Of a stretch of 64,000 nt of DNA, positions 1 to 64,000 are shown piece after piece. Numbering within the stretch: the first letter of the stretch is position 1; each line of letters begins with the position of its first letter. Location of the stretch: positions 1,264 to 65,263 of the forward strand of contig JBHLKC010000001.1 in the NCBI GenBank assembly GCA_048887065.1, given 5' to 3'. The DNA is from Candidatus Hodarchaeota archaeon (GTDB lineage Archaea > Asgardarchaeota > Heimdallarchaeia > Hodarchaeales > Hodarchaeaceae). The notes under the pieces were generated by a model that was given only the letters and a program-made list of their open reading frames with translations, did not search any database and was not told the DNA's origin. Both the position numbers and the translations under genes were made by a program.

Positions 1-146
1 TTGGAGCACATGATAGAAGGATTATTTTCGTTTGAAATATTTGAAAATCAGATTAAATCCCCTAAAATCTTTTTCTCCTCACTCTATTTGTGTTAAGGCG
101 ATTAATAAGCTGTTATTTAATGATCTGGAATGAAAAGTATCTTATT

Positions 147-1226
147 TTAGGAATTATTAAAGAAATTATCAAGAACTACCTTTTGAGAATCTATTAAATT
201 GTACTTTGTAAAGGTTATCAAATGATCTAAATGCTTGATCCATGAGGGTGTCATCTTGTTTGGAAAACAATCCTGTAACTCTTTTAGAACATCTAATAGA
301 GTTGATAATGTATTACTTTTTGTAAATCGATAAACTGAATCAATAATATTAAAAAAATCAGTTGTTCCAAACACTTTATATTGATCTTGAATCAAAGAAG
401 GTTTCCATTCTTCCATAATTCGAGTTTTTATTAAATTGGAATATTTAGGATTAACTTCATAACCGATTCCTACTCTCCCTGACAATCTACAGACCTTTAG
501 TGTTGTTCCAGAACCTAAAAACGGATCCAGAACAGTTTCTCCTATAGCAGTATGCATTCGTATTAAACGGTACGGAATTGCTTCTGGAAAAGGCGCAGAA
601 TGACCAAATCTATTCTGGCCTTTAGAATCAATTTTAAAAACTGGAGAGATATCATCCCAGATACATCTTACTGCCCAGTGTCGCCATTCGGATTTTGTAA
701 GTAAACTTTGATCTTGGATAGGTTTTGAGATTTTTCTTGTTTTTCCAGGTTTGACCCAGACAAATATTTGTTCAAATCCAGTATTTGATGCAATATTTGT
801 TGGTTTTGGATAGCTTCCCCAAGAAACATTGGATACATATTCAGCTTTATCCCAATAATGCATCCCTGAAAGAAATAGATTATTCTCTCGCATAAAACGT
901 TCAATATCAAACATAATATTTTGGATCATGCGTCTTCCAAATCCAGATCGACTGCTTTCAATTGGTAATGGTTGAACATTGATAGCTATCTTGCCATTTG
1001 GTTGTAGGACGCGTATACATTCTGTCCAAACTCTATTTAAAGATTTAATATATTCTTTATAACTTTGGCCAAATCCTATTTGCTCTCCACCATAATCACG
1101 AACACTCCAATAAGGGGGGGATGTTACTACAAGAGTGATCGATTCTGATGGAATCTCTTCCATGTTTTCGGACGATTTAAAATAAATTGTTTGGTCTGCT
1201 ATCTCCATCTTATCCGATTCAATCAT
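147..1226 (-). CDS. DNA methyltransferase (N6-adenine/N4-cytosine, beta-class) with about 80-aa C-terminal extension
   Basis: SPPY catalytic motif (motif IV, ...LVVTSPPYW...) lies before the AdoMet motif DPFLGSGTT, which is beta-class order. 359 aa. Overlaps the next gene by 8 nt. Confidence 0.8.
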   Translation of the reverse strand: MIESDKMEIADQTIYFKSSENMEEIPSESITLVVTSPPYWSVRDYGGEQIGFGQSYKEYIKSLNRVWTECIRVLQPNGKIAINVQPLPIESSRSGFGRRMIQNIMFDIERFMRENNLFLSGMHYWDKAEYVSNVSWGSYPKPTNIASNTGFEQIFVWVKPGKTRKISKPIQDQSLLTKSEWRHWAVRCIWDDISPVFKIDSKGQNRFGHSAPFPEAIPYRLIRMHTAIGETVLDPFLGSGTTLKVCRLSGRVGIGYEVNPKYSNLIKTRIMEEWKPSLIQDQYKVFGTTDFFNIIDSVYRFTKSNTLSTLLDVLKELQDCFPNKMTPSWIKHLDHLITFTKYNLIDSQKVVLDNFFNNS

Positions 1227-1800
1227 TGGTTTTTTCTCCAGATAGGATCTTCTCCAGATTAAAAGTGTCTTCTTTATACTTTGATTGTCTCCAATAAATG
1301 GGATTGTATTTTTTTAAGTCAAAAGACCAATCATTAATGATTTCGGGGTCAATCCCTATTGCTACTACTTCTCCAATAAACAAATCATGATCTCCAGTTG
1401 GAATTATTCTCTTTAATTTGCATTCCAGATTAATTAAACACTCTTTGATTCGTGGAGCATTGATCCTGAGTGAAGCTTCCATCGTAAATCCAGCCTGTGA
1501 CACTTTCTGTGGTTCATCGTGACCTGATACCCGCCCAATGTAATAACTTGCATTAATAAGACGAGTATTAGGTATATTAATTACAAACTCTTCTTTTTGT
1601 TTGATTAGACCATGTGAATAACGTTTTTTTGTAATCAAAACTCCTATAAGAGGTGGATCAGCCGATAAAGGCGTCGACCAAGCTATTGTTAGCGCATTTG
1701 GTTCATCTAAAGTCCCTGATGAAACTAAAATTGTTAATCTTGGATAAAGAAATCTGTAAGCAATAGTTAAATTCTCAATTAATTGTTTCATTATGATCAC
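1219..1800 (-). CDS. flavin reductase-like (FMN-binding split-barrel) protein
   Basis: 193 aa. The NALTIAWSTPLS..PPL.GV pattern is typical of Flavin_Reduct domain proteins. Family-level assignment from memory. Confidence 0.55.
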   Translation of the reverse strand: MIIMKQLIENLTIAYRFLYPRLTILVSSGTLDEPNALTIAWSTPLSADPPLIGVLITKKRYSHGLIKQKEEFVINIPNTRLINASYYIGRVSGHDEPQKVSQAGFTMEASLRINAPRIKECLINLECKLKRIIPTGDHDLFIGEVVAIGIDPEIINDWSFDLKKYNPIYWRQSKYKEDTFNLEKILSGEKTND

Positions 1801-1806
1801 TATTAA

Positions 1807-2703
1807 TTATTCTAATATTTGATTATTAATGTCTCCTAATCTTAATTTCCTTAATACTTCGAGATTTTTTTGGTCGCTAGAGGTATTTTCTTTTGGAGTT
1901 TCTAATATCATTGGCATTTTCTTAAACCTAGGATTTTGCATTAATTCTCTAAAACAATCTATTCCGATATATCCCATACCAATATGCTCATGATGATCAA
2001 TTCCTGAACCCAATTTTCCTTTTGAGTCATTAAGATGGAATAATTTCAGTTTATTTTTTCCCAATAAGGTATCAATCAAGTCTATAGTTTCATTCAACCC
2101 CTCAGGTGATGAGATATCATACCCTGTCGAGTATGCGTGAGCAGTGTCTACACACATTCCAATAAATTGATCCTGTTGAACTTTTCCAAGAATAGCTTCC
2201 ATATGTTCAATTTTATTCCCCCATACTTTTTTCCGAGCAGTTGAATTTTCCAACAAGATCATTACTGAATCTTTGATATGTCTAGTTGCCTTATTTAAAG
2301 CTTCAGCAACCCGTTTTACAGCAAATTTTTCATTTTGACTCTTTGGGCTTCCAAGATGTGTTACAATATATGGTGTCTCAAGTAACATTGCTTTCTTTAC
2401 TTCCTCAATTAAAACCCTAACCGATTTTTCATAGAGTTCAGCATCAGGTGAGGCCAAATTAGGTAAATAAGGCATATGGATAGCAGTATCAAAGTAATTG
2501 GCTGCTTCCGATTTTTTTTTAAACAATTTAACGATTTCAGGTGACATGGCACCTTTTCCTGCTTCCCATCTTCTTGGAGGACGCGTGAATATTTGGATGC
2601 ATTCACATGTGTTTTTCACGCCACGGTCAACTGCTAGATCAAGTGATTTAGAAATAGACATATGAGCTCCGATTCTTGGTCTGATTACAGTTTCTATGGA
2701 CAT
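1807..2703 (-). CDS. nfo: endonuclease IV (AP endonuclease, Nfo family, TIM-barrel xylose-isomerase-like)
   Basis: 298 aa. Has the Nfo-type metal-binding histidine/aspartate/glutamate pattern (H..HAxY..N, HLNDSK, GxDHHExIG). Confidence 0.8.
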   Translation of the reverse strand: MSIETVIRPRIGAHMSISKSLDLAVDRGVKNTCECIQIFTRPPRRWEAGKGAMSPEIVKLFKKKSEAANYFDTAIHMPYLPNLASPDAELYEKSVRVLIEEVKKAMLLETPYIVTHLGSPKSQNEKFAVKRVAEALNKATRHIKDSVMILLENSTARKKVWGNKIEHMEAILGKVQQDQFIGMCVDTAHAYSTGYDISSPEGLNETIDLIDTLLGKNKLKLFHLNDSKGKLGSGIDHHEHIGMGYIGIDCFRELMQNPRFKKMPMILETPKENTSSDQKNLEVLRKLRLGDINNQILE

Positions 2704-2825
2704 TTTAATAATCCCATATTTCGAGGTTAAGATCGATTTAAAACATACTAATAAATATTTACTACAAACATATAGACGATTATTTATTCAGTCATAATTA
2801 AACCACTAATGATAATTGTGATAAT

Positions 2826-3752
2826 ATGGAAAATTTAGATCCTAAAACAAAGTGTCAAGTTAGTCTAATTGTTGCCACAGTGGCCGTATCTTGGGCTTCG
2901 ATATTTATTACCATTTTATTACAAAATGATGTTCCTGCTGTTGTCATTGCTTTTTGGCGCTTGTTTCTATCCGTTGTTTTTTTATTTCCTTTGATTTTGA
3001 GTAAGGAAATTAGAGACCAATTCAAACCACATCTTAAACTACCTTATCAAAGCTTCTTCTTACTTTCAGGTTTCTTTCTTTCTCTTCATTTCTTAAGTTG
3101 GATTCAGAGCTTGACGTCTTTAACTGTTGCAGCTTCAATAATTGTTGTCAATTCTTCTCCAATTTGGGTAATTATAATTTCTTTCGTATTATTACGAGAA
3201 AAGATTACATCGTATCAGTTTATTGGATTGATTTTTGGTTTTATAGGCTTATTTCTAATAACTCTTTCACAAGATACTCACCAAGCCACTGGTATAATTT
3301 CTGAAGGAATCCTTCTTGCACTCTTTGGAGCAATTATGGTTGCCTTTTATTTTATTATTGGTAAAAGAATGCGTACCCAATTCACTGTCCCCAATATTCC
3401 CTATGTTTTTTTTGTCAATTTTTTCTGTTCAGGCTTTCTTTTTGTTTTTACCCTTATTCTTGGTGAGAACATTCTTCACTTTGAGTTTCAAGACATAATA
3501 TGGTTTATAGGCCTAGCTATTGGCCCAAGCTTATTAGGACATGCTTTGTATACCTACGCTATGAAACATCTCTCTGCTCAAACTGTTTCTCTAGCGGTTA
3601 TCGGAGAAGCTGTGGGAGCATCTTTGTTAGCATGGATTATCTTTTCCCAAGGTTTATCCTCAACAATTCTAGTTGGAGGGTTTTTCGTATTTATTGGTAT
3701 TTATCTAAATGTAAAGTTTGATATATCCTACTATCAGCCAGAGGTTAATTAG
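2826..3752 (+). CDS. EamA/DMT-superfamily transporter
   Basis: 308 aa with 10 predicted TM helices arranged as two EamA-like halves. Confidence 0.65.
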   Translation: MENLDPKTKCQVSLIVATVAVSWASIFITILLQNDVPAVVIAFWRLFLSVVFLFPLILSKEIRDQFKPHLKLPYQSFFLLSGFFLSLHFLSWIQSLTSLTVAASIIVVNSSPIWVIIISFVLLREKITSYQFIGLIFGFIGLFLITLSQDTHQATGIISEGILLALFGAIMVAFYFIIGKRMRTQFTVPNIPYVFFVNFFCSGFLFVFTLILGENILHFEFQDIIWFIGLAIGPSLLGHALYTYAMKHLSAQTVSLAVIGEAVGASLLAWIIFSQGLSSTILVGGFFVFIGIYLNVKFDISYYQPEVN

Positions 3753-4893
3753 TATTAGAAAAATGAAAATATCAAAAGAAGGATTCAGAATAATACAAAA
3801 GAATTATATTTTCAAAAATATCGCGCTGATTCAAAAGATAATTTGTGATTCAAACCTATTGCATTTTTCAAATTATCAGACAATTGAGAGGTCAAGAATG
3901 GTAGATCCACAGATTATTAACCAGATTATCGAGATTCTGTTATCGAAAATTGAATCAAAGGATCAAGAACAAGGGCGATTGTTGGTTCACGATGATTTTG
4001 AGAAATACGATTCACGGATTAATCTTTGGGCTATCCGAGAAAACATTAGAGACCTTAAAGAAACAACTATTACGGATTTAGACGACTTTCCTGGTGTGGA
4101 AGTCAAAGTAACTTATGCTCCTCCTATGTTTTTTACAGACGTTTTACAGGGCAAAAATGTTGCTTATTGGCAAGTAGCTACAGTCATTCGATTGTTGAAA
4201 AATTGTGAAATTATTTTTGATCCCAATGGAAAGATGCTTCAATGGGTAGAACAGGCTCCTCACATTGGGTGGAATTCTGAGACAATTGAGCTAAAGCGTC
4301 AAACAACTAGGTTGTTACTGGAAAGAATGAACAATCGAATTCGAGATGATATGATAGCAGATGCCTATATCTGGTTAATTAAAGCAGCAGAAGAAGCTAT
4401 CTGTGTCCCCCTAATGATTCAGAATGCATTCGATGTTGGTACCGCCACACTTATGCTGGATGCAGTAAAAGAATTGGATGAAGAAATCTATGATTTCTTT
4501 ACCAATCTGTTGCAGATTAAAGCAATTTCCCCTGATAAGCTTGAAAAAGCTAGAAAAGAGCTCGAAAATCTTGCAGATCATTTATATAAAAATAATATTA
4601 AAACAGACCGTGAAATGTGGATTCTTGCTGCATTTGTATCTATTAACGAATCTGAAAGACGTTTAAATCAGTGTTTAAAAACTGATAACCCAGAAGAGGC
4701 CAATAAACTTTTTGAAACAGCTATAGGTGAGCTTTGGCAAGCTTATTTCCTTGTTGCTCAAAATCCAAAGTTAGATATAAAATTGGATCCTTGGGTTGTA
4801 AGTTCTTTCTGGCGGTGGTTTGGATTCCCAGAACTAGATGAAAATTGGTTATTAAATCATGCCAAACGAGTAGAAGAGCTAATTAGTACTTAA
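3718..4893 (+). CDS. hypothetical protein (likely true start at 3763 MKISKEG or 3898 MVDPQ)
   Basis: Long ORF with coding-like composition and no recognisable motif. The 5' end overlaps the upstream EamA gene, so an internal start is more likely. Confidence 0.4.
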   Translation: MIYPTISQRLISIRKMKISKEGFRIIQKNYIFKNIALIQKIICDSNLLHFSNYQTIERSRMVDPQIINQIIEILLSKIESKDQEQGRLLVHDDFEKYDSRINLWAIRENIRDLKETTITDLDDFPGVEVKVTYAPPMFFTDVLQGKNVAYWQVATVIRLLKNCEIIFDPNGKMLQWVEQAPHIGWNSETIELKRQTTRLLLERMNNRIRDDMIADAYIWLIKAAEEAICVPLMIQNAFDVGTATLMLDAVKELDEEIYDFFTNLLQIKAISPDKLEKARKELENLADHLYKNNIKTDREMWILAAFVSINESERRLNQCLKTDNPEEANKLFETAIGELWQAYFLVAQNPKLDIKLDPWVVSSFWRWFGFPELDENWLLNHAKRVEELIST

Positions 4894-4971
4894 AAGGCTT
4901 TTTTGGTACTCAACTTTTTAATAAGGTCGTTATAGTCAGAAGAATTTCATAAAGAGAAACCTATCTATTTT

Positions 4972-5898
4972 TCATTCACTTGAATTAAACCATTCCCATG
5001 TTTTTTGTATACCGAATTCTAATTCAGTTTTAGGACTCCAATTCAAGTATTTTTTGGCTTTTATTGATTCTAATGCTATATTTTTAACATCACCAGGTCT
5101 TGGATTACTAAATTTTTTATGTGCGGAAATATTTGTGACTTTCTCAATGATATTTATTAATTCCAAAAGATTAGTCTGTTTTCCTGTTCCTGCGTTAAAT
5201 ATATCTATTACTGATGAATTTATTGCTTTAATACAGATATCTGCGATATCTTTCACATAAATATAGTCCCTAGTATCTGTTCCATCTCCAAAAATTTCCA
5301 AAGGAAGTCTTTTCTTTAGATTTCCTAAAAAAATTGAGATGACACCTGCTTCGCCTAAAGGATCTTGACGTGGCCCATATATGTTTGCTGGCCTGATAAT
5401 CGAATAAGAAAGGTTATGGATTCGATGAAACAGCTGAAGGTACTTCTCACCTACTAGTTTACTAAGGCCATATGGTGAAATAGGTTCCTCTGCTGTAGAT
5501 TCCGATACTGGTAAATGTAGAGGTTCCCCGTAAATTGCTCCTCCAGTAGAAACATAAACAAATCTCTTTACCGAACTAATGCAAGAAGCTTCTAAAAGGT
5601 TAATTATACCTTCAATATTTACAGAAGCGTCATAAGCGGGTTCACGTACAGATCTGTTTACCGATATTTGGGCAGCTAAGTGAAAAACATAATCCACGTC
5701 ATTTATTGCTTTTTCTACAATTTCAGGATTACGAATGTCTCCCTCAATGAGCTTAATGTGTTTTTCAACAACCTTCAGGTTTCTTCGTTTTCCAGTGCTG
5801 AAGTCATCCAAACAGACCACATTATGGTTATTTGCTATAAGTTCTTCAATTAAATGACTACCTAGGAATCCAGCCCCACCAGTAACTAAACAATCCAT
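4972..5898 (-). CDS. NAD-dependent epimerase/dehydratase (UDP-sugar 4-epimerase-like SDR)
   Basis: N-terminal Rossmann motif VTGGAGFLGSHL, catalytic YxxxK (SPYGLSK). 308 aa. Confidence 0.85.
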   Translation of the reverse strand: MDCLVTGGAGFLGSHLIEELIANNHNVVCLDDFSTGKRRNLKVVEKHIKLIEGDIRNPEIVEKAINDVDYVFHLAAQISVNRSVREPAYDASVNIEGIINLLEASCISSVKRFVYVSTGGAIYGEPLHLPVSESTAEEPISPYGLSKLVGEKYLQLFHRIHNLSYSIIRPANIYGPRQDPLGEAGVISIFLGNLKKRLPLEIFGDGTDTRDYIYVKDIADICIKAINSSVIDIFNAGTGKQTNLLELINIIEKVTNISAHKKFSNPRPGDVKNIALESIKAKKYLNWSPKTELEFGIQKTWEWFNSSE

Positions 5899-6089
5899 AA
5901 ATAAAACCCATTTATAATTGTAAATCTAACTCATCTTTGAATGTATGCCACTTAAGAATTTTGCCTACGTGTTGAAGTATAGTTCCAGTACAAAAGACGA
6001 TCAAAAGCTTTAACACTCACTATCGGACGGAATTTTCTGTTTAATAAGAAGAGAATTAATACTATTATAACCGCTTTGGAGATTTATAG

Positions 6090-6884
6090 ATGAAGATTGG
6101 TATAAGTAACGGTTCTGTGGTAACGCTAGAAGAGAAAATTATTAAGATCTACCCTAGTTTAAGAAATGTTTTTCCTATCATTACTGATCGAACTTGTCTT
6201 AACGAGCTTGAATTTAATGAGCTGAATGATCTGCCTCCTTTCGAACTACCAATCAAATCATCGAAGATCATCTGCTTAGCTAAGAATTATGCTGCTCATG
6301 CGAAAGAAATGGGAGTGGAACCAAAAGATCTTCCCGTAAATCCCTCCCTATTCCTAAAACCAGCATCAGCATTAATTGGCCCAAATGAAAATATTATAAT
6401 CCCTCCCCAAACTCAACAGGTTCATCATGAGGTTGAATTAGCTGTAATAATTGGAAAAAAAGGAAAAAATATACCTTTAGAGGAGAGTATGAGCTATATT
6501 TTCGGTTACAGTATATTACTCGATATTACCGCTCGAGATATTCAATCTATTGCTAAGAGAGATGGTCGCCCTTGGTTTGAAGCGAAGGGCTTCGATACTT
6601 TTTCTCCAATAGGCCCCTTAATAGTAACAACCGATGAAATTACAAATCCTCAGAATCTTGATTTAGAATTGAAACTAAATGGAGTAACAAAACAGCGAGG
6701 AAACACAAAAGATATGATCTTTAAAATCGACCAAATAATTAACTATTGTAGCTCAATTGTAACCTTAGAACCTGGTGACATTATAGCTACGGGGACTCCA
6801 GATGGAGTAGGCCCTTTCAAGAAAGGTGATCGAATAGAGGCAACTATTGAGTCGATTGGAACACTTAAGCTGGGAGTTGCCTAG
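6090..6884 (+). CDS. fumarylacetoacetate hydrolase (FAH) family protein
   Basis: 264 aa. C-terminal FAH-fold pattern (EVELAVIIGKKGKNI, GDIIATGTPDGVGP). Confidence 0.8.
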   Translation: MKIGISNGSVVTLEEKIIKIYPSLRNVFPIITDRTCLNELEFNELNDLPPFELPIKSSKIICLAKNYAAHAKEMGVEPKDLPVNPSLFLKPASALIGPNENIIIPPQTQQVHHEVELAVIIGKKGKNIPLEESMSYIFGYSILLDITARDIQSIAKRDGRPWFEAKGFDTFSPIGPLIVTTDEITNPQNLDLELKLNGVTKQRGNTKDMIFKIDQIINYCSSIVTLEPGDIIATGTPDGVGPFKKGDRIEATIESIGTLKLGVA

Positions 6885-7214
6885 TTGACGAGCTTAGACC
6901 AAATAATATCATTTTTAGAAATAAAAAAAGATCTTATTGGTGCAATTCAAGCTACTCCTTGGAGTATTTTATTAATTGTAACAGAAGATCAGTTTCTGAA
7001 ATATTCAAATTTTTTTAAGCGTTATAATGCAAATATGAAGTTCCTAGAAAAACGAAATAATAATATACTTGATATTCACTTAAGTTTCGATATACAACCA
7101 AGAATAGATGTTACATTTCGCGTTGTCGATTATTTGCCCAATTTTTTCCTTCGAATTAAGGAATTGTTTCCTACTGCAGAAATATTTGTTCAGGAAATTA
7201 AGAGTTTCCAATAA
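6885..7214 (+). CDS. hypothetical small protein
   Basis: 109-aa ORF immediately following the FAH gene. No motif recognised. Confidence 0.3.
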   Translation: MTSLDQIISFLEIKKDLIGAIQATPWSILLIVTEDQFLKYSNFFKRYNANMKFLEKRNNNILDIHLSFDIQPRIDVTFRVVDYLPNFFLRIKELFPTAEIFVQEIKSFQ

Positions 7215-7220
7215 AGAAGA

Positions 7221-7622
7221 TTAATTCTCTTGACTTAATCGTTTAGCATTTTCAAGATGAGTTCTTATTAACGAAAGTAAATCGTCCGCACTGAACGGTT
7301 TATTAATATAAGCATCAGCACCTGCTTCTTCTCCTGCGATTCGGTCTTTTTTGCCGACTTTCGCTGTGAAAAGCAGAACAGGTATCCGTTTCAACTTGGG
7401 GTGTTGTTTAATCCATTTACAGACTTCTAAGCCGTTCTTCTTAGGCATAAGAACATCTAAAAGTATCAAATCAGGCTTTTCTTCTCCCCTCTCTAGGAAA
7501 TCGATCGCCTCCTCCCCATTTGAGGCTGAAAAAACGCGAAAGCCTTCATATTCCAAAACCATCTTGGCTAATTCAACAGTATCTTCTTCATCATCAACGA
7601 CTAATATAGAATCGTTCTGCAT
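7221..7622 (-). CDS. stand-alone response-regulator receiver (CheY-like)
   Basis: 133 aa. Has acidic pocket DDEED, phospho-acceptor Asp in LILLDVLMP, and conserved T (LFTAK) and K (NKPF). Confidence 0.8.
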   Translation of the reverse strand: MQNDSILVVDDEEDTVELAKMVLEYEGFRVFSASNGEEAIDFLERGEEKPDLILLDVLMPKKNGLEVCKWIKQHPKLKRIPVLLFTAKVGKKDRIAGEEAGADAYINKPFSADDLLSLIRTHLENAKRLSQEN

Positions 7623-7807
7623 TCAATATTCTCCTAGTTACACTTGTTTCAATCGCTTAGAAATTTCACTGAACTTTTCATATTTTACTTTGTAGGAAGT
7701 CTATATGAATTGAAATGATATCTCTATCAAATTGCCTGAGCTGAAGCTTTATAATGTTAGGCTTTTAACTAACTTTTCTTAGTTTAAATCTATTGTTATT
7801 AATTTCG

Positions 7808-8689
7808 TTATACGAAGAGCTCTATTAACTCTTGTATAAGTGCAACAACTTGATCTCTCCCTATTACGATTGAGATTAATGCGACAATCATCATACCACC
7901 GAAAATTTGCTGTAGTTGTTTAGTATTGATTTTCCTAATTATGAGAGGACCAATTTGAGCTCCTATTATTATTCCGATAATTAAGAAAATAGCTAGGTCG
8001 GGATGAATCTGTCCTCGCGAGATTTTTACTGCTGCACCTGCAATACTAGTAAAAATCATTATAAACATAGATGTTGCAACTGCTTTATGCATTGGTATTT
8101 TACCAACTGTTACAAGAACAGGTACCATCACTACTCCTCCTCCTATTCCTAAAAGGCCAGAGGAAAATCCTGCGATAAATCCTAATAATGTACTTAGTAA
8201 TTCACGACGTTCAAATCCAAACAAAATTACTTCATCATGCTCTATCTCTAGTTCTCCCACTTTGTCACTTTTCTTTTCTTTAGGATAAAAGATCATCTTA
8301 ATTGCTATTGGTAGTAAACATAAAGCAAAAATCAAGCGAAATATAGCTGGAGCTTCAGAAACAAGTATAGAACTAGTTGTACTTCCTAATACTGACCCTA
8401 TCACTGTTGTTGTAGCTACTAAGAGACCTGTTCTATATTCTATAATTTTAGGTTGTCGTGCGTAGGCGATGGTTGAGGATAAAGCTGTAAAAATTATCAT
8501 ACATAAGACGGTACCAATAGCGTAAGCTTCGTCGATTCCTAATAGGATAAGAGAAGGAGTTGTAATAAAACCTCCTCCTACTCCGAGTGCTGAAGAAATA
8601 ATACCAACGAAAAATGCAAAGATAACTGCTAAAAAGCCTTCCATAAGATTATTTAAAATTGGATCCCCGATTAGCTGTTGTACTGACAT
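7808..8689 (-). CDS. TauE/SafE family sulfite/anion exporter
   Basis: 293 aa with 8 TM helices and the duplicated Gly-rich GxGGG repeats (GVGGGFITTP, GIGGGVVMVP) typical of TauE/SafE. Confidence 0.75.
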   Translation of the reverse strand: MSVQQLIGDPILNNLMEGFLAVIFAFFVGIISSALGVGGGFITTPSLILLGIDEAYAIGTVLCMIIFTALSSTIAYARQPKIIEYRTGLLVATTTVIGSVLGSTTSSILVSEAPAIFRLIFALCLLPIAIKMIFYPKEKKSDKVGELEIEHDEVILFGFERRELLSTLLGFIAGFSSGLLGIGGGVVMVPVLVTVGKIPMHKAVATSMFIMIFTSIAGAAVKISRGQIHPDLAIFLIIGIIIGAQIGPLIIRKINTKQLQQIFGGMMIVALISIVIGRDQVVALIQELIELFV

Positions 8690-8880
8690 TTATTGACTCT
8701 CATTTCTTTATTAAGGCTAGAGATAAGGAATATTATTCCAAATCTTCCTTCTTTTACCTCAAGGATCCTTTTTTCTATTATCTATAAGAGTATTAAGCAT
8801 GAATAAGAATCTTTTAGAATACAACACTAAACCTAAAAGAAGGGTGTTGACGGGAAACCGTAAAAAAAAAGATTTATAGA

Positions 8881-9282
8881 TCAATTAGTTATTACTTTCT
8901 TTAAAAATTCTGTATATCTACTTGAATCAAAAGGATAAGATGGATTAAGCTTGAATTTTTCCTTTTTATGCATTATTTCTAATGCTGGTGTTCTCAGAAT
9001 TCTTTTTAACAACAAATATCTTATCTTTTTCGCTATTCCTGTAATATCTTTGACCTCTAAAGGGATTCCATGTTTTTCACAATGATTCCTTGTATTGATA
9101 ATAACTTTTTGCATTTCAGTGGAATAAAAATTCTTTTCTAAATTGATTGCTGCCATTGAAATTCTTTCATTAACCACAAGTGAATGGCAATGTCCCTTTT
9201 TACATCCTCTTTCTATTACTACTGGTCTTGACACTTTACTAACATACAGCGTTACCTGAATGTTACTTTTATCTTCTGACAT
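8881..9282 (-). CDS. hypothetical Cys/His-containing protein
   Basis: 133-aa ORF with a CKKGHCH cluster. No family recognised. Confidence 0.3.
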   Translation of the reverse strand: MSEDKSNIQVTLYVSKVSRPVVIERGCKKGHCHSLVVNERISMAAINLEKNFYSTEMQKVIINTRNHCEKHGIPLEVKDITGIAKKIRYLLLKRILRTPALEIMHKKEKFKLNPSYPFDSSRYTEFLKKVITN

Positions 9283-9427
9283 GGATCAAAACTCCTCTCA
9301 ACGTTCCGATTTTTCGGAACGTTCCCATTATTAAAAAAGTTAACTTTTTCTGCAAAAAAAAATATGAATCTAATTCTTTCTTTAAAACACCATTTATAGG
9401 TTTTAACCTTAAAATATGTTGATAAAA

Positions 9428-10027
9428 TTATTCAGAACCAGTAAAACCAAAAAAGAAACTCCCATAAGTTTTCTCATAGGCCTCATTGTCAATAGTATCT
9501 CTTAGTTGATTTCCAAACTTAGTCTCAAAAAAATTCTTGAAGTCAGATAAAAACTGTTGTTCTCTATCCATTGAATAAAATAAAACTCCAATATCCCTTC
9601 GAAGCTGTTTTCTCTTTTCTGCTTTCAATATACCTTCCTTTATTTCCTCATTGGTCAAATTCAGGGTTTTTCTGATTTCTATCTTTAGTAAGGCTAAAAT
9701 AATAAATAGATTAAACAATTTTAATTCCCTAGGCTTTTCCATGATTTCTTGTGGATTTTTTAGTATTTTCTCGAATTCTTTGCTAATGCGATATTTTTTC
9801 AGGTTCAAAGATTGTTTCACAGTAATTACTTCGGCTTCAATCAACCCAGAGTTTAGCATCTCTTTAAGATTGTAATACATTTTGGTTTTCTTGAATTTAA
9901 GAGTGTTGATGAGCTCCTTGGCAGTAATTCCTGGTTTTAGAAAGATTTCAGACCAAATCGCAGTCCTAGTTGGATTCGTCATCAATTCCTCGAACACCCT
10001 CATCTCGAAAGACAATTCATACACCAA
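9428..10027 (-). CDS. putative winged-helix transcriptional regulator
   Basis: N-terminal HTH-like segment (ITAKELINTLKFKKTKMYYNLKEMLNSGLIE). 199 aa. Confidence 0.4.
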   Translation of the reverse strand: MVYELSFEMRVFEELMTNPTRTAIWSEIFLKPGITAKELINTLKFKKTKMYYNLKEMLNSGLIEAEVITVKQSLNLKKYRISKEFEKILKNPQEIMEKPRELKLFNLFIILALLKIEIRKTLNLTNEEIKEGILKAEKRKQLRRDIGVLFYSMDREQQFLSDFKNFFETKFGNQLRDTIDNEAYEKTYGSFFFGFTGSE

Positions 10028-10249
10028 GTTTAGAAGTGTCTCGCAGATACTTAATAATTTTTGATATTTACTTGGTATCTTAATGCTATAAAATCAGAGT
10101 TTTTCTTTTTCGTACTCTTTTGTAAGATTAGAAAGGTATCTAAAGTTCCTATAGACATAGAACATGTCAAAGAACTTCTCCCTTTCAATTTCTGAATATC
10201 TTCAGTACCAATAGAAGTATTTATAACAGGTGATTTAGAAAATATATGG

Positions 10250-10750
10250 TTGATAAATATGCCTGGTTATTCTACACATTTTTTTATTGGATTCCTGATT
10301 GCAATCCCTTTTTTCCACTGGGATAAAAAGGATCGTCTAAAAACACTAGTATTAGGGGCTTTTGCGGGAATTATTCCTGATATTGACGGGATTTGGGCTG
10401 TAATTATAGTCGAGACAGGAAATCCAACACTGGATTATCTCTTCTCACATCGGGGATTCTGGCATAATCCAATTCTGCCACTTGGATTTGCAATTATTTT
10501 AGTTATATACCTCATAATCATATTCTTTCCCCAGCGAGAGATGGCAAAAGACCATTTTTGGTCATTATCACCTATCATATTTGCATGGTTCTCTCACTTA
10601 ATCTTAGACTTTGGTTTTACCGAAACAAACAGTACTCCCGCATTAATCTTTGAATTACCGTTTCTTGCCGTTTACGCGCTAGATCAAATATCCGCTTTCG
10701 CTATTTCGGCCCTTTTTGGATATATCCTTTGGAAACGAGCAGGTTCGTGA
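10250..10750 (+). CDS. membrane-bound metal-dependent hydrolase-like protein (YdjM/DUF457-like)
   Basis: 166 aa with 4 TM helices and conserved His positions (STHFF, HRGFWHNP, SHLILD). Confidence 0.45.
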   Translation: MINMPGYSTHFFIGFLIAIPFFHWDKKDRLKTLVLGAFAGIIPDIDGIWAVIIVETGNPTLDYLFSHRGFWHNPILPLGFAIILVIYLIIIFFPQREMAKDHFWSLSPIIFAWFSHLILDFGFTETNSTPALIFELPFLAVYALDQISAFAISALFGYILWKRAGS

Positions 10751-11135
10751 TCATCACTAGAAAATCTTCATTGATAATAATATTAGTTTTTCACTGTCAC
10801 ACTACTAAACTCTCTTGCTTCTCTTGACAAGTTTGAGGCAAGAAAAAGTGCTAATCGTCGGTCATTCAAGTAAAGAAATGAAAGCCTACCAAAATTTTAT
10901 CTCAGACATAAAACAACACCCACGATAAGATCACTCCTGCAACTATTGGAATTTTCGCCGTTTTTGTCGCTGCAAACATTTTACACTCCACTCTCGTGAA
11001 CCAGCTCCATCCACCTGCCGATTCCTAAAAAATAAGTTCAGTAGAGGGGGCCTTTTCCACTCCTTTTTTTACTGTATATACAAACTTTTACTTTAACAAC
11101 CCTGATTTTTAAAAAGAACCTCTTAGCTTTTTTCA

Positions 11136-12398
11136 TTGGAAACCTTAAAAATGGGAATTACAGAAATTTTCGGTACTAAAGGAACCCAACTGAAGGGTAA
11201 ACGAATTCTAGTTGGTGTTACAGGCTCTATAGCTGCTATTGAAGTTCCTCATTTAATTCGAGAGATTTTGAGATATTCAGGTGACCCTATTGTTGTACTT
11301 TCGGAAGAGGCGGTTAGATTAGTTGCTATTGATGCACTAACATGGTGTATGGACAAAGAACCTATAACCAAAATTTCTGGAATCTCGGAACATGTCAAGT
11401 GGGTCTCTCATCCCGATTATAAAGTTGATTTATGTATTATTTGTCCAGCAACAGCAAATACTATCGCAAAACTTGCCAATGGTATTGCAGATGGGCCTGT
11501 AACATTAGCTGCTTTAGCAATAATTGGAGCTAAAATTCCCCTCTTAATTATACCTGCAGCTCATACTGTTTTATTAGAAAATCCAATTTCCAGAAAGAAT
11601 ATTTCATATCTTGAACAACTTGATGTAAAATTCATATCAGCTCCTGAGACTGAAAGTAAATACAAATTTCCTCCTCTAAACCAATTAATGGAAAAAATTA
11701 TTAATTTGGTCAATCCCTCTCTTCCGCTTCAAGGGGAAAAAATATTGATAACAGGGGGCGCTACAAGAGAATACTTGGATGATATTCGATTTATTTCTAA
11801 TCCTTCAACTGGCCTCTCAGCCCTACAGGTTACGAAAGCTCTCTATAGCCTAGGAGCTGAAGTTTCGCTAATTCTAGGTGAAGGACACAACATCGATTTA
11901 AAAGGATGTGCTTTTTCAGCTAAAATAGTCAGATCAACCTCGGATATGTATGATGCTGTTATGGAAGAGCTTTCTAATACTCATTATAATATTCTAGTCT
12001 CTGTTGCAGCAGTTTCAGATTATCATCCCCCGTATCAAACTGGAAAAATCGCTTCACGACAAACTAACTTAAAAATTGATTTAATCCCTACAGTTAAGAT
12101 ACTAGAAAAAGTTCGTGACAAATTTCCTGAATTATTCATTGTAGGCTACAAGGCTGAAGTAGGAATTTCTAAGGAAGAATTACAAAAAAGAGGCGAAAAG
12201 TTTCTAGAAAATAACAATCTCCAAATCGTTTGTGCAAATTGGGTAGGTGAACCAACAAAAGGATTTGTGTCTAAAACTAATGAAGTATTAGTTATTCGCC
12301 CAAATAGACCTGTTCTGCATCTTAAAGGATCTAAAACAGAACTTGGATATCAAATTGCTGAAGTAATTGCAGAAGAGGTCAAGAAGGAAAGTGATTGA
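11136..12398 (+). CDS. coaBC: bifunctional phosphopantothenoylcysteine decarboxylase / phosphopantothenate-cysteine ligase
   Basis: 420 aa. N-terminal flavoprotein domain (GKRILVGVTGSIAA, PATANTIAKLANGIAD) plus C-terminal DFP/CoaB domain (ITGGATREYLDDIRFISNPSTG). Confidence 0.85.
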   Translation: METLKMGITEIFGTKGTQLKGKRILVGVTGSIAAIEVPHLIREILRYSGDPIVVLSEEAVRLVAIDALTWCMDKEPITKISGISEHVKWVSHPDYKVDLCIICPATANTIAKLANGIADGPVTLAALAIIGAKIPLLIIPAAHTVLLENPISRKNISYLEQLDVKFISAPETESKYKFPPLNQLMEKIINLVNPSLPLQGEKILITGGATREYLDDIRFISNPSTGLSALQVTKALYSLGAEVSLILGEGHNIDLKGCAFSAKIVRSTSDMYDAVMEELSNTHYNILVSVAAVSDYHPPYQTGKIASRQTNLKIDLIPTVKILEKVRDKFPELFIVGYKAEVGISKEELQKRGEKFLENNNLQIVCANWVGEPTKGFVSKTNEVLVIRPNRPVLHLKGSKTELGYQIAEVIAEEVKKESD

Positions 12399-13318
12399 AA
12401 ATGAATCTTGCAATATTTGGTGCTGGTAGTATTGGATCGCTGTTCGCTGGTAGAATAGCACATTCTGGATTCAATATTTCAGTTATTGGCAGGAATCCTC
12501 ATGTGACAGAAATTCGTCGGAAAGGATTACGAATTATTGGAAATCAACACGAGATTATTTCTCATTTTCCTGCGGATACAGATTTTCAACCTGAAATCAT
12601 TAAGCCCAAGGCAGTTTTTGTAACCACTAAGGCATATGATAACAGTATTGTCGCACAAACAATGGCTGGAAAACTAGCTGAAAAGACGCCCATACTAATA
12701 TTACAAAATGGAATGGGGAACGAAGAAGATTTTCAGAGAATTTTTCCAAAAAATCCGATATATCGGGCTATAACCACTGAGGCGGCAGAATTAATACACC
12801 CTGGGGTTGTTAAACATGTTTCTTTTGGTAAAACCTCTTTTGATGTTATTAACGGTCAAGAAAATGGATATGGTTTAAAATTTCGTAATATAATGAGGAA
12901 ATCAGGATTCAATGCAAAGGAAACACAAAATATTCAACTAACTATGTGGCAGAAGTTATTGACTAATGCAGCAATTTGTCCATTAGCTGCACTTCTACAT
13001 GTAACCAATGGCCAAATTCTTCAGAAAGATTCTATTCAACAAATTTTCGATGCAATATTGGAGGAAGGGATAGCTGTTGCGACTCAAAACTTACCTGACG
13101 AAGATTTTTCAATGACTCGTGATTATGTTCTCAATGTGATTGAAAAAACAAAAGACAATCGTTGTAGTATGTTACAAGATATCGAACGAGGACGTAGAAC
13201 AGAGATAGACTATCTCAACGGTTTTATCGTTAGAGAAAGTCACCGTTTAGGGTTAAAAGCACCAGTAAATGCAGCGATTGCTGATTTAATACGTCATATT
13301 GAAACTTATCCGCAATAA
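12395..13318 (+). CDS. panE: 2-dehydropantoate 2-reductase (ketopantoate reductase, ApbA/PanE family)
   Basis: Rossmann motif NLAIFGAGSIGS, conserved K (TTKAYD) and NGMGN motif. 4-nt overlap with coaBC. Confidence 0.75.
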   Translation: MKMNLAIFGAGSIGSLFAGRIAHSGFNISVIGRNPHVTEIRRKGLRIIGNQHEIISHFPADTDFQPEIIKPKAVFVTTKAYDNSIVAQTMAGKLAEKTPILILQNGMGNEEDFQRIFPKNPIYRAITTEAAELIHPGVVKHVSFGKTSFDVINGQENGYGLKFRNIMRKSGFNAKETQNIQLTMWQKLLTNAAICPLAALLHVTNGQILQKDSIQQIFDAILEEGIAVATQNLPDEDFSMTRDYVLNVIEKTKDNRCSMLQDIERGRRTEIDYLNGFIVRESHRLGLKAPVNAAIADLIRHIETYPQ

Positions 13319-14222
13319 TGAAGGAATTTTAGTGCCAAGGGACGTTTCATATTGGGTTGCTGCTCACCTCACAGGTATTTTCGAGATCAGAGATAGTTCA
13401 GATAATCTCTTAGAAAAAGGGTCTCGTGGAGCAGGTCTTTCTATCAACAGGGGTGTAAGAACAACCGTTCATCGAACTGAGGTTCAGGAAACTGAGATTC
13501 TCTTTAACGGGATTAAAAAATCCCTTCCAGAAACATTAGTTACAAAGTGTGTTATTGACCTCATGCTGCCAAATAACCAAAGTTCTAGCCTTCTTGTCCA
13601 TCATAATTTTGAAGTCCCTGTTTCATCAGGATATGGTGCTTCTGCTGCGGGTGCACTAGGGACTGCTTTTTGCATAAATGATTTATTTAACATGGGTAGA
13701 ACTGAATTAGAATTATTCCAAGTAGCTCACAAAGCCGAGGTGAAAACTAAATCTGGACTAGGAGATGTCATCGCTCTTTATCAGGGAGGTATAGAAATTC
13801 GTTCAAGAGAAGGAGCTCCTGGCGTTGGGAAAACAATGTTGATTAATAACAATGAAGGATGGAAAGTTGCAACAGTTAATTTTGGTCCTCTTTCTACTTC
13901 TGAAGTTCTATCTAATCCTCACAAAAGGCGATTAGTTAATATTGCTGGAAGTGAATTAGTTAAAAAGCTTCTCTCTCGACCAACATTCAGTCATTTCATA
14001 CAGCTTGCCCAAATCTTTACCCAAAAAGTGAAACTCTGGTCACCTCGATTACAAAAATGCATTGAGAATTTACCAAACGATATATTTTGGGCTCAAATCA
14101 TGTTAGGTGAGGGTTTATTTCTATTTTACCAAGATGAGAGTAATTTAGAGCAAATTAGACTTCCGCTATCTCAAATCAATAAAGAGACTGTATGTCATCA
14201 AACTGTGGTGAAAAAACAATAA
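13299..14222 (+). CDS. pantoate kinase (archaeal GHMP-family kinase)
   Basis: GHMP ATP-binding motif PVSSGYGASAAGALG. Sits inside a CoA operon next to the PPS gene, which favours pantoate kinase over other GHMP kinases. Confidence 0.65.
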   Translation: MKLIRNNEGILVPRDVSYWVAAHLTGIFEIRDSSDNLLEKGSRGAGLSINRGVRTTVHRTEVQETEILFNGIKKSLPETLVTKCVIDLMLPNNQSSSLLVHHNFEVPVSSGYGASAAGALGTAFCINDLFNMGRTELELFQVAHKAEVKTKSGLGDVIALYQGGIEIRSREGAPGVGKTMLINNNEGWKVATVNFGPLSTSEVLSNPHKRRLVNIAGSELVKKLLSRPTFSHFIQLAQIFTQKVKLWSPRLQKCIENLPNDIFWAQIMLGEGLFLFYQDESNLEQIRLPLSQINKETVCHQTVVKKQ

Positions 14223-15013
14223 TGGAAGATCATGATATTCCGAAGAACCATCCCCGTTACGAATCATTAGTTACCCGTGAAAAGATAATTCAGGGAATGC
14301 ACAATAAGATTGTAGCTGAAGCAGGATTGATTGCTCATGGTCGTGGAGAAGCCTTTGATTACCTATTAGGAGAAGAATCACCTAAATTTGCTTTAAAACA
14401 GGAGAAACTAGCAGTAATTACATTACTTTTAGCAAAGAAACCAATTATTTCAGTTAATGGAAACGTTGCAGCTCTTTGTGCTAAGGAAATCGTGGAACTA
14501 GGTAAAATTTTAAACGCCCCTTTAGAAATTAACCTCTTCTATAGAACGCAGGAACGAATAAATGCTATTGAAGAAGTTATGAGAAAATCCGGAGCCGAGG
14601 TTTTACTTGGAATTACTTCTAATCATCAAGAAACCATTCCTGAATTGTCTCATCAGCGACGAATTGTCGATTCTCGTGGAATAGCGCGTTCAGATTGCGT
14701 ATTTGTACCGTTGGAGGATGGTGACCGTACGATGGCACTTAGAAAATTGGGGAAATCGGTGATTACGGTAGATTTGAATCCCCTCTCACGAACCTCTTTA
14801 ACAGCCTCAGTCTCCATTATTAACAATATTACAAGAGCAACAGCCGAGATGGTTGGTTTTACTGAGAAATTTCAACGACTGAGCGTTCAAGAATTAGAAA
14901 GAGAGAAAAAACAATTAAATAACAAAAAATTATTACAAGAGGCCATGAAATTTATGTCTACCCGACTTGTTGAACTTGCTAATAATAGAAAAACATTTGA
15001 GGTGAACCTATGA
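14192..15013 (+). CDS. phosphopantothenate synthetase (4-phosphopantoate--beta-alanine ligase, archaeal PPS)
   Basis: 273-aa protein of the archaeal-specific family that partners with pantoate kinase. Assigned mainly from operon context and family-level resemblance. Confidence 0.55.
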   Translation: MSSNCGEKTIMEDHDIPKNHPRYESLVTREKIIQGMHNKIVAEAGLIAHGRGEAFDYLLGEESPKFALKQEKLAVITLLLAKKPIISVNGNVAALCAKEIVELGKILNAPLEINLFYRTQERINAIEEVMRKSGAEVLLGITSNHQETIPELSHQRRIVDSRGIARSDCVFVPLEDGDRTMALRKLGKSVITVDLNPLSRTSLTASVSIINNITRATAEMVGFTEKFQRLSVQELEREKKQLNNKKLLQEAMKFMSTRLVELANNRKTFEVNL

Positions 15014-15807
15014 GAAAAAAAACCATTCTAGACATTATGGATATGAAGAAAAAGGGAGAAAAAATTACAATGCTTACCGCTTACGATTATGTTATGGCAT
15101 CTATCCTAGATGAAGCTGGGACAGATCTATTGCTTGTTGGAGATACTATGGGTATGGTGGTTCATGGTAATCCGACTACATTGCCTGTTACTTTGGAAGA
15201 TTCGATTCGTCATACTCAAGCTGTTGCACGAGGAGCAAAACAAGCGATGGTCATTGGAGATTTACCTTTCGGGACTTTTCAAGTTTCTGCTGAAGAGGCA
15301 GTTCGAAATGCTATCAAACTAGTTAAAATAGGTAATGCGGAAGCAATAAAGCTAGAAGGTGGGAGTGAAAGATGTGAAGCAGTCAAAAGAATACTTGATG
15401 CAGGTATGCCCGTCATGGGTCATCTAGGTTTAACTCCACAATCGATTCACAAGTTCGGTGGTTTCAAAGTTCAAGGTAAAACTGAAGAGTCGGCTGAGTT
15501 TCTTTTGGAAGAAGCAATGCACCTTGAAGAAGCAGGGATTTTTTCTCTTGTATTAGAAGCTATTCCATGGAAAGTAGCAAAGAAAATAACTGAAACTCTT
15601 TCTATTCCCACTATTGGCATCGGGGCTGGGCCTTATTGTGATGGACAGGTGCTGGTGACCTATGACCTCTTAGGATATTTCGATTTCGGGGCAAAATTTG
15701 TTAAAAGATATTTAAATTTGAAAGAACAAATACTAGAGGCAATCAAAGAATATAACAAAGAAGTTAGAGACGGAACGTTTCCAGATCTTAGTTATAGTTA
15801 CGAATAA
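15010..15807 (+). CDS. panB: 3-methyl-2-oxobutanoate hydroxymethyltransferase (ketopantoate hydroxymethyltransferase)
   Basis: ITMLTAYDY N-terminal signature, GDxxG Mg-binding region, TIM-barrel PanB pattern. 4-nt overlap with the upstream gene. Confidence 0.9.
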   Translation: MRKKTILDIMDMKKKGEKITMLTAYDYVMASILDEAGTDLLLVGDTMGMVVHGNPTTLPVTLEDSIRHTQAVARGAKQAMVIGDLPFGTFQVSAEEAVRNAIKLVKIGNAEAIKLEGGSERCEAVKRILDAGMPVMGHLGLTPQSIHKFGGFKVQGKTEESAEFLLEEAMHLEEAGIFSLVLEAIPWKVAKKITETLSIPTIGIGAGPYCDGQVLVTYDLLGYFDFGAKFVKRYLNLKEQILEAIKEYNKEVRDGTFPDLSYSYE

Positions 15808-16221
15808 ACTAAACTGTCATTTTCGTCATTTTCGGGGGTCTCCCTCCTTTTTATACTATATAAATCACATAGAAGTATTTATAAGATGACCCTTTCTATA
15901 AAGGGTTGTGTTTCTAATGGGTACCGACTCAATTAATCTATTTCCAAAAATTAGATTGAGCGGAGTTACTACTCGGTTTCTACTTTTAAGAGAATTACAA
16001 AAAGCAAAGGAAAGAATGAATTCAACTCCCCATCCCTACTGTGAGCTGGACTGCCCTTGGTTAATCCTTTGTCGAAAGTTGTATAGAAAAATCCCTCAAT
16101 TTGGTTGTATTTTAATTGATTTAACAGATTCTAGTCTATGGAGTGGAACCAGTAACAGATTTTCTGAGGAACAGAGACTCTCAGCAGAATAAATATAAAT
16201 GAAAATGAGAGGATCAATTCC

Positions 16222-16983
16222 TTAGCTATCTTTATTAGAGGAAGTAAGCAAATTTTGATTCTTCAATAGATATTTTGGTCCAAATCCCTCCAGTTTCCCA
16301 AATGGCCCCTCCACGCCTTTAGGATTTCCTGTTTTTGTATAAACAACTTTAGAGTTGAGAATTGCATCAATTACTTTTGAGGGGCTTTCGAATTCATTTA
16401 ATAGTATGTTTCCTTTCTTTTGTCCAGTGTTATGAAGACCTTGGAGGAAATAAAGCTGACTCTCTCTAATACTTTTTTTCTTTGGGGATTTTCGGGCAAG
16501 TATTGGATCTGTTTTTTCTTCTTGAACCCAGGAGGTAATTCGGTTCAATGCGATAGCAGTTTCACTCATTTTTGAGGTTGGGATTATTGGCACTTGTCGT
16601 CTCAAAAATATGTAAGTAAGTGCTCCATATACATGTTTCTTTCTTTTTTTCCATTCTGTTCTTTCAAAAGCTGAAAAAAAGTTCTCTAATAACAATATTG
16701 GTTGTTCATAAGTTTCAATTAGACGATCTATCTGCTCAAACAACCTATTATCCATTAAAGAGGCTATAAAGTCTGTTCCTGTTTTTCTTTCGCAAACAAC
16801 TTGATCTGATATAACATAATCTCCTATATCTAATTGCTTCTCTTCAACCTCCATGCCTAATTTGATTAGTCTTTTTTTAATTCTTGCAGGCTCACGATGG
16901 TCTACTATAATCTTTAGTGATTGATCAGCCATTTTGATTTCCTGATTTAAATGGATACTAAGGGTGGTACCCCTTTTTATCAA
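16222..16983 (-). CDS. ERCC4-type nuclease, short form (XPF/Mus81 family: nuclease domain + HhH2)
   Basis: ERCC4 motifs VDHREP ... GDYVISDQVVCERKTGTDF. C-terminal helix-hairpin-helix (GLHNTGQKKGNILLNEF). Probable true start at 16932 (MADQS...). Confidence 0.7.
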   Translation of the reverse strand: MIKRGTTLSIHLNQEIKMADQSLKIIVDHREPARIKKRLIKLGMEVEEKQLDIGDYVISDQVVCERKTGTDFIASLMDNRLFEQIDRLIETYEQPILLLENFFSAFERTEWKKRKKHVYGALTYIFLRRQVPIIPTSKMSETAIALNRITSWVQEEKTDPILARKSPKKKSIRESQLYFLQGLHNTGQKKGNILLNEFESPSKVIDAILNSKVVYTKTGNPKGVEGPFGKLEGFGPKYLLKNQNLLTSSNKDS

Positions 16984-19378
16984 TTGTACCTGGCAAGAGA
17001 TTGTTTTGGATTAAAGTTTCAATAACAGGTCTCAGATGTTCTTTTGAGACATTAGTTTGACTGCTGATCTCATCCCAAGAGAGTTGGTTCTTAATTTGTT
17101 GATTTGGATCCTTAATAAATGTAATTACCTTGTTAAAAGCTCTTTTGGGTGTTAAAACTGATCTTTCATCTCGTGAAATCCAAAGATTATTACGATGAAT
17201 TATCTCCCGAATCAATTTTTCATTTTCACGGTTTTGGATAATTTCAAGAAGGTCTAGGAGTTCTATTAATTCAAATTCTTGTCGATGTTCAACCATCCCT
17301 TTTAATTCTTGAATTATTCCAGTTTCCGTCACAAATTCTCCAAGTGAATTTGTTATCCCATTTATTGATAAAATTTCTTTGATTACTAGAGAAAGTATAT
17401 CAGCTTCTAATTCTAATTTAAACCCAAGCACCGAGAAATTAATTCTAGCTAGGAGTTTAATTTCATTTGCTATTTTCGAAATAAGCTCTTCAGTGAAAAA
17501 GAATGTCTCGTTTACATCAGTCCGTCCTTTAAACTCTTGTGTTAAATACCCAAGAATAACTCCCTTAACACTCTTATCAAATTTTAGCTCGTTCATGAGA
17601 TCAGAGACACGGAGATAGCTCGTTTCACGAACTTTTTGTTGTAAAAGAGGGTGTAAACTTTCTAGAGAGATTAGCTGTCCACTTTTTGCTTGGAAGGTTT
17701 TAATCTCCAATATCTTTTGTAAGCTTCTGAGAAATGTTGGAAAATCCAAATTAATTGGATTTAAAAGGTGACTTACTCGTTCTTCGTCAATTCTGATCGT
17801 ATTTTGTTCGAGTTTATAGAATTCAGTGATCTCCAAAAATACTTGGATATCTTCGAGCCATCTCCCCTGAAAATGTCTCGAAATTATTTCTTTTAATGTT
17901 TCATATTCGATCTTTGGGTTCCCAATTTCCTTTAGAAATAATTCAAGTGAAATAATATGATATTGCTCTATCTGTTGTCTGATTCGATTATTGATAAAGT
18001 TGGAAGTTAAATATTCGTTGTTAGAGTTATACCAACCATCTTCTGAAGGAACCAGAACAGGGACTATCGAATTCTTTACCAAATCAGGAGATTGATGAAT
18101 ATCCTCACAAATGTTTTTGATTTTAATAAATCCATTTTCTTTTATTTCAGTAGAGTACTTAAAGAACACCTCATTCGTAAGAAATAGATCCGAATTAACC
18201 TGATAAATTTCAGGAATTTGAGATATTGTTTTAATGAGTGTTTCTGGAAGAATATCTTTGAAAGGTTCGTTTTCTTGAAGAGCTGGTAAATAAATAGACT
18301 TTGAATTGTCTAATTCGGTTGAAAGTAGATTTTTAAGCCCTGTATTGGTGAGGGATATATTTTCTTCTAGAGAATATAGTTCTAATCCCAATATTTTGTG
18401 TATAAGGATATCTGTAACGATTTCAGTAGTCTGGAGCTCTTCTGCAAGTTCCGTTATGTTTAGCTCGTTCTTATTTGATAATCTCATTTGCAGGTCTTTA
18501 ATAGCAAAATCCATTTGAGTTTTCAATGTATTCATTACTGAATCAAAATTTTGCTTAGTAGTATCAGATGCATGTTGTAATAATGCTATATAACCAATTC
18601 TTCCACTTGACATGACAACTGATATCATGTCAGATTCATGCTTATTCAAGAAAGCTGCTGCAGTCTCCCTGACATAATCGTTTGGATCTGTAAGGTTTTC
18701 TAAGAAAGGTACGATAAGTTCACGTCCTCCCATATGATCTAACGTAGCCATTGCTTGATTACGGGTCCAATCATCATAACTTGGATCTTTCATAATATCA
18801 ATTAGTGTCCCAAGAACTTGAGGAGTTTTCAGCTTACCGAGGGCGTAAATTACAGTACGTCTAAGTCCCCCCTTTTCTGATCCTAACATTTGTAATAATA
18901 TAGATTCAACACCCTGTATTTGATGAGTTAAGACATTATCAATTGCAGTTTTCCGAACAACCTCTGCAGGATCTTGTAAAGCTTTAATTGTTTGTTCTTT
19001 GAGAGAATGGTGATTCTGAGAGCTAAGCCATTCAAGAGATAGAGAACGGATACCAGGACTAGAGTCTAATAACGCGCCAATAATTATTGGTTCCAGCTTC
19101 TTAGTGTCTGGGATAACTTCCAATAGAGTCAATAGGATTGTTTCTCGAATTTTATCATCAGAATCTTTTACCATATTTAGAAATGATTTAAGAATCATCC
19201 GAAAACGAAAATCTGCGGGATTTGACTTTAAATATTTGCTTAGATTATTAATAGCAGTCCATTTCATGTCAGGATCAGGTGATTTGAGATTTTTCAGGTC
19301 AATTAACACAGATTCCTCGGACATGAAATTATTACTCCTCAATCTTATGATCCTTACTTCAAGAGAGGAAAACGACAT
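16958..19378 (-). CDS. HEAT/PBS-lyase-type repeat protein with about 530-aa C-terminal domain of unknown function
   Basis: 806 aa. N-terminal ~270 aa are repeated ~30-aa HEAT-like units (IRETILLTLLEV, DPAEVVRKTAIDNV, DPNDYVRETAAAFL ...). An alternative start lies at 19324 (MSEES). Confidence 0.7.
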   Translation of the reverse strand: MSFSSLEVRIIRLRSNNFMSEESVLIDLKNLKSPDPDMKWTAINNLSKYLKSNPADFRFRMILKSFLNMVKDSDDKIRETILLTLLEVIPDTKKLEPIIIGALLDSSPGIRSLSLEWLSSQNHHSLKEQTIKALQDPAEVVRKTAIDNVLTHQIQGVESILLQMLGSEKGGLRRTVIYALGKLKTPQVLGTLIDIMKDPSYDDWTRNQAMATLDHMGGRELIVPFLENLTDPNDYVRETAAAFLNKHESDMISVVMSSGRIGYIALLQHASDTTKQNFDSVMNTLKTQMDFAIKDLQMRLSNKNELNITELAEELQTTEIVTDILIHKILGLELYSLEENISLTNTGLKNLLSTELDNSKSIYLPALQENEPFKDILPETLIKTISQIPEIYQVNSDLFLTNEVFFKYSTEIKENGFIKIKNICEDIHQSPDLVKNSIVPVLVPSEDGWYNSNNEYLTSNFINNRIRQQIEQYHIISLELFLKEIGNPKIEYETLKEIISRHFQGRWLEDIQVFLEITEFYKLEQNTIRIDEERVSHLLNPINLDFPTFLRSLQKILEIKTFQAKSGQLISLESLHPLLQQKVRETSYLRVSDLMNELKFDKSVKGVILGYLTQEFKGRTDVNETFFFTEELISKIANEIKLLARINFSVLGFKLELEADILSLVIKEILSINGITNSLGEFVTETGIIQELKGMVEHRQEFELIELLDLLEIIQNRENEKLIREIIHRNNLWISRDERSVLTPKRAFNKVITFIKDPNQQIKNQLSWDEISSQTNVSKEHLRPVIETLIQNNLLPGTIDKKGYHP

Positions 19379-19539
19379 ATAAGGTTATTTATGTTTTCCT
19401 AAAAATAATTAGCATTTATGGAGTGAAATGTTTTTCATCAGTCTCAAATGTATTTAGCTGAGGCTATCAATTAGTTCATGTCTAGTCTTATAAACCCAAT
19501 CTATCTCCTTGTAATAAAGCTTGAGAGCTTGCTAATATT

Positions 19540-19900
19540 ATAAGGACACCTGTTTTACAGCTTCCTCCTCCGACTTTAGCTTGGAACAGGGGCTAATCAA
19601 GGTTTAAAAAGCAATATAATAATATTATCATAACTGACTAAGATGGCGTCTCAAAACAACGGGTGAAACTCCTACTGTTCGCATCCGTCTTTAAGGTTTT
19701 TTGAAAACCTTAGGGAGATGGTCAGGTCAGCAAGTACATTTGTTCTGGGACACGTTCCGAGTTTGGAGCATTCAAATCACCTGTAGGTCAGTAATTGAGA
19801 ATGCAAGTATTCCCAAAGACTTATATCAATGGGATAGAGGCGATGGGTTTTCGCCTGCATGATGGAACATAGCTACGGTGACGAGCTATTTGATGACCTC
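19540..19900. ncRNA. candidate structured non-coding RNA (identity unresolved; some SRP-RNA-like motifs)
   Basis: ~360 nt with no ORF of 60 aa or more on either strand. Local G+C is clearly above the flanking AT-rich DNA. Contains GGGUGAAACUCC and GGUCAGGUCAGCAAG, which resemble conserved SRP RNA/4.5S helix-8 segments. The P4 RNase P signatures (GGAAAGUCC, GGCUUA) are absent. Confidence 0.3.
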
Positions 19901-20035
19901 TTGTGAATACTAATGAACCAAAAAGTTCATTTGTAATAACCTAAACACTTTATAGATAAACAAGATCATATTCTTAGATTAAGAGACTTGAATTAATGCA
20001 AATAAAATGATTACGTAATAATGAAGATTGATAAT

Positions 20036-21115
20036 TCAAGAGGATCTGCTGACTTTTGCAGGATTACGAATAAAGGCTGAAACTAACCTAATTGTCTGGT
20101 AAATATCTTCTATTGAGAGAAGAGAAGTCGGTGAATGAATGTATCGACAGGGAACCGATACTACTGATGAAGGGATACCTTCTCGCGCTAGGTGGATTCT
20201 ACCTGCATTCGTACCTCCAAATATCGGTTTTTTAATGTGGAATGGAATATTTTCATATTTAGCATTTATAATCAAGCGATCATTCACAGCGGGGTGAGCA
20301 AGCAAGCTCCGATCTGCAACTGTAATTGCAGGCCCTTTTCCAATGTATGCAGGGCATTCCGAGTCTTTAACACCAGGTACGTCTCCAGCAGTTGTATTAT
20401 CTATAGCTATTGCCATAGATGGATCTAAACTAAATGCTGCTGTTGCAGCTCCACGGCATCCAACTTCCTCCTGAACTGAGAAGCTAAAAAGGAGAGTATC
20501 TGAAGGAGGTTTCTCTGCAAATTCTTTGATTATTTGAATTAGTACATTTATTCCAGTTCGATCATCAAATGCTTTACCTCGGATCAAATTGTCAGGTAAT
20601 TCTACAAATGGATCGTATAATGTTCCAAAGGAACCAATATTGATTTTACATTCTTCTACTTTGTCACGGGATGATAAACCTATGTCAATGTACATATCAC
20701 TAATTTTCACAGCAGTTTTCCTTTCGCTTTCGCTTGTTAATTGGCGTGGTTTCGAGCCAATGATCCCGTGATATTCTTCTCCATTCTTATTAAGGATTTT
20801 CACACACTGTCCTAAAAGAATCCGAGAGTCCCATCCCCCAATTGGGACGAAACGGAGAAATCCTTTAGGATCGATATGGCTAATCATAAAGCCGATTTCA
20901 TCCATATGGGCATCTAACATTATATTCTCTTTGCCTTCGCTTCCCTTTATGACGGCTAATAGAGACCCTAGAGGATTTACCCACATCTTTTCAACTAATC
21001 CATCAATTTGACTTTGAATAAATCTAACTACAAGTTCTTCGTTTCCACTTACACCAATTAGTTCAGATAATTCTCTTTGGATGGATTTAATGCTATTGAG
21101 GTCTTTTTTTTCCAT
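20036..21115 (-). CDS. M42 family (TET/FrvX-type) aminopeptidase
   Basis: 359 aa. Has M42 metal-ligand pattern (HMDEIGF, AFDDRTG, EEVGCRGA) and C-terminal PCRYIHSP. Confidence 0.85.
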   Translation of the reverse strand: MEKKDLNSIKSIQRELSELIGVSGNEELVVRFIQSQIDGLVEKMWVNPLGSLLAVIKGSEGKENIMLDAHMDEIGFMISHIDPKGFLRFVPIGGWDSRILLGQCVKILNKNGEEYHGIIGSKPRQLTSESERKTAVKISDMYIDIGLSSRDKVEECKINIGSFGTLYDPFVELPDNLIRGKAFDDRTGINVLIQIIKEFAEKPPSDTLLFSFSVQEEVGCRGAATAAFSLDPSMAIAIDNTTAGDVPGVKDSECPAYIGKGPAITVADRSLLAHPAVNDRLIINAKYENIPFHIKKPIFGGTNAGRIHLAREGIPSSVVSVPCRYIHSPTSLLSIEDIYQTIRLVSAFIRNPAKVSRSS

Positions 21116-21213
21116 AAAATAACACCATTTTTATCCTTTTAATATATTGAGTTCATTAAAACCTATGAATCTTCAGGTAATTTATTCCTGTATGATTTTT
21201 TTGCTATAAAAAT

Positions 21214-21678
21214 TCACCAGCGTGTAAGAATAAAAGTAGCATCCCATCCTTTAGACCGTTGTTCAATCTTACCTTTTTGGCACAATATAGAAAGAATACG
21301 TAAGTAGTTAAGGATTTTCTCTTCAGAAAGATCTGAAAGAGAGGAATGGATTTTAGACACATTATTCTGATCATTCGATAATGCTTGAAGTATGTCAACC
21401 GCTTCAGAGATTAAGCTGAATCTATATGGTTTTTCCTCTAAGGGTTTGCCTTTAGGGTTTAGAATCCATATATTATCTCTTTTTTCGACCTTTCCAAACG
21501 AATGTAAGTAATTTAAAAACCCTAGTGAATAGTAGGTATCGCTAATACAAAGGTCAGTTCCTGGTGATACCTCATAAGGAGAAGCTTCCTCACCCAAATA
21601 TTCCATTTTATCTATGACTTGGTAGAACGTATTAAAAGGAAATTTGTTAAAGGGGGGTTCATTAATTTCGGAATTCAT
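21214..21678 (-). CDS. hypothetical protein
   Basis: 154-aa ORF with no recognised motif. Confidence 0.3.
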   Translation of the reverse strand: MNSEINEPPFNKFPFNTFYQVIDKMEYLGEEASPYEVSPGTDLCISDTYYSLGFLNYLHSFGKVEKRDNIWILNPKGKPLEEKPYRFSLISEAVDILQALSNDQNNVSKIHSSLSDLSEEKILNYLRILSILCQKGKIEQRSKGWDATFILTRW

Positions 21679-21849
21679 TGCTATACCTTCTCATTAGTTT
21701 TTTCGAAATAGGCTGATCATGAACTTAAGAATCATAGTAATTCTTAAGTTCTGAACAGAGAAGTCATTACTCTTAAAATGTCCTTATCTTTTTGCGATTT
21801 TACAAACCTTAAAGTAATTTATGATATGGATTTCATACAAAGCACGCAA

Positions 21850-22320
21850 TCATCGGGATATATTCAAAGATTTTGAAAAAACAAATATTGTTTCATTATT
21901 AATTTCCTTTTCTCCAATAAGAGAAAATCCTAATTTTTCATAAAATTTACCGAGTTTAGGAACTTTTGCGTAGACTTCTAAATCTATTGCTTCATACTTC
22001 TGAACTTGGAATTTCTGATTTTTTTCAATTTCTCTAATAACCCATGTTCCTATTCCTTGGTTTTGAAATTCAGGTTTTATGGCAAAGTGGGAAATTTTTA
22101 TAGTGTTTCGTTCTGTGGGTGATAATGAGAATGTTCCAATAATGGTTTCATTCTCTTTACAAACAATAAATAATTGGTTTTGCTGAGATGAAGCTATTAA
22201 CTTCTTTTCAGTATCTATAATCGCCCCAGGAGGTCTAGATAATTTTTTTGTTATTTCTTGGTAAGAATTTTGGATTATTGTTTTTATTTGAGGGATATTT
22301 TTCTCTTTAGCAAGTATAAT
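21850..22320 (-). CDS. GNAT-family N-acetyltransferase lacking a canonical start codon (possible non-ATG start or pseudogene)
   Basis: Not in the ORF track. My own reverse-strand translation gives ...ILRIILAKEKNIPQIKTIIQNSYQEITKKL...HFAIKPEFQNQGIGTWVIREIEK...KLGFSLIGEK..., which carries the GNAT motif-A Q/RxxGxG (QNQGIGT). Over about 165 codons there is no in-frame ATG, GTG or TTG before the motif. Confidence 0.5.
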   Translation of the reverse strand: MILAKEKNIPQIKTIIQNSYQEITKKLSRPPGAIIDTEKKLIASSQQNQLFIVCKENETIIGTFSLSPTERNTIKISHFAIKPEFQNQGIGTWVIREIEKNQKFQVQKYEAIDLEVYAKVPKLGKFYEKLGFSLIGEKEINNETIFVFSKSLNISR

Positions 22321-22426
22321 GCGTAATATTTTCGACCCACCGAAGCTAGGATATATTTTGGTTTTAGATTATTTTACCGATTTTTAATGGAGAAATATTG
22401 TTTAATACATCATTAGTTCTATATAC

Positions 22427-23158
22427 TTAATTGTCTCGTATATAACGAGCTGGAGAACCCGCATAAACAGTATTAGAGGGGATTTTTTGATTCTTTTTGA
22501 CAACAGAATTGACTCCAATGATAACATTGTCTCCAATCTCGGCTCCAGGCGCAATTATCGTATTTCCCCCGATTGTCACATTTTTACCGATTTTAACTGG
22601 AGAGATTGTTAGATATCGGGATTCGGTAACATGTGATGCAATGATAGCCCTGAGTCCAATAAATGAATTATCTCCAATAGTTACCAAATACGAATCAATC
22701 ATTGTTCCTGCTGACAGATAAACGTTCTTACCAACTTTCAATCCATATAAGCGTAAAAATTTTCCCAACAACAGCGAATACAAATGTGGAATAAAACTAA
22801 AAGCCTTTAGCATGCTCTTAAAGATGCTTGGGGACACTATAGCAACACTATATAGCATTGCTTCTTTAGAATTGTGATGAAATCTCCCAGGCGTGAGTTT
22901 AGGAAGAAAAATTCGGCATACTACTTGCGAATGTAAAATACCATAAATAATCGTGGAGATTAAGTAGAGAATTGGTAATGATAATGCAATTAGTAACCAG
23001 AGTGCAAAATCATGGACGGTAAGCATTAATAAATAAACAAAGAAAAATTCTGGAATGAAAACTGCCATAAAGAGAATTGCAGTAAAGAAAAAATAAAGAG
23101 GTAAGCGGAGATTAACTGGAACTATCAAATCCAAACTTCCCAGGTGAATAACGTTCAT
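22427..23158 (-). CDS. membrane-anchored hexapeptide-repeat (left-handed beta-helix) acyl/acetyltransferase-like protein
   Basis: 243 aa. Two N-terminal TM helices, then C-terminal hexapeptide repeats (IGDNSFIG, IGKNVTIGGNTIIAPGAEIGDNVIIGVNSVV). Starts 19 nt downstream of the roadblock gene. Confidence 0.6.
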   Translation of the reverse strand: MNVIHLGSLDLIVPVNLRLPLYFFFTAILFMAVFIPEFFFVYLLMLTVHDFALWLLIALSLPILYLISTIIYGILHSQVVCRIFLPKLTPGRFHHNSKEAMLYSVAIVSPSIFKSMLKAFSFIPHLYSLLLGKFLRLYGLKVGKNVYLSAGTMIDSYLVTIGDNSFIGLRAIIASHVTESRYLTISPVKIGKNVTIGGNTIIAPGAEIGDNVIIGVNSVVKKNQKIPSNTVYAGSPARYIRDN

Positions 23159-23177
23159 TTATTCATGTTCTTTTTCT

Positions 23178-23981
23178 TTATTGCGGGATTACTTCTCTGA
23201 TTTGTTTAACAGTTTCGGAAATTCTCACAACGAGAGATTCAAGTCGTGCTGTTGGGTTACCATCCACACAAAGTAATAATCCTTCACTAATTTTATAGGC
23301 CACTAAATTAGTAGCTTCGGATGAGACCACCAAATATCTTAAATTACGCATATAAGTGCTGACATTTAAGATTCGAATAGCCCCAGCCATTTGCAGATGA
23401 TCCATATTGTACTCAATAAGGATGTCTCCTGTAAAAGAAATTATCATAGCTCCCCTTACAACTCCTTCTTCACTTTTTACGAGTTTTCTTAAGTAAAATT
23501 TAGCAGCATTTTTTGAAGAAGTAAGCATTTCTCTTGTCTCACCACTGAAGATTTCATCTACCTCTTCAGTGAAATTGGAAAACATATCTGTGTCTACAAT
23601 ATCAATCTTCTTGATATCATCGCTATATTTGGATAAAAATAAACTCGCAATTGTTGTTAGTTTGAATTGCATATCCATAGTACTGACAAGGGGAGATGCT
23701 AAGATTGCAAATACCAGTTCATCTCTTTCAATGAATGAAAAGCGGTTATCGGTCATATCCACCACTCGAAGGTCGCTTAAAGATGATTTCGCAAACGAAA
23801 ACATTGCAGTTAAGAAAGCAACCACAAGATGGGCATCAGGTGTTTTTCCTTCATTGGTCTCATAAGATCGCGTGAATAAGGTCTCACCTGATTCTTTTCG
23901 GAAAATAAAAAAAGCCTTTATTTGTTTAAATAATTCTAATGTCAACATTCTTCCCTCATAAGAATTCCTTCGCCTTAACAT
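23178..23981 (-). CDS. tandem roadblock/LC7/longin-like domain protein (MglB/Lamtor-like GTPase partner)
   Basis: 267 aa in two ~120-aa halves, each with a beta-beta-alpha-beta-beta-alpha pattern. The second half (VRGAMIISFTGDILIEYN ... EGLLLCVDGNPTARLESLVVRISE) matches the classic roadblock signature. Overlaps the GTPase gene by 26 nt. Confidence 0.6.
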   Translation of the reverse strand: MLRRRNSYEGRMLTLELFKQIKAFFIFRKESGETLFTRSYETNEGKTPDAHLVVAFLTAMFSFAKSSLSDLRVVDMTDNRFSFIERDELVFAILASPLVSTMDMQFKLTTIASLFLSKYSDDIKKIDIVDTDMFSNFTEEVDEIFSGETREMLTSSKNAAKFYLRKLVKSEEGVVRGAMIISFTGDILIEYNMDHLQMAGAIRILNVSTYMRNLRYLVVSSEATNLVAYKISEGLLLCVDGNPTARLESLVVRISETVKQIREVIPQ

Positions 23982-24540
23982 TCAGGATGTTGATAGTTAA
24001 TGTCCGAAAGGCTTCGTTAACATTTTCTCCAGTCTTTGCAGAAGTTTCGATATAATCGATAGCATGCATATGTTGTTGGACTTCTTTGGCTCTTTTTTTC
24101 GTAACTTCCCTTTTCAAATCGGATTTATTACCAATGAGGAATGATAGAGACTTTGGAGATACTCGCAATACTTGACTTTGCCATCGTTCCTGGATTGCAT
24201 TAAGTGTCTCTTTGCGTGTTAAATCAAAAACATAGAAAGCTCCTGATGCTCCCTTTAAGTATAAATGGGAATACGAGACATGTCTCGCTTGACCAGCAAT
24301 ATCCCAAACCTGAAGTGAAACATTTCGGAGGATGTCGTTATTATCAATGAATTTAACCTTCTTCGTCAAAAAATCCACTCCCAAACTCATACTATATTCC
24401 TCCTTAAATTTATTTTCAATGAATCTTAATATTAAAGACGTTTTTCCAACCATGCCATCTCCAAGAAGAAGAACTTTTAATACATGCTTATATTCTGTTT
24501 GTGATTTAACCAAACCCATATCTCCACGGATTGAACTCAT
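23956..24540 (-). CDS. Ras-superfamily small GTPase (Rab-like)
   Basis: G1 GDGMVGKTS, switch I SLGVDF (Rab TIGVDF-like), G3 WDIAGQ, G4 GNKSD, G5 ETSAK. 194 aa. Confidence 0.85.
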   Translation of the reverse strand: MSSIRGDMGLVKSQTEYKHVLKVLLLGDGMVGKTSLILRFIENKFKEEYSMSLGVDFLTKKVKFIDNNDILRNVSLQVWDIAGQARHVSYSHLYLKGASGAFYVFDLTRKETLNAIQERWQSQVLRVSPKSLSFLIGNKSDLKREVTKKRAKEVQQHMHAIDYIETSAKTGENVNEAFRTLTINILNVKAKEFL

Positions 24541-24952
24541 CTAGGTGATTTTGAACAATCATTAATTTTCAATTAACTGTTATAAATATTATACTCTTAG
24601 GATAAGTAGAGTTCCTTTCTTTGAATTTAAATGATCACCTAAAAAGTGATCGTGTTGATTTTATTTCCATAGTAAATAGTAATTCTCCTAAGTATAATGT
24701 ATTGTTTCCGATTCCTCCTCGGTAGAGTTCTTTCTGAATTTTTAATAAATATTTTTCAGTCTAAATAAGAGTAGATAAAAATCTTAATGCAAAAGAAGAA
24801 ATGTATGAGAAATGATAAAGAAAACGTAAGCTAATTTCTTTTAACACAATAATTAATTAACTCAGGTTAGAGTATTTGTGTTTAATGAACCTTATATATA
24901 TTTGAAATTACATATATTCAAGAAAATTATTGAGACCTAAACCTAAATACAA

Positions 24953-25261
24953 GTGTTAGCAAATAAAAAGTATATTTTTTCACTTAGCATATTAAGATTA
25001 AAAAAAAGCTTGTTGGTGGATTTAAGTTTGATCGATTCAGAATCCTCCGGAACAGAAAAATGGATAGAGATTGTTTTGAAAGAATTGAAAAGCGCTAGCA
25101 CAGTTGAAATTATTGATCGGGTAAGCATATTTAACCAAGATTGCGCTGATCGGATTCCAATGGTTCTAACCCAGATGAGGATGGATGGTAAAATAACTTA
25201 TAAGGTAGTTTCTTCTAAAAATGGGGAAAAGAAACAGATAGTGTGGGAATTGATCGATTGA
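24953..25261 (+). CDS. hypothetical small protein (possible winged-helix)
   Basis: 102-aa ORF between divergent operons. The C-terminal half has a weak wHTH-like pattern. The N-terminal 25 aa may not be translated. Confidence 0.25.
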   Translation: MLANKKYIFSLSILRLKKSLLVDLSLIDSESSGTEKWIEIVLKELKSASTVEIIDRVSIFNQDCADRIPMVLTQMRMDGKITYKVVSSKNGEKKQIVWELID

Positions 25262-25274
25262 ACAAATCTCATTG

Positions 25275-26957
25275 CTAAATAGGCATTTCTTCTCCTTCAT
25301 AGGGAATATATACGTTTGTACTTTTTGCTAGAGAATATTTTTTTGAGATTACTTCATTTCCTAAATGAATTAGGGCAAGTCGCTTAGTTAAAGGCGCTAA
25401 TTTCATTGCTTGATGAAAATTTAAATGAATATCAAGTTTAGTATCAAAAAAATTACACTCAATTATGGACAAATCTGTGTTTTTAACCAAGAGAATTAAA
25501 TTATCTGTCCATCCAGTATCTCCACTGTATGCAATCGTGATTTTATTTGTTTCTAATCTATAACCTTGTGATTCAGGATTATGTTGCATGTCAATCGCTT
25601 TAATGGTAATCCCATTTAATTCTAAAGGTTGTTGGGGGGAAATTACTTTATAATGACATGCAAAAGGTTTTTTCTCATTTGCAATATTTTCGTACAAAGC
25701 GTGATATAGAGATTTGACCTTATCCTCAATATTATGAGGACCTATTATACTTAAGGGTTTTTTTCTATTTTGCTGTATGCTCGCTTCAAGAAGTATAAAG
25801 GGTAAACCTGCAAAATGATCCCCATGAAAATGTGATATCAATATAAGATCTATATCATCTGTTTTTCTTCCTGCTTTTTTCAATGCAGGTAAAGTATGTG
25901 GTCCACAATCTAACAGAATTCCATACTGATCTAGCTCAATAAAAACTCCCGCACTCTTATAAGCACTTGATGCAAACGCATCACCTGTTCCTAAAAATAA
26001 AATATTCGCTTTTGGGGGAGTTTGGGGTAAAATTCTTGTGCCAACATTTTTCCCATTCAGTGCCTCTTCAAATTCTTCAATACCCACAACCCAGCAATTT
26101 ATAAAGCTATTCGCTAATTCTACTAAATTTCTAAGCTTTCCTCCCATAGATTCCGTTACATCGTATTCTTCGATAGATTTTTCATTACTAAATGCTAGCA
26201 GATTATTCTTAGAGTCGTAACAAATAAAATCATGATTATTTACTTCAATTTTTGAAATAAATTGAGCGTCATCATATTTAGGATCCTTGGTATAAATTCC
26301 TGTTTTTTTACCTTTAACATCTGTTAAGAAAATCGCATCAGATATTTGAGTATGAGTGAAACGCCTCATTAAGGCCGAAGGTACAATGTCTCCTGAGAAT
26401 ACCTTCCACCCAGTAGGAGTATGACCAACATCTCCGTAGAAAATGGGCACAGCATTTGTATTGTTAATTATCTGTTCAAGCACGGAAAGATCTTGAGTAA
26501 TGGCTTCCTTTGATGAAATTTGATCTGTAGGGGCTCCGCTCATTATTTGATGAGAAGAAATTGAAATAGCATTTATCCCATGCCTTATAGCAGATGCAAC
26601 TACAAATTCGTTTTGAATATTTACAGCAAGTTTAACAATCGAATAACCTTGTTGGATATTTGAATATTTTTCTAGAAGATGTAAAACCAAAGAGTGGCCA
26701 ATGGAACCTGCTCCATGGACCAGGATTATTTTTCTTTGGGGATTTTTGCTCAAAAAAGAAGATAATGTCGAGAAAACATCATTTAGTTTTTGAAAGTTCA
26801 TTAACTTCGAAATTTTTTCGTTTAAGTCTTTGAGAGATCCATTCCCCTCCATAAAACGATCAATCTCTTTTAAATAATCCTCAATCCCCTCCTTGTTTCT
26901 TTTGTACGTAATTAAACTTCCACCAAGCTTAACGATTAAGACTTGTTTTTTTCTCAT
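25275..26957 (-). CDS. fusion protein: isopentenyl-phosphate-kinase-like amino-acid-kinase domain + metallo-beta-lactamase-fold hydrolase domain
   Basis: N-terminal IPK/FomA-type motifs (LIVKLGGSLIT, LVHGAGSIGH, TDVKGKKTGIYTKDP, ESMGGKL). C-terminal MBL motif ISHFHGDHFAG with downstream His/Asp ligands. 560 aa. Confidence 0.7.
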   Translation of the reverse strand: MRKKQVLIVKLGGSLITYKRNKEGIEDYLKEIDRFMEGNGSLKDLNEKISKLMNFQKLNDVFSTLSSFLSKNPQRKIILVHGAGSIGHSLVLHLLEKYSNIQQGYSIVKLAVNIQNEFVVASAIRHGINAISISSHQIMSGAPTDQISSKEAITQDLSVLEQIINNTNAVPIFYGDVGHTPTGWKVFSGDIVPSALMRRFTHTQISDAIFLTDVKGKKTGIYTKDPKYDDAQFISKIEVNNHDFICYDSKNNLLAFSNEKSIEEYDVTESMGGKLRNLVELANSFINCWVVGIEEFEEALNGKNVGTRILPQTPPKANILFLGTGDAFASSAYKSAGVFIELDQYGILLDCGPHTLPALKKAGRKTDDIDLILISHFHGDHFAGLPFILLEASIQQNRKKPLSIIGPHNIEDKVKSLYHALYENIANEKKPFACHYKVISPQQPLELNGITIKAIDMQHNPESQGYRLETNKITIAYSGDTGWTDNLILLVKNTDLSIIECNFFDTKLDIHLNFHQAMKLAPLTKRLALIHLGNEVISKKYSLAKSTNVYIPYEGEEMPI

Positions 26958-27256
26958 CCACTTTTCACCAATACATTGCTACCAGACTTATGAATTGAGT
27001 TTTATTACTTAAGACGGGGTATATTATAAGGCTAAAATACTAGCTATGTCTAGATACCTTCGTGTAACGACATGGCACTATTACTGTTCCAGTAGGAATG
27101 CCTTGTATATTCACTTGCTAGCTACTCTAATTGATTAAAAACCTAAATTTCTTTCCTAAAAAATACCTACTGCTGATGAGTGCTGCTCATAGATCAGAAG
27201 AATTTTTTTATTAGAATATTATTCTAATAAAATCATCTAAGACGAGGCTTAATCTC

Positions 27257-28903
27257 ATGAAACTAACTCTAAGAGTTTTCATTATTTTGCCTACGAGCAT
27301 TGTATGGTTAATAACAGCTCTCTTTTTACTTGTTTATGGATTTGAACTTATTCTTTTTGTGTTTCCAAGTAATGTGTATGATTTAGTTTTGAATCCAGGA
27401 ATTTTCTTATTATTCATAACAGCATGTTTAGCTACATTAGCATTATATACCACTGGCCATGCTATTGACAAGAATACGAAATTATTGAAGCCCCTAACAA
27501 AAATATCGCTTTTCATGAGCGGGGTTTGCTTACTATTGATAGTAATTGGTACCGAATATCAAATATTTTTGTTTCTTGGACTCCCTGGTCTTGGAATTTC
27601 TTTGGGTATTCTAGCTACAACATCTGGTGTTGTCTTTGGTTACTATTCTGAAATTGATAATAGGGGTCGTCTTTATGCTTTAGCAATCATTCTTAGCGCT
27701 CTCTTTTCTATCTTTTCTATTATTCTGTTAAACTCTCTTAATATTGATTTTCGGATTCATTTATTCCTTATTGGGCTCATATCAATTTTATCGGCAATTG
27801 TTATTCATTATATTTCTCGTTCAATTGAACCATGGAGGAATGATCCCTACCCGACCTCTATTATTAGAATATTTGACAGAAGATCTGTTAAAGCCTATTT
27901 AGCTGCCCATTTTTTCATATATTTAATGATTGGTATCGCTTTTTCCACTATTTCTCGATTGGGACTAGCAGAGGATTTGACAATTTTCTTAGATTTATTT
28001 ATAATAGAGAAATTTAGCATAGATCAGAATACATTTTTCTGGCTTTTGGTATTCATTGGTGATCTGTTCTTCATTTGGCCAATGGCTCTACTTAGTGATA
28101 AAATAGGTAGAAAGACAATTATGGTATTAGGTTGTTATGGGATAGTTTTCGCTGCTATTATTGTTGGATTAGGTACTGACATTCTTTCATATTATTTATC
28201 TGCATTCATTTTGGGCGGAAGTTTTGCTACTATGCACCCTTCAATCGATAGCGCAGTATGGGCTGATTTGAGTCCCCTTGATTCTTTAGGACGTTATTAT
28301 GCTTTAGGATTTATTTCTCTTCTTCAAGGGATTGGAGTTGGTTTAGCTATAGGCCTTCTTTTTTCTTCATTTATCGGAAGTGATATGGCTACAATTAGCT
28401 ATGTTCTTATTGGACTTGCGATCCTGGGCATGTTTTTTCTCTTCTTTGTTGTAGATTCCTTTATGCCCATTGATATTTTTCTTTTGTTATTATCCAGAAG
28501 TGGAATGTTAATTTTTAGTCATGATTTCCAGCGAGGTGAAGAAATATCAGACAAAGACTTAACACTTGTGACTGGAGCTTTATCGGCAATCAATACAATT
28601 TTTACCGAGACTATTCATGAACAAGAAGCTGCTTTAGATTTAGTTAGACACGGTAACGTGTTCATTGTGCAATCCAAAGTTTCTACGGAGAAAGGAGAAC
28701 TATTAGCGACAGTTTTTGCCAATAAAAATGATCCTGAGATTTATCGAGGTGTACGCTTGTTCCTAACAAAATTCGCTCACACATTTGAAGACGAACTTCA
28801 GACTTGGGTTGGCCGAAGTGATGCTTTCTTAAAAGCGATTGATATAGCTGAGGATGTATTTGGTCCTCTGATTCCTTCAAAAACATTTTCAACCCCCTCT
28901 TAA
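27257..28903 (+). CDS. polytopic MFS-like membrane protein fused to a C-terminal cytoplasmic roadblock/longin-like domain
   Basis: 548 aa. About 12 TM helices with MFS motif-A-like LSDKIGRKTIMVLG. The C-terminal ~130 aa (MLIFSHDFQRG..LTLVTGALSAINTIF..LDLVRHGNVFIVQSKV..ELLATVFANKNDP..RLFLTKFAHTFEDEL) align with the N-terminal domain of the 23178-23981 protein. Confidence 0.6.
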   Translation: MKLTLRVFIILPTSIVWLITALFLLVYGFELILFVFPSNVYDLVLNPGIFLLFITACLATLALYTTGHAIDKNTKLLKPLTKISLFMSGVCLLLIVIGTEYQIFLFLGLPGLGISLGILATTSGVVFGYYSEIDNRGRLYALAIILSALFSIFSIILLNSLNIDFRIHLFLIGLISILSAIVIHYISRSIEPWRNDPYPTSIIRIFDRRSVKAYLAAHFFIYLMIGIAFSTISRLGLAEDLTIFLDLFIIEKFSIDQNTFFWLLVFIGDLFFIWPMALLSDKIGRKTIMVLGCYGIVFAAIIVGLGTDILSYYLSAFILGGSFATMHPSIDSAVWADLSPLDSLGRYYALGFISLLQGIGVGLAIGLLFSSFIGSDMATISYVLIGLAILGMFFLFFVVDSFMPIDIFLLLLSRSGMLIFSHDFQRGEEISDKDLTLVTGALSAINTIFTETIHEQEAALDLVRHGNVFIVQSKVSTEKGELLATVFANKNDPEIYRGVRLFLTKFAHTFEDELQTWVGRSDAFLKAIDIAEDVFGPLIPSKTFSTPS

Positions 28904-29056
28904 TCATTAAAAATCACTCTTGTTTTGAACCTAAGGTTTATACCTTAACTTGGGATTTCGATACTGCTTTTTCATTGAACCAATCTAAAAATGGAATGGA
29001 GAAGTTTTTTTAATCTAATCAAACTCTGATTAAGAAAACAAAAGGAATGTCTAAAA

Positions 29057-30724
29057 GTGAGACAAAAGGACTATTTAATCATCTTATTGCCAAATATTTT
29101 CTCTTGGTTGTTAGCTTCTCTTCTTCTTCTAATTTACTCATTTGATATAATAGAATTTGTTGAATCGTCACCCAAAAACCCTTTTGCAGGATGGGGAGTT
29201 CTCATCTTGGGTATTATTCTTATTATCGTGATCTTAGTATTGTACTTTACTGGTGTTCTTCTCGATCAAAAACCTGTTTATCTAAGAACTTTAACCTTTT
29301 TAGGAGTACTGGGGAGTTCTATCATGGTTATATTATTTGTTGTATTGATTAAAACTATCTTTGTGGTAATTACATTGGCAGGTTTAGCCTTATTCTTCGG
29401 TCTATTGTTAACAAGTAGTGGGACTTTATTTGCAGGATTAACAGATATGTGGAAGCGAGGGAGAACATACTCCTATATAATATTCATATTTATCTTTTTC
29501 TCCATGATTAGCATCCTTTTGGGAGGTGTGATTTCTCATCAAGCTCAGCAATCTGATCCACAAAGGGTGAATCCATTAAGCTATAGTTGGATGAGTATTC
29601 TACCTGGAATCGGGGTTTTTGGCGTTTTCATTGCTATAATATTCCTTTTTGTAACACGAAACATGGGAGTTCCATGGGTTCCAGATGCATGGCCTACAAA
29701 ATTCAAGAAAATTGTTGAACGTAGATCTGTTCGTGCATACTTAATTACTCACTTTTTTATTTACTTGATGCTTGGTATTGTAATTGCAGCATTTCCCAAA
29801 ATCGGAGAAACTTTTGAGATTTTGAAGGATTTCTCATTTACGATAAATATTCCGAATTTAGGGATGTTTGATCCCCCTCTTGATAAATTATGGTGGTTTA
29901 TTGTTTTAGTTGGTGATTTAATAGGTATAATTCCAGCTGGCTATTATGCTGATCGTAATGGTAGGAAAAATTCGATAATAACTGCAATCTATGGAATAGT
30001 TTTTGCAGCATTAATATTTGGTCTTGAGAAAAGCCCTGAGAGTTTTTTTATCGCTGCTTTTGTAATTGGTGTATCTTTCGCTTTACTCCACTCCACTCTT
30101 GACTCTTCCTTATGGGCTGACTTATCTCCTCGTGATGGTTTAGGCCGTTATTATGCTTTAGGCTTCATTTCGCTTGCATTAGGCCTAGGAGTAGGATCAG
30201 GGTTAGGTCATTGGGTACTTAATAATGTCGAAATCATTACTTACATTTTAATCATATTGGCGATCATTTCTGCTTTTCCTCTCTTTTGGGTATCTGATAG
30301 TTATAAGCCCCTAGATTTTTCATTGTTGTTAGTTATCGAAGAAGGTGGATTACCAATATTCGATTATTCATTCCATAAGAAATTGGATGTATCTGTTGAA
30401 TTAACTTTATTATCAGGAGCTTTGACTGCAGTTAGCTCATTTATGAGTGAAACACTAAAAGAAAAAGGAGAATTAAATCTCGTAAGACATGGAAGTCATT
30501 TTATCTTAACTGATAGAGTTGGTGGTATCGCAGCTGCGGTTTTTAGTAATAAACAGGATCCAGAACTTCGGAAATCTCTGCGTGAATTTTTAGAACTTTT
30601 TTGTATTAAATTTTCTAATGAGCTCAAAACTTGGAATGGAGCACGAACTGTATTTGATGATGCTGTTGAACTAGCAGAGGAAGTATTCGGACATCTTGCT
30701 CCATCTACCAACCTTGAGGATTAA
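29057..30724 (+). CDS. paralog of 27257-28903: MFS-like membrane protein with C-terminal roadblock/longin-like domain
   Basis: 555 aa with the same architecture. Motif A YADRNGRKNSIITA, shared WADLSPxDxLGRYYALGFISL segment, C-terminal LPIFDYSFHKK..LTLLSGALTAVSSF..LNLVRHGSHFILTDRV..IAAAVFSNKQDP..LREFLELFCIKFSNEL. Confidence 0.6.
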   Translation: MRQKDYLIILLPNIFSWLLASLLLLIYSFDIIEFVESSPKNPFAGWGVLILGIILIIVILVLYFTGVLLDQKPVYLRTLTFLGVLGSSIMVILFVVLIKTIFVVITLAGLALFFGLLLTSSGTLFAGLTDMWKRGRTYSYIIFIFIFFSMISILLGGVISHQAQQSDPQRVNPLSYSWMSILPGIGVFGVFIAIIFLFVTRNMGVPWVPDAWPTKFKKIVERRSVRAYLITHFFIYLMLGIVIAAFPKIGETFEILKDFSFTINIPNLGMFDPPLDKLWWFIVLVGDLIGIIPAGYYADRNGRKNSIITAIYGIVFAALIFGLEKSPESFFIAAFVIGVSFALLHSTLDSSLWADLSPRDGLGRYYALGFISLALGLGVGSGLGHWVLNNVEIITYILIILAIISAFPLFWVSDSYKPLDFSLLLVIEEGGLPIFDYSFHKKLDVSVELTLLSGALTAVSSFMSETLKEKGELNLVRHGSHFILTDRVGGIAAAVFSNKQDPELRKSLREFLELFCIKFSNELKTWNGARTVFDDAVELAEEVFGHLAPSTNLED

Positions 30725-30795
30725 ATGATTGATATTATCTATTGGGAAGGATCTAATGATCCCTGTTTTTCATATAAATTCAAAAAGAGAAAGGT

Positions 30796-31476
30796 GTGAA
30801 AATTTTGGTTTTATGGATAGTTTTTCAGCTTATATTGCTAGCAGCAGTGTTGTTTGTTGGTGTATACTATTTCGAATTTTTTTATAATGGCTTTGCGATG
30901 AAAAATTTGTTCATATCATTATTTTTCTCAATTTCTTTGACATTATTCACATTTCTATTCTTTCTAACTTGTTTACATAAATTGGCAAGAATGCTGATGA
31001 AAAATGAGGAAGGGATTCTAACTGGAAGGGATAGAGTACTGTGGGGGATAACCATGACAAGTGCTGATACAGCATATTATTTAGTCAATAAATTGTTTAT
31101 AAATCAAATTTTTCCAGCGTTGTTCTACAAGTTATTTGGAGCGAAGTTTGGTAAAAGAGTCGCGATTTTTACTAGATTGTGGGACGTTGATTTAATGGAA
31201 ATTGGAGACGACACGTCAGTGGGTACAAACTGCATTATAGGAGCCCATGCTATTTCACAAGGGGAATTATTCCGCAAACGGATAAAAATCGGCAAGAATT
31301 GTACTATTGGAGCTGGAACAATTATATTGCCTGGTGTAACTATAGAAGATAATGTGATTGTAGCAAGTAATTCTGTTATACCATCCAATCGTGTTTTAAG
31401 AGCAAACTCAATTTACGCAGGAAGCCCAGTGAAACGGATAAAAGATTGGAATGGTGAAAGCGTGTGGGAATCTTAA
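30796..31476 (+). CDS. membrane-anchored hexapeptide-repeat (left-handed beta-helix) transferase-like protein, paralog of 22427-23158
   Basis: 226 aa. Two N-terminal TM helices, then IGDDTSVGTNCIIGAHA ... IGKNCTIGAGTIILPGVTIEDNVIVASNSVI, with a C-terminal SIYAGSPVKRIKD tail matching TVYAGSPARYIRD of the paralog. Confidence 0.6.
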   Translation: MKILVLWIVFQLILLAAVLFVGVYYFEFFYNGFAMKNLFISLFFSISLTLFTFLFFLTCLHKLARMLMKNEEGILTGRDRVLWGITMTSADTAYYLVNKLFINQIFPALFYKLFGAKFGKRVAIFTRLWDVDLMEIGDDTSVGTNCIIGAHAISQGELFRKRIKIGKNCTIGAGTIILPGVTIEDNVIVASNSVIPSNRVLRANSIYAGSPVKRIKDWNGESVWES

Positions 31477-31496
31477 GTAAAAACATTAGCGAAACC

Positions 31497-32681
31497 TTAT
31501 TTCTTACTTAATGATTTGATTGTGTTTAAAGTTATTTCAATTTCTTCTTCAGAATTATAGCAATGTGGTGATAACCGTAAACCTCCTTCCCGGTAAGCAA
31601 TCACAATCGGTATTGGTAGATTCCTCAATTTTGTTACAATTTCACTATCTGAATGACATGAAAAGTTAACTATTCCACTTCGACACTTGTTGTCTTCGAT
31701 TGGAGTGTTCAAATGAAAAGAACTTTCATTCTGCACAAATTCAATAATTGAATCAGTTAATTTCGTAATTTGTTTAAAGATGTTATCAATTCCTATATTA
31801 TCTAAGAATTCTACAGCTTTAGAAATAAGTTGAGCTGTATAATCTAAGGATGCTTGAAATCTTTTGGCTCCAGGGGCTGGATAGTAATTATGATGAGATA
31901 GATTTAGAGGATCAACATCTGAAATAGATCCAATAAAGCTAGGATTGAGATCTTCAGCTAATTCTCTTTTAATGTAAATGAATCCCGTCCCTAAAGGCCC
32001 TAAAAGCCATTTGTATCCCCCTGTAGCTAAATAATCAATAGCTTGGGTTTGAACATTAAGTGGTATTGCTCCAAGGGACTGGATCGCGTCAACTATTAGT
32101 TGAACATCGTTTTCCTGGCATATTTTTGATAATTCTTCCAGATCTATACGAAATCCATTACTAAATTGGACATGGGATATCGCAACTAAACGAGTTGGTT
32201 TTTTGATATTTTCGGTGAAATTTTCCATTAAAAGTCTTCCCTGGACATTATGAATAATCTCAAGGTCTAAATGCCATTTTTTTGCTAATACTTGGTACGT
32301 ATATGAATTAGAAGTATATTCTAAGTCATTTAGGATAATTCTATCTCCCTTCTTCCAATTAATACCCTCTGCGATAGCGGCAAGACCGTAAGAGGTGTTG
32401 TACGTAAAAGCAATTTCCTCTTCGGGGTATCGTGCATTTATGAATTTGCCAATTATTTTACGATCCTGATCAAGTTGATCTAACATCTCACTCAGAGAAA
32501 GAGAGTATAATTCACCATACATTTTGTGTTGGATTAATAACTTCTTACATTCTTCGATAACAGGAGTAGGACTGGGGCCAGTAGCTGCATGGTTCAAATA
32601 AATAGCTTGATTCGTTACAGGAAATTCTTCTCTTAATTTTCGAAGATTCATAATGATCCAAATCCATAATATTGAGTTCAT
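31497..32681 (-). CDS. class-V aminotransferase fold PLP enzyme (cysteine desulfurase/SufS-like)
   Basis: 394 aa. LNHAATGPSP N-terminus and GGYKWLLGPLGTGFIY PLP-lysine region (K in GGYKW). Confidence 0.7.
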   Translation of the reverse strand: MNSILWIWIIMNLRKLREEFPVTNQAIYLNHAATGPSPTPVIEECKKLLIQHKMYGELYSLSLSEMLDQLDQDRKIIGKFINARYPEEEIAFTYNTSYGLAAIAEGINWKKGDRIILNDLEYTSNSYTYQVLAKKWHLDLEIIHNVQGRLLMENFTENIKKPTRLVAISHVQFSNGFRIDLEELSKICQENDVQLIVDAIQSLGAIPLNVQTQAIDYLATGGYKWLLGPLGTGFIYIKRELAEDLNPSFIGSISDVDPLNLSHHNYYPAPGAKRFQASLDYTAQLISKAVEFLDNIGIDNIFKQITKLTDSIIEFVQNESSFHLNTPIEDNKCRSGIVNFSCHSDSEIVTKLRNLPIPIVIAYREGGLRLSPHCYNSEEEIEITLNTIKSLSKK

Positions 32682-32770
32682 ATAAAATAAGCTAGATTCG
32701 CATTTTCATTCAAATAGATTGAATTCATATAAACTAGTATGATTTCAATCTTTTTTTCTGATCTGAATGA

Positions 32771-34654
32771 CTATAATCTCTCATTCTTTGACCTTTTATT
32801 TGTTGGATGAGAGCTCATGAGTTTCAATAAATCATTCAGATAGTCAATAACTTCTTTTATAGGCCGTGGATGTGGAATTTCACCATTTCCCGAAGAAATT
32901 ATTACATTTTGTAGTTCTTTATGAGACTGCATTACTTGAAGTATTTCTAATTGTTTTTGTGCTCGATTTTCAAGTGTTGAATAATTGTGTTCCTTGGCGT
33001 GTTTTATCACGTATTTGAACCGTTCTGCTGCTCTACCATATTTATTCTTATACATCTCTATAATTCCAAGAATTAAGTCAACTTCACATAAAATAAGAAC
33101 TGATGATTTTGCTGCTAATCTTAGATCAGTCAAAAATAACTCTGCCTTATCCAAAAATTCAGAATTATCAGTATTTAAGAAGAATTCCAGATTAACTTTT
33201 GTCATTCCTAATAAAGTTTGAGCTTCCACTTCGAAGGATTCACTGTATTCTAGAGCCTGAGAAAAATCGTTTTGGGCGTCATCAAGGCGTTTTTGATTCA
33301 TGGCGATTTTACCTAAAGTATTATAATATCTACCCATATCTAAACGTTTTTGGTTCCTCCAAATCTGTTCTTTTGCTCTTATTATGAGTTTATTGATTTC
33401 ATCAAAATAATCTTTCTCCAATCGAGAGAGTAGTTCGGCATAGGCTAGCAGTACAATAGCAGGTGGTTGAGTGATATTTTCAAATGTAGCTATACTCTTT
33501 TGGTACCAATTTTTAGCCTTGTCTAGATTTCCCTGATTGGATTCAAGCCAAGCCATTGCACCATATGTATACCCCAACCCATTATCGTCATTTTCTTTTT
33601 GGTTAAGATCTTTGCTATATTCATAATGCTCCATTGCCTTAATATTGTCACCTATTAGAGTATAGATCATTCCTAGAGTATTATGAGTATAAGCTTCCTG
33701 CCACACATCATTAACAACAGTCTTGTTGATCATAATTGCTTCATTTAAATACCGAATAGCGTCATTATATTCTCCAATGAATCGTAAGGTGGATCCTAAT
33801 CTGTTTAAAATGAATATTCTAGCTTTTGGTAAGTCAGGGACTAGTTTTAAACAATCTAAAAGAAGATCCTTTGCACGTGTATAGTCACCAAACGGAGTTA
33901 CTAACATTGTAGCTAGGTTAAATTTCAGTGAATAGAGGATTTTTTCATTTGAAGGCTCACATAGGTTGATACTCTTTTTCATATGGTTTATGAATTGAGA
34001 ATGGTTATTCTGGTTTCTAGCTATTCTAGCCCAAGCAAATTCATACAAAATTAAGTGTAAATTTTTAGAAATTTCGCTTTTAATGCTTAATAATGCTTGT
34101 ATCACGATTTCTTCCCATGGAGACTTCTTCGCAAGATGAGTAATTGTCCAGATAAAATCTATAACTGTATTCCAATTATTTTGAGTAAGTTTTTGAAAAT
34201 TTTCAGTTACTCCATGCTTGAGTACTTTCTGAAAATCTTCTCTTTGCTGTAAATAATAAAAACAAAAGAGGATCCTAGAGTAAAAGTAATTTCGTCTTAT
34301 CAAATCATCAGTAGTAAATTCCAACGCTTTGTGAAATAATGGAAAAGCTTCAGAATACTTCTTCTTGAAATAAAAAATCGTCCCTAGTTTTCCATATGCT
34401 CTTCCCCGCTGAATAGAAGATAATTCAATCCTCTTTGATAATTCAATTGCTTTTTCAAGAAGATTTTCTGCTTTTGCGTATTCTTTTTTATGCCTCTCGA
34501 CTTCACTCGATATTAATAATAGCCAATATTCTTTAGTAATTGACTCCTCGTTTTTCTTAACTTGCTTTACTAGGAATTCTTCAGCTTCTTCGATCTTTCG
34601 TTCTGAGAGAAGTCTTCGAACTTCGAAGTAATCATTTTCTGACATTCGTGACAT
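32771..34654 (-). CDS. TPR-repeat protein
   Basis: 627 aa with many 34-aa TPR-like repeats (W/LG/Y, A/F/Y, A/P patterning, e.g. AYTHNTLGMIYTLIGDNIKAMEHYEYS). Confidence 0.7.
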   Translation of the reverse strand: MSRMSENDYFEVRRLLSERKIEEAEEFLVKQVKKNEESITKEYWLLLISSEVERHKKEYAKAENLLEKAIELSKRIELSSIQRGRAYGKLGTIFYFKKKYSEAFPLFHKALEFTTDDLIRRNYFYSRILFCFYYLQQREDFQKVLKHGVTENFQKLTQNNWNTVIDFIWTITHLAKKSPWEEIVIQALLSIKSEISKNLHLILYEFAWARIARNQNNHSQFINHMKKSINLCEPSNEKILYSLKFNLATMLVTPFGDYTRAKDLLLDCLKLVPDLPKARIFILNRLGSTLRFIGEYNDAIRYLNEAIMINKTVVNDVWQEAYTHNTLGMIYTLIGDNIKAMEHYEYSKDLNQKENDDNGLGYTYGAMAWLESNQGNLDKAKNWYQKSIATFENITQPPAIVLLAYAELLSRLEKDYFDEINKLIIRAKEQIWRNQKRLDMGRYYNTLGKIAMNQKRLDDAQNDFSQALEYSESFEVEAQTLLGMTKVNLEFFLNTDNSEFLDKAELFLTDLRLAAKSSVLILCEVDLILGIIEMYKNKYGRAAERFKYVIKHAKEHNYSTLENRAQKQLEILQVMQSHKELQNVIISSGNGEIPHPRPIKEVIDYLNDLLKLMSSHPTNKRSKNERL

Positions 34655-34906
34655 TTCTCCAGAGAGAGAAGGTAGAAATTAATGAAATCGTTTAATGATT
34701 CCACTTTTTTTAATAGCTTAATACTGATTTATATAGTCTATTCTGATAAATTAAAGAATTAATGCCTTTATCTTTTTCATGAAGCTATTAGCTCAACGAC
34801 AATCGGAAAAATTTAGCATTATCTGAATGAGATATTATTAAACCAAGTTACATATGAAAAATAAAATATTTTATCGATTAAATGCAACTTACGACAAATA
34901 ACTCTT

Positions 34907-35824
34907 TTATGAGGATATTATCTGTGCAACAAGCCTACAAGCAGGGCATTCAGGTTCTATTGAATATGAATTACACTTTATACATCTTTGAACCTTTTTT
35001 ATTCTGGTATTTATAATCTTAGACTTATTCACTGAAGATAAAATATTGTAGAAGACATAAGGGGTCTTTTTCTCAACTTTGGATAGAAAAAAGTTAATTT
35101 GGTAACGTAGAGAACGATTTGAAAAAGGACATTGAATTGATACAACTCCTAGGTCATGGATGGAACAATATGTTCTAATCTTTTGCTCAATGACTCTTGA
35201 TAATGGTTTTATTCGCTGAGGTATGTACTTTCCATCAGAAGCTTGATAATTGACCTGATGACGTAAATTTTTCTCTGGTTGGCCTCGTAAAATGTTCAAT
35301 AAGAGCGTTTCAGCTTCATCATTAAGAGTGGTACCCATAATCACGAAGTTCACAGGATTTTTCAATGAAAGCCTCAAGATTGCATGTCGACGTAAAATTC
35401 CACATATTGCACATGGAGTGAATCGTAAGCCCTTATTGTCAGACAATTGTACTAAATTTGGCAATGTTTGACCAAATAGATCAAAATATGACTTTTCTAT
35501 AAATATAATTTTTGAGTAACTTTTCTTAAATTCATTAATTACCTTCTGACGTTCATCTTGAATTTCTGGAATTCCCTCCTCAAGTACAAATGCATATAAT
35601 TGCGGAATTCTTAGTTTTCGTTGATATTTATTTAGAATGTGAAGTAATGTTGAGCTATCCTTCCCTCCCGATAAGGAAATCGCAATGGGGTAGCCTCGTA
35701 TACTTCTTGGTATGTGTTTGAGGACCTCCTTTTCAAATTTTAGAGTAAAACATTTAGAACAGAGAGATTGCGGTAAAAGAGGATAAGAGAATTTGCCATG
35801 ATGGCCACATATGCATTGACTCAT
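34907..35824 (-). CDS. PP-loop ATPase for tRNA 2-thiolation (NcsA/Ctu1/TtuA-like) with N- and C-terminal Zn fingers
   Basis: PP-loop SLSGGKDSSTLLHIL, N-terminal CxCx..C..C cluster, C-terminal CIKCNSYSIEPECPACRL. Confidence 0.75.
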   Translation of the reverse strand: MSQCICGHHGKFSYPLLPQSLCSKCFTLKFEKEVLKHIPRSIRGYPIAISLSGGKDSSTLLHILNKYQRKLRIPQLYAFVLEEGIPEIQDERQKVINEFKKSYSKIIFIEKSYFDLFGQTLPNLVQLSDNKGLRFTPCAICGILRRHAILRLSLKNPVNFVIMGTTLNDEAETLLLNILRGQPEKNLRHQVNYQASDGKYIPQRIKPLSRVIEQKIRTYCSIHDLGVVSIQCPFSNRSLRYQINFFLSKVEKKTPYVFYNILSSVNKSKIINTRIKKVQRCIKCNSYSIEPECPACRLVAQIISS

Positions 35825-36103
35825 TCGGTCTCATCTAGGAGAATCAGTTGCCAGTTATCATCACTTCCAAACGAAGAAACGTAAGGATCGAGCCGGTAAA
35901 ACCGTCATCATTGCATGTTTATATTTCGTCGAAGTTTTTTTTTACATTTCTATTTGATGAAAAGTCCTAAGAAAATTTAAGTTCCGTAACAACAAGAAGA
36001 AATATAGAAATTGAATTATTATAAAAACTGCCAAACACACATTAGAGATATATTTTTCAAAGATTTTTAGTAATAATCCGATTAGAGAGGATGTGCTAAT
36101 CTG

Positions 36104-36922
36104 TTGTTTCCAAAACATGAACTTGATCTAGGTAAAAAACCCTTGATAGGAATGGTTCATCTTCCTTCTCTCTATAATCCTAAAAAAATTCCAGTTTCAA
36201 TTGATGAAGCATTTAATATCTCTTTTCAAGATGCAATTATTTTAGAAAAAGCTGGATTCGACGCTATTTTGATAGAAAACTTTCATGATACTCCTTACTC
36301 GAAATATAGATTGGATGATACTCGATTTCTGATAATGAACTTGGTGGTAAGTAAGATTTTATCAAGAATCAGTATTCCTTGTGGTATCAATATTTTAAGA
36401 AATGCATGTGTTCAAGCTCTTGTAATGGCGACAGTTAATCAGGCAAGTTTTATACGTTGTAACATTTATGAAGGTGCCTATGTGACCGATCAAGGAATAA
36501 TCGAAGGCGTTGCAGCACAAGTTAGGAAAAGATACAGAGAATTAGGGTCGAAAATTAAGATACTAGTTGATATACATGTCAAACATGCGACACCGCTTGG
36601 TGATTTTTCGATTACTGAAGCAGCAACTAATGCTACACGTCGTGGGGAAGCTGATGCTATAATCATATCTGGAAGGGAAACTGGAAAACTCATTGATAGT
36701 ATAAAGCTAGAAAATTTTGTTAATGCAAGCAAAATTCGGCCAATCCTCGGAAGCGGTCTATCAAAAGAGAATATTACCAAAGTTTTTCCATATATATCTG
36801 GTGCGATAGTAGGTACATCACTCAAAGCTAGTGATCTTAATTCTCCAATAGATTCCGATAAAGCTTCTCAATTGAGTGCTCTCTGGGATACCGAGAGGAA
36901 AAAAGAATTTAGCAATTGCTGA
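36104..36922 (+). CDS. BtpA/SgcQ family TIM-barrel protein
   Basis: 272 aa. LIGMVHL, GFDAILIENFHD and PCGINILRN...ASFIRCNIYEGAY follow the BtpA/SgcQ pattern. Confidence 0.7.
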   Translation: MFPKHELDLGKKPLIGMVHLPSLYNPKKIPVSIDEAFNISFQDAIILEKAGFDAILIENFHDTPYSKYRLDDTRFLIMNLVVSKILSRISIPCGINILRNACVQALVMATVNQASFIRCNIYEGAYVTDQGIIEGVAAQVRKRYRELGSKIKILVDIHVKHATPLGDFSITEAATNATRRGEADAIIISGRETGKLIDSIKLENFVNASKIRPILGSGLSKENITKVFPYISGAIVGTSLKASDLNSPIDSDKASQLSALWDTERKKEFSNC

Positions 36923-37075
36923 AGCTTTCTAGAATGTTTAACAGGATCTAAGTATTTATTCTCAATAATCCTAGTGGATAATTTTAATTTGAATAAAAAA
37001 CATCATTAAGTTACAGAAAACGAAGAAGAATGGTTAAATAAAGAAAAGAAGCCGTATAATAATGAGAGTGAACTA

Positions 37076-37924
37076 ATGCTTTTTCAAGAACCAATAGTAA
37101 CTTTCGCTGATGTTATTATCGCTCTGATATTAACTAGTTTTGCTGGATTTGCTACGACAATTGGTGCTGCAACTGCTTTTATAACAAAAAAACCGTCTAT
37201 CCGTGTTCTTGCAATAGGATTAGGGTTTTCTGGTGGTGTAATGCTAGCAGTTTCGTTCGTTGAACTCCTTCCAAGTGCTCTTGATGAGTTTGCTAGTACT
37301 GGGTTGTCAGAAGGAGAATCATTTTTCTGGGGTAATTTTTGGTTCTTTGTTGGAATTTTCTTCATTTTTGCCATTGATGTTCTGATTCCCCACATTTACA
37401 AGGAAGAAGATAGTGGACACCAGCATTCTCATGAATTATCATATGATAGTGCTGATAAACAAATTTCCAAGGCCAATCTGCGAAAATTGGGATTGTTGAC
37501 AGCCTTAGGTATAGCTGTGCATAATTTTCCTGAAGGATTAGTTACATTCACAAGTAGTTTAAAATCTGTGGAGTTAGGTGTTGTATTGGCTATTGCTGTT
37601 GGTTTACACAACATACCAGAAGGACTTTCTGTTAGCATCCCTATTGTAACAGCTACAGGTGATAAATGGTATGCATTTCGTCTTGGACTTCTTTCTGGAA
37701 TTGCAGAACCTGTAGGTGCTTTACTAGCAGCTATAATTTTGTACCCATTTTTATCATCTAGCATTATTGGAGCTTCATTAGCCTTTGTCGCTGGTATAAT
37801 GGTTTTTATTTCATTTGATGAATTATTACCAGCTGCCAAATCAGCAGATGATTCCCATCTAGTCACTATAGGGGTTATCGGTGGAATGATTGTTATGGTT
37901 TTTACTCTATGGATGTTTACTTAA
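37076..37924 (+). CDS. ZIP-family divalent metal (Zn/Fe) transporter
   Basis: Two HNxPEG signature helices (VHNFPEGLV, LHNIPEGLSV), His-rich loop HQHSHE. 282 aa. Confidence 0.85.
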   Translation: MLFQEPIVTFADVIIALILTSFAGFATTIGAATAFITKKPSIRVLAIGLGFSGGVMLAVSFVELLPSALDEFASTGLSEGESFFWGNFWFFVGIFFIFAIDVLIPHIYKEEDSGHQHSHELSYDSADKQISKANLRKLGLLTALGIAVHNFPEGLVTFTSSLKSVELGVVLAIAVGLHNIPEGLSVSIPIVTATGDKWYAFRLGLLSGIAEPVGALLAAIILYPFLSSSIIGASLAFVAGIMVFISFDELLPAAKSADDSHLVTIGVIGGMIVMVFTLWMFT

Positions 37925-38314
37925 TATCTGTGAATTTAACCCTTAGTTTCTTGAAATTTTCAGAATTTCACCAAATTTTCATTACTTCTTACTGGAATCG
38001 CAGCTAAATTATTTTAAATGAAAAATTAACTATTGTAAATCGTTCATTATATACCGCCGTAGATTGAGGAGAGCTTTACCTCTCTTCATCTCTACATTTC
38101 TAATGTAACTAATTTCTATTTTTCCTCCTAATTCTATTCCGAATTTCCACCAATCATTTTTTAGTGACCTATTTGTTCTACATTTAACTTTTCTTAGTTT
38201 TAATCTGATAATTCAACTGGTTTGCGTTTTATATCTCCGATTCGTGTGTAAATGAAAAAAAGATAGAGTTTAAACTTCTTGATATATCTAGCAAAGAATT
38301 AAATTCTTGAGTAT

Positions 38315-38896
38315 TTGGATACTGATATTGCAGGTGAGACTGACTTGTTTGATTTATCGAAGATAGAGATAGCAGATGATGCAGGTAACGAAATTCGTGA
38401 GATGATAGTTCCGATCCCGTTTTATATTCGGGTTAAATTAGAAGAAGGAATGACTAGATACAGAGTTAGGCTTATTGATGATGAGAGCAAGATAAGGGGG
38501 CATTATATTGGAAAAACTATGCGTCAATTTCTTGAATTACATGTTCCCCTAATTAAACTTCCAAAACCAGGCAAATTAAGAGTTGTTGTTGAGGAATCTT
38601 CCGATGAATCAGAAATTTCGCAAGAGTATCAAGTTTCAATTCTCTACCTTGATTATATTCCAGAAGAAGCTAAAAAAGATGTAAATATAGTGGATGAAGA
38701 AACTATACCTCCTGATTTACCTCAAGATGAAGTTGAATCCGCCACAAAGAGAAAAAAAATTCTTTCAGGGAATAATAGTGTTACAGATAGAGAAAAAGTC
38801 TCCTTTCAAGAGGAATTCAAATTACTAGCTGCAGTTAAAGAGGAGACTAAACTCCTAGGTAATAAACCTCAAGATTTTTCTACAGAGGAAGAATAA
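38315..38896 (+). CDS. hypothetical acidic protein (TTG start)
   Basis: 193-aa ORF rich in D/E. No motif recognised. Confidence 0.3.
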   Translation: MDTDIAGETDLFDLSKIEIADDAGNEIREMIVPIPFYIRVKLEEGMTRYRVRLIDDESKIRGHYIGKTMRQFLELHVPLIKLPKPGKLRVVVEESSDESEISQEYQVSILYLDYIPEEAKKDVNIVDEETIPPDLPQDEVESATKRKKILSGNNSVTDREKVSFQEEFKLLAAVKEETKLLGNKPQDFSTEEE

Positions 38897-38966
38897 ATCA
38901 ATGTTTAAGAAATAACTGAACCTTTTCCTCACCAAGTATGCTTAATTTACAATCCAAATTGAGAAA

Positions 38967-39935
38967 GTGTTGATAAAAAGATCAGGTGAAAGAAGTATGC
39001 CAATTCTCATGGATAATATTCTTGTTCTAGTTATTATGATCTTTTATGGATTGTTAAGCGGCGGATCCGCAATTATCCTTAAGATTGGCATAGTTCGAGC
39101 TGGAGGGATAAAAATCGATAACTTTCTACGTGATATTGGTCTTGCAGCCTGGAAACTGATCAAAACTCCTATTTGGATAATTGGTGCAATTGCTGCAATT
39201 ACAGGATTTATCATCTATACACTAGCTCTGAATATCTATGATGTTTCTGTAGTCAAGCCTTTGGTAAATACAAATTTGCTCTTTACTTTTGTTTTTGCAT
39301 ATATTATATTTAAGGAACATTTATCTCGTATTGAGTGGTTTGGTGTCAGTGTGCTAGTAACTGGACTTCTTCTCTCTGCTTTCTCAGGAGAAATAGAATC
39401 TTCGAATTTAATGAATACTCCACTTTTGCTTGTTTTTTTTCCATTAACCATTATTATGATGTTTATTATGGTTTTTATCATGTTTATTTCAAAAAAAGGA
39501 CATGCTGAATTCATATTTCCAATATTTGCAGGTTTTTTTTACGGAATGGGAACGTTCTTTACAAAAAGTGCCCTTATAAGTCTAAACATGCTCGGAAATG
39601 GAAATTTTTTACCAATAGGAATGTTATTATATTCTGTATTTATGTTTCTTTTAACTTATGGGTTTGCAATTATAGCTCAGCAATTAGCATTTGAGAGAGG
39701 ACGATTAAGCATAGTCTCCCCAATTACTAATTCTTTATCGGTGATTGTTTCTTTTATCGGTGCATATTTCGTATTCTATGAAGATCTTATCCTGCCAATA
39801 GAAGGTGAACTTGTCGTTCAGTCTTTTTTCAAAGTTTTTGGGTTAATCTGCATTCTTATTGCACTTTTTATTTTACGCAGGGAGATTACAATACCAATTA
39901 GTGATAAAAGCGAAGCTGCCTCATTAATTAGTTAA
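38967..39935 (+). CDS. polytopic membrane protein (possible DMT-like)
   Basis: 322 aa with about 9-10 TM helices. No specific signature recognised. Confidence 0.4.
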   Translation: MLIKRSGERSMPILMDNILVLVIMIFYGLLSGGSAIILKIGIVRAGGIKIDNFLRDIGLAAWKLIKTPIWIIGAIAAITGFIIYTLALNIYDVSVVKPLVNTNLLFTFVFAYIIFKEHLSRIEWFGVSVLVTGLLLSAFSGEIESSNLMNTPLLLVFFPLTIIMMFIMVFIMFISKKGHAEFIFPIFAGFFYGMGTFFTKSALISLNMLGNGNFLPIGMLLYSVFMFLLTYGFAIIAQQLAFERGRLSIVSPITNSLSVIVSFIGAYFVFYEDLILPIEGELVVQSFFKVFGLICILIALFILRREITIPISDKSEAASLIS

Positions 39936-40885
39936 TTCGTAATTCTGAATGCATCTTTTTTCGCTTGAATTATCTGGATTGATAGTACACTAACCAAAAG
40001 GAGAATTAATCCGATCCATTCCTTTAACTCTGGAAATTCCCCCAAGAAGAAAATTGATAGAATTACAATTTGAGGCATCATTGTACTATTAATAAGGGTT
40101 ATATCCATCGCTCTTAATTTTCTCATGGCATTATTCCATAATGTAAATGCTAAAGCTGTATTTACAACCCCTAGCCAGATAATATAGACTATAGAAAGCA
40201 ACGATAAAGAAAGAACGATTTTAATTCCATCATTTGCTAATCCTAAAGCTAATAACACCAATGAACCAATTGTCATGCTTATACCTGTGATTATTACTGG
40301 AGAAATTTCGTGTGTTCGATTAATTGCGCGACCTAAGATTGATGAAAAAGCATTCGTTAGAACTCCAATACTGATTACAATTAATCCAATTATTGAGGTT
40401 GTCGTAAAATCTAAAGGAAAGAAATAGAATATTAAGCTTAGAAGCACAATTAAAAAGAAAAATAGCTCATTATAGGATGGATATTCCTTTAAAATACCGA
40501 TGGATAATATAATTACAAGAAATGTGGTAAGATTGAGGACAAAAGAAACAGTTATTGCGGGAAGGAGGTTTAGAGCTAAAAATTGTATTCCTTGAGTTAA
40601 TGTGATAAATAATAAGCCATAGATCGAGACTTGTAACCATGTAAATCTTGATTGTGATAGAAGTGAATTTCTGTATTCTTTTTTAGAAATAATGTATGTA
40701 CTGAGAATAATCGCTCCTAATATATATCTTAATCCCGCGAAGATTAATGGAGGGACTTCTTCAAGGCCGAATTTTATGATTACCCACGAAGAAGACCAAA
40801 GAACTGTTACAAAAACTGCTTGAGTAAATGCCATTAAATACTCTTTGGAGAACCCTCTTGAGGGAATTTGAGTATTTTTCATCAC
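39932..40885 (-). CDS. EamA/DMT-superfamily transporter
   Basis: 317 aa with 10 TM helices arranged as a two-fold EamA-like repeat. Confidence 0.65.
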   Translation of the reverse strand: MMKNTQIPSRGFSKEYLMAFTQAVFVTVLWSSSWVIIKFGLEEVPPLIFAGLRYILGAIILSTYIISKKEYRNSLLSQSRFTWLQVSIYGLLFITLTQGIQFLALNLLPAITVSFVLNLTTFLVIILSIGILKEYPSYNELFFFLIVLLSLIFYFFPLDFTTTSIIGLIVISIGVLTNAFSSILGRAINRTHEISPVIITGISMTIGSLVLLALGLANDGIKIVLSLSLLSIVYIIWLGVVNTALAFTLWNNAMRKLRAMDITLINSTMMPQIVILSIFFLGEFPELKEWIGLILLLVSVLSIQIIQAKKDAFRITN

Positions 40886-40988
40886 AGTCTCCTCGAAAAA
40901 ATTTCTGAATTTAGCAAATTTTTAACCATGTAACCAATCGTTTAATAATGTGAAAGCTTTTTGCCGTCCTATGATGGTTGTATATTAA

Positions 40989-41639
40989 ATGATTAGAACA
41001 AACCTCCAAATAAGTTCCAAAGATTATTACTCTTGTGAACTTACAAAAAAAATCCCAGTAAGAGTAACTATTGTTACTATTCAGCTTCCAGAGGGTTATG
41101 GGTATGTGGAACCTCTTGAAGGAGGAGAACATACTATTCACACCTATGTGAACGCTCTTACAGCCTCAAAAAGTGTATTAGAATTTGAAATTACATATAA
41201 GTCTCAAGAAGTCTACTGGACACGAATTGTGCACAAACTTGACTTCCCCTCGATATATGAAACCGTGCTAGAAAGTGGAAATATGTCTCTCTTACCAATT
41301 ACGATAATGAAAGGTGTTCAATTTCATACTGTGCTCTCTCCCTCACGTGAATCTCTTAGAAACCTTCTAACAACCTTAAAGACAAGGTTTACAACTGTTA
41401 AAATACTTTCTTTGCACTCAGAACCGTTGAAATCAAAAACGACACTGCTTACACAAAAACAATTTGAAGCGTTTTCATTAGCTTTTAATCAAGGATATTA
41501 TAAAATACCCAGACATGTAGGAATTGAAGATCTTGCAAAAAAACTTGGTGTAAAACGAGTAGCAGTTCAAGAAAGGCTCAGAAGAGCCGAATTACGCATT
41601 TTTACAGATTTTGTTAGGGGTATTGAAATTATAAAATGA
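40989..41639 (+). CDS. HTH_10 (bacterio-opsin-activator-type) DNA-binding protein
   Basis: C-terminal LTQKQFEAFSLAFNQGYYKIPRHVGIEDLAKKLGVKRVAVQERLRRAE is typical of Bat-like HTH_10 domains. Confidence 0.6.
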   Translation: MIRTNLQISSKDYYSCELTKKIPVRVTIVTIQLPEGYGYVEPLEGGEHTIHTYVNALTASKSVLEFEITYKSQEVYWTRIVHKLDFPSIYETVLESGNMSLLPITIMKGVQFHTVLSPSRESLRNLLTTLKTRFTTVKILSLHSEPLKSKTTLLTQKQFEAFSLAFNQGYYKIPRHVGIEDLAKKLGVKRVAVQERLRRAELRIFTDFVRGIEIIK

Positions 41640-41678
41640 TCTTTTAATTTGTATTTTCCCTTTTCCCTTTTACAAATC

Positions 41679-42362
41679 TTATGCCATTTCTACCTTTTTT
41701 ATCCGAAAACGGCAATAACTATCGCCATTTCCAATGCATTTTTCCTTAAAAACCGACTGCCCTATTAATTCATGCATCATTGTCTCATCAACCTTGCAAA
41801 TCATAGGATTCACTTTTGCTACTCCGTGCATTAGACAGTTATAGTTTGTTAATGCGTATGATGTCTCATCTTCATCTAGCTTAGGAAAAGTACCATGTTC
41901 TTCGAAAATTCCAACCAGCTTATTCAATTTAAATTCTAAAGAATCGACTTTGTCTGATAATTGCCTTTTCATTTGATCACTTATATTTAAGGCTAATTTT
42001 TTACCAATATTTGAGAAAAGCATCTGTAGTTTATCTTCTCCATACATAACCTTTATTTCATCAAGTACGGTTATACAAAATTCCATGTAAGTTTTAGGAA
42101 AAAGCTCTATCCCCTTTTCGGAAATTGAATAAACCATAGCAGGTCGTCCAGTCTTCCCTTTCTTCTCTTTCTTAAAAACAAAGCCTTCTTTTTCTAAGGT
42201 TACAAGGTAGTTCCATACAACATTAGTACTAAGATCTAATGAACTAGCAATGGCTTTCACAGTAAAATATGTGTTCTCATCGGATGTTGAACCTTGGTGC
42301 ATCAAAAAGCGTAGGATCCTTTCACGGGCTGGAAAAGATAAGTTTCTAAAATTATTTACCAA
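41679..42362 (-). CDS. winged-helix regulator with C-terminal V4R-like Cys domain (MsvR-like redox-sensing regulator)
   Basis: N-terminal wHTH (RERILRFLMHQG...). C-terminal NYNCLMHGV..NPMICKVDE...EKCIGNGDSYCRFRI resembles the V4R consensus C...G...CxF. Paralog of 47484-48173. Confidence 0.5.
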   Translation of the reverse strand: MVNNFRNLSFPARERILRFLMHQGSTSDENTYFTVKAIASSLDLSTNVVWNYLVTLEKEGFVFKKEKKGKTGRPAMVYSISEKGIELFPKTYMEFCITVLDEIKVMYGEDKLQMLFSNIGKKLALNISDQMKRQLSDKVDSLEFKLNKLVGIFEEHGTFPKLDEDETSYALTNYNCLMHGVAKVNPMICKVDETMMHELIGQSVFKEKCIGNGDSYCRFRIKKVEMA

Positions 42363-42664
42363 AATATTTTCTCCTAAACAATCGAAAGAAGGTTAATGAA
42401 TTAAATTAATAAAATTATTTGTAAACTTAATTTTCTCGATAGAAAATCTATGAATGGACATTGATTCATCTGATGAATCCTAAATTTTTTTTCAACCTAA
42501 TCAATTAAATGTGAGAAAAGCGAAATAAATGGAAGAAATTAAAGCAAGCAGTACAAAATATTGTTCATAGTCAAATTATACTAGAAGCAGCATTTCAAAA
42601 ACTTTTAATTAAAAGTTGGTTTATGAAATAAGGAGTAACTAGATAATATAAAGGCAATAGAGGT

Positions 42665-43558
42665 TTGAAAATGATTAGGACTCTTAATCAACCAATTGAG
42701 AGCATGTTAACTGAGTTCTGGGGGACGTCTGATGAAACAATTATTCATATATTAGTTGTATCAATCCTTATTATATTCTTTTGGTTCTTGTGGGGATTTA
42801 TTTTACGTCGTTTAAAAGATAAAATCTCACCTGAACTGTTTAACGCATTACGGACGCTTGGAAGAGCTACTATACTACTACTAGGACTATTCTGGATAGT
42901 AGGTGAGGAGCTATTCATTGGGGCAGCAGCTCTGCTAGGGACAGCTATTGGTTTTGCATCATCAACAACATTAGGGAATTTCATTAGTGGGCTCTACCTC
43001 CTTGTTACAAATCCATTTAATGTAGGAGACTATATTATGATCCCTAGTTTAAAGATTGAAGGGATTGTGGAAGAAGTATCGATCAATTATACAAAGATCC
43101 TAACACCAAATGGTATTCATGTGAGTATATCAAATCAAAAGTTATTAGGTGCAGCTATCCACAATACTAAAATTTGTGTGCCTCAGGAAGTCATAGATAA
43201 GGGAAAAATAACTTGGAGAGACCATGAGGGAGATAAATTCGATAGTTATGAAGATATAGTAGACATCTTGAAAGGAATTCGAGCAAAATATTCCTTGGAA
43301 ATAAAAGAGTATTACCTCTACCCGTTAGTATTTAGTCTCAGTTCTGACAAATATTCCCATGCATTGACGAAACAGGTTTTCAATGAAGCTATTAAGAAAT
43401 TCAGCGACCAAACCGAGGAAGAAATCTCTTGGCTTCTGATTGATCGTTCTAACTATCAAATCAATTTGATCGTTTCAAATCCCTACGTACTTTTTGACCT
43501 AAAAAGCAATGTCCTGGGATTTTTGGAAGAGAAAATCGAAGAGATACATAAAAAATGA
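42665..43558 (+). CDS. MscS-family mechanosensitive channel
   Basis: 3 TM helices, then the MscS pore/beta-domain signature GNFISGLYLLVTNPFNVGDYI. Confidence 0.8.
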   Translation: MKMIRTLNQPIESMLTEFWGTSDETIIHILVVSILIIFFWFLWGFILRRLKDKISPELFNALRTLGRATILLLGLFWIVGEELFIGAAALLGTAIGFASSTTLGNFISGLYLLVTNPFNVGDYIMIPSLKIEGIVEEVSINYTKILTPNGIHVSISNQKLLGAAIHNTKICVPQEVIDKGKITWRDHEGDKFDSYEDIVDILKGIRAKYSLEIKEYYLYPLVFSLSSDKYSHALTKQVFNEAIKKFSDQTEEEISWLLIDRSNYQINLIVSNPYVLFDLKSNVLGFLEEKIEEIHKK

Positions 43559-43624
43559 AGCTCTAAATGGTTTTCAATAACCAAGTCCCGTAAAACTAAT
43601 TCTTAAAGGAAAAGAGGAATCCAA

Positions 43625-44395
43625 TTGATTGTACCAGAAATTGTCGTGATATTCTATGGAGTAGTAGCAGGTGTTGGTACACTTTCAGGTATCTACATAA
43701 TGAACTCAAAGCAAGAATGGGCAATAAAACATTCTCACTATGTTAATTCATTTGCTGCTGGATTATTATTAGCATTAGTTTTTTTTCATCTTATTCCAGA
43801 AGCAGTAGAATTATTAGAAGTAATAGAAAGCTCAGAGCTAGCTTTTATTGCGGTTTTCATCGGATTCTTCTTCTTCTATCTATTGGAGAACTTTATTGTA
43901 CTACATTCAGGGAGTGAAATCCATTACCACTTAGAAGAATCCCCTGAACCCCATGTACATACCTCTGAAACAAGAATGGGGTTAATGGCGTTCTCTGGGT
44001 TAGCATTCCATTCTTTGCTAGATGGCGTCATAATTGGAGTAGGATTTGAAATTAGCTCTGAAATTGGTTTCCTTGCTGCTATGGCTGTAATTCTGCACGA
44101 AATCCCAGAAGGAGTAACAAGCTTTGCCCTCATTAATCGTACTATTCCCGAAAGAGCAAAGTTAATGGCTATTATTGTAGCTCTTGCCACTCCTTTTGGT
44201 GCGATGTTTTCTTTGCTGTTTGTTGAAGGCTTAACTGAATCGGTAATTGGAATTCTTTTAGCTTTAGCTGCAGGTTCATTTATTTATGTAGCAGCTTCAG
44301 ATCTAATACCTGAAACTCATTTAAGTAGTAATTTTCAAAATTTATTTTTCTTTTTACTCGGAGCAATCGTGATTTATGCAATTTCATTAATCTAG
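43625..44395 (+). CDS. ZIP-family divalent metal transporter
   Basis: HSLLDGVIIGVGF and LHEIPEGVTSFAL signature helices, His-rich loop HYHLEESPEPHVH. 256 aa. Confidence 0.8.
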   Translation: MIVPEIVVIFYGVVAGVGTLSGIYIMNSKQEWAIKHSHYVNSFAAGLLLALVFFHLIPEAVELLEVIESSELAFIAVFIGFFFFYLLENFIVLHSGSEIHYHLEESPEPHVHTSETRMGLMAFSGLAFHSLLDGVIIGVGFEISSEIGFLAAMAVILHEIPEGVTSFALINRTIPERAKLMAIIVALATPFGAMFSLLFVEGLTESVIGILLALAAGSFIYVAASDLIPETHLSSNFQNLFFFLLGAIVIYAISLI

Positions 44396-44465
44396 AATAA
44401 CCAATAGTTTTCCAATCTATGTTTGAGATTTGATGGGGGAAAATAAGAAATTTAAAGCTTTTTCT

Positions 44466-45161
44466 CTATAATTTAAGACTCAGTATATACTCAGTAGGAT
44501 TTTCAAACTGTTTTTGAATTTTAAAGCCAGGAATAGAGAGTAAATAAAATAGACAAGATCCAAGGTAATAAAATGAAACGAGGGTTACTAATGACGCTAT
44601 ATAGAGAAACAAAAAAGAAAATTCAACCGAAGGATAAGTTGAATGCCCCATCCGAATTAGAATTATGCAGATCCCATAACCATCGTTTACAGATCCCAAC
44701 ATGGCTGGTAATATGGGAAATAAGTTTATTAAATTAATTAAAAGGCCAAAAATTAGAAATTTTTTACCTGCAACAGAGGCTGGACTTTTTTTGTTACGAA
44801 GTACTATTATTCCCGCAATAGTGATTGTAAATACCATAAGAGAACCTGCTAGCTTCATTATTATTGATCCCCAGCAAACAGGTAATTCTTCAATGGTGAT
44901 CATGTTCGAACAGCCTCCTTCATATAAATGACAGATTTTAAACTGAGAATCAACTGTTGGTAGAATAATCGATGATGCAAGTAGGTGTCCTAATTCATGA
45001 AGACAATTGAACGGCAAATAAACGATATTATAAAGGCCTTGAACAATAGGGGATTGTTGAAGTAGATATAGAAAAAAGATTGAAAATAAAATTGAAAAGT
45101 AAAATTTAGCGTTTTGATTAATAACGGAAGGTGTGTCCTCGTTCATAGGTTTTTTTACCAT
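44466..45161 (-). CDS. membrane protein with intramembrane HExxH motif (putative membrane metalloprotease-like)
   Basis: 231 aa with about 5 TM helices. Motif CLHELGHLLAS. Family not resolved. Confidence 0.3.
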   Translation of the reverse strand: MVKKPMNEDTPSVINQNAKFYFSILFSIFFLYLLQQSPIVQGLYNIVYLPFNCLHELGHLLASSIILPTVDSQFKICHLYEGGCSNMITIEELPVCWGSIIMKLAGSLMVFTITIAGIIVLRNKKSPASVAGKKFLIFGLLINLINLFPILPAMLGSVNDGYGICIILIRMGHSTYPSVEFSFLFLYIASLVTLVSFYYLGSCLFYLLSIPGFKIQKQFENPTEYILSLKL

Positions 45162-45349
45162 GTAATATAAGGACGTATGGTTATTAAAACCTTTTTAGAA
45201 TTTTTTATTGATTTTAAAAAGTTTTAATTCATTTTACAATTTAAAATGTAAAAAAATTTTAAGCTTTTAGTAGAAAAAATGGAAGGAGATAGCAATTTCA
45301 ATTCTTACTGTCTAATTTTATTGAGAGAGTAAGTGAATATTGCTAGTGG

Positions 45350-46063
45350 TCACTGAATTGGAATCTTTTCTTTACCAGTTACCATTCCTCTAAGTCGTTG
45401 ACGATTTTCAGGGATTATAGCAAAATAAAAATGCACCATCGTAGAGACAAGGAAATATACAAACATAAGGAAGTGAAGGAAACGAATGTTAAGATTCAAT
45501 GCTTGCACCGGTGCAACAAGTAATGCCAATACAGCAAGTATCCCTGTAGATCCAGGTGCTAATTGCTCTGCAAGAGCAATTCCTGTTACACCCATTAGAA
45601 ATATTACAACTAGGTTCATTAAAGCTAGTAGTTTTTGAGCAGGATGATATTTCATAATATATTTCTTTTCTTCGAGGATATAGAAGTCATAATGGGGATA
45701 CTTTGAATCAGGTAAAATTCTAAACGCACATAATGCAATGATAATCAAGTCTAGAATCTCTCTTGGTGTAGGAATAATCTCAAGGAGTTTTCTGTCTTTT
45801 ATTAAGATCGCAATATAAAAAATTAAATCCCAACCACCTACAAAAATTCCAAGAATATAATGGAGAGTACGAGTGAACCCATATGTAGTTCCAAAGAAAT
45901 AGACTTTAATAGCGATTTCAAAACCTGTTAATATAAATAGAACCATAGATCCAACGTGAACCCAATGATGAAGTCGGTGGCTCTTTGTATATCTTTCTAC
46001 AGAAAGAAACTCGAAAGTTTTTGATTCGTCTGCTTTTGAGAGTACTTTTTTTGTTTTAAGCAT
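45350..46063 (-). CDS. membrane di-heme b-type cytochrome (Ni/Fe-hydrogenase/formate-dehydrogenase cytochrome b subunit-like)
   Basis: 237 aa with 4-5 TM helices. Conserved R..HRLHHWVHV on TM1 and further His on later helices, as in the HyaC/FdnI family. Confidence 0.5.
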   Translation of the reverse strand: MLKTKKVLSKADESKTFEFLSVERYTKSHRLHHWVHVGSMVLFILTGFEIAIKVYFFGTTYGFTRTLHYILGIFVGGWDLIFYIAILIKDRKLLEIIPTPREILDLIIIALCAFRILPDSKYPHYDFYILEEKKYIMKYHPAQKLLALMNLVVIFLMGVTGIALAEQLAPGSTGILAVLALLVAPVQALNLNIRFLHFLMFVYFLVSTMVHFYFAIIPENRQRLRGMVTGKEKIPIQ

Positions 46064-46099
46064 AATTGATCATCTACATAAGTAAAATTTGTCTAAAAA

Positions 46100-47011
46100 T
46101 TATTCTTCAGAAGAAAATGTTTCATTCCAACGCTCTCTAAATGTTGGGCTCTTCCAACGATTACTAGTGCTTAATTTTGTTGGTATATCGCTAGAAATTA
46201 GTCGGTAATCGTGTTTTATTGGATTTATGATTACTCTACGAATGAAGTGCAGAACAATAAACCCAAAACCACTTAACATTGTTAAGCTAAGCACTTGGAG
46301 CTTAAGTTGATCATAATTGATTACTGTTGGGACAGGAATATTTCCAGGGGCAATCCCAGCTTGAGGAGTGGAAAATGATGTAAGTATATAGTAAAAAGTA
46401 TGTGAACCAAAATGATCACTTTTTGAAGCAAATTGAATCATTGTTATGCTTCCATTCTGATACACAATATCATAACCATTAGAATCAACACTTGTTGTAT
46501 CTAATAATCTCACAACTTCAATCTCTACAAGATCGCCTGTGAAAATACCTTCAGCTAAAAGATCATTATTAGTGTCTTCACTAGGCATCCGCGTTCCAAT
46601 AAAGAATACATCCTTCGCTTCTACAGTTTTAGCATTCTCATCAATATAAATAGCCCAACCGTCATGCTGGTTCATCATACATGCAGAGGTATCTGCGTCA
46701 AACTCGATTGATATCCATTCATTGCTTGCTGAGCTAACAAGTAAAGCATACAGATGAGTTTCGTTATTAGCAAATTTAACGTAACCCTTAGGACCGTATT
46801 CTGATATATTCTGATAAGATTCAATAGATGACCAAAATGGATCAATTTGACCATCATTCAGGTTCAATGTGGTGTTTGTTTTACTGGATACGAATCCTGG
46901 AGTTTCATCTGCAACCTTGCTCGGATAACCTAATGTTGATCCTACAAAGAAGCCTGCTCCAATAAAAAAGGCTATCATCAACAAAGATAGGATTATTTTT
47001 CTCATTCCCAT
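46100..47011 (-). CDS. extracytoplasmic DOMON/EB_dh-like (putative heme-binding) domain protein with N- and C-terminal TM anchors
   Basis: 303 aa with signal-anchor and C-terminal TM. Central domain (DPFWSSIESY...THLYALLVSSASNEWISIEFDAD) resembles ethylbenzene-dehydrogenase-gamma/DOMON-type domains. Has N-glycosylation sequons. Lies 36 nt upstream of the cyt b gene on the same strand. Confidence 0.35.
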   Translation of the reverse strand: MGMRKIILSLLMIAFFIGAGFFVGSTLGYPSKVADETPGFVSSKTNTTLNLNDGQIDPFWSSIESYQNISEYGPKGYVKFANNETHLYALLVSSASNEWISIEFDADTSACMMNQHDGWAIYIDENAKTVEAKDVFFIGTRMPSEDTNNDLLAEGIFTGDLVEIEVVRLLDTTSVDSNGYDIVYQNGSITMIQFASKSDHFGSHTFYYILTSFSTPQAGIAPGNIPVPTVINYDQLKLQVLSLTMLSGFGFIVLHFIRRVIINPIKHDYRLISSDIPTKLSTSNRWKSPTFRERWNETFSSEE

Positions 47012-47483
47012 TTTAATTTCACTTCTACTATGTCCAACACAATATTCAGACTTAATACAGTAATTAATAGATTGTATTCTCCCTTGGGGATACCGTCTGA
47101 ATCGGAAAAATAATTTTGACCAATAGAGAACAATTACTCACAGTTTTTACGTGTTAGTTGCAGATATTCTAGCTGTTCCTTGGATTGTAATGTGGAGAAT
47201 AATAATTATTTTTCCGATTTTAAATTCTATAAAATAATATTTTAATTTTTCCATTTAAAAATTTGCAAACTGTATTTATTTTGTACTTAACTAGTGTAAG
47301 AAGTAAAAGAAAAACAGAAAAGAGGTTAAAATTTAATTATAGATTTTTTACAAAGACAGTAGGCATTGATTATATCGAAAATTTTGCAGCTCTTCCTCTA
47401 TAATAAGTGAAAAGAATTTGAAGCCTTTATCAGTGGTAATTTTGGGAAGGATATCTTACATTGAAGTCCTTTTTTAGGGGTTA

Positions 47484-48173
47484 TTAACTAGCTTTCACTT
47501 TTTGAATTCTATAGAGACAACATTCATCGCCGTCTCTAAGACATTTCTCTTTTGTACACTTTTGACCTGCTAATTCCGCTATCATTGTCTCGTCAACTTT
47601 ACAAACCAATGGATCATGTCTTACAACACCATAAACAAGACAGTTATAATTCAAGAGCGAGAATGATGTTTCGTCTTCTATTAATTCTGGAAACTTCCCA
47701 TAATCTTGGAAAACTTCAGCCACTTTTTCTAGCCTTTGTTTAACTGGTAGAGAATCGAAGGATTCTGTTCTATCCATATTAGATTCGATAATATCTTTTA
47801 TTTCTGAGGCGATTCTTTTCCCTACCATTTCGAGCATGGTAACTGTCTCTGCAATACCATGACGACTCTTAATTAAATCGACTAGATAGATAGATAAATC
47901 TCTATAAACCTTAGGAAAAAATTCAAAAGCATTGTCTGTAAGTGTGTAAGTCATAGCAGGCCGACCTGTTGAACCCTTCAGTTCTGTTCGTACCACAAGT
48001 CCATCTTTTTCAAGAACAACCATATATTGTCGGGCTGCATTTGTACTAAGGCCAAGTTCAGTTGCAATCTGTTTTATGGTACAACAATCACCATCTGGTG
48101 ATCGATTAAGCAACAAGTACCGTAAGATCTTTTCACGTGTCGTAATAAATGGTTCTTGTTCTGCTTGGATCAT
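47484..48173 (-). CDS. winged-helix regulator with C-terminal V4R-like Cys domain (MsvR-like), paralog of 41679-42362
   Basis: Shared blocks RPAMTYTLTD, EDETSFSLLNYNCLVYGVVRHDPLVCKVDETMIAELAGQ, EKCLRDGDECCLYRI. Confidence 0.5.
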   Translation of the reverse strand: MIQAEQEPFITTREKILRYLLLNRSPDGDCCTIKQIATELGLSTNAARQYMVVLEKDGLVVRTELKGSTGRPAMTYTLTDNAFEFFPKVYRDLSIYLVDLIKSRHGIAETVTMLEMVGKRIASEIKDIIESNMDRTESFDSLPVKQRLEKVAEVFQDYGKFPELIEDETSFSLLNYNCLVYGVVRHDPLVCKVDETMIAELAGQKCTKEKCLRDGDECCLYRIQKVKAS

Positions 48174-49192
48174 TTTTTTTCTCCTATCTTTATGAAAAGG
48201 GTTTTGTTTGTATAATCATAATGGGAACAGTGATTGATTTCAAAAAAAATGAGAGGCGCTATTGAAATATTGGTTAAACAATGTTTCCGCTCATAATTAT
48301 ATAATTTGATTTTAATGAGAGGAAATATCCAAGGCATGCGAATGAACTCGCGACTTTATTATTATGATTATCCGTGTAAATAAAGAATAAATACATATAT
48401 AATAATTTTCCTAAAAAAAAGCATAAAATCAAAAAAGTTGACAATGAATACATAATTTAACTACTTTCTGAATTTAACTAACTTTTATCTACTGAAAATA
48501 ATAAATATTGAGAAATAAGAAACCTAAACGTTTTTGCTCTTGTTTCTTTAAAACATTTGAAGAGGATTTTACTCGTTGAAATTCAATCCTTTTTGAAGGC
48601 CATATTCGATTTAAATAGTAGAAAATGATTTTCACTAGCGATAAAAGCGAATTATGTCTCAATCATGTCCGATCTTATTGCTAGCAGATTAACCACAAGA
48701 AAGTTATTATCTCTTGATGGAAAAATAATAATTAGAAAAGTAAATTTCAATTACATCCGAATTCATAGAGGCTTAATACTATAACAATTAACTATTGTAA
48801 ATTAGTTTAACTAGATTCGAAAAACGGATTATATATTATCTCTTTTTGTAAAATAAAGTTCGCATCCGTTTTTTAGGCTATTATTATCAAAATGGTTTTT
48901 ATTGGATTTTTTCCAGCTCTATAAGTCTCTTCTGTATTAATGCAGATTTTCTGAAGTTTTTATAATAGATACATTAAAAAAATAAAAAACTATAGTTATA
49001 TTTCATACATTTAATAATACCATAATGTTTTTTTATCTGAAATTATACCTATACTTGAGTATAGTTTCTAATACTATATTTATCGCAAAGTTTGCGAAAT
49101 TCGAAATAACATACGATATGTCGGTTAAAGTACCGATAGTTAACTTCTTACCAAGAAGTAGCGAAGAAAATCTCATATACGGCGGTATATTG

Positions 49193-50512
49193 ATGAATCA
49201 AGAAGAAAAATTAGTCAGCCAGAGTAAGTGGAGTGGCAAGCGAGTTGTGTTACTCTACTGGTTCTCAATCGCTTTCTTGGGAACAGCTGCTGCTGCTGGT
49301 CTAGGTGCTGGTGTTTTAAATCCTAAATATTCCTTCGATGCAGTACAAATGGACCATAGCAGTATAACTGATCCCTGGGGACCACAAGATTGTACTGGTG
49401 CTTATTGTCACAATGACTCGGTTGACACTTGGAATGAAACTGGACATGCTCATGCTGCTGTTCCTTTCACTAATACTACTGGTGATTTTGTGGAAATAGC
49501 AGGTTCGAGGAATGTTACACGTGCCCAATTTGACTCAAGTTGTGGGCATTGTATGGCAACAGGATGGGACAATTCCACTGGAACTGTCACCTACTGGGAT
49601 TTTGGAGTAACTTGTGCAGCCTGTCACGAGCCAGGTGTAATAAATTATACTGCAGCAAGTTGTGGGAACTGCCACACTGGAAGTCACCACCCTCAATATC
49701 CAGATTACCAAAAGAGTGCACATTCTCAATCAATGGATGATTTGCTGGCAAGCGATCACGCGGGTGACCACTGTCTTCATTGCATGTCTGGACAAGGGCT
49801 ATATGCAGAAGAAGAGTTATCGCTTGATGATACCTTCTTAACTTCGATTAACTGTGCTACCTGTCACGATCCCCATGATGCGACAAATTCAACTCAACTA
49901 CGAGAAGCAGATGTGACCGATCTCTGTGGTGAGTGTCATAGTGGAGGTCGCCATGGATCTCTAGATATGCTAACCGATACAGAAACTACAAGTGCTCATG
50001 GATACATTGATTGTACCTCGTGCCATGGTTACCAGCTTGACAGTTACGGTGAAGCAGGTGTGAATCATACTTGGGCTGTGACAACGGATGGATGCTCAAC
50101 ATGTCATTCAAACCCCACCGAACGATGGACTCTGATGGAGGATATCCAAGGCGATATCACTGCACTAATGGACGAATACGAGACTCTATATGAGAATGTC
50201 ACTAAAAAAGTCGATGAAGCCAACGAAACAGCAGGCGTAGATGAAGCCTTGATCAATGATTCTTTCGATTTAATCGCTGAAGCTGAAGCACTTTTCATTG
50301 CAGTTGATGGTGACGGAAGCGAAGGTTTCCACAATCCTGACTTAGCTGAAGCAAAACTCAAATTGGCTCTAACAAAGCTGGATGAGGCTTATGCTAAAGC
50401 TGAAGAGGCTGTAGCTGGTGGTGGTGACGTTCCTGGATTTGAAGTATTCACAGTCTTAGCAGCGATTAGTGTTCTAGCTGTAGGAGTTCTTCTCTACAAG
50501 AAAAGACGCTAA
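49193..50512 (+). CDS. surface-anchored multiheme c-type cytochrome with PGF-CTERM archaeal sorting signal
   Basis: Six canonical CxxCH motifs (CAACH, CGNCH, CATCH, CGECH, CTSCH, CSTCH), one CX4CH (CTGAYCH) and two CxxCM. N-terminal signal/TM. More than 10 N-x-S/T sequons. Ala/Glu-rich linker, then VPGFEVFTVLAAISVLAVGVLLYKKRR (PGF motif + TM + basic tail). The track ORF starts at 49025, but the ATG at 49193 precedes the signal peptide. Confidence 0.8.
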   Translation: MNQEEKLVSQSKWSGKRVVLLYWFSIAFLGTAAAAGLGAGVLNPKYSFDAVQMDHSSITDPWGPQDCTGAYCHNDSVDTWNETGHAHAAVPFTNTTGDFVEIAGSRNVTRAQFDSSCGHCMATGWDNSTGTVTYWDFGVTCAACHEPGVINYTAASCGNCHTGSHHPQYPDYQKSAHSQSMDDLLASDHAGDHCLHCMSGQGLYAEEELSLDDTFLTSINCATCHDPHDATNSTQLREADVTDLCGECHSGGRHGSLDMLTDTETTSAHGYIDCTSCHGYQLDSYGEAGVNHTWAVTTDGCSTCHSNPTERWTLMEDIQGDITALMDEYETLYENVTKKVDEANETAGVDEALINDSFDLIAEAEALFIAVDGDGSEGFHNPDLAEAKLKLALTKLDEAYAKAEEAVAGGGDVPGFEVFTVLAAISVLAVGVLLYKKRR

Positions 50513-50552
50513 AAACTACCAGAGGACGAAAAAGGCATCACCTTAAAATATA

Positions 50553-50597
50553 AAGCAATGTAATGTAATTATATTGCTTTTTAATTCCTTTTTTTTA
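50553..50597 (+). terminator. hairpin plus oligo-T putative transcription terminator downstream of the cytochrome gene
   Basis: Inverted repeat aagcaat / attgctt flanks a 13-nt loop, followed by T-runs (ttttt ... tttttttt). Archaeal termination typically uses oligo-T. Confidence 0.35.
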
Positions 50598-50972
50598 TTA
50601 GTTGGGAGGCAGAGGTATGTAGAATATTACTTTGTATTATGAGGTTTCTTTCATGCAATTTCTCGATAATTCAGAATGTTAAGATCTTTAATTTAGTGTT
50701 AGAACAGAAATAAAAAAATCGATTCTATGAGATTAATTGACATTTTAATAATTGTATTAAACCTGATTTGCTTACAGGTTTTGAATTGATTATGGTGTCA
50801 TTTTTATGGAAGGGACTTTTATTAAAACTTCTTTCTGTATTTCTCCCTACAAACAATAAGAATTTACCTATCTAATCCTGTAACTAGAACGTTTGGGTTT
50901 TCTGAAAAAAAATTACCGTGTGTTTATTACCAAAAATTATACCTAGAATATTGTTAAGGGTTATTACTTAAT

Positions 50973-51404
50973 CTATTTTTGGCATACACACGGTAGAGAA
51001 ACACAATCAGATAGGATTGGCTGAATCCCTGAGAGATTAATTTCGTTCTCAGTAATTGTTCCATTTAATGCTTTGCTCGTTAGTTCCAAGAATCTGTCAG
51101 TTTCGTCTATCCCTAATTTTGTAAGACTGGGGAAGAGCTTAGTTTCAATCTCTCGTAGATCGCAAGCTGTTTCACAGATAGAGTAACACCCGCTTTCAAT
51201 TTTGTTTCGTGTCATTCTGAGTTGTTGTAGAAGATCATTGGGTATTTTATCACCGTTCTTATATATTCTCCCAATTGTAGAGGCCATTACTGCCCATTTC
51301 CAGCCAAATTTAGAAAGCATCTCTTCTAATTCAGCTTTAGATTTGCTTTTCTCCATTCTTTGTCCAAATTCAGATCTAGTTTGCACTCTCATTTTTATCT
51401 CCAT
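50973..51404 (-). CDS. hypothetical Cys-containing protein
   Basis: 143-aa ORF flanked by long non-coding spacers. No recognised motif. Confidence 0.3.
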   Translation of the reverse strand: MEIKMRVQTRSEFGQRMEKSKSKAELEEMLSKFGWKWAVMASTIGRIYKNGDKIPNDLLQQLRMTRNKIESGCYSICETACDLREIETKLFPSLTKLGIDETDRFLELTSKALNGTITENEINLSGIQPILSDCVSLPCVCQK

Positions 51405-51726
51405 TTTCTAAGAGGATCAAAATGTATTGAATATACGAACTTTTTAGTTTATAAATTTTTTTTATTTTTTAAATATTTATTAAATAGAGGAATATTATTA
51501 ATTTTTTAACTAAAAAAGTTAAAAATCAATTACACAAGTTTCACACCGCCTTGTCCACGTGCAATAATTAGCCTTGGTAATTGTATTTTATATTTCAGAG
51601 CTTTAACTCTTCAATTTTCTACAGGAAGAAACGCTAAAAACTAGTTGAGTATCTTAGTGAAGCAAAATGTCCAAAATGCTTTACATATTCCTTTTTTTCT
51701 TTTTTACTTGAATATTGATATGAATA

Positions 51727-52416
51727 TTATTCTGTTATCAATTCATCGATAAACAAGAGTATCAATACTAAGACAATGATTGCATGAAGGAAAAGAAGAA
51801 ATGCATTGATTACAACTGAAGTTGGATCATAATAGAATGTTAAATTTCTTGTAGCCTCTGCAGCAATAATAATGGATGGGAGAATTAATGGGAAAAACAG
51901 AATCGGAATGGCTAAAGTTTTAGATTTAGCATAAATTGTCAAGAAAGACACAATACAACCAGCAACAACTAGATCGATTGTCCCAATTGCCAAAACAAAA
52001 CAAAAGAGTAACAAGTCTCCTTGAACATTAATTTCTAAGAAGATTATAGCCATAGTAAATGCGAATACCTCGACAACTGCCAAAATAACTCCTAAATACA
52101 AGAGTTTTGCCAAAAAAATTGCTTGAGGTTTAATCGACAACGAAAGGAGTGAATATATTGAATTTTTCCTCATTTCCCGTGAAAAGACCGAATTGAGACC
52201 TAGCATGACAGTAAAGGCAATTATAAACCACATTGATGCTGTAGAAATTGTATACTTTGCTTCAAGAGATATATTCTCAATGAGATTAAAGAGAGTAGAA
52301 AATATAAGTACAGAGGCTAAAGAAAAAAGGCCCATTGAAAAAAGAGTCTCTTTTGTCCTAAATTCTAGAATTAAATCCTTTTTTGCTATATTAAAGGTGT
52401 CAAGAATAATTGACAT
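51727..52416 (-). CDS. ABC-2-type permease, putative heme exporter protein B (CcmB-like)
   Basis: 229 aa with 6 TM helices, immediately downstream of the ABC ATPase in an operon with ccmC. The CcmB assignment is contextual. Confidence 0.5.
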   Translation of the reverse strand: MSIILDTFNIAKKDLILEFRTKETLFSMGLFSLASVLIFSTLFNLIENISLEAKYTISTASMWFIIAFTVMLGLNSVFSREMRKNSIYSLLSLSIKPQAIFLAKLLYLGVILAVVEVFAFTMAIIFLEINVQGDLLLFCFVLAIGTIDLVVAGCIVSFLTIYAKSKTLAIPILFFPLILPSIIIAAEATRNLTFYYDPTSVVINAFLLFLHAIIVLVLILLFIDELITE

Positions 52417-52439
52417 TATTGATCCACAATTAAATAATA

Positions 52440-53201
52440 TTAATTCTTGTTTTTCAAGAAAAAATCATATTCAGAAGGAATGAGTACTTTCGTGATCCCA
52501 CCATTTTCGAGATAAAACACTCTACTGCACAAGCGAGCTATTGTACGAAAATTATGTGAACAAATGATAACTGTTCGATCTGCCTGTCGTTTCGTAATGA
52601 GCTGATTCAAGAATTTTTTATTCTCTACATCTAAACCACTAAAAGGTTCATCAAGGAGAAGCAATTTAGGCAAAGTAGGTAATAAAACCCTTAAAATTTC
52701 CAGTTTTTTAGCCATGCCAGTAGAGAGTTCATGTGCGGGTCTGTCAATATATAATTTGAGATTATACTGTTTTACTGCTTCATTAATAATCTCATTAGTA
52801 TTTTTTGTACGTTTATTCATTTTGAGATAATATTCAAGATTTTCACGTCCAGTAAGATCCTCATAAAAGAATGAATGGCTTAATAACACTCCAATATCCT
52901 TTTTCAAGAGATGATATTTTTCCTTAGCTTCTGTACCAAAAATTTTGATGCTACCTGAAGAAGGGGTAACCAGAAGGGATATAATTTTTAGAAGTGTGCT
53001 CTTTCCAGCTCCATTATGTCCAATAAATCCTATTGTTTCTCCTTCTTCTATTTTCAGATGAATTTTCTTTAAAGCAGTCGTAAAACCATAAATTTTGCTA
53101 ACATTTGTCAATTCAACAGCTGGCAGATTGTTCTGCATACCAACGCTCATCTCAAAGCACCATTTAACCTCAATGCTCCCTGTATATGGAAAAAAGGTCA
53201 T
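52440..53201 (-). CDS. ABC transporter ATP-binding protein, putative CcmA
   Basis: Walker A GHNGAGKST, signature LSTGMAKK, Walker B LLLDEPFSGLD. Confidence 0.8.
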   Translation of the reverse strand: MTFFPYTGSIEVKWCFEMSVGMQNNLPAVELTNVSKIYGFTTALKKIHLKIEEGETIGFIGHNGAGKSTLLKIISLLVTPSSGSIKIFGTEAKEKYHLLKKDIGVLLSHSFFYEDLTGRENLEYYLKMNKRTKNTNEIINEAVKQYNLKLYIDRPAHELSTGMAKKLEILRVLLPTLPKLLLLDEPFSGLDVENKKFLNQLITKRQADRTVIICSHNFRTIARLCSRVFYLENGGITKVLIPSEYDFFLKNKN

Positions 53202-53232
53202 ATGAAAATCTTAAAATCCTCAGACTCCAATA

Positions 53233-53391
53233 TTACTCCTTTAAACTGTCTAATTCACGTTCTAATTTCTTCAACTTATTAACAGTATAATAGAGATAGA
53301 GAAAAATCAGTATCCATGCAGCAATAGAAACAAAAAACATCAAATTTAATTCAGAACCAAGAATTTCATCAAATATGTCAGTTACAGCCAT
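53233..53391 (-). CDS. small single-TM protein, CcmD-like (not in ORF track; 52 aa)
   Basis: My own translation: MAVTDIFDEILGSELNLMFFVSIAAWILIFLYLYYTVNKLKKLERELDSLKE. One TM helix plus a charged tail. Lies between ccmC and the ABC ATPase, where ccmD sits in ccm operons. Confidence 0.4.
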   Translation of the reverse strand: MAVTDIFDEILGSELNLMFFVSIAAWILIFLYLYYTVNKLKKLERELDSLKE

Positions 53392-53425
53392 TATGTTAAC
53401 CTCCGATTAAATTGTATTTGAAGAT

Positions 53426-54154
53426 TCAATCTTCCTCCATTCTTTGTTTTCTTAATTTTTTTAAAGCAAAATCCATTTTATTGAGTTTATACGCTTGATA
53501 GATCAGAATTAAGGCCAATATTCCAATAAATAAAAAGTTTAACATTAAGAACATGCCTGCCCCAGTGCTATAACTTGTTTGTTGAGGATTAGGATGTAAG
53601 ACTCCAACTATAACATATGATAGGGGTACAGAGACGAATGCTACAATTCCAAATACTGCTGAAATCGTTGCCTTTCTTTCGTGATTTTCGACTTCTATCA
53701 TATCTCGAAAGATTAGAAGGCCAACATATATGAGCCACATAACTAAGGTTATTGTCTCACGATCATTCCAATCCCAAAAAGTACCCCATTCAACTTTTGC
53801 CCAAATCATTCCAACAATGATCGTTATTGCTCCAAGTACAACACCGACCTGAGCACTTGAAACGAGAATAAGATCTAATCTCAAATCTTTTTTCCATAAT
53901 AAGAAAAGAATTCCGCAAATAAGAGCAATTCCAAAGCAGAAGTATGTTGAAAAAGCGAATGGAACCATATAGAATATTGGTTTACCACTTACTATAAAAC
54001 CCTGAAAAGGTTTTAATGAGATATAGACCATATAATAATTAAAAGTGATAAAACCCAATCCAATAATGAAAAATATCTGAGTCTTGTATGGGATTTTTCG
54101 CCAAATTTTATCCATGATAAAATCCGTATAAGGCTTAAGAATTTCCGGACTCAA
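53426..54154 (-). CDS. ccmC: heme exporter protein C (CcmC) with WWD domain
   Basis: Tryptophan-rich WWD signature VEWGTFWDWNDRE, conserved His in flanking loops, 6 TM helices. 242 aa. Confidence 0.75.
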   Translation of the reverse strand: MSPEILKPYTDFIMDKIWRKIPYKTQIFFIIGLGFITFNYYMVYISLKPFQGFIVSGKPIFYMVPFAFSTYFCFGIALICGILFLLWKKDLRLDLILVSSAQVGVVLGAITIIVGMIWAKVEWGTFWDWNDRETITLVMWLIYVGLLIFRDMIEVENHERKATISAVFGIVAFVSVPLSYVIVGVLHPNPQQTSYSTGAGMFLMLNFLFIGILALILIYQAYKLNKMDFALKKLRKQRMEED

Positions 54155-54345
54155 CGCTGATTCTCCAATTGATAATTTAGAATTACCATTTCCTAATGAT
54201 TCAATATTATTAAATAGGTATAACTGCGGTTAACAGAAAAATTTCTATAAGCTAAAAATAGTTTCTACATACAAATTGCTAATTTGAATCATCACTTGGA
54301 ATATTAATAATTCCTCTTTTTTAATCTAAATCGAGAGGATTTTCG

Positions 54346-56172
54346 TTGCATGTTTTGAAACATTTATTGTATTATATTTCACAACGAAAATCATTAGCAT
54401 TTGGTGTTTTAATATTCATATTTGTTGCCCAAATTGCTGAATTAACCATACCTCTACTTGTTGGTTCAGTTATTGATCAAATTCTGCTATCTTTAACCGA
54501 AGATCGTTTCCAAATCTCTATAATCCTCTCTGGAGTCTTGTTGATTCTTATTGCAAGCATTATTCGTGGAATTACCTACTTTTTTGCGAGATGGATTGGT
54601 TACGTTCAAGGAGAAGGGATAATTTATGATATAAGACAGGATTTGTTTGAAAAATATGAAACATCCAGTATTTCATTTTTCGATAAACATCATACTGGCG
54701 ACCTTATGGCTCGTGCAACAACAGATTTAGAACCAATTTCGGAATTTTTGGTGTGGGGGGAACGAATACTAGTTCAGGCAGGTTTAACTTATATAGGGAT
54801 ATATTTAGTCTTGTTATTAGTTAATATTCAGTTATTTCTTCTTATAGCAATTGTTACCCCCTTGTTATTCATTCTTGCGTATTTTGTGTCAACAAAACTA
54901 GGACCTCTCTTCTTTGATATCCGAACTCAGTATGGTAAGTTAACCACCGTAATTCAAGAAAATATCTCAGGAACACAGATTGTTAAAGCATTTAATGCAG
55001 AAGATAGGGAGAAGAAAAAATTCGATCAAGAGAATCTAGGGTACATGGCCTTACGAGCTTACGCATTTAAAATTAGATCGATTTTTTTACCAATGTTCAT
55101 GTTTCTTGTCCATCTATTAGTAACCATTCTTATTTTTTCGGGAGGATACTTAGTTATCCAAAACGAGATTAGTCCTGGGTCTTTAATTACTCTATTCATG
55201 TACTTCACGATGCTTAGTATGCCCACTAGATTCTTAGCTTTTGCTTTAATAATGTATCAACGAGTTTCTGCGGCTGGTGATAGAGTATTTACATTAATTG
55301 AAACTCCAGCTGATTTAACAGAGCCAATAGATGCGAAAATCTTCCCTACAGACATAACTCCTAGTATTATTTTCGAAAAAGTCTCATTTAAGTACAACAA
55401 AAGGAAAGCTTTGTCAAAAATTTCATTGATAATTAAACCTGGTGAAAAAGTAGCTATCCTTGGCCCAACAGGATCAGGAAAGAGCACTTTAATTTCACTT
55501 ATTCCTAGATTTTATGATCCGACTGAAGGTCGTATTAGTGTAGAAGCTAGTCCTAATGAAGTATATAATCTAAAAGAGTTAAACCTCAAGAACTGGCGTG
55601 AAAGAATTGGTTATGTACATCAAGAACCATTTTTATTTGGCCGAACTATCGCTGAGAATATTATGTTCGGTATTCCCCAGGCTACATCAGAACAAGTTAA
55701 TGAAGTAATAAAAATCGCTCAATTAGATGATTTTATTGGGGAATTACCAGAGGGAGTGAACACCCTTGTTGGTGAGAGGGGAGTAACTCTGTCAGGAGGT
55801 CAGAAACAACGTGTTGCTATAGCCCGGATGTTATTGAGAAAAAAAAGAATTATGATTCTTGATGATGCTACTTCAGCATTGGATATCTCGACCGAAACTA
55901 AATTTCAAGAAGCATTTGAAAATTTTCTCGCAAAAGATTCTCGTAAACATACCCTCATTCTGATTACTCAAAGATTAAGTACTTTGAAAATAGTTGATAG
56001 GATTATTATAATGAACCAAGGTCAAATTATAGAACAGGGCTCCCATGAAGAGTTATTAGAAAAGGGTTTGATTTATCCTCTTCTTTGGAAAACTCAGGAA
56101 GCGGGGATGGTTGATATAAAACTAGCCTTGGAAAAGATTGTTCAGGAGAGTGATTTGGCTGAGCCAAACTGA
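54346..56172 (+). CDS. ABC exporter, fused permease + ATPase (ABCB/MsbA type), subunit 1 of a heterodimer
   Basis: 6-TM domain, Walker A GPTGSGKST, signature LSGGQKQR, Walker B ILDDATSALD. Confidence 0.85.
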   Translation: MHVLKHLLYYISQRKSLAFGVLIFIFVAQIAELTIPLLVGSVIDQILLSLTEDRFQISIILSGVLLILIASIIRGITYFFARWIGYVQGEGIIYDIRQDLFEKYETSSISFFDKHHTGDLMARATTDLEPISEFLVWGERILVQAGLTYIGIYLVLLLVNIQLFLLIAIVTPLLFILAYFVSTKLGPLFFDIRTQYGKLTTVIQENISGTQIVKAFNAEDREKKKFDQENLGYMALRAYAFKIRSIFLPMFMFLVHLLVTILIFSGGYLVIQNEISPGSLITLFMYFTMLSMPTRFLAFALIMYQRVSAAGDRVFTLIETPADLTEPIDAKIFPTDITPSIIFEKVSFKYNKRKALSKISLIIKPGEKVAILGPTGSGKSTLISLIPRFYDPTEGRISVEASPNEVYNLKELNLKNWRERIGYVHQEPFLFGRTIAENIMFGIPQATSEQVNEVIKIAQLDDFIGELPEGVNTLVGERGVTLSGGQKQRVAIARMLLRKKRIMILDDATSALDISTETKFQEAFENFLAKDSRKHTLILITQRLSTLKIVDRIIIMNQGQIIEQGSHEELLEKGLIYPLLWKTQEAGMVDIKLALEKIVQESDLAEPN

Positions 56173-57934
56173 AGACCAAAGAGATCGCTTGAGTCGTGAG
56201 TATTCAGATTGGGAATTATTTAAAAGATTAATTGGTTATACTCGACCACATTGGTTTGTATTTGTGACTGCTATGGGTGCAATGTTTCTATCTACTATTT
56301 TCTCAGTTATTCAACCATTAATACTTCTAAGAGCTATTGATGATTATATACTTCCTAAAGATGTTGAAGGTTTGGGTCTTGTAGCAATTCAATATTTTAT
56401 GGTTGCACTAATCGCGTTTCTATTAAGTGTGATTGCTACCTATTTTACTACCATAACAGGTCTGAAGATTATTACGCAGATTCGTCAAGAAACATTTTAC
56501 AAACTTCAAACCTTAAGTATGGATTATTATGACAAAGAAGCAACAGGTAGAATTATCTCTAGGGTTACTAATGATGTGGAAAGGTTACTTAACTTGCTTT
56601 CAACAGGGATCATCGACGCTATAATCAATAGTATATTTCTTGGTGTTTTGTTTATCGTTTTACTCTATTTAGATGTACGCCTAACTATCACTGTTTTGAT
56701 CTTCTTTCCAATTTTAGCAGTTTTTATAATTTATTTCCGAATCAAAGCACGTTCAGCATGGCAACAAACAAGGAGAACTCTAGCAAAAGTGACTGGATAT
56801 TATCAAGAAGCTATTTCAGGGATTGAAGTCTCGAAAGCATTTGTAGCAGAGGATTTTATGACTAACGAATTTGAAATCCTTAATCTAGAGAATTATCAAG
56901 CCCGGATGAAAGCACTTATCTTGTTTGCAGTAATGTTTCCCATCATGGATATGATTCTAGCCATAGGAACTGCCATAGTTCTTACTGTTGGCGGCTATTC
57001 GATTGGAACCCAAACAATGTCTATTGGAACACTAGTGGCTTTTATTTCATATCTAGGAAGAATATCTCAACCGATAATGATTCTATCAAATTTCTATAAC
57101 AATTTATTAAGTGCAATGGCTGCAACTGAAAGAATCTTTGATATCCTAGACAAAACTCCTGGGGTTATTCCTCTTGATGAGCAATCCTTGCCTGAAGTTG
57201 AAGGGACTATTGAATTTCAAAACGTTACATTTGCTTATGATCACGAATCTGATCCTGTCCTCAAGGATTTTCAGTTAACAATTCCTGCTAATGGGACATA
57301 TGCCCTTGTTGGCCATACAGGTGCTGGAAAAACAACAATAACAAACCTACTTTGCCGTTTTTATGATTTTAATCACGGAAAAATTCTGGTTGATGGTAAT
57401 GATATACGAAATCTTAATCTTCAAAACTATCGTAATTGGATTTCAATCATTCCTCAAGATTCATTTCTCTTTTCTGGATCAATAAGAGAAAATCTCCTGT
57501 ATGGAAAACCTGATGCATCTGTTCAGGAAATCGAACAGGCCCTTCTCAGGGTTGGTGCTTTCGATTTCGTGATGAGTAAAGGATTAGATGCTGAAGTTGG
57601 TGAACGAGGGACGAGACTATCGATGGGGGAACGCCAATTACTCTGTTTTGCAAGAGCAATTATTTCAAATCCAAAGATTTTATTACTAGATGAAGCAACA
57701 TCCTCAGTTGATGCACATACTGAATTAGTAATTCAACAAAGTTTACATCATATTATACGAAATCGGACTGCAATAATAATAGCCCATCGACTTAGCACGG
57801 TTCGAGCTGTAGATAGAATAATTGTGTTAAAGGAAGGGAAAATTGTTGAACAAGGCTCTTTTCAAGAATTACTAGAAATTAAGGGCATATTTGCTGATTT
57901 ATATGATAAACAATTTGCTGGCCAAGAGATATAA
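56138..57934 (+). CDS. ABC exporter, fused permease + ATPase, subunit 2
   Basis: Walker A GHTGAGKTT, signature LSMGERQ, Walker B LLLDEATSSVD. 35-nt overlap with subunit 1. Confidence 0.85.
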   Translation: MFRRVIWLSQTEDQRDRLSREYSDWELFKRLIGYTRPHWFVFVTAMGAMFLSTIFSVIQPLILLRAIDDYILPKDVEGLGLVAIQYFMVALIAFLLSVIATYFTTITGLKIITQIRQETFYKLQTLSMDYYDKEATGRIISRVTNDVERLLNLLSTGIIDAIINSIFLGVLFIVLLYLDVRLTITVLIFFPILAVFIIYFRIKARSAWQQTRRTLAKVTGYYQEAISGIEVSKAFVAEDFMTNEFEILNLENYQARMKALILFAVMFPIMDMILAIGTAIVLTVGGYSIGTQTMSIGTLVAFISYLGRISQPIMILSNFYNNLLSAMAATERIFDILDKTPGVIPLDEQSLPEVEGTIEFQNVTFAYDHESDPVLKDFQLTIPANGTYALVGHTGAGKTTITNLLCRFYDFNHGKILVDGNDIRNLNLQNYRNWISIIPQDSFLFSGSIRENLLYGKPDASVQEIEQALLRVGAFDFVMSKGLDAEVGERGTRLSMGERQLLCFARAIISNPKILLLDEATSSVDAHTELVIQQSLHHIIRNRTAIIIAHRLSTVRAVDRIIVLKEGKIVEQGSFQELLEIKGIFADLYDKQFAGQEI

Positions 57935-58002
57935 TATTTCATTTATTTGAGAATTCAATCTCAATTTAGGCTCTTTTTCTTAAAGTACCAGGTGATCTTC
58001 TA

Positions 58003-59361
58003 GTGACTCCAGATTCAGTTCCATCTAACTCTAGTAATACAAAAGAATCAGGTTCAACAGCGAATACTCGCGAGAAAGTTCCTATTTGGGGGACAAGTAT
58101 TGGGTGGGCTGCTGGAAGATCTTCTATTTTTGCTTTTCTGTCTTATTGGGGAGTAGTTCTAGGCGCTTCTCCTTTAGAACAATCCATTCTAACTTCGGTG
58201 AGAAATCTAGGATCTAATATTTTCCAATCAGTATGGGGTTGGTTAGCAGATCTCAAAGGACGGAAACTCGTCATCGTTATTGGGCTTACTACTCTGACGA
58301 TAACAACGTTTCTTTCCCCTTTTGCAAACAATCCTACTGAGCTTGTTCTAATTTCGTTAGTCATGACAACTGTTGGATTTAGTATTATTCCAGCATGGAA
58401 TGCTTTTTTGGGTGATTACTCATCTGAGCGTACTCGGGCTTCTTTTATAGGCAGAATTAACTCTGTAGGTACTCTAACTTCAATTGCAGTAATACTAATT
58501 GTCGGAATTTTGATGGATTTAAGCCCATTTCCGTTCCCTCGTGAGTCTATAGACTATGTTTTAAGTAAACCCGCTTTCTTTATTCCTTTTGTATTTGGAG
58601 CTTTGCTTTTTGGAATGACGATTGTTATTTCTTTCTTTCTAGTTGAAAAGTATGATGTAAAAGAAAGAATGGCAATTGACGAGGAACTCCGACCATCTTG
58701 GAGAACGCTAATTAATAGAAACAAGCCATTTCAACGACTCTTACCTTTAGATAGTTTTTTCAAATTTGCTATGAGCACTGCATGGCCAATATTCCCTTTT
58801 GTAACTCTTCGTGTTGCTGATTCCTGGTTTATGGTTTCACTTATGTGGGTGGTTTTTAACTTACCGAGAGGAATTGGTCAAAACTTTGGGGGAGCTCTAG
58901 CAGATAAATACAATAAGAAAATCATCATCATTTTGTCTCGACTTGGATATGCTGTTGTCCCATTAGGATATGCTTTAGGTTTAATTACTGGAAATGTATG
59001 GTTCTTAGTCTTAGTCAATATTCCTGGAGGTTTGGCATTCGGTGCCGAAGATACTGCTATTGCTACTTATTCTTTAGATTGTTCTACTGAAGAAACAAAA
59101 GCAAGATATTATTCAATGTTACTGACTGCTGAAGGAATTAGTGCTTTTATTGGTTCACTCTTTTCAGGTTTCGTTATGGATGTGTGGTTACGTATCTCTG
59201 GAATTAATTATGATAGTTCAGACTTTAATTTTGTTTTGTTTGTCATGTTAATGATAATTGCCTCTTTAAGATTAGTATCAGCTAGTTTACACAAATTCAT
59301 CTATAAAAATCCATTGGATTTTGATCTAGAGCAATTAATTTCGTTAAAAGAAAGTTCTTAA
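58003..59361 (+). CDS. MFS transporter
   Basis: 12 TM helices, motif A GWLADLKGRKLVIVIG. Confidence 0.75.
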   Translation: MTPDSVPSNSSNTKESGSTANTREKVPIWGTSIGWAAGRSSIFAFLSYWGVVLGASPLEQSILTSVRNLGSNIFQSVWGWLADLKGRKLVIVIGLTTLTITTFLSPFANNPTELVLISLVMTTVGFSIIPAWNAFLGDYSSERTRASFIGRINSVGTLTSIAVILIVGILMDLSPFPFPRESIDYVLSKPAFFIPFVFGALLFGMTIVISFFLVEKYDVKERMAIDEELRPSWRTLINRNKPFQRLLPLDSFFKFAMSTAWPIFPFVTLRVADSWFMVSLMWVVFNLPRGIGQNFGGALADKYNKKIIIILSRLGYAVVPLGYALGLITGNVWFLVLVNIPGGLAFGAEDTAIATYSLDCSTEETKARYYSMLLTAEGISAFIGSLFSGFVMDVWLRISGINYDSSDFNFVLFVMLMIIASLRLVSASLHKFIYKNPLDFDLEQLISLKESS

Positions 59362-59521
59362 TAGTGTAGATTAATCCACTATTATATATTTTTTTATTCT
59401 TCCTGTTTGAGAGAAATTCTTCGTATTATTACAATATTATGACTATCTATCAAGTACATTGCTATAATCCTAGTTAACTTAATTTCGCATTAATAAGATG
59501 AATACGGAGGCATAGTGTCGA

Positions 59522-60136
59522 ATGGGTATATTGGCTAGAATTTTTGCGAGGAGTCGAAAATCGCGATTAACAATTGGTATTTTAGGAGCACCAAATGCAG
59601 GAAAAACAACCTTGGCTAACCGAATTTCAACAGAGTGTGGAAACGGACAACCATTAGGGGTTGTTAGTCCTATCCCGCATGAAACACGAGAATGTGTTGC
59701 CATGGAGCATTGCAATATAACTGATCATAGTGGTTCCCTTGATCTCACAATCGTTGATACCCCTGGCATTGCTACCTCTGTTGATTACAGAGAATTTCAA
59801 AGCCATGGATTAACAAAGCAAGAGAGTATTGAGCGAGCAAAACAAGCTACAAGAGGTGTCATTAAAGCAATTCAATCTTTAGATAGTTTGGATGCTGCTA
59901 TTGTAGTGGTTGACTCAGCACGGGCTCCTTTCGATCAGGTAAACTGGACTGTGCTTGGGAATCTAGAAGCTAGGAAAATTCCCTTGATTGTTGCTGCAAA
60001 TAAAACCGATTTACCCGAGGCGGATCCTGAGTTAGTGAAAGAAGCGTTTCAAACTGACATAATACCTCTTTCTGCAAAAAAAGGTACAGGGATGAACGAA
60101 CTTTATGGGAGTATTTTCACAGTAGCTAATATGTAG
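59522..60136 (+). CDS. P-loop GTPase (archaeal conserved, TRAFAC class)
   Basis: G1 GAPNAGKTT, G3 DTPG, G4 NKTD, G5 SAK. 204 aa. Confidence 0.75.
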   Translation: MGILARIFARSRKSRLTIGILGAPNAGKTTLANRISTECGNGQPLGVVSPIPHETRECVAMEHCNITDHSGSLDLTIVDTPGIATSVDYREFQSHGLTKQESIERAKQATRGVIKAIQSLDSLDAAIVVVDSARAPFDQVNWTVLGNLEARKIPLIVAANKTDLPEADPELVKEAFQTDIIPLSAKKGTGMNELYGSIFTVANM

Positions 60137-60457
60137 GTGGGTAATAAGTTGGAACTAAGGATAGATTTCGTTACTGAAAACACAACACGTAGGATGAATT
60201 CCACTCAAAAGTGTGATTTTATTATTTCAAAGCTAAAAAATGAAAGAGTCGTAGTTTTTGAAGGTGGACTCCAGCCTGAGGAGGAGGCTGTGTTAATCCA
60301 AGAAGCTATGAACCAAATTGATCACACTGATTTTCTAGGATATAAAATTTTGAATCCGAAGCCTATGCGGTGTCCAGGATTATTCAACAGGAAAAATATT
60401 AAGCTTACAGTTATTGCTCCCCAAAATTATGATAATCTCTCCATAGCTCTTGTCTAG
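60137..60457 (+). CDS. small conserved archaeal protein (DUF2073-like) coupled to the GTPase
   Basis: 106 aa. Its start is the nucleotide after the GTPase stop. Family assigned from neighbourhood and approximate resemblance. Confidence 0.4.
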   Translation: MGNKLELRIDFVTENTTRRMNSTQKCDFIISKLKNERVVVFEGGLQPEEEAVLIQEAMNQIDHTDFLGYKILNPKPMRCPGLFNRKNIKLTVIAPQNYDNLSIALV

Positions 60458-60471
60458 AGTGGAAATTTATA

Positions 60472-60813
60472 ATGAGTTTCTCTGACAAAGATATTAACCT
60501 AGGTCGCTATGAATGTGCACGTTGCAGACGAACTCCCGAAATTGCTCAAGAGATATTCCAAGGCTGTATTTGTGGACATCGGTTTTTCCGAATTAGACCT
60601 CAAAATGAAGATTCTCTTGCTGATATTAATAGAGGGAAGAAATCCCGACTCACGGCTGATATGGAGTTTCTAACAATTCGAGAAAGAGAAATTGGTATTT
60701 ATGATATTAATGTGGAAAAAATTCTATTAAAAAAACAAGATAAGAGAATGTCTCCAATGATTGCAGGTAATAAAGGAGTCTATTCAATCCATTTTGAAAA
60801 TACGAAGAAATAG
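60472..60813 (+). CDS. zinc-ribbon protein (DUF2072-like)
   Basis: CARCRR...CICGHRFF, i.e. a CxxC...CxC Zn-ribbon. 113 aa. Third gene of the triad. Confidence 0.45.
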   Translation: MSFSDKDINLGRYECARCRRTPEIAQEIFQGCICGHRFFRIRPQNEDSLADINRGKKSRLTADMEFLTIREREIGIYDINVEKILLKKQDKRMSPMIAGNKGVYSIHFENTKK

Positions 60814-60874
60814 AATTTCTAGAGAGTTCTTAGAGTAATTAGAAAGTCCTCTAGATTATTATCGTGATGTTTTA

Positions 60875-61741
60875 TTATAGCCTTAGCTTTATTTCTCTTG
60901 AAACTTCGTTGAAATCACAGACACCGAGTTCATGGAGGTGTCTAAGACTCCTTCGTGCTATAATGGGGGTTATTCCGAGCTCTGAGGACATGATTGCCAA
61001 ATTAAGCGAGCGTTTTTTCGAGTCTTCAAAATAGTCGATTATGTACAAAAGAATTCGTCCTAATTCGTTTTCTCCAAGAAAAGCTCTTATATGTCGGTCT
61101 CTAGCTAATTTTCCTTTCGCATCCCGAGTGAAATCCTCACTTATCTGTCCTGCTCGCTCTTCTAACCGCTTGATTTCCAGTCGTAGTTGATTTTGAATTT
61201 CTAAATGATCTGCTTGAATTTCATCAATTTCATTTTCAGTTTGTTCTATAACTTCCTGCAATTTGGCTATTTGAGCGACGTATGTTTGTCTTTCAAACTT
61301 TGCTTCTTCTATCATTTTTTTCTGCGTTTCAATAATATTATTTTGGTGTTCAAGTGTCAATTTTATGGGTTCAAGCTCAGCTTTTAATGCCTGAGCTTCT
61401 TCTTTCGCTTGTGTGAGTTGATTCTCAAGATTAGTGATTAATTCAACTTTTTCTTGAATTCTGTATTGATAATCATTATGGACTTTTTCTAATTCTTTTT
61501 CAAGAGAAGATATTTTTTCGATTTGAACACCTAGTACAGTTTGTTGTTCTTCAGTTCCTACTTCATTTTCACTTACTTTCTCAGAATGATCCTTTAATAC
61601 TTCTTTTAATTGATGTAATTGTTGTCTTAGATTTTCGATTTCTGTAGATTGGTTATCACCATCATTTGGCTCCTTAGAGTCGAACGTTTTAGAATTTTCC
61701 GATTGAGACTCTTGTTTCTGATCGAATTCCTCATTATCCAT
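60875..61741 (-). CDS. coiled-coil protein with C-terminal winged-helix-like domain
   Basis: About 200 aa of heptad-patterned Q/E/K/L-rich sequence, then RILLYIIDYFEDSKKRSLNLAIMSSELGITPIIARRSLRHLHELGV. Confidence 0.45.
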   Translation of the reverse strand: MDNEEFDQKQESQSENSKTFDSKEPNDGDNQSTEIENLRQQLHQLKEVLKDHSEKVSENEVGTEEQQTVLGVQIEKISSLEKELEKVHNDYQYRIQEKVELITNLENQLTQAKEEAQALKAELEPIKLTLEHQNNIIETQKKMIEEAKFERQTYVAQIAKLQEVIEQTENEIDEIQADHLEIQNQLRLEIKRLEERAGQISEDFTRDAKGKLARDRHIRAFLGENELGRILLYIIDYFEDSKKRSLNLAIMSSELGITPIIARRSLRHLHELGVCDFNEVSREIKLRL

Positions 61742-62043
61742 GAAATACGCCTACATTCGGTTTGTTAGTACTTAATTACTTAACCCTTTAAAAAGGTAAA
61801 ATTACTACTTTGGTTTAAACATAAAAAGATTGTCCAATTTTAAGGAATAATGATAATCAGGGTTATTTTCCTTCTTATTAATTATCCATTCTGAACTACT
61901 GTTTAAAAAAACTTAAAATATAAAATAAAACTACCTTTAAACGTAAGAATAGAGCAAGATTAGATCCATGGGGGAAGTAAACTAACAATACTTGGAAATT
62001 CTCTTTCTCATTTGATCAATTATTGTAAATTGGAGAGAATTCA

Positions 62044-62238
62044 ATGATAATAGAGAAAAAGACAACGCTATCTCAAAATAAAATCGAAATAATGTGTAGG
62101 AATGATTCATGTATTCACCCAGCCATGTGTAATTCGTTTGTATGTTACAAAAAGAAACAAGGATTGCCAAATTGCGATTCTTGTGAAGAACGCCTTTGTA
62201 AACGACATTGGCGTGTTTATTTTAGAAATAATATATAG
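62044..62238 (+). CDS. small Cys-rich (putative Zn-binding) protein
   Basis: 64 aa with 8 Cys in CxxxC/CxxC spacing. Weakly supported. Confidence 0.25.
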   Translation: MIIEKKTTLSQNKIEIMCRNDSCIHPAMCNSFVCYKKKQGLPNCDSCEERLCKRHWRVYFRNNI

Positions 62239-62454
62239 CTAGAAAAATGCACATTCTTGGATTTATCTTAAATTCATATGGACTGAATTCTTGGTTTTAT
62301 AAGGTATATTTCCAAATAAAATCTCTAATTTTCATTTAGAAGAACAGATTTTTAACATATTAAATCCAATTATATAATTTAAGAAAAAATACAATTAAAT
62401 ATAAATGACGCTTAATCCTAAGTTTCAGGAAACATATACAGGGGTTTTTTCAAT

Positions 62455-63621
62455 ATGGATGAATGGTCAGCAGTTGTACTTGCTGGTGGGATTGGTTCCC
62501 GTCTCTATCCGTTAACAATTGAAATCCCCAAACCTATGGTTCCAGTAGCTAATAAACCAATGATTGATTACAATTTAGAACTCCTTAGAAATGCTGGAAT
62601 AAATGGAAAGATAATAATCGTTACCAAATATTTGCATGAGGAGATACGTAAGTATTTTAAGGAAAGTGAGCATTTCAACGATCTAGATATTATAATCCCT
62701 AAGGTTGATCCGTTGGACACGGCTGATGCAGTACGAAAGGTTTCAGATTATATTAACACAGATAATTTTATCGTTTCAATGGCTGATATAGTAACCAACC
62801 TTCCATTAACTGATTTCATGGCTTTCCATCGAGAAAAAGATTGTATTGCTAGTATTACTTTGAAAGATGTTTCCTACCCTCGTGCTTTTGGTGTGATAAT
62901 GTTAAATCAAGATTCACGAATTGTCCTTTTTCTAGAAAAACCATTACCACAAGAATTGGGATTAGCAACTCTAACTTTTGCGAAAAAGGAAACCATTCGT
63001 TTGCAGTCTAACCTTGTCAACACTGGTATTTATGCCTTTAAACATAAAGTTTTGGATATATTAGATACTTTAACAGACCTGATGGACTTCGGTAAACATG
63101 TCTTTCCCTACTTAGCACGAGAATACGGCATTTATGGCTATGAACGTTTAGATTATTATTGGATGGATGCAGGTAATCCTCAAACATATCTCTATACTAA
63201 TTGGGATGTGCTTAGACGTTGGTCTTTTCCGTATTTTCCAAAAGCGACATGGGAAGAAGATAGCATCTGGTGGGATGGTTTAAGGCCTGAAATCCCTCCA
63301 ACTGTACGAATTGTTGCACCAACAGTGATGGGATCAAATATTTCTTTGAATAACAATACGACAATTGGTCCTCTTGTAGCGATTGGAGAAAATGTAAATA
63401 TTGGTGAAAATACTATAATTCAGTCCTCGGTTGTTTGGGATAATGTAGAAATAGGTAGAAATGTCAGCATCAAGGAAACTATAATCTGTAACGATGTTTC
63501 AATACCTGATGATTCTAAATTAACTTCAGGAACAGTAATTGCTCCTCATACGCACTTTAAGACTGCTCTTTCTACAAAAAAAGGTCAAATTGTAGAATCG
63601 GTGGTAGAGAACTTGAGGTAA
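62455..63621 (+). CDS. sugar-1-phosphate nucleotidyltransferase with C-terminal left-handed beta-helix domain
   Basis: N-terminal VLAGGIGSRLYPLT and KPMVPVANKPMI NTP-transferase motifs. C-terminal hexapeptide repeats (IGENVNIGENTIIQSSVVWDNVEIGRNVSI). Confidence 0.8.
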   Translation: MDEWSAVVLAGGIGSRLYPLTIEIPKPMVPVANKPMIDYNLELLRNAGINGKIIIVTKYLHEEIRKYFKESEHFNDLDIIIPKVDPLDTADAVRKVSDYINTDNFIVSMADIVTNLPLTDFMAFHREKDCIASITLKDVSYPRAFGVIMLNQDSRIVLFLEKPLPQELGLATLTFAKKETIRLQSNLVNTGIYAFKHKVLDILDTLTDLMDFGKHVFPYLAREYGIYGYERLDYYWMDAGNPQTYLYTNWDVLRRWSFPYFPKATWEEDSIWWDGLRPEIPPTVRIVAPTVMGSNISLNNNTTIGPLVAIGENVNIGENTIIQSSVVWDNVEIGRNVSIKETIICNDVSIPDDSKLTSGTVIAPHTHFKTALSTKKGQIVESVVENLR

Positions 63622-63628
63622 TAAAACA

Positions 63629-64000
63629 ATGTCTATAAATAATGAAAGCGAAACAAAATCCCCCTCTTATGTTCGATGGGGGAGGATTATGGGTCTTTCG
63701 AACAGAGAACTAACAGCTGAGTTAGCTTCGAGGCTAGGTGGAGCTATGGGGACGATATTAGATTCAAATTCAATTGTTATGACCGCGAGAGATTATCGTC
63801 GTGATTCGAGGGCCTTGAAACGCTCCTTTACAGGTGGTCTGATGGCAAGTGGAATAGAAGTTATTGACCTCCATGCTGTACCAACAAGTACCTTGCAATT
63901 TTCTGTAAGACGGTTTGGAGCTGATGCTGGTGTTATGTTTACACAAAGTCACAGCTTGATGGGAATGGTTTCAATAAAACTCTTCGATTCCACAGGGATT
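63629..64000 (+). CDS. phosphohexomutase-family protein (PGM/PMM/GlmM-like), 5' partial at window end
   Basis: Own translation MSINNESETKS...ELASRLGGAMGT...GGLMASGIEVIDLHAVPTSTLQF...GADAGVMFTQSHSLMG. The active-site region resembles GVMITASHNP but with SHS instead of SHN. Runs off the window. Confidence 0.5.
   Translation, partial: MSINNESETKSPSYVRWGRIMGLSNRELTAELASRLGGAMGTILDSNSIVMTARDYRRDSRALKRSFTGGLMASGIEVIDLHAVPTSTLQFSVRRFGADAGVMFTQSHSLMGMVSIKLFDSTGI

Follow-up and report, generated by a model that had tools for sequence, protein, structure and literature searches.

Introduction

The characterised members of the COG2345 family, SufR (Rv1460 of Mycobacterium tuberculosis, Mtb, and its cyanobacterial counterparts) and ArnR of Corynebacterium glutamicum, both bind a [4Fe-4S] cluster, and ArnR is an NO-responsive protein that represses the respiratory narKGHJI genes and hmp (PMC12343034). 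The SufR features used here for comparison are those defined by a cryo-EM preprint on the Mtb protein (10.64898/2025.12.26.696629), which names MopR (5KBG) and Bet3 (1WC8) as structures resembling the SufR sensory domain, notes variation at the recognition-helix 'RRH' positions, and reports that the E195D substitution destroys the cluster of Mtb SufR and that position Cys2+3 of the family (Mtb Glu195) is Glu, His, Asn, Asp or Cys in >96%. Cysteine-bearing domains of related fold occur in other sensors. The MetOD1 domain has been related to HNOB, V4R and ATC hydrolase via a common 3-Cys cluster (PMC5847659), and in MopR, whose ligand is phenol, the cysteines hold structural Zn (V4R ligands C155, C181 and C189; PMC9556785). 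MsvR is described as methanogen-specific, with the DNA box motif TTCGN7-9CGAA (PMC3729527).

The Hodarchaeales and related archaea are placed among those nearest to eukaryotes, and their sensing and use of oxidants is actively debated. Here we compare two genes for 'helix-turn-helix regulators' on a Candidatus Hodarchaeota (Asgard) contig, now assigned to the SufR-like family, with the systems above; "the window" denotes the whole 64-kb stretch of DNA analysed.

Family assignment of the two regulators

The two regulators are encoded as follows.

41679..42362, (-): regA (ORF A), 227 aa; SufR-like (COG2345-type) regulator, Asgard clade A; recognition-helix motif WNY
47484..48173, (-): regB (ORF B), 229 aa; paralogous SufR-like regulator, Asgard clade B; recognition-helix motif RQY

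Both ORFs were recovered at exactly the coordinates of a preliminary description made from the DNA sequence, and an NCBI Hodarchaeota protein matches ORF A at 100% identity. Their paralogy, also claimed there, was confirmed by BLASTP (43% identity and 65% positives over 220 aa, E 2e-65, far above chance). The "long identical blocks" reported between the two genes were overstated: the genes are 59% identical as DNA, with a longest identical run of 11 nt, and at the protein level the longest shared stretches are CKVDETM (7 aa) and TGRPAM (6 aa). RegA and regB are genuine, anciently diverged paralogues, and two to three regulator paralogues were found per locus.

The SufR model TIGR02702 (SufR_cyano) was matched end to end, with residues 13-217 of A aligned to model positions 3-204 of 208 (E 2e-20) and residues 11-222 of B also matching (E 9e-16), and it was matched by all 48 sampled relatives. 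An exhaustive profile search at E<1e-10 returned 1,656 cluster representatives, most of them full-length and 200-230 aa long, with a distinct top group at 198 bits or more whose sampled members have the four cysteines described below in common. On sequence grounds, both ORFs are assigned to an Asgard-specific branch of the SufR-like (COG2345) family, their closest family over the full length. They are not SufR proper, because their TIGR02702 scores (73.2 bits for A and 58.1 bits for B) lie far under the equivalog cut-off of 178.8 and no suf genes (sufBCD) adjoin them or were found among the annotated parts of the window. The sole Fe-S-related candidate near the regulators is an Aminotran_5 gene, ~9 kb away.

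Domain architecture and conserved cysteines

Both proteins consist of a winged HTH, a helical dimerisation region and a C-terminal domain of MetOD1/V4R fold with four invariant cysteines. The N-terminal winged HTH was proposed in the preliminary description and is supported in both regulators, as is the V4R-like fold of the C-terminal domain, for which Pfam MetOD1 (PF18546) scored 35.3 bits in A and 24.8 bits in B against a gathering threshold of 23.8. An AF2 model of the Asgard regulator (pLDDT 79.9) has the same order of elements as SufR, with H-H-H-E-E followed by two long helices and then an alpha/beta domain. Its best PDB matches in Foldseek were PoxR (5fru), MopR (5kbg/5kbe), DmpR (6iy8) and Bet3 (1wc8), at probability 1.00 and E 8.5e-5 to 3.5e-3; the matched regions of PoxR, MopR and DmpR are their V4R sensory domains, and the MopR 5KBG and Bet3 1WC8 structures are those likened to SufR in the preprint.

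The likeness to SufR extends over the whole protein, comprising a winged HTH with a GRP AT-hook wing, a two-helix region after it that matches the SufR dimerisation domain, a V4R/Bet3-like sensory domain, and a common FPxxY motif that includes the Tyr equivalent to Mtb Y96. The wing motif (G72-R73-P74; ORF A numbering is used for the residues of both regulators) lies, in the model, between strands E62-68 and E74-80 and is invariant in 26/26 aligned homologues and in 48/48 regulators from the loci. C176, C189, C209 and C217 are invariant among the 26 aligned Asgard homologues and in all 30 Asgard regulators from the loci. C176, C189 and C217 are present in 48/48 regulators from the loci, and a wider homologue sample retained C176 and C189 without exception and C217 in at least 90%. 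The spacing of these three, C-x12-C-x27-C, is identical to that of Mtb SufR C179, C192 and C220, whereas C209, the fourth cysteine, is extra relative to SufR and invariant among Asgard homologues. The Cys-rich C-terminus of the preliminary description is therefore real and its cysteines conserved, but the His of its motif is not conserved, being Tyr in B. The outcome that would have contradicted that description, a different fold with no cysteine conservation, was not seen, as the cysteines are conserved across homologues.

Other positions depart from SufR. The residue before the first cysteine is Asn in the Asgard regulators and His in SufR, and the 'RRH' positions of the SufR recognition helix read R-Q-Y in B and its clade, R-Q-H in bacterial relatives, and W-N-Y or W-N-H in A and its clade. 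At the fourth-ligand position, where SufR has Glu, regA and regB have another metal-capable residue, Asp (D192, followed by E193; D192 in 29/30 Asgard sequences). Since E195D inactivates Mtb SufR, the functional equivalence of D192 to Glu195 is uncertain, and the fourth ligand of a cluster would have to differ, possibly being C209 or E193. All-Cys-capable ligation would characterise this new archaeal clade of COG2345.

Gene neighbourhood and synteny across Asgard archaea

The following genes surround the regulators in the window.

40989-41639, (+): HTH_10 regulator
42665-43558, (+): MscS-like channel, divergent from regA
43625-44395, (+): ZIP metal transporter, divergent from regA
44466..45161, (-): TM231, polytopic membrane protein with invariant HExxH and NLFPxxP...DG motifs
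45350..46063, (-): prokaryotic cytochrome b561 (Ni_hydr_CYTB)
46100..47011, (-): p303, membrane-anchored DOMON/EB_dh-like protein
49193..50512, (+): multihaem c-type cytochrome with 6 CXXCH + 1 CX4CH, divergent from regB
51727..54154, (-): cytochrome c maturation genes ccmC, ccmD-like, ccmA and ccmB, individually:
53426-54154, (-): ccmC
53233-53391, (-): ccmD-like 52-aa ORF
52440-53201, (-): ccmA
51727-52416, (-): ccmB

The gene context had been given correctly at the outset, with the HTH_10 and MscS/ZIP genes beside regA and the multihaem cytochrome ~1 kb from regB (its start at 49193 is 1,019 bp from the regB start codon). RegB is the first gene of a conserved order of regulator, DOMON-like protein, cytochrome b and HExxH protein. 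Orthologues of regB nearly always head this set of genes. The order of regB, p303, cytochrome b and TM231 recurs at 13 additional non-redundant loci, where the MAGs carry the labels Hodarchaeota, Heimdallarchaeota, Hermodarchaeota and Promethearchaeota; one of these loci has extra genes inserted after regB. In an Odinarchaeota locus, p303 and cytochrome b lie 5.5 kb downstream of the regulator. A multihaem cytochrome or ccm genes stand divergently upstream in 12/17 regB-type loci. Across Asgard lineages, one regulator clade is fixed beside the DOMON-like/cytochrome b cassette and genes for c-type cytochromes.

Within the cassette, p303 has an N-terminal and a C-terminal TM helix with a beta-sandwich between them, together with a cytoplasmic tail that is conserved; residues C111, M112, H200 and H204 do not vary, and the protein probably binds haem b. 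TM231 resembles a site-2 protease (M50), with all Pfam matches sub-threshold.

Clade A, sister to B, elsewhere precedes genes for EB_dh, CcmF, DOMON and NrfCD-like proteins, and EB_dh directly follows the clade A regulator in loci L044-L047, L008/9 and the Thorarchaeota/Heimdallarchaeota-labelled L010/L011. The position of regA beside MscS/ZIP is confined to the window MAG and its close relative, and these two genes are possible regA targets in this lineage only. The redox- or metal-responsive control of the island envisaged in the preliminary description is plausible, backed for regB by its conserved haem-gene synteny and for regA and MscS/ZIP only by a lineage-specific adjacency.

Alternative readings of the cysteine-rich domain

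MetOD1 response regulators of methanogens and PoxR, MopR and DmpR have the fold and the 3-Cys cluster in common with the Asgard proteins, in which the MetOD1/V4R domain is fused to a winged HTH, as opposed to a REC or AAA+ module in the known systems. On one alternative reading, the four cysteines might hold structural Zn as in MopR and PoxR, and DNA binding would be governed by a small molecule bound in a pocket, such as haem, a quinone or an aromatic. Structurally, the domain indeed matched best to the Zn-containing phenol-sensing domains of PoxR, MopR and DmpR, the C-x7-C spacing of C209 and C217 is common to the MopR Zn ligands, and the neighbours include haem proteins and haem-handling ccm genes; the correspondence of the cysteine positions to the structural Zn sites of the MopR V4R domain also counts against an Fe-S cluster. 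However, sequence comparison over the whole length favours the Fe-S-binding SufR family by a wide margin, the C176-x12-C189 pair is specific to that family, and both of its characterised members, SufR and ArnR, bind [4Fe-4S], so that we regard structural Zn with ligand sensing as unlikely.

The preliminary description had called the regulators MsvR-type, in which case the V4R-like cysteines would form a thiol/disulfide switch without a metal cluster, and oxidation would alter DNA binding as in methanogens. MsvR, which is dimeric, autoregulatory and redox-responsive, has the same overall plan of an HTH and a V4R-like domain with conserved cysteines, and its triad C-x25-C-x7-C (MaMsvR C206, C232 and C240) is resembled by C189-x19-C209-x7-C217, with similar but not identical spacing. 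The NCBIfam MsvR model NF053755 matched 18/48 relatives and, weakly, the C-terminal domain of A (E 0.058), at 13.1 bits versus a cut-off of 220; B gave no match, and neither regulator matched Pfam V4R (PF02830) at E<=1. The full-length match is to SufR instead, the C-x12-C pair and the GRP wing motif are features of the SufR family that MsvR lacks, and the TTCGN7-9CGAA box has 0 matches within the whole 64-kb window. With a methanogen-specific family on one side and an Asgard host on the other, the MsvR-type label fails on family model, DNA box and taxon, and a thiol switch of this kind is distinctly improbable.

That the two proteins are true SufR orthologues repressing a suf operon elsewhere in the genome, with cytochrome-gene adjacency incidental, is most improbable, because although TIGR02702 is their best named family match and the automatic name of one JGI homologue is 'DeoR family suf operon transcriptional repressor', their scores are less than half of the equivalog cut-off, the annotated parts of the window contain no sufBCD, putative archaeal SufR homologues sit directly upstream of suf operons (10.64898/2025.12.26.696629), in the various Asgard lineages the clade instead maintains synteny with genes of the DOMON-like, cytochrome b and ccm kinds, and the presence of two to three paralogues at a locus speaks for a diversification of their roles.

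Putative regulatory role

The full explanation that we favour, and consider reasonably probable by analogy with characterised relatives, is that regA and regB are dimeric [4Fe-4S] SufR-like repressors of an Asgard branch that tune haem and electron-transfer genes. Each would be a homodimer with one [4Fe-4S] cluster per subunit, whose holo form would repress transcription by binding AT-rich DNA that overlaps the TATA box or lies immediately downstream of it. O2, ROS, NO, or a shortage of iron or Fe-S could then cause cluster damage, nitrosylation or non-assembly, and hence release, as in SufR and ArnR. From these same proteins we infer the direction of regulation (repressor versus activator) and the signal.

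Gene order suggests that regB would autoregulate and control the cassette next to it, with its DOMON-like haem protein, cytochrome b and HExxH membrane protein, and probably also the divergent multihaem cytochrome and the ccm genes. RegB is thus a likely redox or iron switch for the haem-protein cassette, and a testable candidate switch for extracytoplasmic electron-transfer genes. As judged from its published description, ArnR is functionally the closest analogue of regB with its cytochrome cassette, being a SufR-like regulator that acts on respiratory or redox genes and not on Fe-S assembly, although it is bacterial and has other target genes. Such a role would extend to a new archaeal clade the proposal that COG2345 regulators reach beyond Fe-S assembly (10.64898/2025.12.26.696629).

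There is also a slim chance that the Asgard cassette is a transmembrane redox-signalling device, beyond an electron-transfer module alone. Its parts would be the SufR-like regulator, the DOMON-like haem protein with its strongly conserved cytoplasmic tail, the di-haem cytochrome b and the small HExxH/NxxPxxP..DG (site-2-protease-like) membrane protein. The extracytoplasmic haem domain would report outside redox or oxidant status, the protease-like protein would process the membrane anchor or tail of the haem protein, and the cytoplasmic Fe-S regulators, of which there are two to three paralogues differing in their recognition helices, would combine internal and external signals, resulting in the switching of haem and cytochrome gene sets.

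Candidate operators

The recognition helix of regA differs from that of regB (WNY versus RQY), and regA should therefore bind different DNA. The shared palindromic operator suggested for the two genes was not found, as their upstream regions have no common k-mer of at least 11 nt, and common 10-mers are at chance (4 observed, 6 expected). The conserved operator-like blocks of other lineages, sought in the window by PWM, could not be recognised there, with a best score of 14 versus 27-41 for the training sites. Comparison with a sister MAG provided defined DNA fragments for binding tests.

42389..42437, (-): candidate promoter/operator, 49-nt block upstream of regA, 100% identical to sister MAG
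47200..47263, (-): candidate cassette promoter/operator, 64-nt block between regB and the DOMON-like gene, 100% identical to sister MAG
49053..49111, (+): candidate operator, 59-nt block upstream of the multihaem cytochrome, 100% identical to sister MAG

Average intergenic identity to the sister MAG was 82% in the regA upstream comparison and 84% in that of regB and the DOMON-like gene. The 49-nt block carries the inverted repeat AAATTAA-N17-TTAATTT (42403-42433), the 64-nt block carries ATTATTTT-N18-AAAATAAT (47205-47238), and the 59-nt block carries the perfect palindrome TCGCAAA-N1-TTTGCGA (49083-49097); a further palindrome, CTATACT-N2-AGTATAG (49049-49064), overlaps the edge of the 59-nt block and is disrupted in the sister MAG. 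AT-rich 'sites' count for little as evidence because everything here is AT-rich. Orthologues of regB have a 30-nt AT-rich block upstream, 8-10 nt downstream of a TATA box, which is 87-100% (mostly 93-100%) identical among five loci that share only 78-88% identity in their coding DNA, and a related block (22/30 identical) lies ~100 nt upstream of p303 in those five loci.

Two old SufR-like paralogues

The two regulator genes lie exactly where the preliminary description had placed them:

41679-42362 (-): regA, 227 aa, TTG start
47484-48173 (-): regB, 229 aa

The regA protein matches an NCBI protein of a Candidatus Hodarchaeota MAG with 100% identity over its full length, and in a word-indexed search every close homologue with a named source organism came from a labelled Asgard archaeon. 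The two proteins are 43% identical over 220 aligned residues (E 2e-65) and their DNA 59%, with a longest identical run of 11 nt and CKVDETM and TGRPAM as the longest identical peptides. The paralogy first proposed from long identical blocks therefore stands, the length of the blocks having been overstated; this degree of identity, with only short identical runs, argues from sequence that regA and regB are genuine but old paralogues, not recent copies.

Both proteins were also described as MsvR-type, with a winged helix and a V4R-like domain with conserved Cys. The fold and the Cys were upheld and the family was not: regA and regB belong to the SufR-like/COG2345 family. Pfam detected a winged-helix N-terminus and, above threshold in both, MetOD1 (PF18546), with no match to V4R (PF02830); MetOD1 is related to HNOB, V4R and ATC hydrolase, and a three-Cys cluster is common to MetOD1 and V4R (Galperin and colleagues, PMC5847659). 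The best NCBIfam match of both was SufR (TIGR02702), aligned end to end, with residues 13-217 of regA covering positions 3-204 of the 208-position model (E 2e-20) and an E of 9e-16 for regB. A true SufR acting in trans would agree with this alignment and is nevertheless very improbable, both scores falling well under the equivalog cut-off. The NCBIfam MsvR model gave a 13-bit match to the C-terminal half of regA only, and in a 48-sequence sample the SufR model matched every sequence and the MsvR model, weakly, 18. MsvR is restricted to methanogens and has the box TTCGN7-9CGAA (PMC3729527), which has no match in the 64-kb window; MsvR identity was rejected since family model, Pfam V4R, box and methanogen restriction all fail.

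An exhaustive profile search returned 3,889 cluster representatives (1,656 at E<1e-10), including a distinct top group of at least 198 bits, whose aligned members have the four Cys, and below it a large set of full-length proteins of 200-230 aa, scoring ~107-140 bits in the list of 150. Among species-representative genomes, a separate scan turned up bacterial relatives, for example in Neobacillus, besides Asgard loci. Neither the protein nor the family profile matched PDB sequences beyond the winged helix-turn-helix, in a copy of the PDB that lacked any SufR structure.

Sensory domain and possible cysteine ligands

The Cys-rich C-terminal tail is real: none of C176, C189, C209 and C217 (regA numbering) varies among 26 aligned homologues or among the 30 non-redundant Asgard regulators extracted from the fetched loci. 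The His once included in this motif is not conserved. In the 48-sequence sample, C176 and C189 were invariant, C217 was present in at least 90%, and C209 was common, not universal.

A 2025 preprint on the cryo-EM structure of M. tuberculosis (Mtb) SufR on DNA defines the SufR-like/COG2345 family (10.64898/2025.12.26.696629). Mtb SufR has a winged helix-turn-helix with an 'RRH' motif in helix 3 and a wing whose GRP AT-hook reads flanking A/T tracts, a helical dimerisation domain, and a sensory domain that resembles MopR (5KBG) and TRAPPC3/Bet3 (1WC8) and holds a [4Fe-4S] cluster by C179, C192, C220 and E195 (10.64898/2025.12.26.696629). Similarly, GRP is invariant in regA, regB and their relatives, the three Cys are spaced identically (C-x12-C-x27-C), and the Tyr of FPxxY is the counterpart of Mtb Y96. 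The AF2 model of regA (pLDDT 79.9) has its elements in the same order as SufR, with GRP within the wing loop, and its best fold matches in the PDB were the V4R sensory domains of PoxR, MopR and DmpR, and Bet3, which include both structures named by the preprint.

The position of Mtb Glu195 is taken in the window proteins by Asp192-Glu193 (regA numbering). Mtb SufR is inactivated by a Glu-to-Asp change at the fourth-ligand position (10.64898/2025.12.26.696629), so with Asp in these proteins ligation must differ. The Asgard proteins have a C...C-x7-C set (C189, C209, C217) similar to the C-x25-C-x7-C triad of V4R, MsvR and MopR (MsvR part: PMC3729527), as well as the SufR-specific C176-x12-C189 pair. 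Together these make four Cys that could provide all-Cys ligation.

A conserved haem-protein cassette behind regB

The neighbours first named for the two genes were all recovered, namely HTH_10, MscS and ZIP genes around regA and, about 1 kb from regB and divergent from it, a multihaem cytochrome (MHC), which starts at 49193, leaving 1,019 bp between it and the start codon of regB. The genes on either side of regB are:

44466-45161 (-): TM231, 231-aa membrane protein, last gene of the cassette
45350-46063 (-): prokaryotic cytochrome b561, after regB on the same strand
46100-47011 (-): p303, downstream of regB on the same strand
49193-50512 (+): MHC, multihaem c-type cytochrome divergent from regB, six CXXCH and one CX4CH
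51727-54154 (-): ccmC, ccmD-like ORF, ccmA and ccmB, farther upstream of regB than MHC

According to tblastn against 47 fetched loci, the order regB-p303-cytochrome b-TM231 recurs in 13 further non-redundant loci from MAGs labelled Hodarchaeota, Heimdallarchaeota, Hermodarchaeota and Promethearchaeota, one of which (L013) has extra genes inserted after regB. An Odinarchaeota locus has p303 and cytochrome b 5.5 kb downstream of the regulator. In 12 of the 17 regB-type loci, a multihaem cytochrome or ccm genes are found upstream in divergent orientation. GC is even throughout the window (0.32-0.37), so the region bears no compositional mark of a foreign island, and that reading was rejected.

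Sequence searches placed p303 poorly, with no Pfam match, nothing found by its profile among PDB sequences, and only a 77% probability for EB_dh by hhalign, so a fold search was needed. Its AF2 fold matched CBM9, the ethylbenzene dehydrogenase gamma subunit and NxrC, as well as cellobiose dehydrogenase cytochrome domains and the dopamine beta-hydroxylase DOMON domain. Given these matches, the DOMON annotation of one homologue, the invariance of Met and His residues and the conservation of its cytoplasmic tail, p303 is a membrane-anchored DOMON/EB_dh-like protein, and it probably binds haem b.

Residues ~251-303 of p303 comprise a second TM helix followed by the cytoplasmic tail, with H255, R258, R259, V260, P264, I265, H267, P289, R294, T298 and F299 invariant. 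These residues are as well conserved as the haem domain, a hint that the tail has a partner in the cytoplasm or a role in signalling. TM231 is polytopic, with invariant HE(L/I/V)xH and NLFPxxP...(T/N/S)DG motifs, two motifs that jointly mark site-2 (M50) intramembrane metalloproteases; its Pfam M50/M50B matches are sub-threshold (E 0.013-0.16). Orthologues occur in loci L004, L005/6, L012-L015, L017, L019-L021, L023 and L042-L044, with a copy also near a clade A (regA-type) regulator in L044.

This Hodarchaeota contig encodes MHC, with its seven haem motifs, and a ccmC-ccmD-like-ccmA-ccmB set. According to a preprint on cultured Hodarchaeales, Cox-possessing Heimdallarchaeia have no cytochrome c (10.1101/2025.02.26.640444), and cytochrome c biogenesis genes are reported in some MAGs (preprint 10.1101/2024.07.04.601786).

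Distribution of the regulator clades

In a neighbour-joining tree the Asgard regulators fall into three clades: A, with regA; B, with regB; and B', which in four loci is represented by a second copy convergent behind TM231. Additional regulator copies, those of clade B' among them, lie at:

L008 5912-6604 (-): regulator paralogue
L013 11914-12594 (-): regulator paralogue
L015 6791-7489 (-): regulator paralogue
L017 9576-10274 (-): regulator paralogue
L023 9671-10414 (-): regulator paralogue

Other Asgard genomes have either a clade B' paralogue convergent right behind the cassette or a divergent paralogue pair; haem genes bracketed by two SufR-like regulators are thus a recurrent pattern, in differing arrangements.

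Clade A genes lie directly upstream of EB_dh in other Hodarchaeales and in MAGs labelled Thorarchaeota or Heimdallarchaeota, and the clade A loci of Hodarchaeales have CcmF-like, DOMON, Fer4_11 and NrfD genes nearby. This adjacency and the regB-p303 order thus define a family-wide theme, a SufR-like regulator ahead of a gene for an extracytoplasmic haem domain. RegA adjoins MscS/ZIP only in the window MAG and its sister MAG, L043, whose regA is 87% identical.

Candidate operators

The proposal of a palindromic operator shared by both upstream regions failed: 42363-42664 and 48174-49189 have no sequence of 11 nt or more in common, and they share 9- and 10-mers no more often than chance predicts. 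This fits the difference in recognition helix, which reads WNY/WNH in clade A but RQY in clade B.

Six loci with regB orthologues have a TATA box, TTTATAAAG, followed after 8-10 nt by CAATTATTTTATTAAATAATTTAAATAATT. Among five loci this block is 87-100% identical (mostly 93-100%), compared with 78-88% for their coding DNA, and their p303 genes are preceded, at a distance of ~100 nt, by a related block with 22/30 identities. In a second group of loci, ATTAATA-CT-TATTAAT comes after a TATA-like box. Intergenic DNA of the window is 80-84% identical to that of L043, with three perfectly conserved blocks, each with an inverted repeat:

42389-42437: 49 nt, upstream of regA
47200-47263: 64 nt, upstream of p303
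49053-49111: 59 nt, upstream of MHC

These conserved promoter blocks are candidate operators, and arguments from sequence are weak in DNA so rich in AT. Scanned across the window, a PWM derived from the conserved 30 nt in the six regB-orthologue promoters scored 14 at best (27-41 for the training sites), and these sites were rejected; the top matches cluster upstream of regA, an unconvincing result for a matrix that is in essence AT-rich. The window has eight perfect 7-nt inverted repeats with spacers of exactly 18 nt, four of them between regB and MHC; none of the four is intact in the inspected alignment with L043, and the cluster was treated as chance. A 17-bp palindrome, GATTCATC-N1-GATGAATC (42463-42479), and one of 18 bp, AACTTTTAATTAAAAGTT (42600-42617), were rejected as well, both being disrupted in L043 in that alignment.

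At 1,019 bp, the regB-MHC intergenic region (48174-49192) is of unusual length. It shares 80% identity with L043, with perfectly conserved blocks of 40-59 nt; it has no ORF >59 aa, and an Rfam scan of 40500-51800 gave no match. In L005, L012, L014, L019 and L021, the regB-p303 intergenic region (~540 nt) has a non-AT block conserved at 100%, GCGTCTTTATCGGCGGTAATACA, which is followed ~140 nt downstream by its partial complement, AAAGACGC. RNAalifold paired the two around an inner hairpin of variable sequence, which suggests that a structured 5' leader precedes the cassette in that lineage; the element has no match in the window allowing three mismatches.

Proposed mechanism and significance

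Beyond the established family and motifs, Cys conservation, fold, gene order and conserved promoter blocks, homology with SufR and with ArnR (PMC12343034) suggests how these proteins may act. RegA and regB would be dimeric [4Fe-4S] repressors that occupy AT-rich DNA at or just past the TATA box and are released when the cluster is damaged, nitrosylated or unassembled. RegB would couple expression of the DOMON/cytochrome b, MHC and ccm genes to redox, NO or iron status, and regA perhaps metal transport.

Cofactor identity is the main uncertainty of this mechanism. A Zn-stabilised ligand sensor would be consistent with MopR, in which the homologous Cys bind structural Zn (PMC9556785), and we consider it unlikely; an MsvR-like thiol switch appears somewhat less probable again. 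As [4Fe-4S] repressors or otherwise, regA and regB are new, uncharacterised members of COG2345, a recognised, barely characterised family already predicted to control diverse pathways (10.64898/2025.12.26.696629). In Hodarchaeales, others had already noted DOMON proteins as well as genes for cytochrome c biogenesis; a limited literature search found no description of the Asgard-specific four-Cys branch or of its fixed link to a DOMON-like/cytochrome b/HExxH-protein cassette. Through these regulators, redox sensing in close relatives of eukaryotes becomes open to testing, though the system is not of a new kind.

Two ZIP-family metal transporter genes, at 37076-37924 (+) and 43625-44395 (+), lie within 7 kb of each other; genes for EamA transporters, BtpA and a PP-loop ATPase are interspersed with and surround them, and an Aminotran_5 gene at 31497-32681 possibly encodes a cysteine desulfurase.

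Follow-up and report, generated by a model that had tools for sequence, protein, structure and literature searches.

The membrane cytochromes b FdnI (1KQF) and HyaC (4GD3) belong to family PF01292 and share a four-helix fold. Beside each of them stands an outer-face redox subunit, FdnH or HyaA, held by one C-terminal membrane helix. FdnH is an Fe-S protein, and the systems of FdnI and HyaC include a catalytic Mo or NiFe subunit. Outside the cytoplasm, haem b can also be carried by a DOMON-like fold, as in EbdC of ethylbenzene dehydrogenase (2IVF) and in NxrC (7B04), which act in electron transfer together with Mo-bisPGD alpha and beta subunits, and in fungal cellobiose dehydrogenase, whose cytochrome domain (1D7B), of the flavocytochrome kind, is soluble and secreted and has no membrane partner. 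The haem ligands of EbdC are Met and Lys, those of cellobiose dehydrogenase Met and His. In the eukaryotic CYBDOM proteins, among them CRR and HYP1 of Arabidopsis and SDR2/FRRS1, an outward-facing DOMON domain with a conserved Met and His is combined with a two-haem transmembrane cytochrome b, placing three b haems in line (PMC10784552). These proteins are one-chain fusions, in which the membrane part is a b561 domain (PF03188) and the electron donor is cytosolic ascorbate.

The energy metabolism of Asgard archaea is actively debated, and Hodarchaeales/Heimdallarchaeia are the proposed closest relatives of eukaryotes. According to one preprint, these lineages lack a discernible electron route to oxidases, and uncharacterised proteins might fill such gaps (10.1101/2025.02.26.640444). 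Here we analyse two genes in a window of 64,000 nucleotides of hodarchaeal DNA, which a first-pass annotation had read as a membrane b-type cytochrome and an extracytoplasmic DOMON-like partner, together forming an electron conduit to the outer face. The two genes proved real, and those parts of this reading that could be checked found support. The reading that we consider most likely is a quinone-coupled conduit that is built like FdnH/FdnI and works like eukaryotic CYBDOM. Being strictly conserved and apparently Asgard-specific, the pair is a concrete, testable candidate for the missing electron route, and would place a haem at the cell surface, wired to a quinone-type cytochrome b. In the literature searched, on DOMON domains in combination with PF01292, in Asgard and other archaea and in extracellular electron transfer, we met no account of this cassette, and the consulted supplements of the Hodarchaeales culture preprint contain nothing on the pair.

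A strictly adjacent gene pair in Asgard archaea

Both open reading frames start with ATG, and because each has numerous homologues, with E-values as low as 1e-190, we regard them as real genes. The upstream one, at present annotated as a 'hypothetical protein', and the downstream cytochrome b gene run in the same direction, with the spacer measuring exactly what the first-pass annotation had given (Table 1); they probably form a single transcription unit. At equivalent loci, the intergenic gap ranges from an overlapping stop and start up to ~104 nt. Adjacency of the two genes proved to be strict: at 19 of 19 evaluable distinct loci, which span Hod-, Heimdall-, Thor-, Odin- and Kariarchaeal genomes, the gene just upstream of that for the cytochrome b encodes the DOMON protein. 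Both families, the DOMON protein and its cytochrome b, appear to be restricted to Asgard archaea.

Table 1. Coordinates of the gene pair and its surroundings in the window.
Feature	Position	Strand	Basis
Second SufR/MetOD1-like regulator, paralogue of the regulator at 47484..48173	41679..42362	-	Pfam/NCBIfam and mutual match
M50 (site-2 protease)-like polytopic membrane protein, 231 aa	44466..45161	-	Motif pair, conserved downstream neighbour
Predicted di-haem cytochrome b, FdnI/HyaC type, PF01292, 237 aa	45350..46063	-	Pfam, AF2, Foldseek, hhalign
Spacer between DOMON gene and cytochrome b gene, 36 nt	46064..46099	-	Sequence
DOMON-fold protein, 303 aa	46100..47011	-	ORF, AF2, Foldseek, family conservation
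SufR-like winged-helix regulator with Cys-rich MetOD1 output domain	47484..48173	-	PF18546 MetOD1 and HTH families
Surface multihaem cytochrome c, ~439 aa	49193..50512 (ORF from 49025)	+	Cytochrome_C554, Paired_CXXCH and C552 families
Cytochrome c maturation genes CcmB (51727-52416), CcmA (52440-53201) and CcmC (53426-54154)	51727..54154	-	Pfam/NCBIfam

The downstream gene encodes a cytochrome b of the FdnI/HyaC type

The downstream protein aligned with the whole of the PF01292 (Ni_hydr_CYTB) profile (positions 1-179 of 179), and its score of 45 bits lies above the gathering score of 30.1. Compared to FdnI and HyaC themselves, it scored far under the equivalog cut-offs (TIGR01583 FdnI, 25.3 vs 115.85 bits; TIGR02125 HyaC, 47.9 vs 121.5 bits), and an ORF and Pfam scan of the neighbourhood found no fdnGH- or hyaAB-like genes, no molybdoenzyme and none of the catalytic Mo or NiFe subunit genes that go with those systems. 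The AF2 model (pLDDT 83) consists of four long helices plus two short ones, in line with the four to five transmembrane segments counted at first, the membrane helices being residues 27-52, 61-89, 141-168 and 193-216. Its best Foldseek match was FdnI (1kqf_C, E 8e-4, TM 0.58/0.63), followed by 6g94 and HyaC (4gd3). In contrast to CYBDOM, where the membrane part is of the b561 type, the Asgard protein had no PF03188 match, and comparison with the b561 structure 4o6y gave no structural match (E ~3, TM 0.21).

The placement of the histidines bears out the assignment to the FdnI/HyaC-type di-haem cytochromes. H33, H68, H197 and H211 were invariant in an alignment of 25 sequences; TM1 and TM2 bear one each and TM4 bears two, 14 residues apart, and the four pair across opposing helices as H33 (TM1)/H211 (TM4) and H68 (TM2)/H197 (TM4). 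In a profile comparison with E. coli FdnI (hhalign, Prob 94%, E 1.2e-7), the four residues aligned with H18, H57, H155 and H169, the haem ligands in 1KQF. The pairs H33/H211 and H68/H197 correspond to H18/H169 and H57/H155. The N-terminal pattern had been given as RxxHxxHW..H, which came close; the exact motif is RxxHW (R30-L-H-H33-W34). Counts of Lys and Arg are high at the N-terminus (6), in the 90-140 loop (8) and at the C-terminus (5), as opposed to 1 and 0 in the two remaining loops, and by the positive-inside rule we therefore assign an N-in, C-in topology. The predicted haem sites would thus lie at the cytoplasmic side for H33/H211 and at the outer side for H68/H197.

A feature that sets the Asgard cytochrome b apart from FdnI and HyaC is a highly conserved cytoplasmic loop of ~50 residues, which forms a beta-hairpin in the model. 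The loop (98-144) contains KYHPAQK (138-144), which aligns with KYNAGQK of FdnI at the start of TM3, giving the common motif KY(N/H)xxQK at this position. We read the motif against the quinone-site residues of FdnI.

The upstream gene encodes a DOMON-fold protein with candidate haem ligands

The upstream protein comprises an N-terminal hydrophobic segment (residues ~6-27), a beta-rich domain (~39-211) modelled by AF2 as a beta-sandwich with moderate confidence (pLDDT 69.9), a C-terminal membrane helix (233-262) with an invariant H255, and a conserved cytoplasmic tail, RRVIxSPIKH(267)DYR...PTF(K/R)ERWxETFS. Of the two membrane anchors originally proposed, the C-terminal helix stands, whereas the N-terminal segment may be either an anchor or a signal peptide that looks uncleaved. 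We place the beta-rich domain outside the cytoplasm because of the hydrophobic N-terminus, the C-terminal membrane helix with its K/R-rich tail, the acidic charge of the ectodomain (27 D+E vs 9 K+R) and its 4 N-x-S/T sequons.

Searches of all PDB sequences with phmmer and with a 22-sequence profile returned nothing meaningful, and only comparison of folds worked. All 15 Foldseek matches of the model at E<=1e-3 in the PDB were members of the DOMON superfamily, namely CBM9 modules, EbdC, NxrC, the cytochrome domains of cellobiose and pyranose dehydrogenases, and dopamine beta-hydroxylase, as expected for the DOMON-like domain described from the letters. The protein itself had no Pfam match at E<=1. 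Seven of 22 homologues matched PF03351 (best E 1.2e-5), the Pfam family of the CYBDOM DOMON, with the scores shown for related members falling under the 32.7-bit cut-off, and an hhalign comparison of the family profile with a single canonical PF03351 domain (from P0104) was too weak to anchor the Met and His columns (Prob 0.5%, E 0.12). PF09459 (EB_dh), which the first-pass annotation had named as the profile to compare, was absent at E<=1 from the protein and 21 homologues, leaving the fold and the PF03351 matches as the support for the DOMON assignment.

Within the family, M112 is present in 92 of 95 members, H200 in 79 and H204 in 41. The Met and His are 88-92 residues apart, a spacing comparable to that of Met89/His180 in the DOMON of Arabidopsis CRR (PMC10784552). 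Judged by conservation and spacing, M112 together with H200 or H204, which are indistinguishable, are the candidate axial ligands, and the protein probably binds haem. The conserved Met and His would match the Met/His ligation of cellobiose dehydrogenase. EbdC and NxrC differ from the Asgard protein in their PF09459-type sequence, and EbdC also in the second ligand, for which the Asgard candidate is a His. Unlike these gamma subunits, the Asgard protein has a membrane anchor, and its partner is a cytochrome b in place of Mo-bisPGD alpha and beta subunits.

Could the domain do without haem? The best Foldseek matches, 7nwo and 7nwn (E 1.2e-6), are sugar-binding CBM9 modules, ranking just ahead of EbdC (2ivf_C, E 3.4e-6), NxrC (7b04, 7e-6) and the cellobiose dehydrogenase cytochrome (1D7B, 2.5e-5), and three tryptophans (W60, W99, W119) are highly conserved, which would suit a CBM9-like sugar-binding or a structural surface module. 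The cytochrome b would then work alone, for example as a CybB-like superoxide:quinone oxidoreductase; PF01292 proteins can function without a partner subunit, as E. coli CybB does (preprint 10.1101/2021.12.23.473985). We consider this very unlikely, given that Met and His are kept at what would be the positions used by haem-binding DOMONs and that the Pfam matches are to PF03351, with no CBM9-like family at E<=1 among the 22 homologues. The gene arrangement and the tail, both of which speak for a physical complex, also argue against a solitary cytochrome b.

The cytoplasmic tail follows the cytochrome b partner

Every member with the PIKH tail adjoins a PF01292 gene, including the long Thor form P0109, which is followed by a separate PF01292 gene. 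Of the tail-less relatives, two have a membrane-protein neighbour, and in both cases the protein of the next gene lacks a PF01292 match; a third, P0104, has no membrane-protein neighbour. The tail, a feature by which the Asgard subunit differs from FdnH and HyaA, thus tracks the cytochrome b partner. Together with the strict gene adjacency, this co-variation indicates a physical complex of the two proteins.

In contrast to the one-chain CYBDOM proteins, DOMON and cytochrome b are two separate polypeptides in Asgard archaea. Fusions of the two had been considered among the longer relatives (372-558 aa) and were rejected, as Pfam found a cytochrome b domain in 0 of 10. The six long relatives inspected at sequence level have extracellular domains at the N-terminus instead (Ig-like Big_7, C-x(1,2,4)-C-H motif).

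The pair lies in a haem and cytochrome island of Heimdallarchaeia-type genomes

In Heimdallarchaeia-type genomes, the pair is embedded in a conserved island. Alongside it stand SufR-like regulators, a membrane protein resembling M50, a surface multihaem cytochrome c and genes for Ccm proteins. One regulator lies immediately upstream of the pair, and its homologue adjoins the pair at 13 of 13 such loci; its match to TIGR02702 (SufR) had an E-value of 9e-16, under the family cut-off. The second regulator, matching the first at E ~1e-58, flanks the pair in L013, L014, L017, L021 and L024. In the window, a ZIP metal transporter gene (43625-44395) is found 1 kb from the pair. These neighbours raise the question of whether the complex is an assimilatory metal reductase, which would reduce Fe(III) or Cu(II) chelates outside the cell so that the metal can be taken up, and would serve neither energy metabolism nor the multihaem cytochrome. 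Its three-haem logic would be the same as that of the CYBDOM ferric reductases (CRR, HYP1, SDR2; PMC10784552, PMC10784544), the Cys-rich domains of the regulators would fit, and the pair occurs in lineages without a nearby multihaem cytochrome. However, the ZIP gene stands beside the pair at no other locus, no iron-uptake genes are conserved near it, and the SufR-like assignment of the regulators stays under the cut-off. We regard the metal reductase as unlikely.

The multihaem cytochrome c gene begins ~2 kb from the DOMON gene, as had been noted at the outset, with 49193 as the likely true start. The protein opens with an anchor or signal, has 6 CxxCH motifs besides a single Cx4CH and some of the form CxxCM, and ends in a PGF...KKRR membrane segment, which matched Heimdall-CTERM and Loki-CTERM weakly, below cut-offs. 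Its best PDB sequence match was 6i5b_A (E 2.9e-13), followed by octahaem nitrite reductases. Its anticipated co-occurrence with the pair held in part: a homologue is encoded within 10 kb at 7 of 13 Heimdallarchaeia-type loci (it is near the pair in L014, L015, L016, L017, L021 and L027), but none is found near the Thor, Odin and Kari pairs. CcmB, CcmA and CcmC, recognised by PF03379, by ABC_tran and by Cytochrom_C_asm with a TIGR01191 (ccmC) match below cut-off, adjoin the pair at 6 of the 13 loci, among them L018, L019, L020, L022 and L024.

Clustering with maturation genes would also be in keeping with an accessory role in cytochrome c or haem biogenesis, in which the pair supplies an outer-face reductant for haem iron or apocytochrome thiols during Ccm-dependent maturation; CcmF is encoded nearby in L016, L017 and L027, L024 has CcmE, and L014 and L021 have haem O synthase. 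In System I, however, this task falls to a haem b of the CcmF proteins themselves. Ccm clustering is, furthermore, equally expected if the multihaem cytochrome simply is the partner of the pair, and the Odin and Kari loci have the pair with no Ccm gene in the sampled flanks. Such a role therefore seems decidedly improbable to us.

Neither the multihaem cytochrome nor the regulators nor Ccm genes occur in the stretches flanking the pair at the Thor, Odin and Kari loci, and they are therefore not obligatory partners of it. At the Thor loci, a DOMON+fn3 surface protein is its neighbour. The neighbours of the pair are surface redox proteins or haem machinery, and we count this for the conduit.

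A proposed three-haem conduit between quinone pool and cell surface

Taken together, these data suggest that the pair probably forms a two-subunit membrane complex in which three b-type haems would relay electrons one at a time through the cytoplasmic membrane. The N-in/C-in cytochrome b would hold one haem near the cytoplasmic and one near the outer face, and probably trades electrons with the quinone pool on the cytoplasmic side, at a site resembling the one in FdnI, as the single motif KYHPAQK/KYNAGQK would suggest; the donor would then be quinol and not ascorbate as in CYBDOM. On the outer face, the DOMON beta-sandwich would hold the third haem b in place of the Fe-S protein of FdnH/FdnI. 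Its C-terminal helix probably packs on the cytochrome b, as the anchor helices of FdnH and HyaA do on FdnI and HyaC. Redox proteins of the surface or external substrates could then trade electrons with the outer haem, the likeliest partner in Heimdallarchaeia being the neighbouring multihaem cytochrome c. The membrane potential would favour outward flow, as in PhsC, and would be built up by inward flow, as in FdnI.

Such a conduit would be a prokaryotic equivalent, divided over two chains, of the ferric reductases in which eukaryotes join DOMON and cytochrome b561, and the pair may also serve electron exchange with syntrophic partners. A broader proposal, tentative and on the doubtful side, is that the cassette constitutes an unrecognised Asgard-wide link from the quinone pool to the surface, a three-haem conduit that either delivers electrons to surface cytochromes, minerals or syntrophic partners or takes them up with charge separation, with its PF03351-type DOMON sharing ancestry with the DOMON of eukaryotic CYBDOM and AIR12.

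Further features of the locus

A direct link of this paralogue to Cox is unsupported, as the ORFs scanned in the window (~25.3-61.7 kb) include no cox genes and the regions flanking the pair have none either. The promoter region of the DOMON gene contains a perfect 16-nt inverted repeat (47100-47115/47204-47219). We considered whether one operator is common to the upstream regions of the DOMON and the multihaem cytochrome gene, and rejected this, as the repeat is unique to this region in the window. Since a comparable repeat was found at none of 17 other loci in the 500 nt that precede the DOMON gene, co-regulation of the two genes is unproven.

The M50-like gene starts 188 nt past the cytochrome b gene and may be transcribed separately from the pair. 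A profile search of PDB sequences gave spurious membrane-helix matches only, and Pfam matches were weak (Peptidase_M50B in 3 of 12 members, best E 0.013, and a weak M50). A homologue lies directly downstream of the cytochrome b gene at 12 of 12 evaluable Heimdallarchaeia-type loci, and in the alignment the family has invariant HExxH (H55, E56, H59) and N146-x-F-P...D160-G161 motifs.

A DOMON protein and a b-type cytochrome are encoded side by side across Asgard archaea

The first-pass annotation had placed two co-directional ORFs, 36 nt apart, in this region of the window (33% G+C), and both were recovered from the minus strand with that spacing, encoding proteins of 303 and 237 aa. Numerous homologues of both, with E-values reaching 1e-190, show them to be real genes rather than chance ORFs; the DOMON protein gene carries the label 'hypothetical protein'. 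Among 1.84 billion representative proteins, an exhaustive profile search yielded only 84 relatives of the DOMON protein; a profile search for the cytochrome b yielded 92, and all named hits were Asgard archaea. In 19 of 19 evaluable distinct loci, the cytochrome b gene was directly preceded by the DOMON gene in the same orientation, with spacings from overlapping stop/start up to ~104 nt; the loci take in two closed Heimdallarchaeota chromosomes and Thor, Odin and Kariarchaeaceae MAGs.

After its C-terminal helix the DOMON protein carries a conserved tail (RRVIxSPIKH267DYR ... PTF(K/R)ERWxETFS). This PIKH tail also ends a long Thor form (553 aa) comprising an N-terminal Cys-x(n)-Cys-His domain, an Ig-like domain, DOMON and a membrane helix, and there, too, a PF01292 gene comes next. 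Two tail-less relatives are followed by another polytopic membrane protein without a PF01292 match, and a third, P0104, has no membrane-protein neighbour. As the tail occurs together with a PF01292 partner, which is the best available evidence, we infer that the DOMON protein and cytochrome b would form a physical complex.

The 215- and 201-aa polytopic proteins encoded after the tail-less paralogues P0138 and P0174 share N-terminal H-x4-H-F-(P/H)-I and C-terminal AGAGG..YG(K/H)SIL motifs, have no Pfam or NCBIfam match and may represent a different membrane partner family. At one of these loci (L010), a SCO1/redoxin-like gene is divergently adjacent, recalling DOMON proteins reported beside cox genes. 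Long DOMON forms from Thor and other Asgard archaea (P0109, P0117, P0116, P0125, P0138, P0122) begin with an extracellular domain that bears a conserved Cys-x(1, 2 or 4)-Cys-His, and an Ig-like (Big_7) domain comes next; such variable Cys spacing is not typical of a haem c attachment site, and the motif may instead form a metal site.

The DOMON domain faces outward and has conserved candidate haem ligands

The 303-aa protein itself had no significant match in Pfam, NCBIfam or PDB sequences, including PF09459, the family suggested beforehand, whereas 7 of 22 homologues gave sub-threshold hits to PF03351 (DOMON; best E 1.2e-5). In its AlphaFold2 model (pLDDT 69.9), a ten-strand beta domain (39-211) is preceded by an N-terminal helix and followed by a long helix (233-262). 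The proposed DOMON-like fold was borne out, as each of the 15 PDB structures that Foldseek matched at E<=1e-3 belongs to the DOMON superfamily. The matches comprised CBM9, EbdC (2ivf_C, 3.4e-6), NxrC (7b04), dopamine beta-hydroxylase and the cytochrome domains of cellobiose and pyranose dehydrogenases.

Among 95 family members, M112 is retained in 92, H200 in 79, C111 in 48 and H204 in 41. The Met lies in the loop following strand W-I-S-I-E-F and the His directly past F-A-S, a layout also seen in canonical PF03351 domains of Asgard proteins. The spacing of 88-92 residues is similar to that of Met89/His180 in Arabidopsis CRR (PMC10784552). Judged by these residues, the DOMON protein likely binds a Met/His-ligated haem b, with H200 or H204 as the His ligand. 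A haem-free, sugar-binding DOMON domain next to a stand-alone cytochrome b appears very improbable to us.

The ectodomain is acidic and bears N-glycosylation sequons, and a K/R-rich segment lies beyond the C-terminal helix, which argues that the DOMON domain faces outward. Of the two membrane anchors assigned at first, the C-terminal helix, with an invariant H255 close to the cytoplasmic face, was retained, whereas the hydrophobic stretch at the N-terminus shows little conservation and could instead be a signal peptide.

The cytochrome b shares the haem ligand pattern of FdnI

PF01292 (Ni_hydr_CYTB) matched the 237-aa protein across the entire model (45 bits vs a gathering score of 30.1). Its scores fall well short of the equivalog cut-offs for hydrogenase cytochrome b and formate dehydrogenase gamma; it is a superfamily member orthologous to neither. 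The AlphaFold2 model (pLDDT 83; 25 input homologues) contains four long helices (27-52, 61-89, 141-168, 193-216), two short helices and a beta-hairpin. Only FdnI (1kqf_C, E 8e-4, TM 0.58/0.63) and HyaC (6g94, 4gd3) were matched in the PDB by Foldseek with probability >=0.9.

Five His are invariant: H33, H68, H140, H197 and H211. In a profile comparison with E. coli FdnI (Prob 94%, E 1.2e-7), H33, H68, H197 and H211 aligned exactly with H18, H57, H155 and H169, the ligands of the cytoplasmic-side (H18/H169) and outer-side (H57/H155) haems in structure 1KQF. Lys and Arg are concentrated at the N-terminus (6), in the 90-140 loop (8) and at the C-terminus (5), whereas the remaining two loops have 1 and 0, pointing to an N-in, C-in topology. 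Together, alignment and topology place one His pair at each membrane face, on opposing helices, the outcome that had been posed beforehand as a test. The fifth His, H140, lies within KYH(140)PAQK, whose counterpart in the alignment is FdnI KYNAGQK, at the cytoplasmic start of TM3. Since this FdnI stretch lines the menaquinone/HQNO site, the alignment hints that a cytoplasm-side quinone site may be retained.

A putative three-haem conduit across the membrane

Given the FdnH/FdnI-like build and CYBDOM-like function, we consider it probable that the pair is a quinone-coupled three-haem transmembrane conduit; any specific partner is proposed with less confidence. An outer-face redox domain with a single C-terminal membrane helix would be placed beside a four-helix di-haem cytochrome b, and electrons would cross via two membrane haems and the DOMON haem outside. 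FdnH/FdnI and HyaA/HyaC have the same build, with DOMON standing in for the Fe-S subunit. In the outward direction, quinol would be oxidised at the cytoplasmic side and the membrane potential would assist the flow, for which thiosulfate reductase PhsC is a precedent; inward flow to quinone would constitute a charge-separating half-loop, as in Fdh-N. That the pair serves as an assimilatory ferric reductase is, in our assessment, unlikely.

The functional model for the proposed conduit is provided by eukaryotic CYBDOM proteins, in which two membrane haems relay electrons to an external DOMON haem (PMC10784552). Both proteins come from known superfamilies, and the DOMON-plus-cytochrome-b logic is already established in eukaryotes. 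In the literature, we found no description of a split archaeal system of this kind, in which the DOMON subunit is anchored in the membrane and bears a conserved cytoplasmic tail. Two Asgard preprints (one being 10.1101/2025.02.26.640444) indicate an electron-transport gap of just the kind that the Asgard pair would fit.

Genomic surroundings differ between lineages

Features of the pair and its surroundings. Counts refer to 13 Heimdallarchaeia-type loci, the window included.
Feature	Location	Coordinates (strand)	Occurrence near the pair
DOMON protein	window	46100-47011 (-)	
Cytochrome b	window	45350-46063 (-)	
M50-like polytopic membrane protein, 231 aa	window	44466-45161 (-)	directly downstream of cytochrome b, 12/12 evaluable loci
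SufR-like/MetOD1 regulator	window	47484-48173; 41679-42362	13/13, often two copies
Surface multihaem cytochrome c	window	49193-50512 (+)	homologue <=10 kb away, 7/13
CcmB/A/C	window	51727-54154	6/13
CcmF			3 loci
CcmE			1 locus
Haem O synthase region	L014 (CP070695.1, closed Heimdallarchaeota genome); also L021	4018-6627 (L014)	2 loci
ZIP-family metal transporters	window	43625-44395 (+); 37076-37924 (+)	no homologue of either in other loci
Fused ABC exporter gene pair	window	54346-57934 (+)	
Inverted repeat arms	window	47100-47115; 47204-47219	
DOMON/fibronectin-III surface protein	L002 (Thorarchaeota, JBHLRO010000004.1)	1-1973 (-)	
Tail-less paralogues P0138, P0174	L010; L011	5001-7226; 1062-2578	
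Long DOMON forms	L008	2301-3962	

With Ccm genes nearby, the pair could be read as supplying reductant for cytochrome c maturation, which we rate below even the ferric reductase. In Thor, Odin and Kari loci, the flanks contained none of the window's regulator, M50-like, multihaem cytochrome or Ccm neighbours, so the two-gene pair is the conserved core. The likely outer partners of the favoured transmembrane conduit differ by lineage but are repeatedly surface redox proteins.

Divergently adjacent to the Thor pair at L002 lies a gene for a surface protein that combines five fibronectin-III domains with a canonical DOMON (54 bits to PF03351). In this lineage, which lacks the multihaem cytochrome, it is a candidate outer partner for electron transfer. 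The M50-like protein has an invariant HExxH and N-x-F-P...D-G, the motif pair of M50/site-2 proteases, and its family matches Pfam weakly (Peptidase_M50B, best E 0.013); it could process one of the cluster's membrane-anchored proteins. The L014 haem O synthase, 2.5 kb from the pair, scores 209.8 bits for TIGR01473 vs a cut-off of 210.3, and is directly preceded by a 538-aa polytopic membrane protein with many conserved His and no family match. Two ZIP transporter genes and a pair of fused ABC exporter genes (ABC_membrane + ABC_tran, CydDC-like layout) are also found close to the cytochrome cluster.

The promoter region of the DOMON gene holds a perfect inverted repeat of 16 nt (AATCGGAAAAATAATT / AATTATTTTTCCGATT), its arms separated by 88 nt. 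The 14-nt core TCGGAAAAATAATT has only these two exact copies in the 64-kb window, and a search ahead of the DOMON gene in 17 other loci turned up nothing comparable; the repeat is a possible operator for the neighbouring SufR-like regulator. The multihaem cytochrome and its homologues at L015, L016, L017 and L027 share an invariant C-L-H-C-M-(S/T)-G-Q-G, where the closest solved relative, 6i5b_A, has C-L-K-C-H. A second motif, C-G-H-C-M, occurs in three of five homologues, and a C-x4-C-H motif is also present. Replacement of CxxCH by CxxCM would be an unusual mode of haem c attachment or ligation.

Follow-up and report, generated by a model that had tools for sequence, protein, structure and literature searches.

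OcwA of Thermincola potens JR (TherJR_2595; PDB 6i5b) is a nonaheme cell-surface terminal reductase in which two hemes with open coordination sites, hemes 2 and 5, lie at opposite ends of the molecule (PMC6703420). Heme 2 is penta-coordinate, and nitrite and hydroxylamine are further substrates that the protein reduces in vitro (PMC6703420). OcwA and OmhA of Carboxydothermus ferrireducens (6qvm), metal reductases on the surface of Gram-positive bacteria, are the closest solved structures to the cytochrome presented here, which is encoded by an Asgard archaeon. Helarchaeota and a Heimdallarchaeia MAG are stated to be without multiheme cytochromes (PMC9723726, PMC9979476), and Heimdallarchaeia are stated to be without a cytochrome c carrier (bioRxiv 10.1101/2025.02.26.640444). 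For this reason, the metabolism modeled for the archaeal ancestor of eukaryotes is built on the transfer of hydrogen or formate, together with partial aerobic chains. No description of an Asgard family of OcwA-like cytochromes was found in the literature searched.

We have analyzed a contiguous stretch of 64 kb of DNA, referred to as the window, that contains the cytochrome gene. On sequence grounds the window is Asgard and of Hodarchaeales type. A cytochrome identical to the one studied here is found on a contig with 99.6% DNA identity in the MAG GCA_048886065.1, named Ca. Hermodarchaeota, and the window is syntenic at ~80% nucleotide identity with a Ca. Hodarchaeota MAG. All strong homologues of the cytochrome are Asgard, and the window also encodes a Ras-family GTPase and archaeal CoA genes. 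The Asgard genome proposed by a first-pass annotation of this DNA is thus borne out. Scans of the window for tRNAs and Rfam families returned nothing. The features of the locus are collected in Table 1.

Table 1. Features of the cytochrome locus, in window coordinates (aa, residues of the cytochrome unless a protein length is given).
Feature	Position	Strand	Remarks
231-aa polytopic membrane protein with HELGH motif	44466..45161	-	No Pfam/NCBIfam match; membership of the system uncertain
Membrane b-type cytochrome (Ni_hydr_CYTB / prokaryotic cytochrome b561 family)	45350..46063	-	PF01292 1.3e-11; TIGR02125 1e-12, under cutoff
303-aa membrane-anchored DOMON-fold protein, putative heme b carrier	46100..47011	-	AF2 model, pLDDT 70
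SufR-like HTH + MetOD1 (Cys-rich) transcription regulator	47484..48173	-	Divergent from the cytochrome gene
OcwA-like nonaheme c-type cytochrome gene, 439 aa	49193..50512	+	Includes stop TAA, 50510-50512
N-terminal hydrophobic helix, aa 18-42	49244..49318	+	Hydropathy; model helix aa 3-42
Heme 1 site CTGAYCH (CX4CH), aa 67-73	49391..49411	+	Aligns to OcwA heme 1 CKTCH
Heme 2 site CGHCM, aa 117-121	49541..49555	+	Open-site heme 2 of OcwA; aligns to STCAGCH
Heme 3 CAACH (aa 141) and heme 4 CGNCH (aa 157)	49613..49675	+	Align to OcwA GITCEQCH, AENCGQCH
His165-His166	49685..49690	+	OcwA HH281/282 above heme 2; pairwise GSHHPQYPDY / NSHHLQYPEW
Heme 5 site CLHCM, aa 194-198	49772..49786	+	OcwA heme 5 / NrfA catalytic heme 1; aligns to OcwA CLKCH
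Hemes 6-9: CATCH (aa 221), CGECH (aa 245), CTSCH (aa 274), CSTCH (aa 301)	49853..50107	+	
C-terminal three-helix bundle with GFHNP motif (aa 378-382)	50114..50416	+	Aligns to OcwA/NrfA/MccA helices and GVHNYD
C-terminal tripartite sorting-type tail: PGF, hydrophobic helix, KKRR	50429..50509	+	Tail-only HMM scan
Junction that holds a ~740-aa (alpha/alpha)6-barrel protein, CcmF and CcmE in relatives	50513..51726		In the window only a 143-aa Cys-rich ORF, 50973-51404, minus strand
CcmB, heme exporter permease	51727..52416	-	Pfam CcmB 3e-14; 85% identical to the cytochrome-adjacent CcmB of L001
CcmA-like ABC ATPase	52440..53201	-	ABC_tran 3e-30; TIGR01189 100.6 bits, under 131.6-bit cutoff
CcmC, heme-handling WWD protein	53426..54154	-	Pfam Cytochrom_C_asm 3e-20; TIGR01191 2.5e-20, under cutoff

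The mechanically predicted ORF starts at ATG 49025; all homologues begin with MN(D)QEE, which corresponds to position 49193. The resulting protein carries six CxxCH motifs, one CX4CH and two CxxCM, the same set that the first-pass annotation had listed in calling it a multiheme c-type cytochrome. All 18 of its cysteines fall within these nine motifs, and its six CxxCH compare with 0.04 expected from composition shuffles. Most of the sites are strongly conserved in a census of 64 homologues: hemes 6, 7 and 8 are CxxCH and heme 9 is CxnCH in all 64, heme 3 is CxxCH in 62, and heme 4 is CxnCH. The heme 1 site is CxxCH in 47 of these proteins and CX4CH in 10.

A profile built from 33 homologues and searched against the PDB matches OcwA over its whole length (E 2.1e-37), while the single sequence reaches E 2.9e-13. 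OcwA is also matched in Foldseek (E 1e-10) by an AF2 model of the polypeptide without hemes, which is of moderate confidence (pLDDT 77). The nine C(x)nC-X motifs pair one-to-one with those of OcwA and in the same order, two of them ending in Met. The overall fold is that of OcwA and OmhA and includes the C-terminal three-helix bundle, whose helices (aa 308-344, 351-372 and 382-408) are modeled with pLDDT > 90. Within the NrfA-c554-octaheme superfamily, the cytochrome belongs to the OcwA/OmhA branch (clade 3) as an archaeal member; its c554-like four-heme module is fused to an NrfA-like five-heme module and the three-helix bundle. Bacterial OcwA/OmhA-like proteins amount to 159 clusters at E values up to 1e-30.

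NCBI names these proteins 'ammonia-forming cytochrome c nitrite reductase', an identity that we reject: the match to NrfA is partial and at threshold, and OcwA and OmhA score better. The Pfam family PF02335 (Cytochrom_C552) is matched with 24.2 bits against a cutoff of 24.1, between aa 273 and 409 and profile positions 246-386 of 438. NrfA is a pentaheme protein with CxxCK, or rarely CxxCH, at heme 1; the Asgard cytochrome has nine sites and CLHCM at the equivalent position. Neither an NrfH or NrfBCD partner nor any other ORF containing CxxCH was found in the window. The product name is probably a misannotation and, as it is applied to these proteins generally, is flagged here as a probable systematic error of the databases.

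The two CxxCM motifs are not oddities; they align to exactly the two active-site hemes of OcwA, hemes 2 and 5. At heme 2 the proximal residue is Met in place of His, and at heme 5 it is Met in place of His or Lys; of the two OcwA His-His motifs, only that over heme 2 is present (H165/H166). The heme 5 site is CxxCM in 52 of the 64 homologues (81%), with Val in four, Lys in two, His in one and the site lost in five; among representatives of more distant clusters, CxxCH predominates at this site (83/136). The heme 2 site is more variable, with CxxCM in 20 homologues, a single-Cys CM in 12, a His-type motif in 23, and Arg, Phe, Leu or Lys in seven. A Met that replaces His as the axial ligand encoded by the motif would alter the potential and reactivity of hemes 2 and 5 with respect to OcwA. 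According to work cited in PMC4158909, variants with CXXCM, CXXCK or CXXCR are not matured by System I of E. coli; that heme is attached to both CxxCM motifs is for this reason unproven. The presence of CxxCM at the position of the NrfA CxxCK in 81% of the clade suggests a new and testable variant of heme c ligation and of lyase specificity.

These two sites could also be active sites. The cytochrome would then be a catalytic reductase of small molecules on the outer face, acting through heme 2, heme 5 or both on nitrite or hydroxylamine (to ammonium), on a sulfur oxyanion or on peroxide, and the NCBI name would be roughly right as to function. The protein does belong to the NrfA/ONR/MccA/HAO superfamily, its C-terminal half matches Cytochrom_C552, its heme 5 motif occupies the position of the NrfA CxxCK, which is itself present in two family members, and a proximal residue that varies is a mark of catalytic hemes and not of those in a wire; the in vitro activity of OcwA points the same way. 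However, the Pfam match to NrfA is confined to the segment given above and exceeds its cutoff by 0.1 bit, and OcwA and OmhA score clearly above any NrfA or ONR. The hemes are spaced by only ~25-30 residues, which leaves little protein for a substrate pocket of the NrfA type, and the His-His motif that OcwA has over heme 5 is missing. Moreover, heme 5 is lost in the five homologues already mentioned and in the L019 paralogue, and has Val, Phe or Leu as proximal residue elsewhere, while the window offers no NrfH or NrfBCD to deliver electrons. We consider such a reductase unlikely, although a soluble substrate may be used, by analogy with the reduction of nitrite and hydroxylamine by OcwA-type enzymes in vitro.

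Surface exposure of the cytochrome is predicted from transmembrane helices at both ends, an enrichment of glycosylation sequons and a sorting-type tail. Hydropathy places one hydrophobic segment at aa 18-42 and another at aa 413-437, the first of which is the N-terminal membrane segment noted in the first-pass annotation. It is preceded by a conserved cytoplasmic segment, QSKWSGKR, and residues R17, L20, Y22, G30, G36 and G38 are invariant or nearly so in 33 homologues. The helix probably stays in place as a signal-anchor and is not removed as a signal peptide would be. The ectodomain contains 11 N-x-S/T sequons, an abundance that had also been noticed, against 2.56 +/- 1.44 in shuffled sequences, none of 5000 of which reached 11. 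The sequence thus supports an extracytoplasmic, sequon-rich domain held between an N-terminal transmembrane helix and a C-terminal sorting tail.

The tail itself (VPGFEVFTVLAAISVLAVGVLLYKKRR) was taken at first for a PGF-CTERM signal, the substrate of archaeosortase A. Its layout is indeed that of PGF-CTERM-type signals, with VPGF, EVFTVLAAISVLAVGVLLY and KKRR following one another, and PG[FY], a helix and a basic end are present in 42 of the 64 family tails listed. The identification with PGF-CTERM and ArtA was nevertheless dropped: TIGR04126 (cutoff 24.5 bits) gives no match to the tail even at E values up to 10, and in the tails of seven PGF-tailed relatives it registers in only four, at 7.7-11.5 bits. 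It is the Heimdall-CTERM and Loki-CTERM models that match instead. The tail alone scores 24.0 bits with Heimdall-CTERM (NF045529), which is exactly the cutoff of 24, and 23.4 bits with Loki-CTERM (NF033507, cutoff 19.9), while the full-length protein stays under both cutoffs (18.1 and 17.6 bits); tails of relatives score up to 32.5 bits. Anchoring to lipid by ArtA is unproven, because the tail matches these models and not TIGR04126. We know of no processing enzyme for Heimdall-CTERM or Loki-CTERM signals. No mention of the signals was found in the literature searched, and no archaeosortase, ArtA or other sorting enzyme was found within the 64-kb window.

Downstream of the cytochrome are genes for CcmB, CcmA and CcmC, components of the archaeal variant of System I (51727-54154). 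They are intact and 76-85% identical to their counterparts in L001, and CcmA is syntenic with CcmB and CcmC in six related loci. In 14 related loci (L001-L012, L017 and L019; that is, 11 GTDB loci with L012, L017 and L019) the gene after that of the cytochrome encodes a ~740-aa protein. CcmF comes next in 12 of these 14 and CcmE, which carries CPSKY, in nine; the other contigs end first or show no match. A tblastn search of the window, down to E = 10, revealed no credible CcmE, CcmF or ~740-aa protein, the sole weak match to CcmF being 32 residues (E 8e-4) inside the CcmC gene. In L015 CcmB directly follows the cytochrome, and the loss of the segment is older than the split from that locus. 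Extra copies of CcmF and CcmE are found at other loci in related assemblies, one of which has two modules and three CcmF genes. Three of the CcmF proteins with the greatest similarity come from assemblies other than GCA_048886065.1.

With three genes missing that stand beside the cytochrome in related loci, the gene could be a relic whose holocytochrome is no longer made in this lineage. We regard this as very improbable. The ORF is intact and keeps all nine motifs, CcmB, CcmA and CcmC are preserved, and related assemblies carry further copies of CcmF and CcmE at other loci. In addition, the cytochrome gene is under purifying selection, with a dN/dS of ~0.25: the ratio is 0.27 against L015, which shares the deletion, and 0.24 against L012, which does not, and pairs that include L012 give 0.21-0.24. 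Retention of the motifs and dN/dS thus disfavor a relic.

On the other side of the cytochrome is a set of genes that could supply it with electrons. A Foldseek search with the 303-aa protein matches EbdC (2ivf_C, 1e-6), NxrC (7b04) and the cytochrome domain of cellobiose dehydrogenase, and one of its homologues matches Pfam DOMON (PF03351). Residues H86, C111-M112, H200 and H204 are invariant. The gene is syntenic in L001, L002, L008, L012 and L017 and adjoins the cytochrome b gene in the first four of these; synteny of the two together is seen in only about half of the loci. The Cys-rich regulator is found beside the cytochrome in L001, L002, L008, L012, L014, L015 and L017, and in L012 and L002 the gene of the HELGH protein, one candidate for the protease that would process the CTERM tails, also adjoins that of cytochrome b. 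The window contains no other multiheme cytochrome and no known component of an electron conduit.

Axial ligation by Met generally raises the potential of a heme. The cytochrome might accordingly be an internal respiratory carrier, whose Met-ligated, high-potential end hemes link quinol oxidation by the cytochrome b and DOMON proteins to a terminal oxidase or another membrane enzyme. It would then fill the place of the 'missing cytochrome c' in respiratory models of Heimdallarchaeia, which are reported to have no electron carrier to Cox (bioRxiv 10.1101/2025.02.26.640444). In L004, L005, L008 and L011 the genes next to the cluster encode heme o synthase and two uncharacterized membrane proteins, and rubrerythrin, hemerythrin, AhpC and rubredoxin are encoded near the L017 locus. 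However, oxidase genes were not found in the window, and a Hodarchaeales oxidase is reported to use quinol and not cytochrome c (bioRxiv 10.1101/2025.11.07.685452). Among characterised proteins, moreover, the nearest relatives are terminal reductases that face outward, and a wire of nine hemes is excessive for a simple shuttle. We judge such a carrier to be quite improbable.

Our best reading is extracellular electron transfer, which had been put forward in the first-pass annotation and is strengthened by the homology to OcwA and OmhA, although we still infer it from the sequence. We give a probability of about 0.6 to the proposal that this cytochrome of the OcwA/OmhA branch, anchored on the outer face, moves electrons from the quinol pool to an acceptor outside the cell. 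After export, the apoprotein would be retained at the outer side of the cytoplasmic membrane and would receive covalent hemes from a System I of archaeal type, with a Cys-type CcmE, CcmF and no CcmH; CcmE and CcmF would have to lie elsewhere in the genome. Electrons would pass from the quinol pool to cytochrome b, to the DOMON heme protein and on to the nonaheme cytochrome, in which seven bis-His hemes would form the wire, and would leave at the end hemes 2 and 5. The acceptor could be a solid, either Fe(III) or of humic type, an electron shuttle, another cell acting as partner or a small oxidant in solution. Several observations speak against this reading: the HH motif of heme 5 is not conserved, and that of heme 2 is found in 11 of the 64 homologues, the only ones to keep H165; neither CcmE, CcmF, a sorting enzyme, a second multiheme cytochrome nor a known conduit component was found within the 64 kb; the cytochrome b and DOMON pair is limited to about half of the loci; the CxxCM sites may not bind heme covalently; a soluble substrate may be used; and the AF2 model is only of moderate confidence.

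A more specific form of extracellular electron transfer is put forward only tentatively. It is that of a module of Hodarchaeales type, in which cytochrome b and the DOMON protein feed the nonaheme cytochrome, a dedicated CcmF/CcmE lyase and the ~740-aa partner belong to the system, and the terminal hemes are bound at CxxCM with Met as axial ligand; as a whole we hold it to be doubtful. If true, CxxCM would be an undescribed attachment motif, requiring a lyase specificity without counterpart in System I of E. coli, and the closest archaeal relatives of eukaryotes would have minerals or a bacterial partner as direct recipients of their electrons, an alternative to the hydrogen or formate syntrophy assumed in models of eukaryogenesis. 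A conserved, selected and Asgard-specific clade of OcwA-like cytochromes with its own maturation genes suggests a third option, direct extracellular electron transfer. The cytochrome is a plausible extracellular electron route for a lineage of Hodarchaeales type whose published metabolic models do not contain one, and since Hodarchaeales cultures now exist, a direct test is possible.

Compared with known systems, the tail resembles those of PGF-CTERM/ArtA substrates such as the S-layer glycoprotein of Haloferax volcanii in its tripartite signal, its literal P-G-F and its attachment to a glycosylated surface protein, and differs from them in matching the Asgard-specific Heimdall-CTERM and Loki-CTERM models in place of TIGR04126. 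The 303-aa neighbor shares the fold of EbdC, NxrC and the cytochrome domain of cellobiose dehydrogenase, with invariant Met and His residues as possible heme ligands, and adjoins a membrane cytochrome b of di-heme type, as in EbdC-type systems. Unlike these, it has transmembrane helices of its own at both termini and a conserved cytoplasmic tail, neither a molybdoenzyme nor a flavoenzyme is joined to it, and its heme binding is putative. NrfA and ONR have a C-terminal five-heme module and helices homologous to those of the Asgard cytochrome, and at the heme that is catalytic in NrfA the residue after CxxC is non-His in both (Lys in NrfA, Met here). They differ in having five or eight hemes rather than nine, CxxCK, much longer spacers between hemes and, for NrfA, the NrfH or NrfB partner that the Asgard gene does not have beside it, and they score below OcwA and OmhA. 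OmhA is a bacterial undecaheme cytochrome associated with the S-layer, with CxxCH motifs and an N-terminal extension of two hemes. Gram-positive bacteria mature c-type cytochromes by System II, and this is the system for OcwA, whereas the Asgard cytochrome would be matured by an archaeal Ccm system and its host is an archaeon without a cell wall of Gram-positive type. The Asgard protein further differs from OcwA in its membrane segments at both ends, its Heimdall-/Loki-CTERM tail and many N-glycosylation sequons, in CX4CH at heme 1, in CxxCM where OcwA has CxxCH at hemes 2 and 5, and in the absence of the HH motif over heme 5. It shares with OcwA the nine heme sites in the same order, four c554-like and five NrfA-like, the beta-sheet insert, the C-terminal three-helix bundle with its G-x-H-N motif, conserved distal His positions with the HH motif over heme 2 and, as predicted, an outward-facing location.

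The cytochrome gene is given as 49025-50512 (+) in a mechanical ORF listing. We place its start at ATG 49193, because MN(D)QEE opens all 33 aligned homologues there and the 56 codons upstream are AT-rich filler. All cysteines of the 439-aa product lie within nine cysteine-pair motifs, as listed in the table; six CxxCH are observed, against 0.04 expected from composition. The two hydrophobic helices, at aa 18-42 and 413-437, have 11 N-x-S/T sequons between them, against 2.6 expected; no shuffle out of 5000 gave as many. The first-pass annotation of these features was right in every countable detail (motifs, helices, sequons and tail). In the alignment of 33 homologues the N-terminal helix and the cytoplasmic segment preceding it are unusually conserved, and for this reason we think that the helix is probably retained as an anchor.

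Features of the cytochrome (amino acid positions) and of the window (nucleotide positions)
Feature	Position	Strand	Remark
Heme motif CTGAYCH	aa 67-73		cytochrome
Candidate heme motif CGHCM	aa 117-121		cytochrome
Heme motif CAACH	aa 141		cytochrome
Heme motif CGNCH	aa 157		cytochrome
Candidate heme motif CLHCM	aa 194-198		cytochrome
Heme motif CATCH	aa 221		cytochrome
Heme motif CGECH	aa 245		cytochrome
Heme motif CTSCH	aa 274		cytochrome
Heme motif CSTCH	aa 301		cytochrome
Ras-family small GTPase	23956-24540	-	Pfam Ras 1.5e-42
SufR-like HTH + MetOD1 regulator, paralogue	41679-42362	-	near ZIP, MscS and EamA transporter genes
231-aa polytopic membrane protein	44466-45161	-	HELGH (HExxH) motif
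SufR-like HTH + MetOD1 regulator	47484-48173	-	adjoins cytochrome
Cys-rich 143-aa ORF	50973-51404	-	fills place of 740-aa/CcmF/CcmE (50513-51726); weak sub-threshold DUF2096_N match
Second small GTPase, MMR_HSR1/EF-Tu type	59522-60136	+	
288-aa coiled-coil protein	60875-61741	-	weak crescentin-rod similarity

Pfam recognizes a c554-like part at the N terminus and a doubled-CXXCH segment; of NrfA it matches the C-terminal third alone, at threshold. This partial match accounts for the name "ammonia-forming cytochrome c nitrite reductase" that NCBI gives to many family members. The AlphaFold model, for which 33 homologues were used, reaches a pLDDT of 77, with the core and C-terminal helices mostly >85. 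Its best Foldseek match is OcwA (PDB 6i5b, E 1e-10), followed by NrfA, ONR and MccA. The family profile matches OcwA over the whole length with E 2e-37, and the single window sequence matches it with E 3e-13. Among 1.84 billion representatives this is a small clade, with ~25 full-length clusters at 50% identity; up to E 1e-30 the number of clusters is 159. Related modules also occur in giant multiheme proteins such as P0238 (1622 aa) and P0243 (1278 aa), some of which have CxxCM at the heme-5 position too.

The identical protein is found in NCBI on a 4.3-kb contig, 99.6% identical to window positions 46893-51206, from a MAG labelled Candidatus Hermodarchaeota (GCA_048886065.1). The Candidatus Hodarchaeota MAG GCA_048887385.1 shares ~80% DNA identity with the window and is collinear across nine upstream genes. 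Where named, the 64 strong homologues belong to Hodarchaeales, Heimdall-, Thor-, Odin-, Hermod- or Promethearchaeota; past these the E-values drop from 1e-32 to 1e-14, at which bacterial cytochromes start. The archaeal phosphopantothenate synthetase/pantoate kinase set and ERCC4 are also present. The MAG identity and synteny, the names of the homologues, the Ras-family GTPase and the archaeal genes bear out the Asgard-type genome proposed initially. The source that had been considered as an alternative, a contaminating non-Asgard contig, is untenable in the light of the identical and collinear Asgard-named contigs, the Asgard homologues, the Ras GTPase and the archaeal CoA genes. The two small GTPases and the crescentin-like coiled-coil protein are typical Asgard eukaryote-like features. 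Elsewhere in the window the gene for an 806-aa HEAT-repeat protein (16958-19378, -) overlaps the start of the ERCC4 (XPF-type) nuclease gene (16222-16983, -).

The two CxxCM motifs correspond to particular hemes of OcwA. CGHCM aligns on OcwA heme 2 (CAGCH) and CLHCM on heme 5 (CLKCH), the position of the NrfA CxxCK heme. Both of these OcwA hemes are penta-coordinate and high-spin and are exposed to solvent; one sits at either end of the heme chain, and above each is a His-His motif (PMC6703420). That motif is present over heme 2 in the window protein (H165/H166), although just 11 of 64 members have H165, and it is not retained over heme 5. At the heme-5 site, 52 of the 64 Asgard homologues have CxxCM, 4 have CxxCV, 2 have CxxCK and 1 has CxxCH, while 5 have lost the site; at the heme-2 site, 20 have CxxCM, 12 a one-Cys CM, 23 a His-type motif and 7 R/F/L/K. 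In essentially all of them hemes 3, 6, 7 and 8 are CxxCH. More distant 50%-cluster representatives mostly have CxxCH at heme 5 (83/136), Met being concentrated in the best-scoring clusters, that is, the Asgard clade. The near-invariance of their cysteines argues that both candidate CxxCM sites are used, and the existence of paralogues without heme 5 argues that this heme may be a side branch and not part of the core wire. According to one study, E. coli System I did not mature test variants with CXXCM, CXXCK or CXXCR (PMC4158909); our literature search found no other paper on CXXCM. The two sites are thus candidates for heme attachment, with Met as a possible ligand.

Cytochrome c maturation genes accompany the cytochrome. 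In the window, CcmB, CcmA and CcmC lie downstream on the minus strand. In related loci (L numbers), a membrane-anchored protein of ~740 aa follows the cytochrome gene in all 11 species-representative loci and in L012, L017 and L019. It always lies between the cytochrome and CcmF (L001-L012, L016, L017 and L019; e.g. L008 11701-13923). Its GlcNAc-2-epimerase/GH76-like (alpha/alpha)6 barrel is flanked by a TM helix at the N terminus and another at the C terminus, and its tail is very basic. CcmF comes next in 12 of 14 loci, where the contig reaches, and in 9 of them a CcmE follows that has the CPSKY motif of archaea; after these there are usually CcmC/A/B, in either orientation. NrfE is the lyase subunit serving the CxxCK heme of NrfA. 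The L008 CcmF (13932-16181) scores 169 bits on the NrfE model TIGR03145 and 160 on the generic CcmF/NrfE model, both far below cutoff, so that special motif specificity is no more than hinted at. GCA_004196315.1 has two cytochrome modules (L017 and L019) and three CcmF genes. Its L019 cluster (3225-12196) is a duplicate with two CcmF-type lyase genes, in the order 555-aa paralogue (seven CxxCH, without heme 5), 738-aa protein, CcmF, CcmE and second CcmF.

The window has the gene order of L009 and L017 minus the 740-aa/CcmF/CcmE segment, whose place is taken by 1.2 kb with a single 143-aa ORF; among the related loci this ORF has a homologue only in L014, a same-species contig. Since the 78%-identical relative L015 has CcmB 177 bp downstream of its cytochrome, the loss predates the split of the two (dS = 0.51). 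The cytochrome dN/dS since the loss is 0.27, and 0.21-0.24 in comparisons with an undeleted relative; the gene has thus been under purifying selection. We infer that the genome has genes for CcmE and CcmF at another site. The window CcmCAB are 76-85% identical to those of L001, whose cytochrome is only 62% identical.

Upstream of the cytochrome, and transcribed divergently from it, are genes for a SufR-like HTH/MetOD1 regulator, a 303-aa protein, a Ni_hydr_CYTB-type cytochrome b and the 231-aa membrane protein. The 303-aa protein has only 23 homologues, all named ones from Hodarchaeota/Hodarchaeales or Promethearchaeota, with an invariant Cys-Met and three invariant His. Its model has a predicted DOMON fold like that of the heme b subunits EbdC and NxrC and the cellobiose dehydrogenase cytochrome domain, and five other loci have it and cytochrome b in synteny with the cytochrome. 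The 231-aa protein, without a match in Pfam or NCBIfam, is conserved in L012 (79%) and L002 (36%), next to cytochrome b in both. It could be a membrane metalloprotease; that it processes the CTERM tail is pure speculation. The two window regulators are paralogous (43% identical). Between the nearer one and the cytochrome lies ~1 kb (48174-49192) of AT-rich DNA without a credible ORF, unusually long for an archaeal intergenic region, of which the final ~290 bp are conserved in L015.

The cytochrome ends in VPGF-EVFTVLAAISVLAVGVLLY-KKRR, which had been taken for a PGF-CTERM sorting signal. Here the literal PGF was misleading: PGF_CTERM (TIGR04126, cutoff 24.5) does not match the window tail, and gives 7.7-11.5 bits in the four relatives' tails where it registers. 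By itself the tail instead reaches 24.0 bits with Heimdall-CTERM (cutoff 24) and 23.4 with Loki-CTERM (cutoff 19.9); both fall just under cutoff in the full-length scan. PG[FY], a helix and a basic end occur in 42 of the 64 family tails listed, others having an A-x-G variant, and the same kind of tail is found on other surface proteins encoded in related loci. Judged by these matches, the tail is a true signal of the sorting type and belongs to a class specific to Asgard archaea. No paper naming Heimdall-/Loki-CTERM signals or their processing enzyme was found in our literature search, and covalent lipid anchoring by ArtA would be an extrapolation.

We take as established the family of the cytochrome, the map of its motifs, its topology signals, the genes for its maturation and its partners, and the selection on it. 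In the working that we propose, it would be exported, have its hemes attached by archaeal System I and be anchored on the outer face of the membrane. Electrons from quinol would arrive via the cytochrome b and DOMON proteins, pass along seven bis-His hemes and leave from hemes 2 and/or 5 for an acceptor outside the cell. By analogy with OcwA and OmhA, candidates for this acceptor are Fe(III) or humic solids, shuttles and a partner cell. The main rival is a soluble oxidant as acceptor, e.g. nitrite or hydroxylamine. A weaker one, that the protein is a high-potential carrier towards a membrane oxidase, draws on heme o synthase, which adjoins the cluster in four loci (L004, L005, L008 and L011; 209.8 bits on TIGR01473 against a 210.3-bit cutoff) and is a possible link to oxygen respiration. 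Conserved membrane proteins of 538 and 265 aa, without a family match, also lie beside the cluster in these loci; in L008 the synthase and these two proteins are at 4248-7680.

The cytochrome sequence was already public under a machine-given name, and our literature search found no paper on OcwA-like cytochromes, their gene cluster or the CxxCM motif in Asgard archaea. Several papers describe the Asgard genomes studied there as being without multiheme cytochromes (PMC9723726, PMC9979476) or a cytochrome c carrier (bioRxiv 10.1101/2025.02.26.640444). OcwA is a nonaheme terminal reductase of the Thermincola potens surface (PMC6703420) and OmhA an S-layer-associated undecaheme cytochrome of Carboxydothermus ferrireducens (bioRxiv 10.1101/2022.02.24.481543); they have been described as the only ones known in which both of the superfamily's "catalytic" hemes are retained (PMC6703420; bioRxiv 10.1101/2022.02.24.481543). 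The fold and predicted general role of the window protein are those of OcwA and OmhA, and we class them as already known; the novelty lies in the host lineage, in the anchoring signals, in the pair of CxxCM motifs and in the conserved module of 740-aa protein, CcmF and CcmE.

Follow-up and report, generated by a model that had tools for sequence, protein, structure and literature searches.

The closest described counterparts of the genes considered here are the CcmABCD complex of E. coli (PDB 7F02-7F04, 8CE1), the CcmABCEF system of the methanogen M. acetivorans and a variant System I of Desulfovibrio desulfuricans. In E. coli the genes are ordered A-B-C-D, a CcmB-family permease is paired with an ABC ATPase, and the gene for CcmC, a six-TM protein with a WWD motif, is directly followed by that of a single-TM peptide, CcmD. 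The first heme ligand of E. coli CcmC, P-His1, is a histidine (H60) that is essential there, as the H60A variant is null (PMC9616876), while CcmE carries heme via His. Genetics of archaeal cytochrome c maturation have been worked out in a single methanogen, M. acetivorans, where CcmABC, CcmE and CcmF were needed (Gupta et al., eLife 2022, PMC9084895). That system was described without CcmD, CcmH and CcmI, with a CXXXY-type CcmE and with CcmF split in two, and according to the same paper archaea universally lack CcmD and archaeal ccm genes are not in an operon. The D. desulfuricans variant, as discussed in that paper, is bacterial and combines a CXXXY CcmE with a required CcmD. A literature search on Ccm in Asgard archaea or Heimdallarchaeia found nothing.

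The window analysed here, a 64-kb stretch of DNA from a Hodarchaeota MAG (Heimdallarchaeia, Asgard), includes four minus-strand ORFs proposed in the initial annotation as a ccmC-ccmD-ccmA-ccmB heme-export operon. Their positions and strand were correctly given. The ccmC gene spans 53426..54154 (242 aa from a TTG at 54154 with GGAG before the start; an alternative ATG lies at 54115) and is followed by the CcmD-type small ORF at 53233..53391 (52 aa from an ATG, with GGAGGT 7 nt upstream), the ABC ATPase in the ccmA position at 52440..53201 and ccmB, an ABC-2 type permease of the CcmB family, at 51727..52416. The ATPase coordinates are those of the longest ORF, but translation probably begins at 53150 or 53138, for a protein of 236 or 232 aa like those of the relatives. 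Intergenic gaps are 34 nt between C and D, 31-82 nt between D and A and 23 nt between A and B. The heme-export reading is supported by family matches and synteny, and it is highly probable that ccmCDAB is the part of an archaeal-type System I that delivers heme for cytochrome c maturation in this Hodarchaeota archaeon. The C-D-A-B order does differ from that of E. coli as had been pointed out, but it is not a peculiarity of this genome, since the order and the small ORF were kept in all 16 Heimdall/Hodarchaeal loci compared and are the norm across the clade. Most of these relatives carry their ccm genes in one cluster, unlike the archaeal arrangement reported previously. The cluster differs from the E. 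coli system in having no ccmG/H genes and resembles M. acetivorans in that no CcmH/I genes occurred in the ccm gene clusters examined.

CcmC is a six-TM WWD-domain heme-handling protein. In a Pfam profile search it scored 73.3 bits against PF01578 (cutoff 29.9), and the NCBIfam ccmC model TIGR01191 gave 73.2 bits against a far higher cutoff of 186; both the ccmC and the ccmB models of NCBIfam were matched by the window proteins only far below their cutoffs. The WWD motif WGTFWDWNDRE, from which the homology had been recognized, was read at residues 123-133 (53756..53788, minus strand). P0105 (MFX0149194.1) has the same sequence, and in the PDB the AF2 model of the protein (pLDDT 85, pTM 0.82) was closest to CcmC of E. 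coli (chains 8ce1_C and 7f02_C, TM scores of 0.70-0.71). The Trp and Arg columns for E. coli W119, W125 and R128 were conserved in a MAFFT alignment of 164 sequences, while the E. coli D126 column contained Asn in the window CcmC and either Asn or Glu within the clade as a whole. Outside the Asgard archaea, the nearest CcmC sequences were also archaeal, from Bathyarchaeota and Archaeoglobus, a further likeness to the M. acetivorans system.

The Hodarchaeal CcmC differs from both the E. coli and the M. acetivorans systems by a Met at P-His1. E. coli H60 aligned with Met63 (codon 53966..53968, minus strand) in an HMMER alignment to 7f02_C as well as in the MAFFT alignment, so the histidine ligand is replaced by Met63 at the aligned residue. 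The lack of a ligand that E. coli requires weighs against the System I reading. This column was Met in 13 of 13 clade members and His in 137 of the 149 nearest cluster representatives. The equivalent of P-His2 (E. coli H184) is His187 in the motif LHPNP (codon 53594..53596, minus strand), which was invariant within the clade. Only two His residues are present in the window CcmC, P-His2 and one in a predicted cytoplasmic loop, and His187 is the sole His predicted on the outer face of the protein. Judging from the alignments, Met63 and His187 are likely to act as the axial heme ligands in place of two histidines. A literature search on P-His1-to-Met variants found nothing. We tentatively suggest that heme loading in the Heimdall/Hodarchaeal lineages may be distinct, with a Met/His CcmC and an integral TIGR04391-type CcmD serving a Cys-type CcmE.

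The 52-aa protein encoded after ccmC has an acidic N-terminus, a single TM segment and a basic/amphipathic C-terminus. It had been described as a CcmD-like ORF that was not listed; it is already present in GenBank, where an identical protein (P0115) is named 'CcmD family protein'. The ORF was located directly downstream of ccmC in 16 of 16 loci with a mean column identity of 74% (15 copies), a median pS of 0.77, at which synonymous sites are saturated, a pN of 0.15 and a dN/dS of about 0.09 where computable. It is under strong purifying selection, and its constant position, its identity and a pN far below pS indicate that it is not a chance ORF; a lack of conservation in related genomes, raised earlier as a reason to dismiss it, was therefore not observed. 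A proposed comparison with CcmD profiles had a divided outcome, as the canonical PF04995 matched 0 of 15 orthologues even at E <= 10, whereas the alternative CcmD family TIGR04391 (CcmD_alt_fam), a model of just 36 positions, matched the window protein with 33.9 bits (cutoff 24) and all 15 orthologues above cutoff (best E = 3.3e-10). Nothing was found in a literature search on TIGR04391.

A tblastn search of the 64-kb window for ccmE, ccmF and the glycosidase-like gene found none of them and returned only the expected cross-match between the WWD regions of CcmF and CcmC, which agrees with the initial annotation. These two ccm genes adjoin the operon in 12 of 16 relative loci, mostly with a multiheme cytochrome beside them. 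CcmF in most relatives is one gene of about 750 aa, in contrast to the two parts of M. acetivorans, and the relatives' CcmF has the motif WGGFWAWDPVE and keeps its His ligands. The C-terminus of CcmE reads CPSKY in every relative, the sister MAG included, so by its predicted heme-binding motif the CcmE of this lineage is of the archaeal Cys type (CXXXY), as in M. acetivorans, and would carry heme via Cys rather than via His as in E. coli. The co-occurrence of a Cys-type CcmE with a CcmD recalls D. desulfuricans, a likeness drawn from description only.

Blastn breakpoints placed a 1.1-kb segment of the window (50619..51726), which contains a 143-aa ORF (50973-51404, minus strand) and no ccmE or ccmF remnants, where the syntenic locus L016 has a 5.1-kb ccmE-ccmF-GH76-like block. 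In a sister MAG that is 96% identical (GCA_048886445.1), ccmCDAB was located on contig 20 and an MHC2-GH-like-ccmF-ccmE region on contig 77, MHC2 being a paralogous multiheme cytochrome. By analogy with the sister MAG, the window genome would have a second locus with ccmE, ccmF and this paralogous cytochrome. The accession of CcmE MFX0150867.1 is 1,673 numbers from that of the window CcmC, against 1,057 for a pair verified to share an assembly, and this CcmE is therefore probably from the same assembly as the window. The genome-wide check for the missing partners thus succeeded for both genes in the sister MAG and, through accession proximity, probably for CcmE alone in the window's own assembly. 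Since the sister MAG has ccmE and ccmF on a separate contig, an archaeal-type System I appears to be present in full but divided over two loci.

The 52-aa ORF might be a real conserved membrane peptide that is not a functional CcmD, for example a factor specific to the lineage that assembles or stabilizes CcmC or the ABC module, with the TIGR04391 match reflecting a generic architecture of a TM segment and a charged tail. Such an explanation would draw on the shortness of the model and on the lack of detectable similarity to E. coli CcmD, which extended beyond PF04995 to hhalign (probability 0.3%) and to a PDB profile search with the small ORF that gave no CcmD hit, yet the curated TIGR04391 cutoff was exceeded in every orthologue. 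In M. acetivorans holo-CcmE is formed although no CcmD is recognised (PMC9084895), and in the Bathyarchaeota locus L020 the small ORF that follows ccmC showed no homology with the CcmD of Hodarchaeales that could be detected, being a positional analogue only; the divergent locus L019, on the other hand, has a homologous ORF between ccmC and ccmE (hhalign probability 94%). The gene also always follows ccmC directly as bacterial ccmD does, and the charge pattern of the protein fits the N-out/C-in topology of E. coli CcmD. We consider a role other than that of CcmD unlikely on these grounds and retain the CcmD-type assignment.

Two other explanations dissociate parts of the operon from cytochrome c maturation and have considerably lower probability. 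The ATPase and permease could belong to an unrelated ABC-2 exporter of drugs or lipids that is a mere neighbor of ccmC, as the initial annotation had cautioned, and the ATPase sequence by itself would permit this. It scored 105.9 bits against PF00005 and 100.6 bits against the CcmA model TIGR01189, under the cutoff of 131.6 and with no CcmA-specific signal, since DrrA-type, GldA-type and other ABC models in NCBIfam outscored it and the top PDB matches were ABCA/ABCB nucleotide-binding domains. The protein is a generic ABC ATPase by sequence and its assignment as CcmA is by context only, through invariant linkage to ccmD and ccmB, between which its gene was always located in the loci compared. 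The permease, however, is placed in the CcmB family by a proposed check against PF03379 (53.3 bits, cutoff 24.9), and TIGR01190 gave 24.2 bits, below its cutoff of 156.2; generic ABC2_membrane models remained far below their own cutoffs and the sole PDB sequence match was E. coli CcmB (7f02_B, E = 6e-4). The ABC pair stayed linked to ccmC-ccmD without exception even where CcmC identity fell to 52%, and the same pairing was seen in L020, which leaves a chance neighborhood of an unrelated exporter the least probable of the explanations considered. Only marginally better placed, and still very improbable, is a stand-alone heme exporter or heme detoxification system, uncoupled from cytochrome c maturation after ccmE and ccmF were lost from the locus. 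The 5.1-kb block is indeed absent here and in L002, and neither gene occurs within 64 kb, but the sister MAG carries both on a different contig, CcmE is probably in the window's own assembly, a multiheme cytochrome requiring maturation is encoded nearby, and the four proteins show high conservation when compared with loci that have ccmE and ccmF adjacent. A heme-delivery module serving cytochrome c maturation is thus the preferred interpretation of ccmCDAB.

By analogy with E. coli CcmABCD, CcmC would hold heme b in its WWD site at the outer membrane face with the 52-aa single-TM CcmD-type protein bound to it, and a CcmA2B2 ABC module would spend ATP for the release of heme-loaded CcmE. The Cys-type CcmE would then pass heme to CcmF, which would join it to CXXCH motifs in multiheme cytochromes that are secreted and anchored at the cell surface, for example the product of the 49193-50512 gene.

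The operon as such is already annotated, and the CcmD-type gene and the Met at P-His1 go beyond that annotation; public annotation pipelines label the gene and the literature searched has no mention of it. On sequence evidence, this locus and roughly 90 Asgard homologues point to a CcmD-type subunit in at least one archaeal superphylum, in contrast to the M. acetivorans system described without CcmD. If the distinct heme-loading step suggested above holds, CcmD would not be absent from Archaea, the published 'streamlined CcmABCEF' model would need revision, and small ORFs after ccmC in other archaea, as in the Bathyarchaeota locus and L019, may be overlooked CcmD equivalents. The clade-wide Met at P-His1 would also provide a natural experiment on WWD heme ligation with a cysteine acceptor. 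Among archaea, Hodarchaeales are currently taken to be the nearest relatives of eukaryotes, and a complete System I together with surface multiheme cytochromes would therefore bear on how their capacity for respiration and extracellular electron transfer is reconstructed. The System I of mitochondria is generally considered a legacy of their alphaproteobacterial ancestor, and the Hodarchaeal operon would have no bearing on its origin.

Other features of the window included a 303-aa cytochrome-b partner, which like the 143-aa ORF had no family or PDB match, and a tRNA scan of the 64 kb detected none. The multiheme c-type cytochrome gene (49193..50512, plus strand, in the longest ORF from 49025) lies 1.2 kb from ccmCDAB, a proximity that had been noted as fitting System I maturation, and encodes seven heme motifs, six CXXCH and one CTGAYCH. 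Its product, with a TM/signal anchor at the N-terminus and a PGF-type sorting tail at the C-terminus, is a probable Ccm substrate. Orthologues of this cytochrome adjoin ccm genes in loci L006-L008, L010, L011, L013 and L015-L017.

The heme-delivery genes of the window form four co-oriented ORFs on the minus strand, comprising ccmC (54154..53426, 242 aa, with a TTG start preceded by GGAG), a small ORF (53391..53233, 52 aa, with an ATG start and GGAGGT 7 nt upstream), an ABC ATPase (53201..52440, 253 aa) and a membrane protein in the ccmB position (52416..51727, 229 aa). The intergenic gaps from ccmC to ccmB are 34, 31-82 (varying with the ATPase start) and 23 nt, and the WWD motif WGTFWDWNDRE spans CcmC residues 123-133. 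The initial annotation was correct in every particular as to these genes, their coordinates and the motif, and its proposal of a System I ccmC-ccmD-ccmA-ccmB operon beside a multiheme cytochrome (MHC), with ccmE and ccmF elsewhere, was supported. The window ORFs are already annotated in GenBank, where CcmC is identical to MFX0149194.1, encoded on a 69,875-bp contig of a Candidatus Hodarchaeota MAG. An ABC exporter pair of fused TMD-NBD type (608 and 598 aa), together with an MFS transporter, is encoded divergently from ccmC (54346-59361, plus strand), a position kept in loci L002, L016 and L017.

CcmC matched PF01578 at 73.3 bits (cutoff 29.9), and its PDB sequence matches were headed by E. 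coli CcmC followed by CcsBA. The AlphaFold2 model (pLDDT 85, pTM 0.82) likewise superposed best on E. coli CcmC within the CcmABCD complex (TM 0.70-0.71). The ABC pair might have belonged to a different ABC-2 subfamily, and the ATPase is a generic one with top matches to DrrA-type models and to ABCA/ABCB nucleotide-binding domains. The permease, which had been proposed for a check against the CcmB profile, scored 53.3 bits against PF03379 (cutoff 24.9) while generic ABC-2 permease models were sub-threshold, and E. coli CcmB was its sole match in a PDB sequence search. Scores against the stricter NCBIfam ccmC, ccmB and ccmA models were all under their cutoffs.

A neighbourhood map was drawn for sixteen related Heimdall/Hodarchaeal loci (CcmC 52-96% identical) from thirteen GTDB representative genomes, a 96%-identical sister MAG and two JGI metagenome contigs. 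All sixteen have ccmC, the small ORF, the ATPase gene and ccmB in this invariant order. The C-D-A-B arrangement noted initially is typical of the clade and not peculiar to the window genome.

The small ORF had been described as an unlisted CcmD-like gene. It is real and conserved, but its product was already deposited as an identical GenBank entry named "CcmD family protein [Candidatus Hodarchaeota archaeon]". The protein matched the alternative CcmD family TIGR04391 ("CcmD_alt_fam") at 33.9 bits (cutoff 24), although none of fifteen orthologues matched canonical CcmD (PF04995), hhalign gave 0.3% probability against E. coli CcmD and a PDB profile search did not recover CcmD. Mean column identity over fifteen copies was 74%. 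Synonymous sites were saturated (median pS 0.77 versus pN 0.15) and dN/dS was approximately 0.09 for pairs with finite dS, a substitution pattern indicating that the gene is translated and that purifying selection acts on it. The 91 homologues recovered by a profile search were, where named, all from Asgard archaea (Hodarchaeales, Heimdallarchaeota, Promethearchaeota, Thor- and Odinarchaeota). The ccmD gene has been described as universally absent from archaeal genomes in a 2022 eLife study citing Allen 2006 and Kletzin 2015, in which the archaeal maturation model is CcmD-independent (PMC9084895). The Asgard CcmD-type genes contradict this universality, and a literature search found no paper that remarks on them. 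Small single-TM ORFs also lie immediately downstream of ccmC in a divergent locus of the Met type (L019 8771-8923, 50 aa, order ccmF-ccmC-small-ccmE) and in Bathyarchaeota (L020 8680-8805, 41 aa, order ccmC-small-ccmE-ccmA-ccmB), which suggests that overlooked CcmD-position genes may be commoner in Archaea. Of these two, only the first was homologous to Hodarchaeal CcmD (hhalign probability 94%); homology of the second was undetectable.

In E. coli CcmC, H60 (P-His1) is an axial heme ligand whose replacement by Ala yields neither holo-CcmE nor cytochrome c (PMC9616876). Both HMMER and MAFFT alignments placed Met63 of the window CcmC at this position, where all 13 of 13 clade members have Met. 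Of the 149 nearest representatives of 50%-identity clusters, 137 have His there, the Bathyarchaeota and Archaeoglobus relatives among them. The protein has two His in total, the invariant P-His2 (His187) and one in a predicted cytoplasmic loop, which makes bis-His heme ligation by CcmC alone impossible. The His ligands are retained in CcmF of the same lineage. Given the conserved Met and the conflict over archaeal CcmD, the operon is a variant of known System I, and its remaining interest lies in these two features, the former at P-His1 and the latter between literature and databases.

In 12 of the 16 loci, ccmF (~750 aa, with WGGFWAWDPVE) and ccmE (~130 aa, ending in CPSKY, the archaeal/Desulfovibrio Cys-X3-Tyr type) directly adjoin the operon, in most cases alongside an MHC and a 700-740-aa GH76/epimerase-like membrane protein. 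The latter, a membrane-anchored GH76/GlcNAc-2-epimerase-like protein, lies between the MHC and ccmF in L007 (4923-7109), L010 (5059-7281), L016 (15120-17225) and L018 (5462-7672). Both flanks of L016, whose CcmC is 85% identical, are syntenic with the window, and DNA alignment showed its 5.1-kb ccmE-ccmF-GH-like block to be replaced by 1.1 kb in the window (50619-51726) with no remnants of the block. At its exact site is an unrelated 143-aa ORF (50973-51404, minus strand) whose C-terminus is Cys-rich and which matched no family; its counterpart in the 96% sister contig L002 is 89% identical. The search beyond the window located the missing genes in the sister MAG (GCA_048886445.1), where ccmCDAB is on contig 20 and an MHC paralogue, GH-like gene, ccmF and ccmE are on contig 77. 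Its CcmC and CcmE accession numbers are 1,057 apart, and the window CcmC lies 1,673 from a further member of the same 90% CcmE cluster. This proximity makes it very probable that a second locus in the window genome holds ccmE and, by extension, ccmF, in which case System I would be complete but split over two loci. In the complete Heimdallarchaeota chromosome CP070760.1 (L001/L009 8895-9599), only a 214-234-aa ORF matching C-terminal CcmF precedes ccmE, and upstream of it come a masked stretch of N and, beyond that, a gene on the other strand; CcmF of this chromosome may be split or encoded elsewhere.

Structural and mutational work on E. coli (PMC9616876) and genetics of M. acetivorans (PMC9084895) serve as models from which we infer, by analogy, the steps beyond gene identity. 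CcmC would present heme at the outer face and bind CcmD, ATP hydrolysis by CcmA2B2 would release holo-CcmE, and heme would pass to CcmF for attachment to CXXCH motifs. The likely client is the MHC (49193-50512, ORF 49025-50512, plus strand), with six CXXCH motifs and CTGAYCH, an N-terminal anchor and a C-terminal PGF-type sorting tail (PGFEVF...KKRR) that resembles Loki/Heimdall-CTERM signals while scoring below their cutoffs. It also has two CxHCM motifs (CGHCM and CLHCM), both also in L007; those of the L018 paralogue are CLHCM and CAGCM.

A conserved four-gene set (44466-48173, minus strand) encodes a membrane protein of 231 aa, a cytochrome b of 237 aa (PF01292), a signal/TM-anchored 303-aa protein that matched no family and nothing in the PDB, and a SufR/MetOD1-like regulator (47484-48173). 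In L003-L005 and L009 these genes share synteny with ccmCDAB, and they may be a membrane electron-transfer module partnering the MHC. Two ZIP-family metal transporters (37076-37924 and 43625-44395) and a second SufR/MetOD1-like regulator (41679-42362), which shares 45% identity with the first one's L016 orthologue, lie within 12 kb and hint at a metal/iron-homeostasis neighbourhood.
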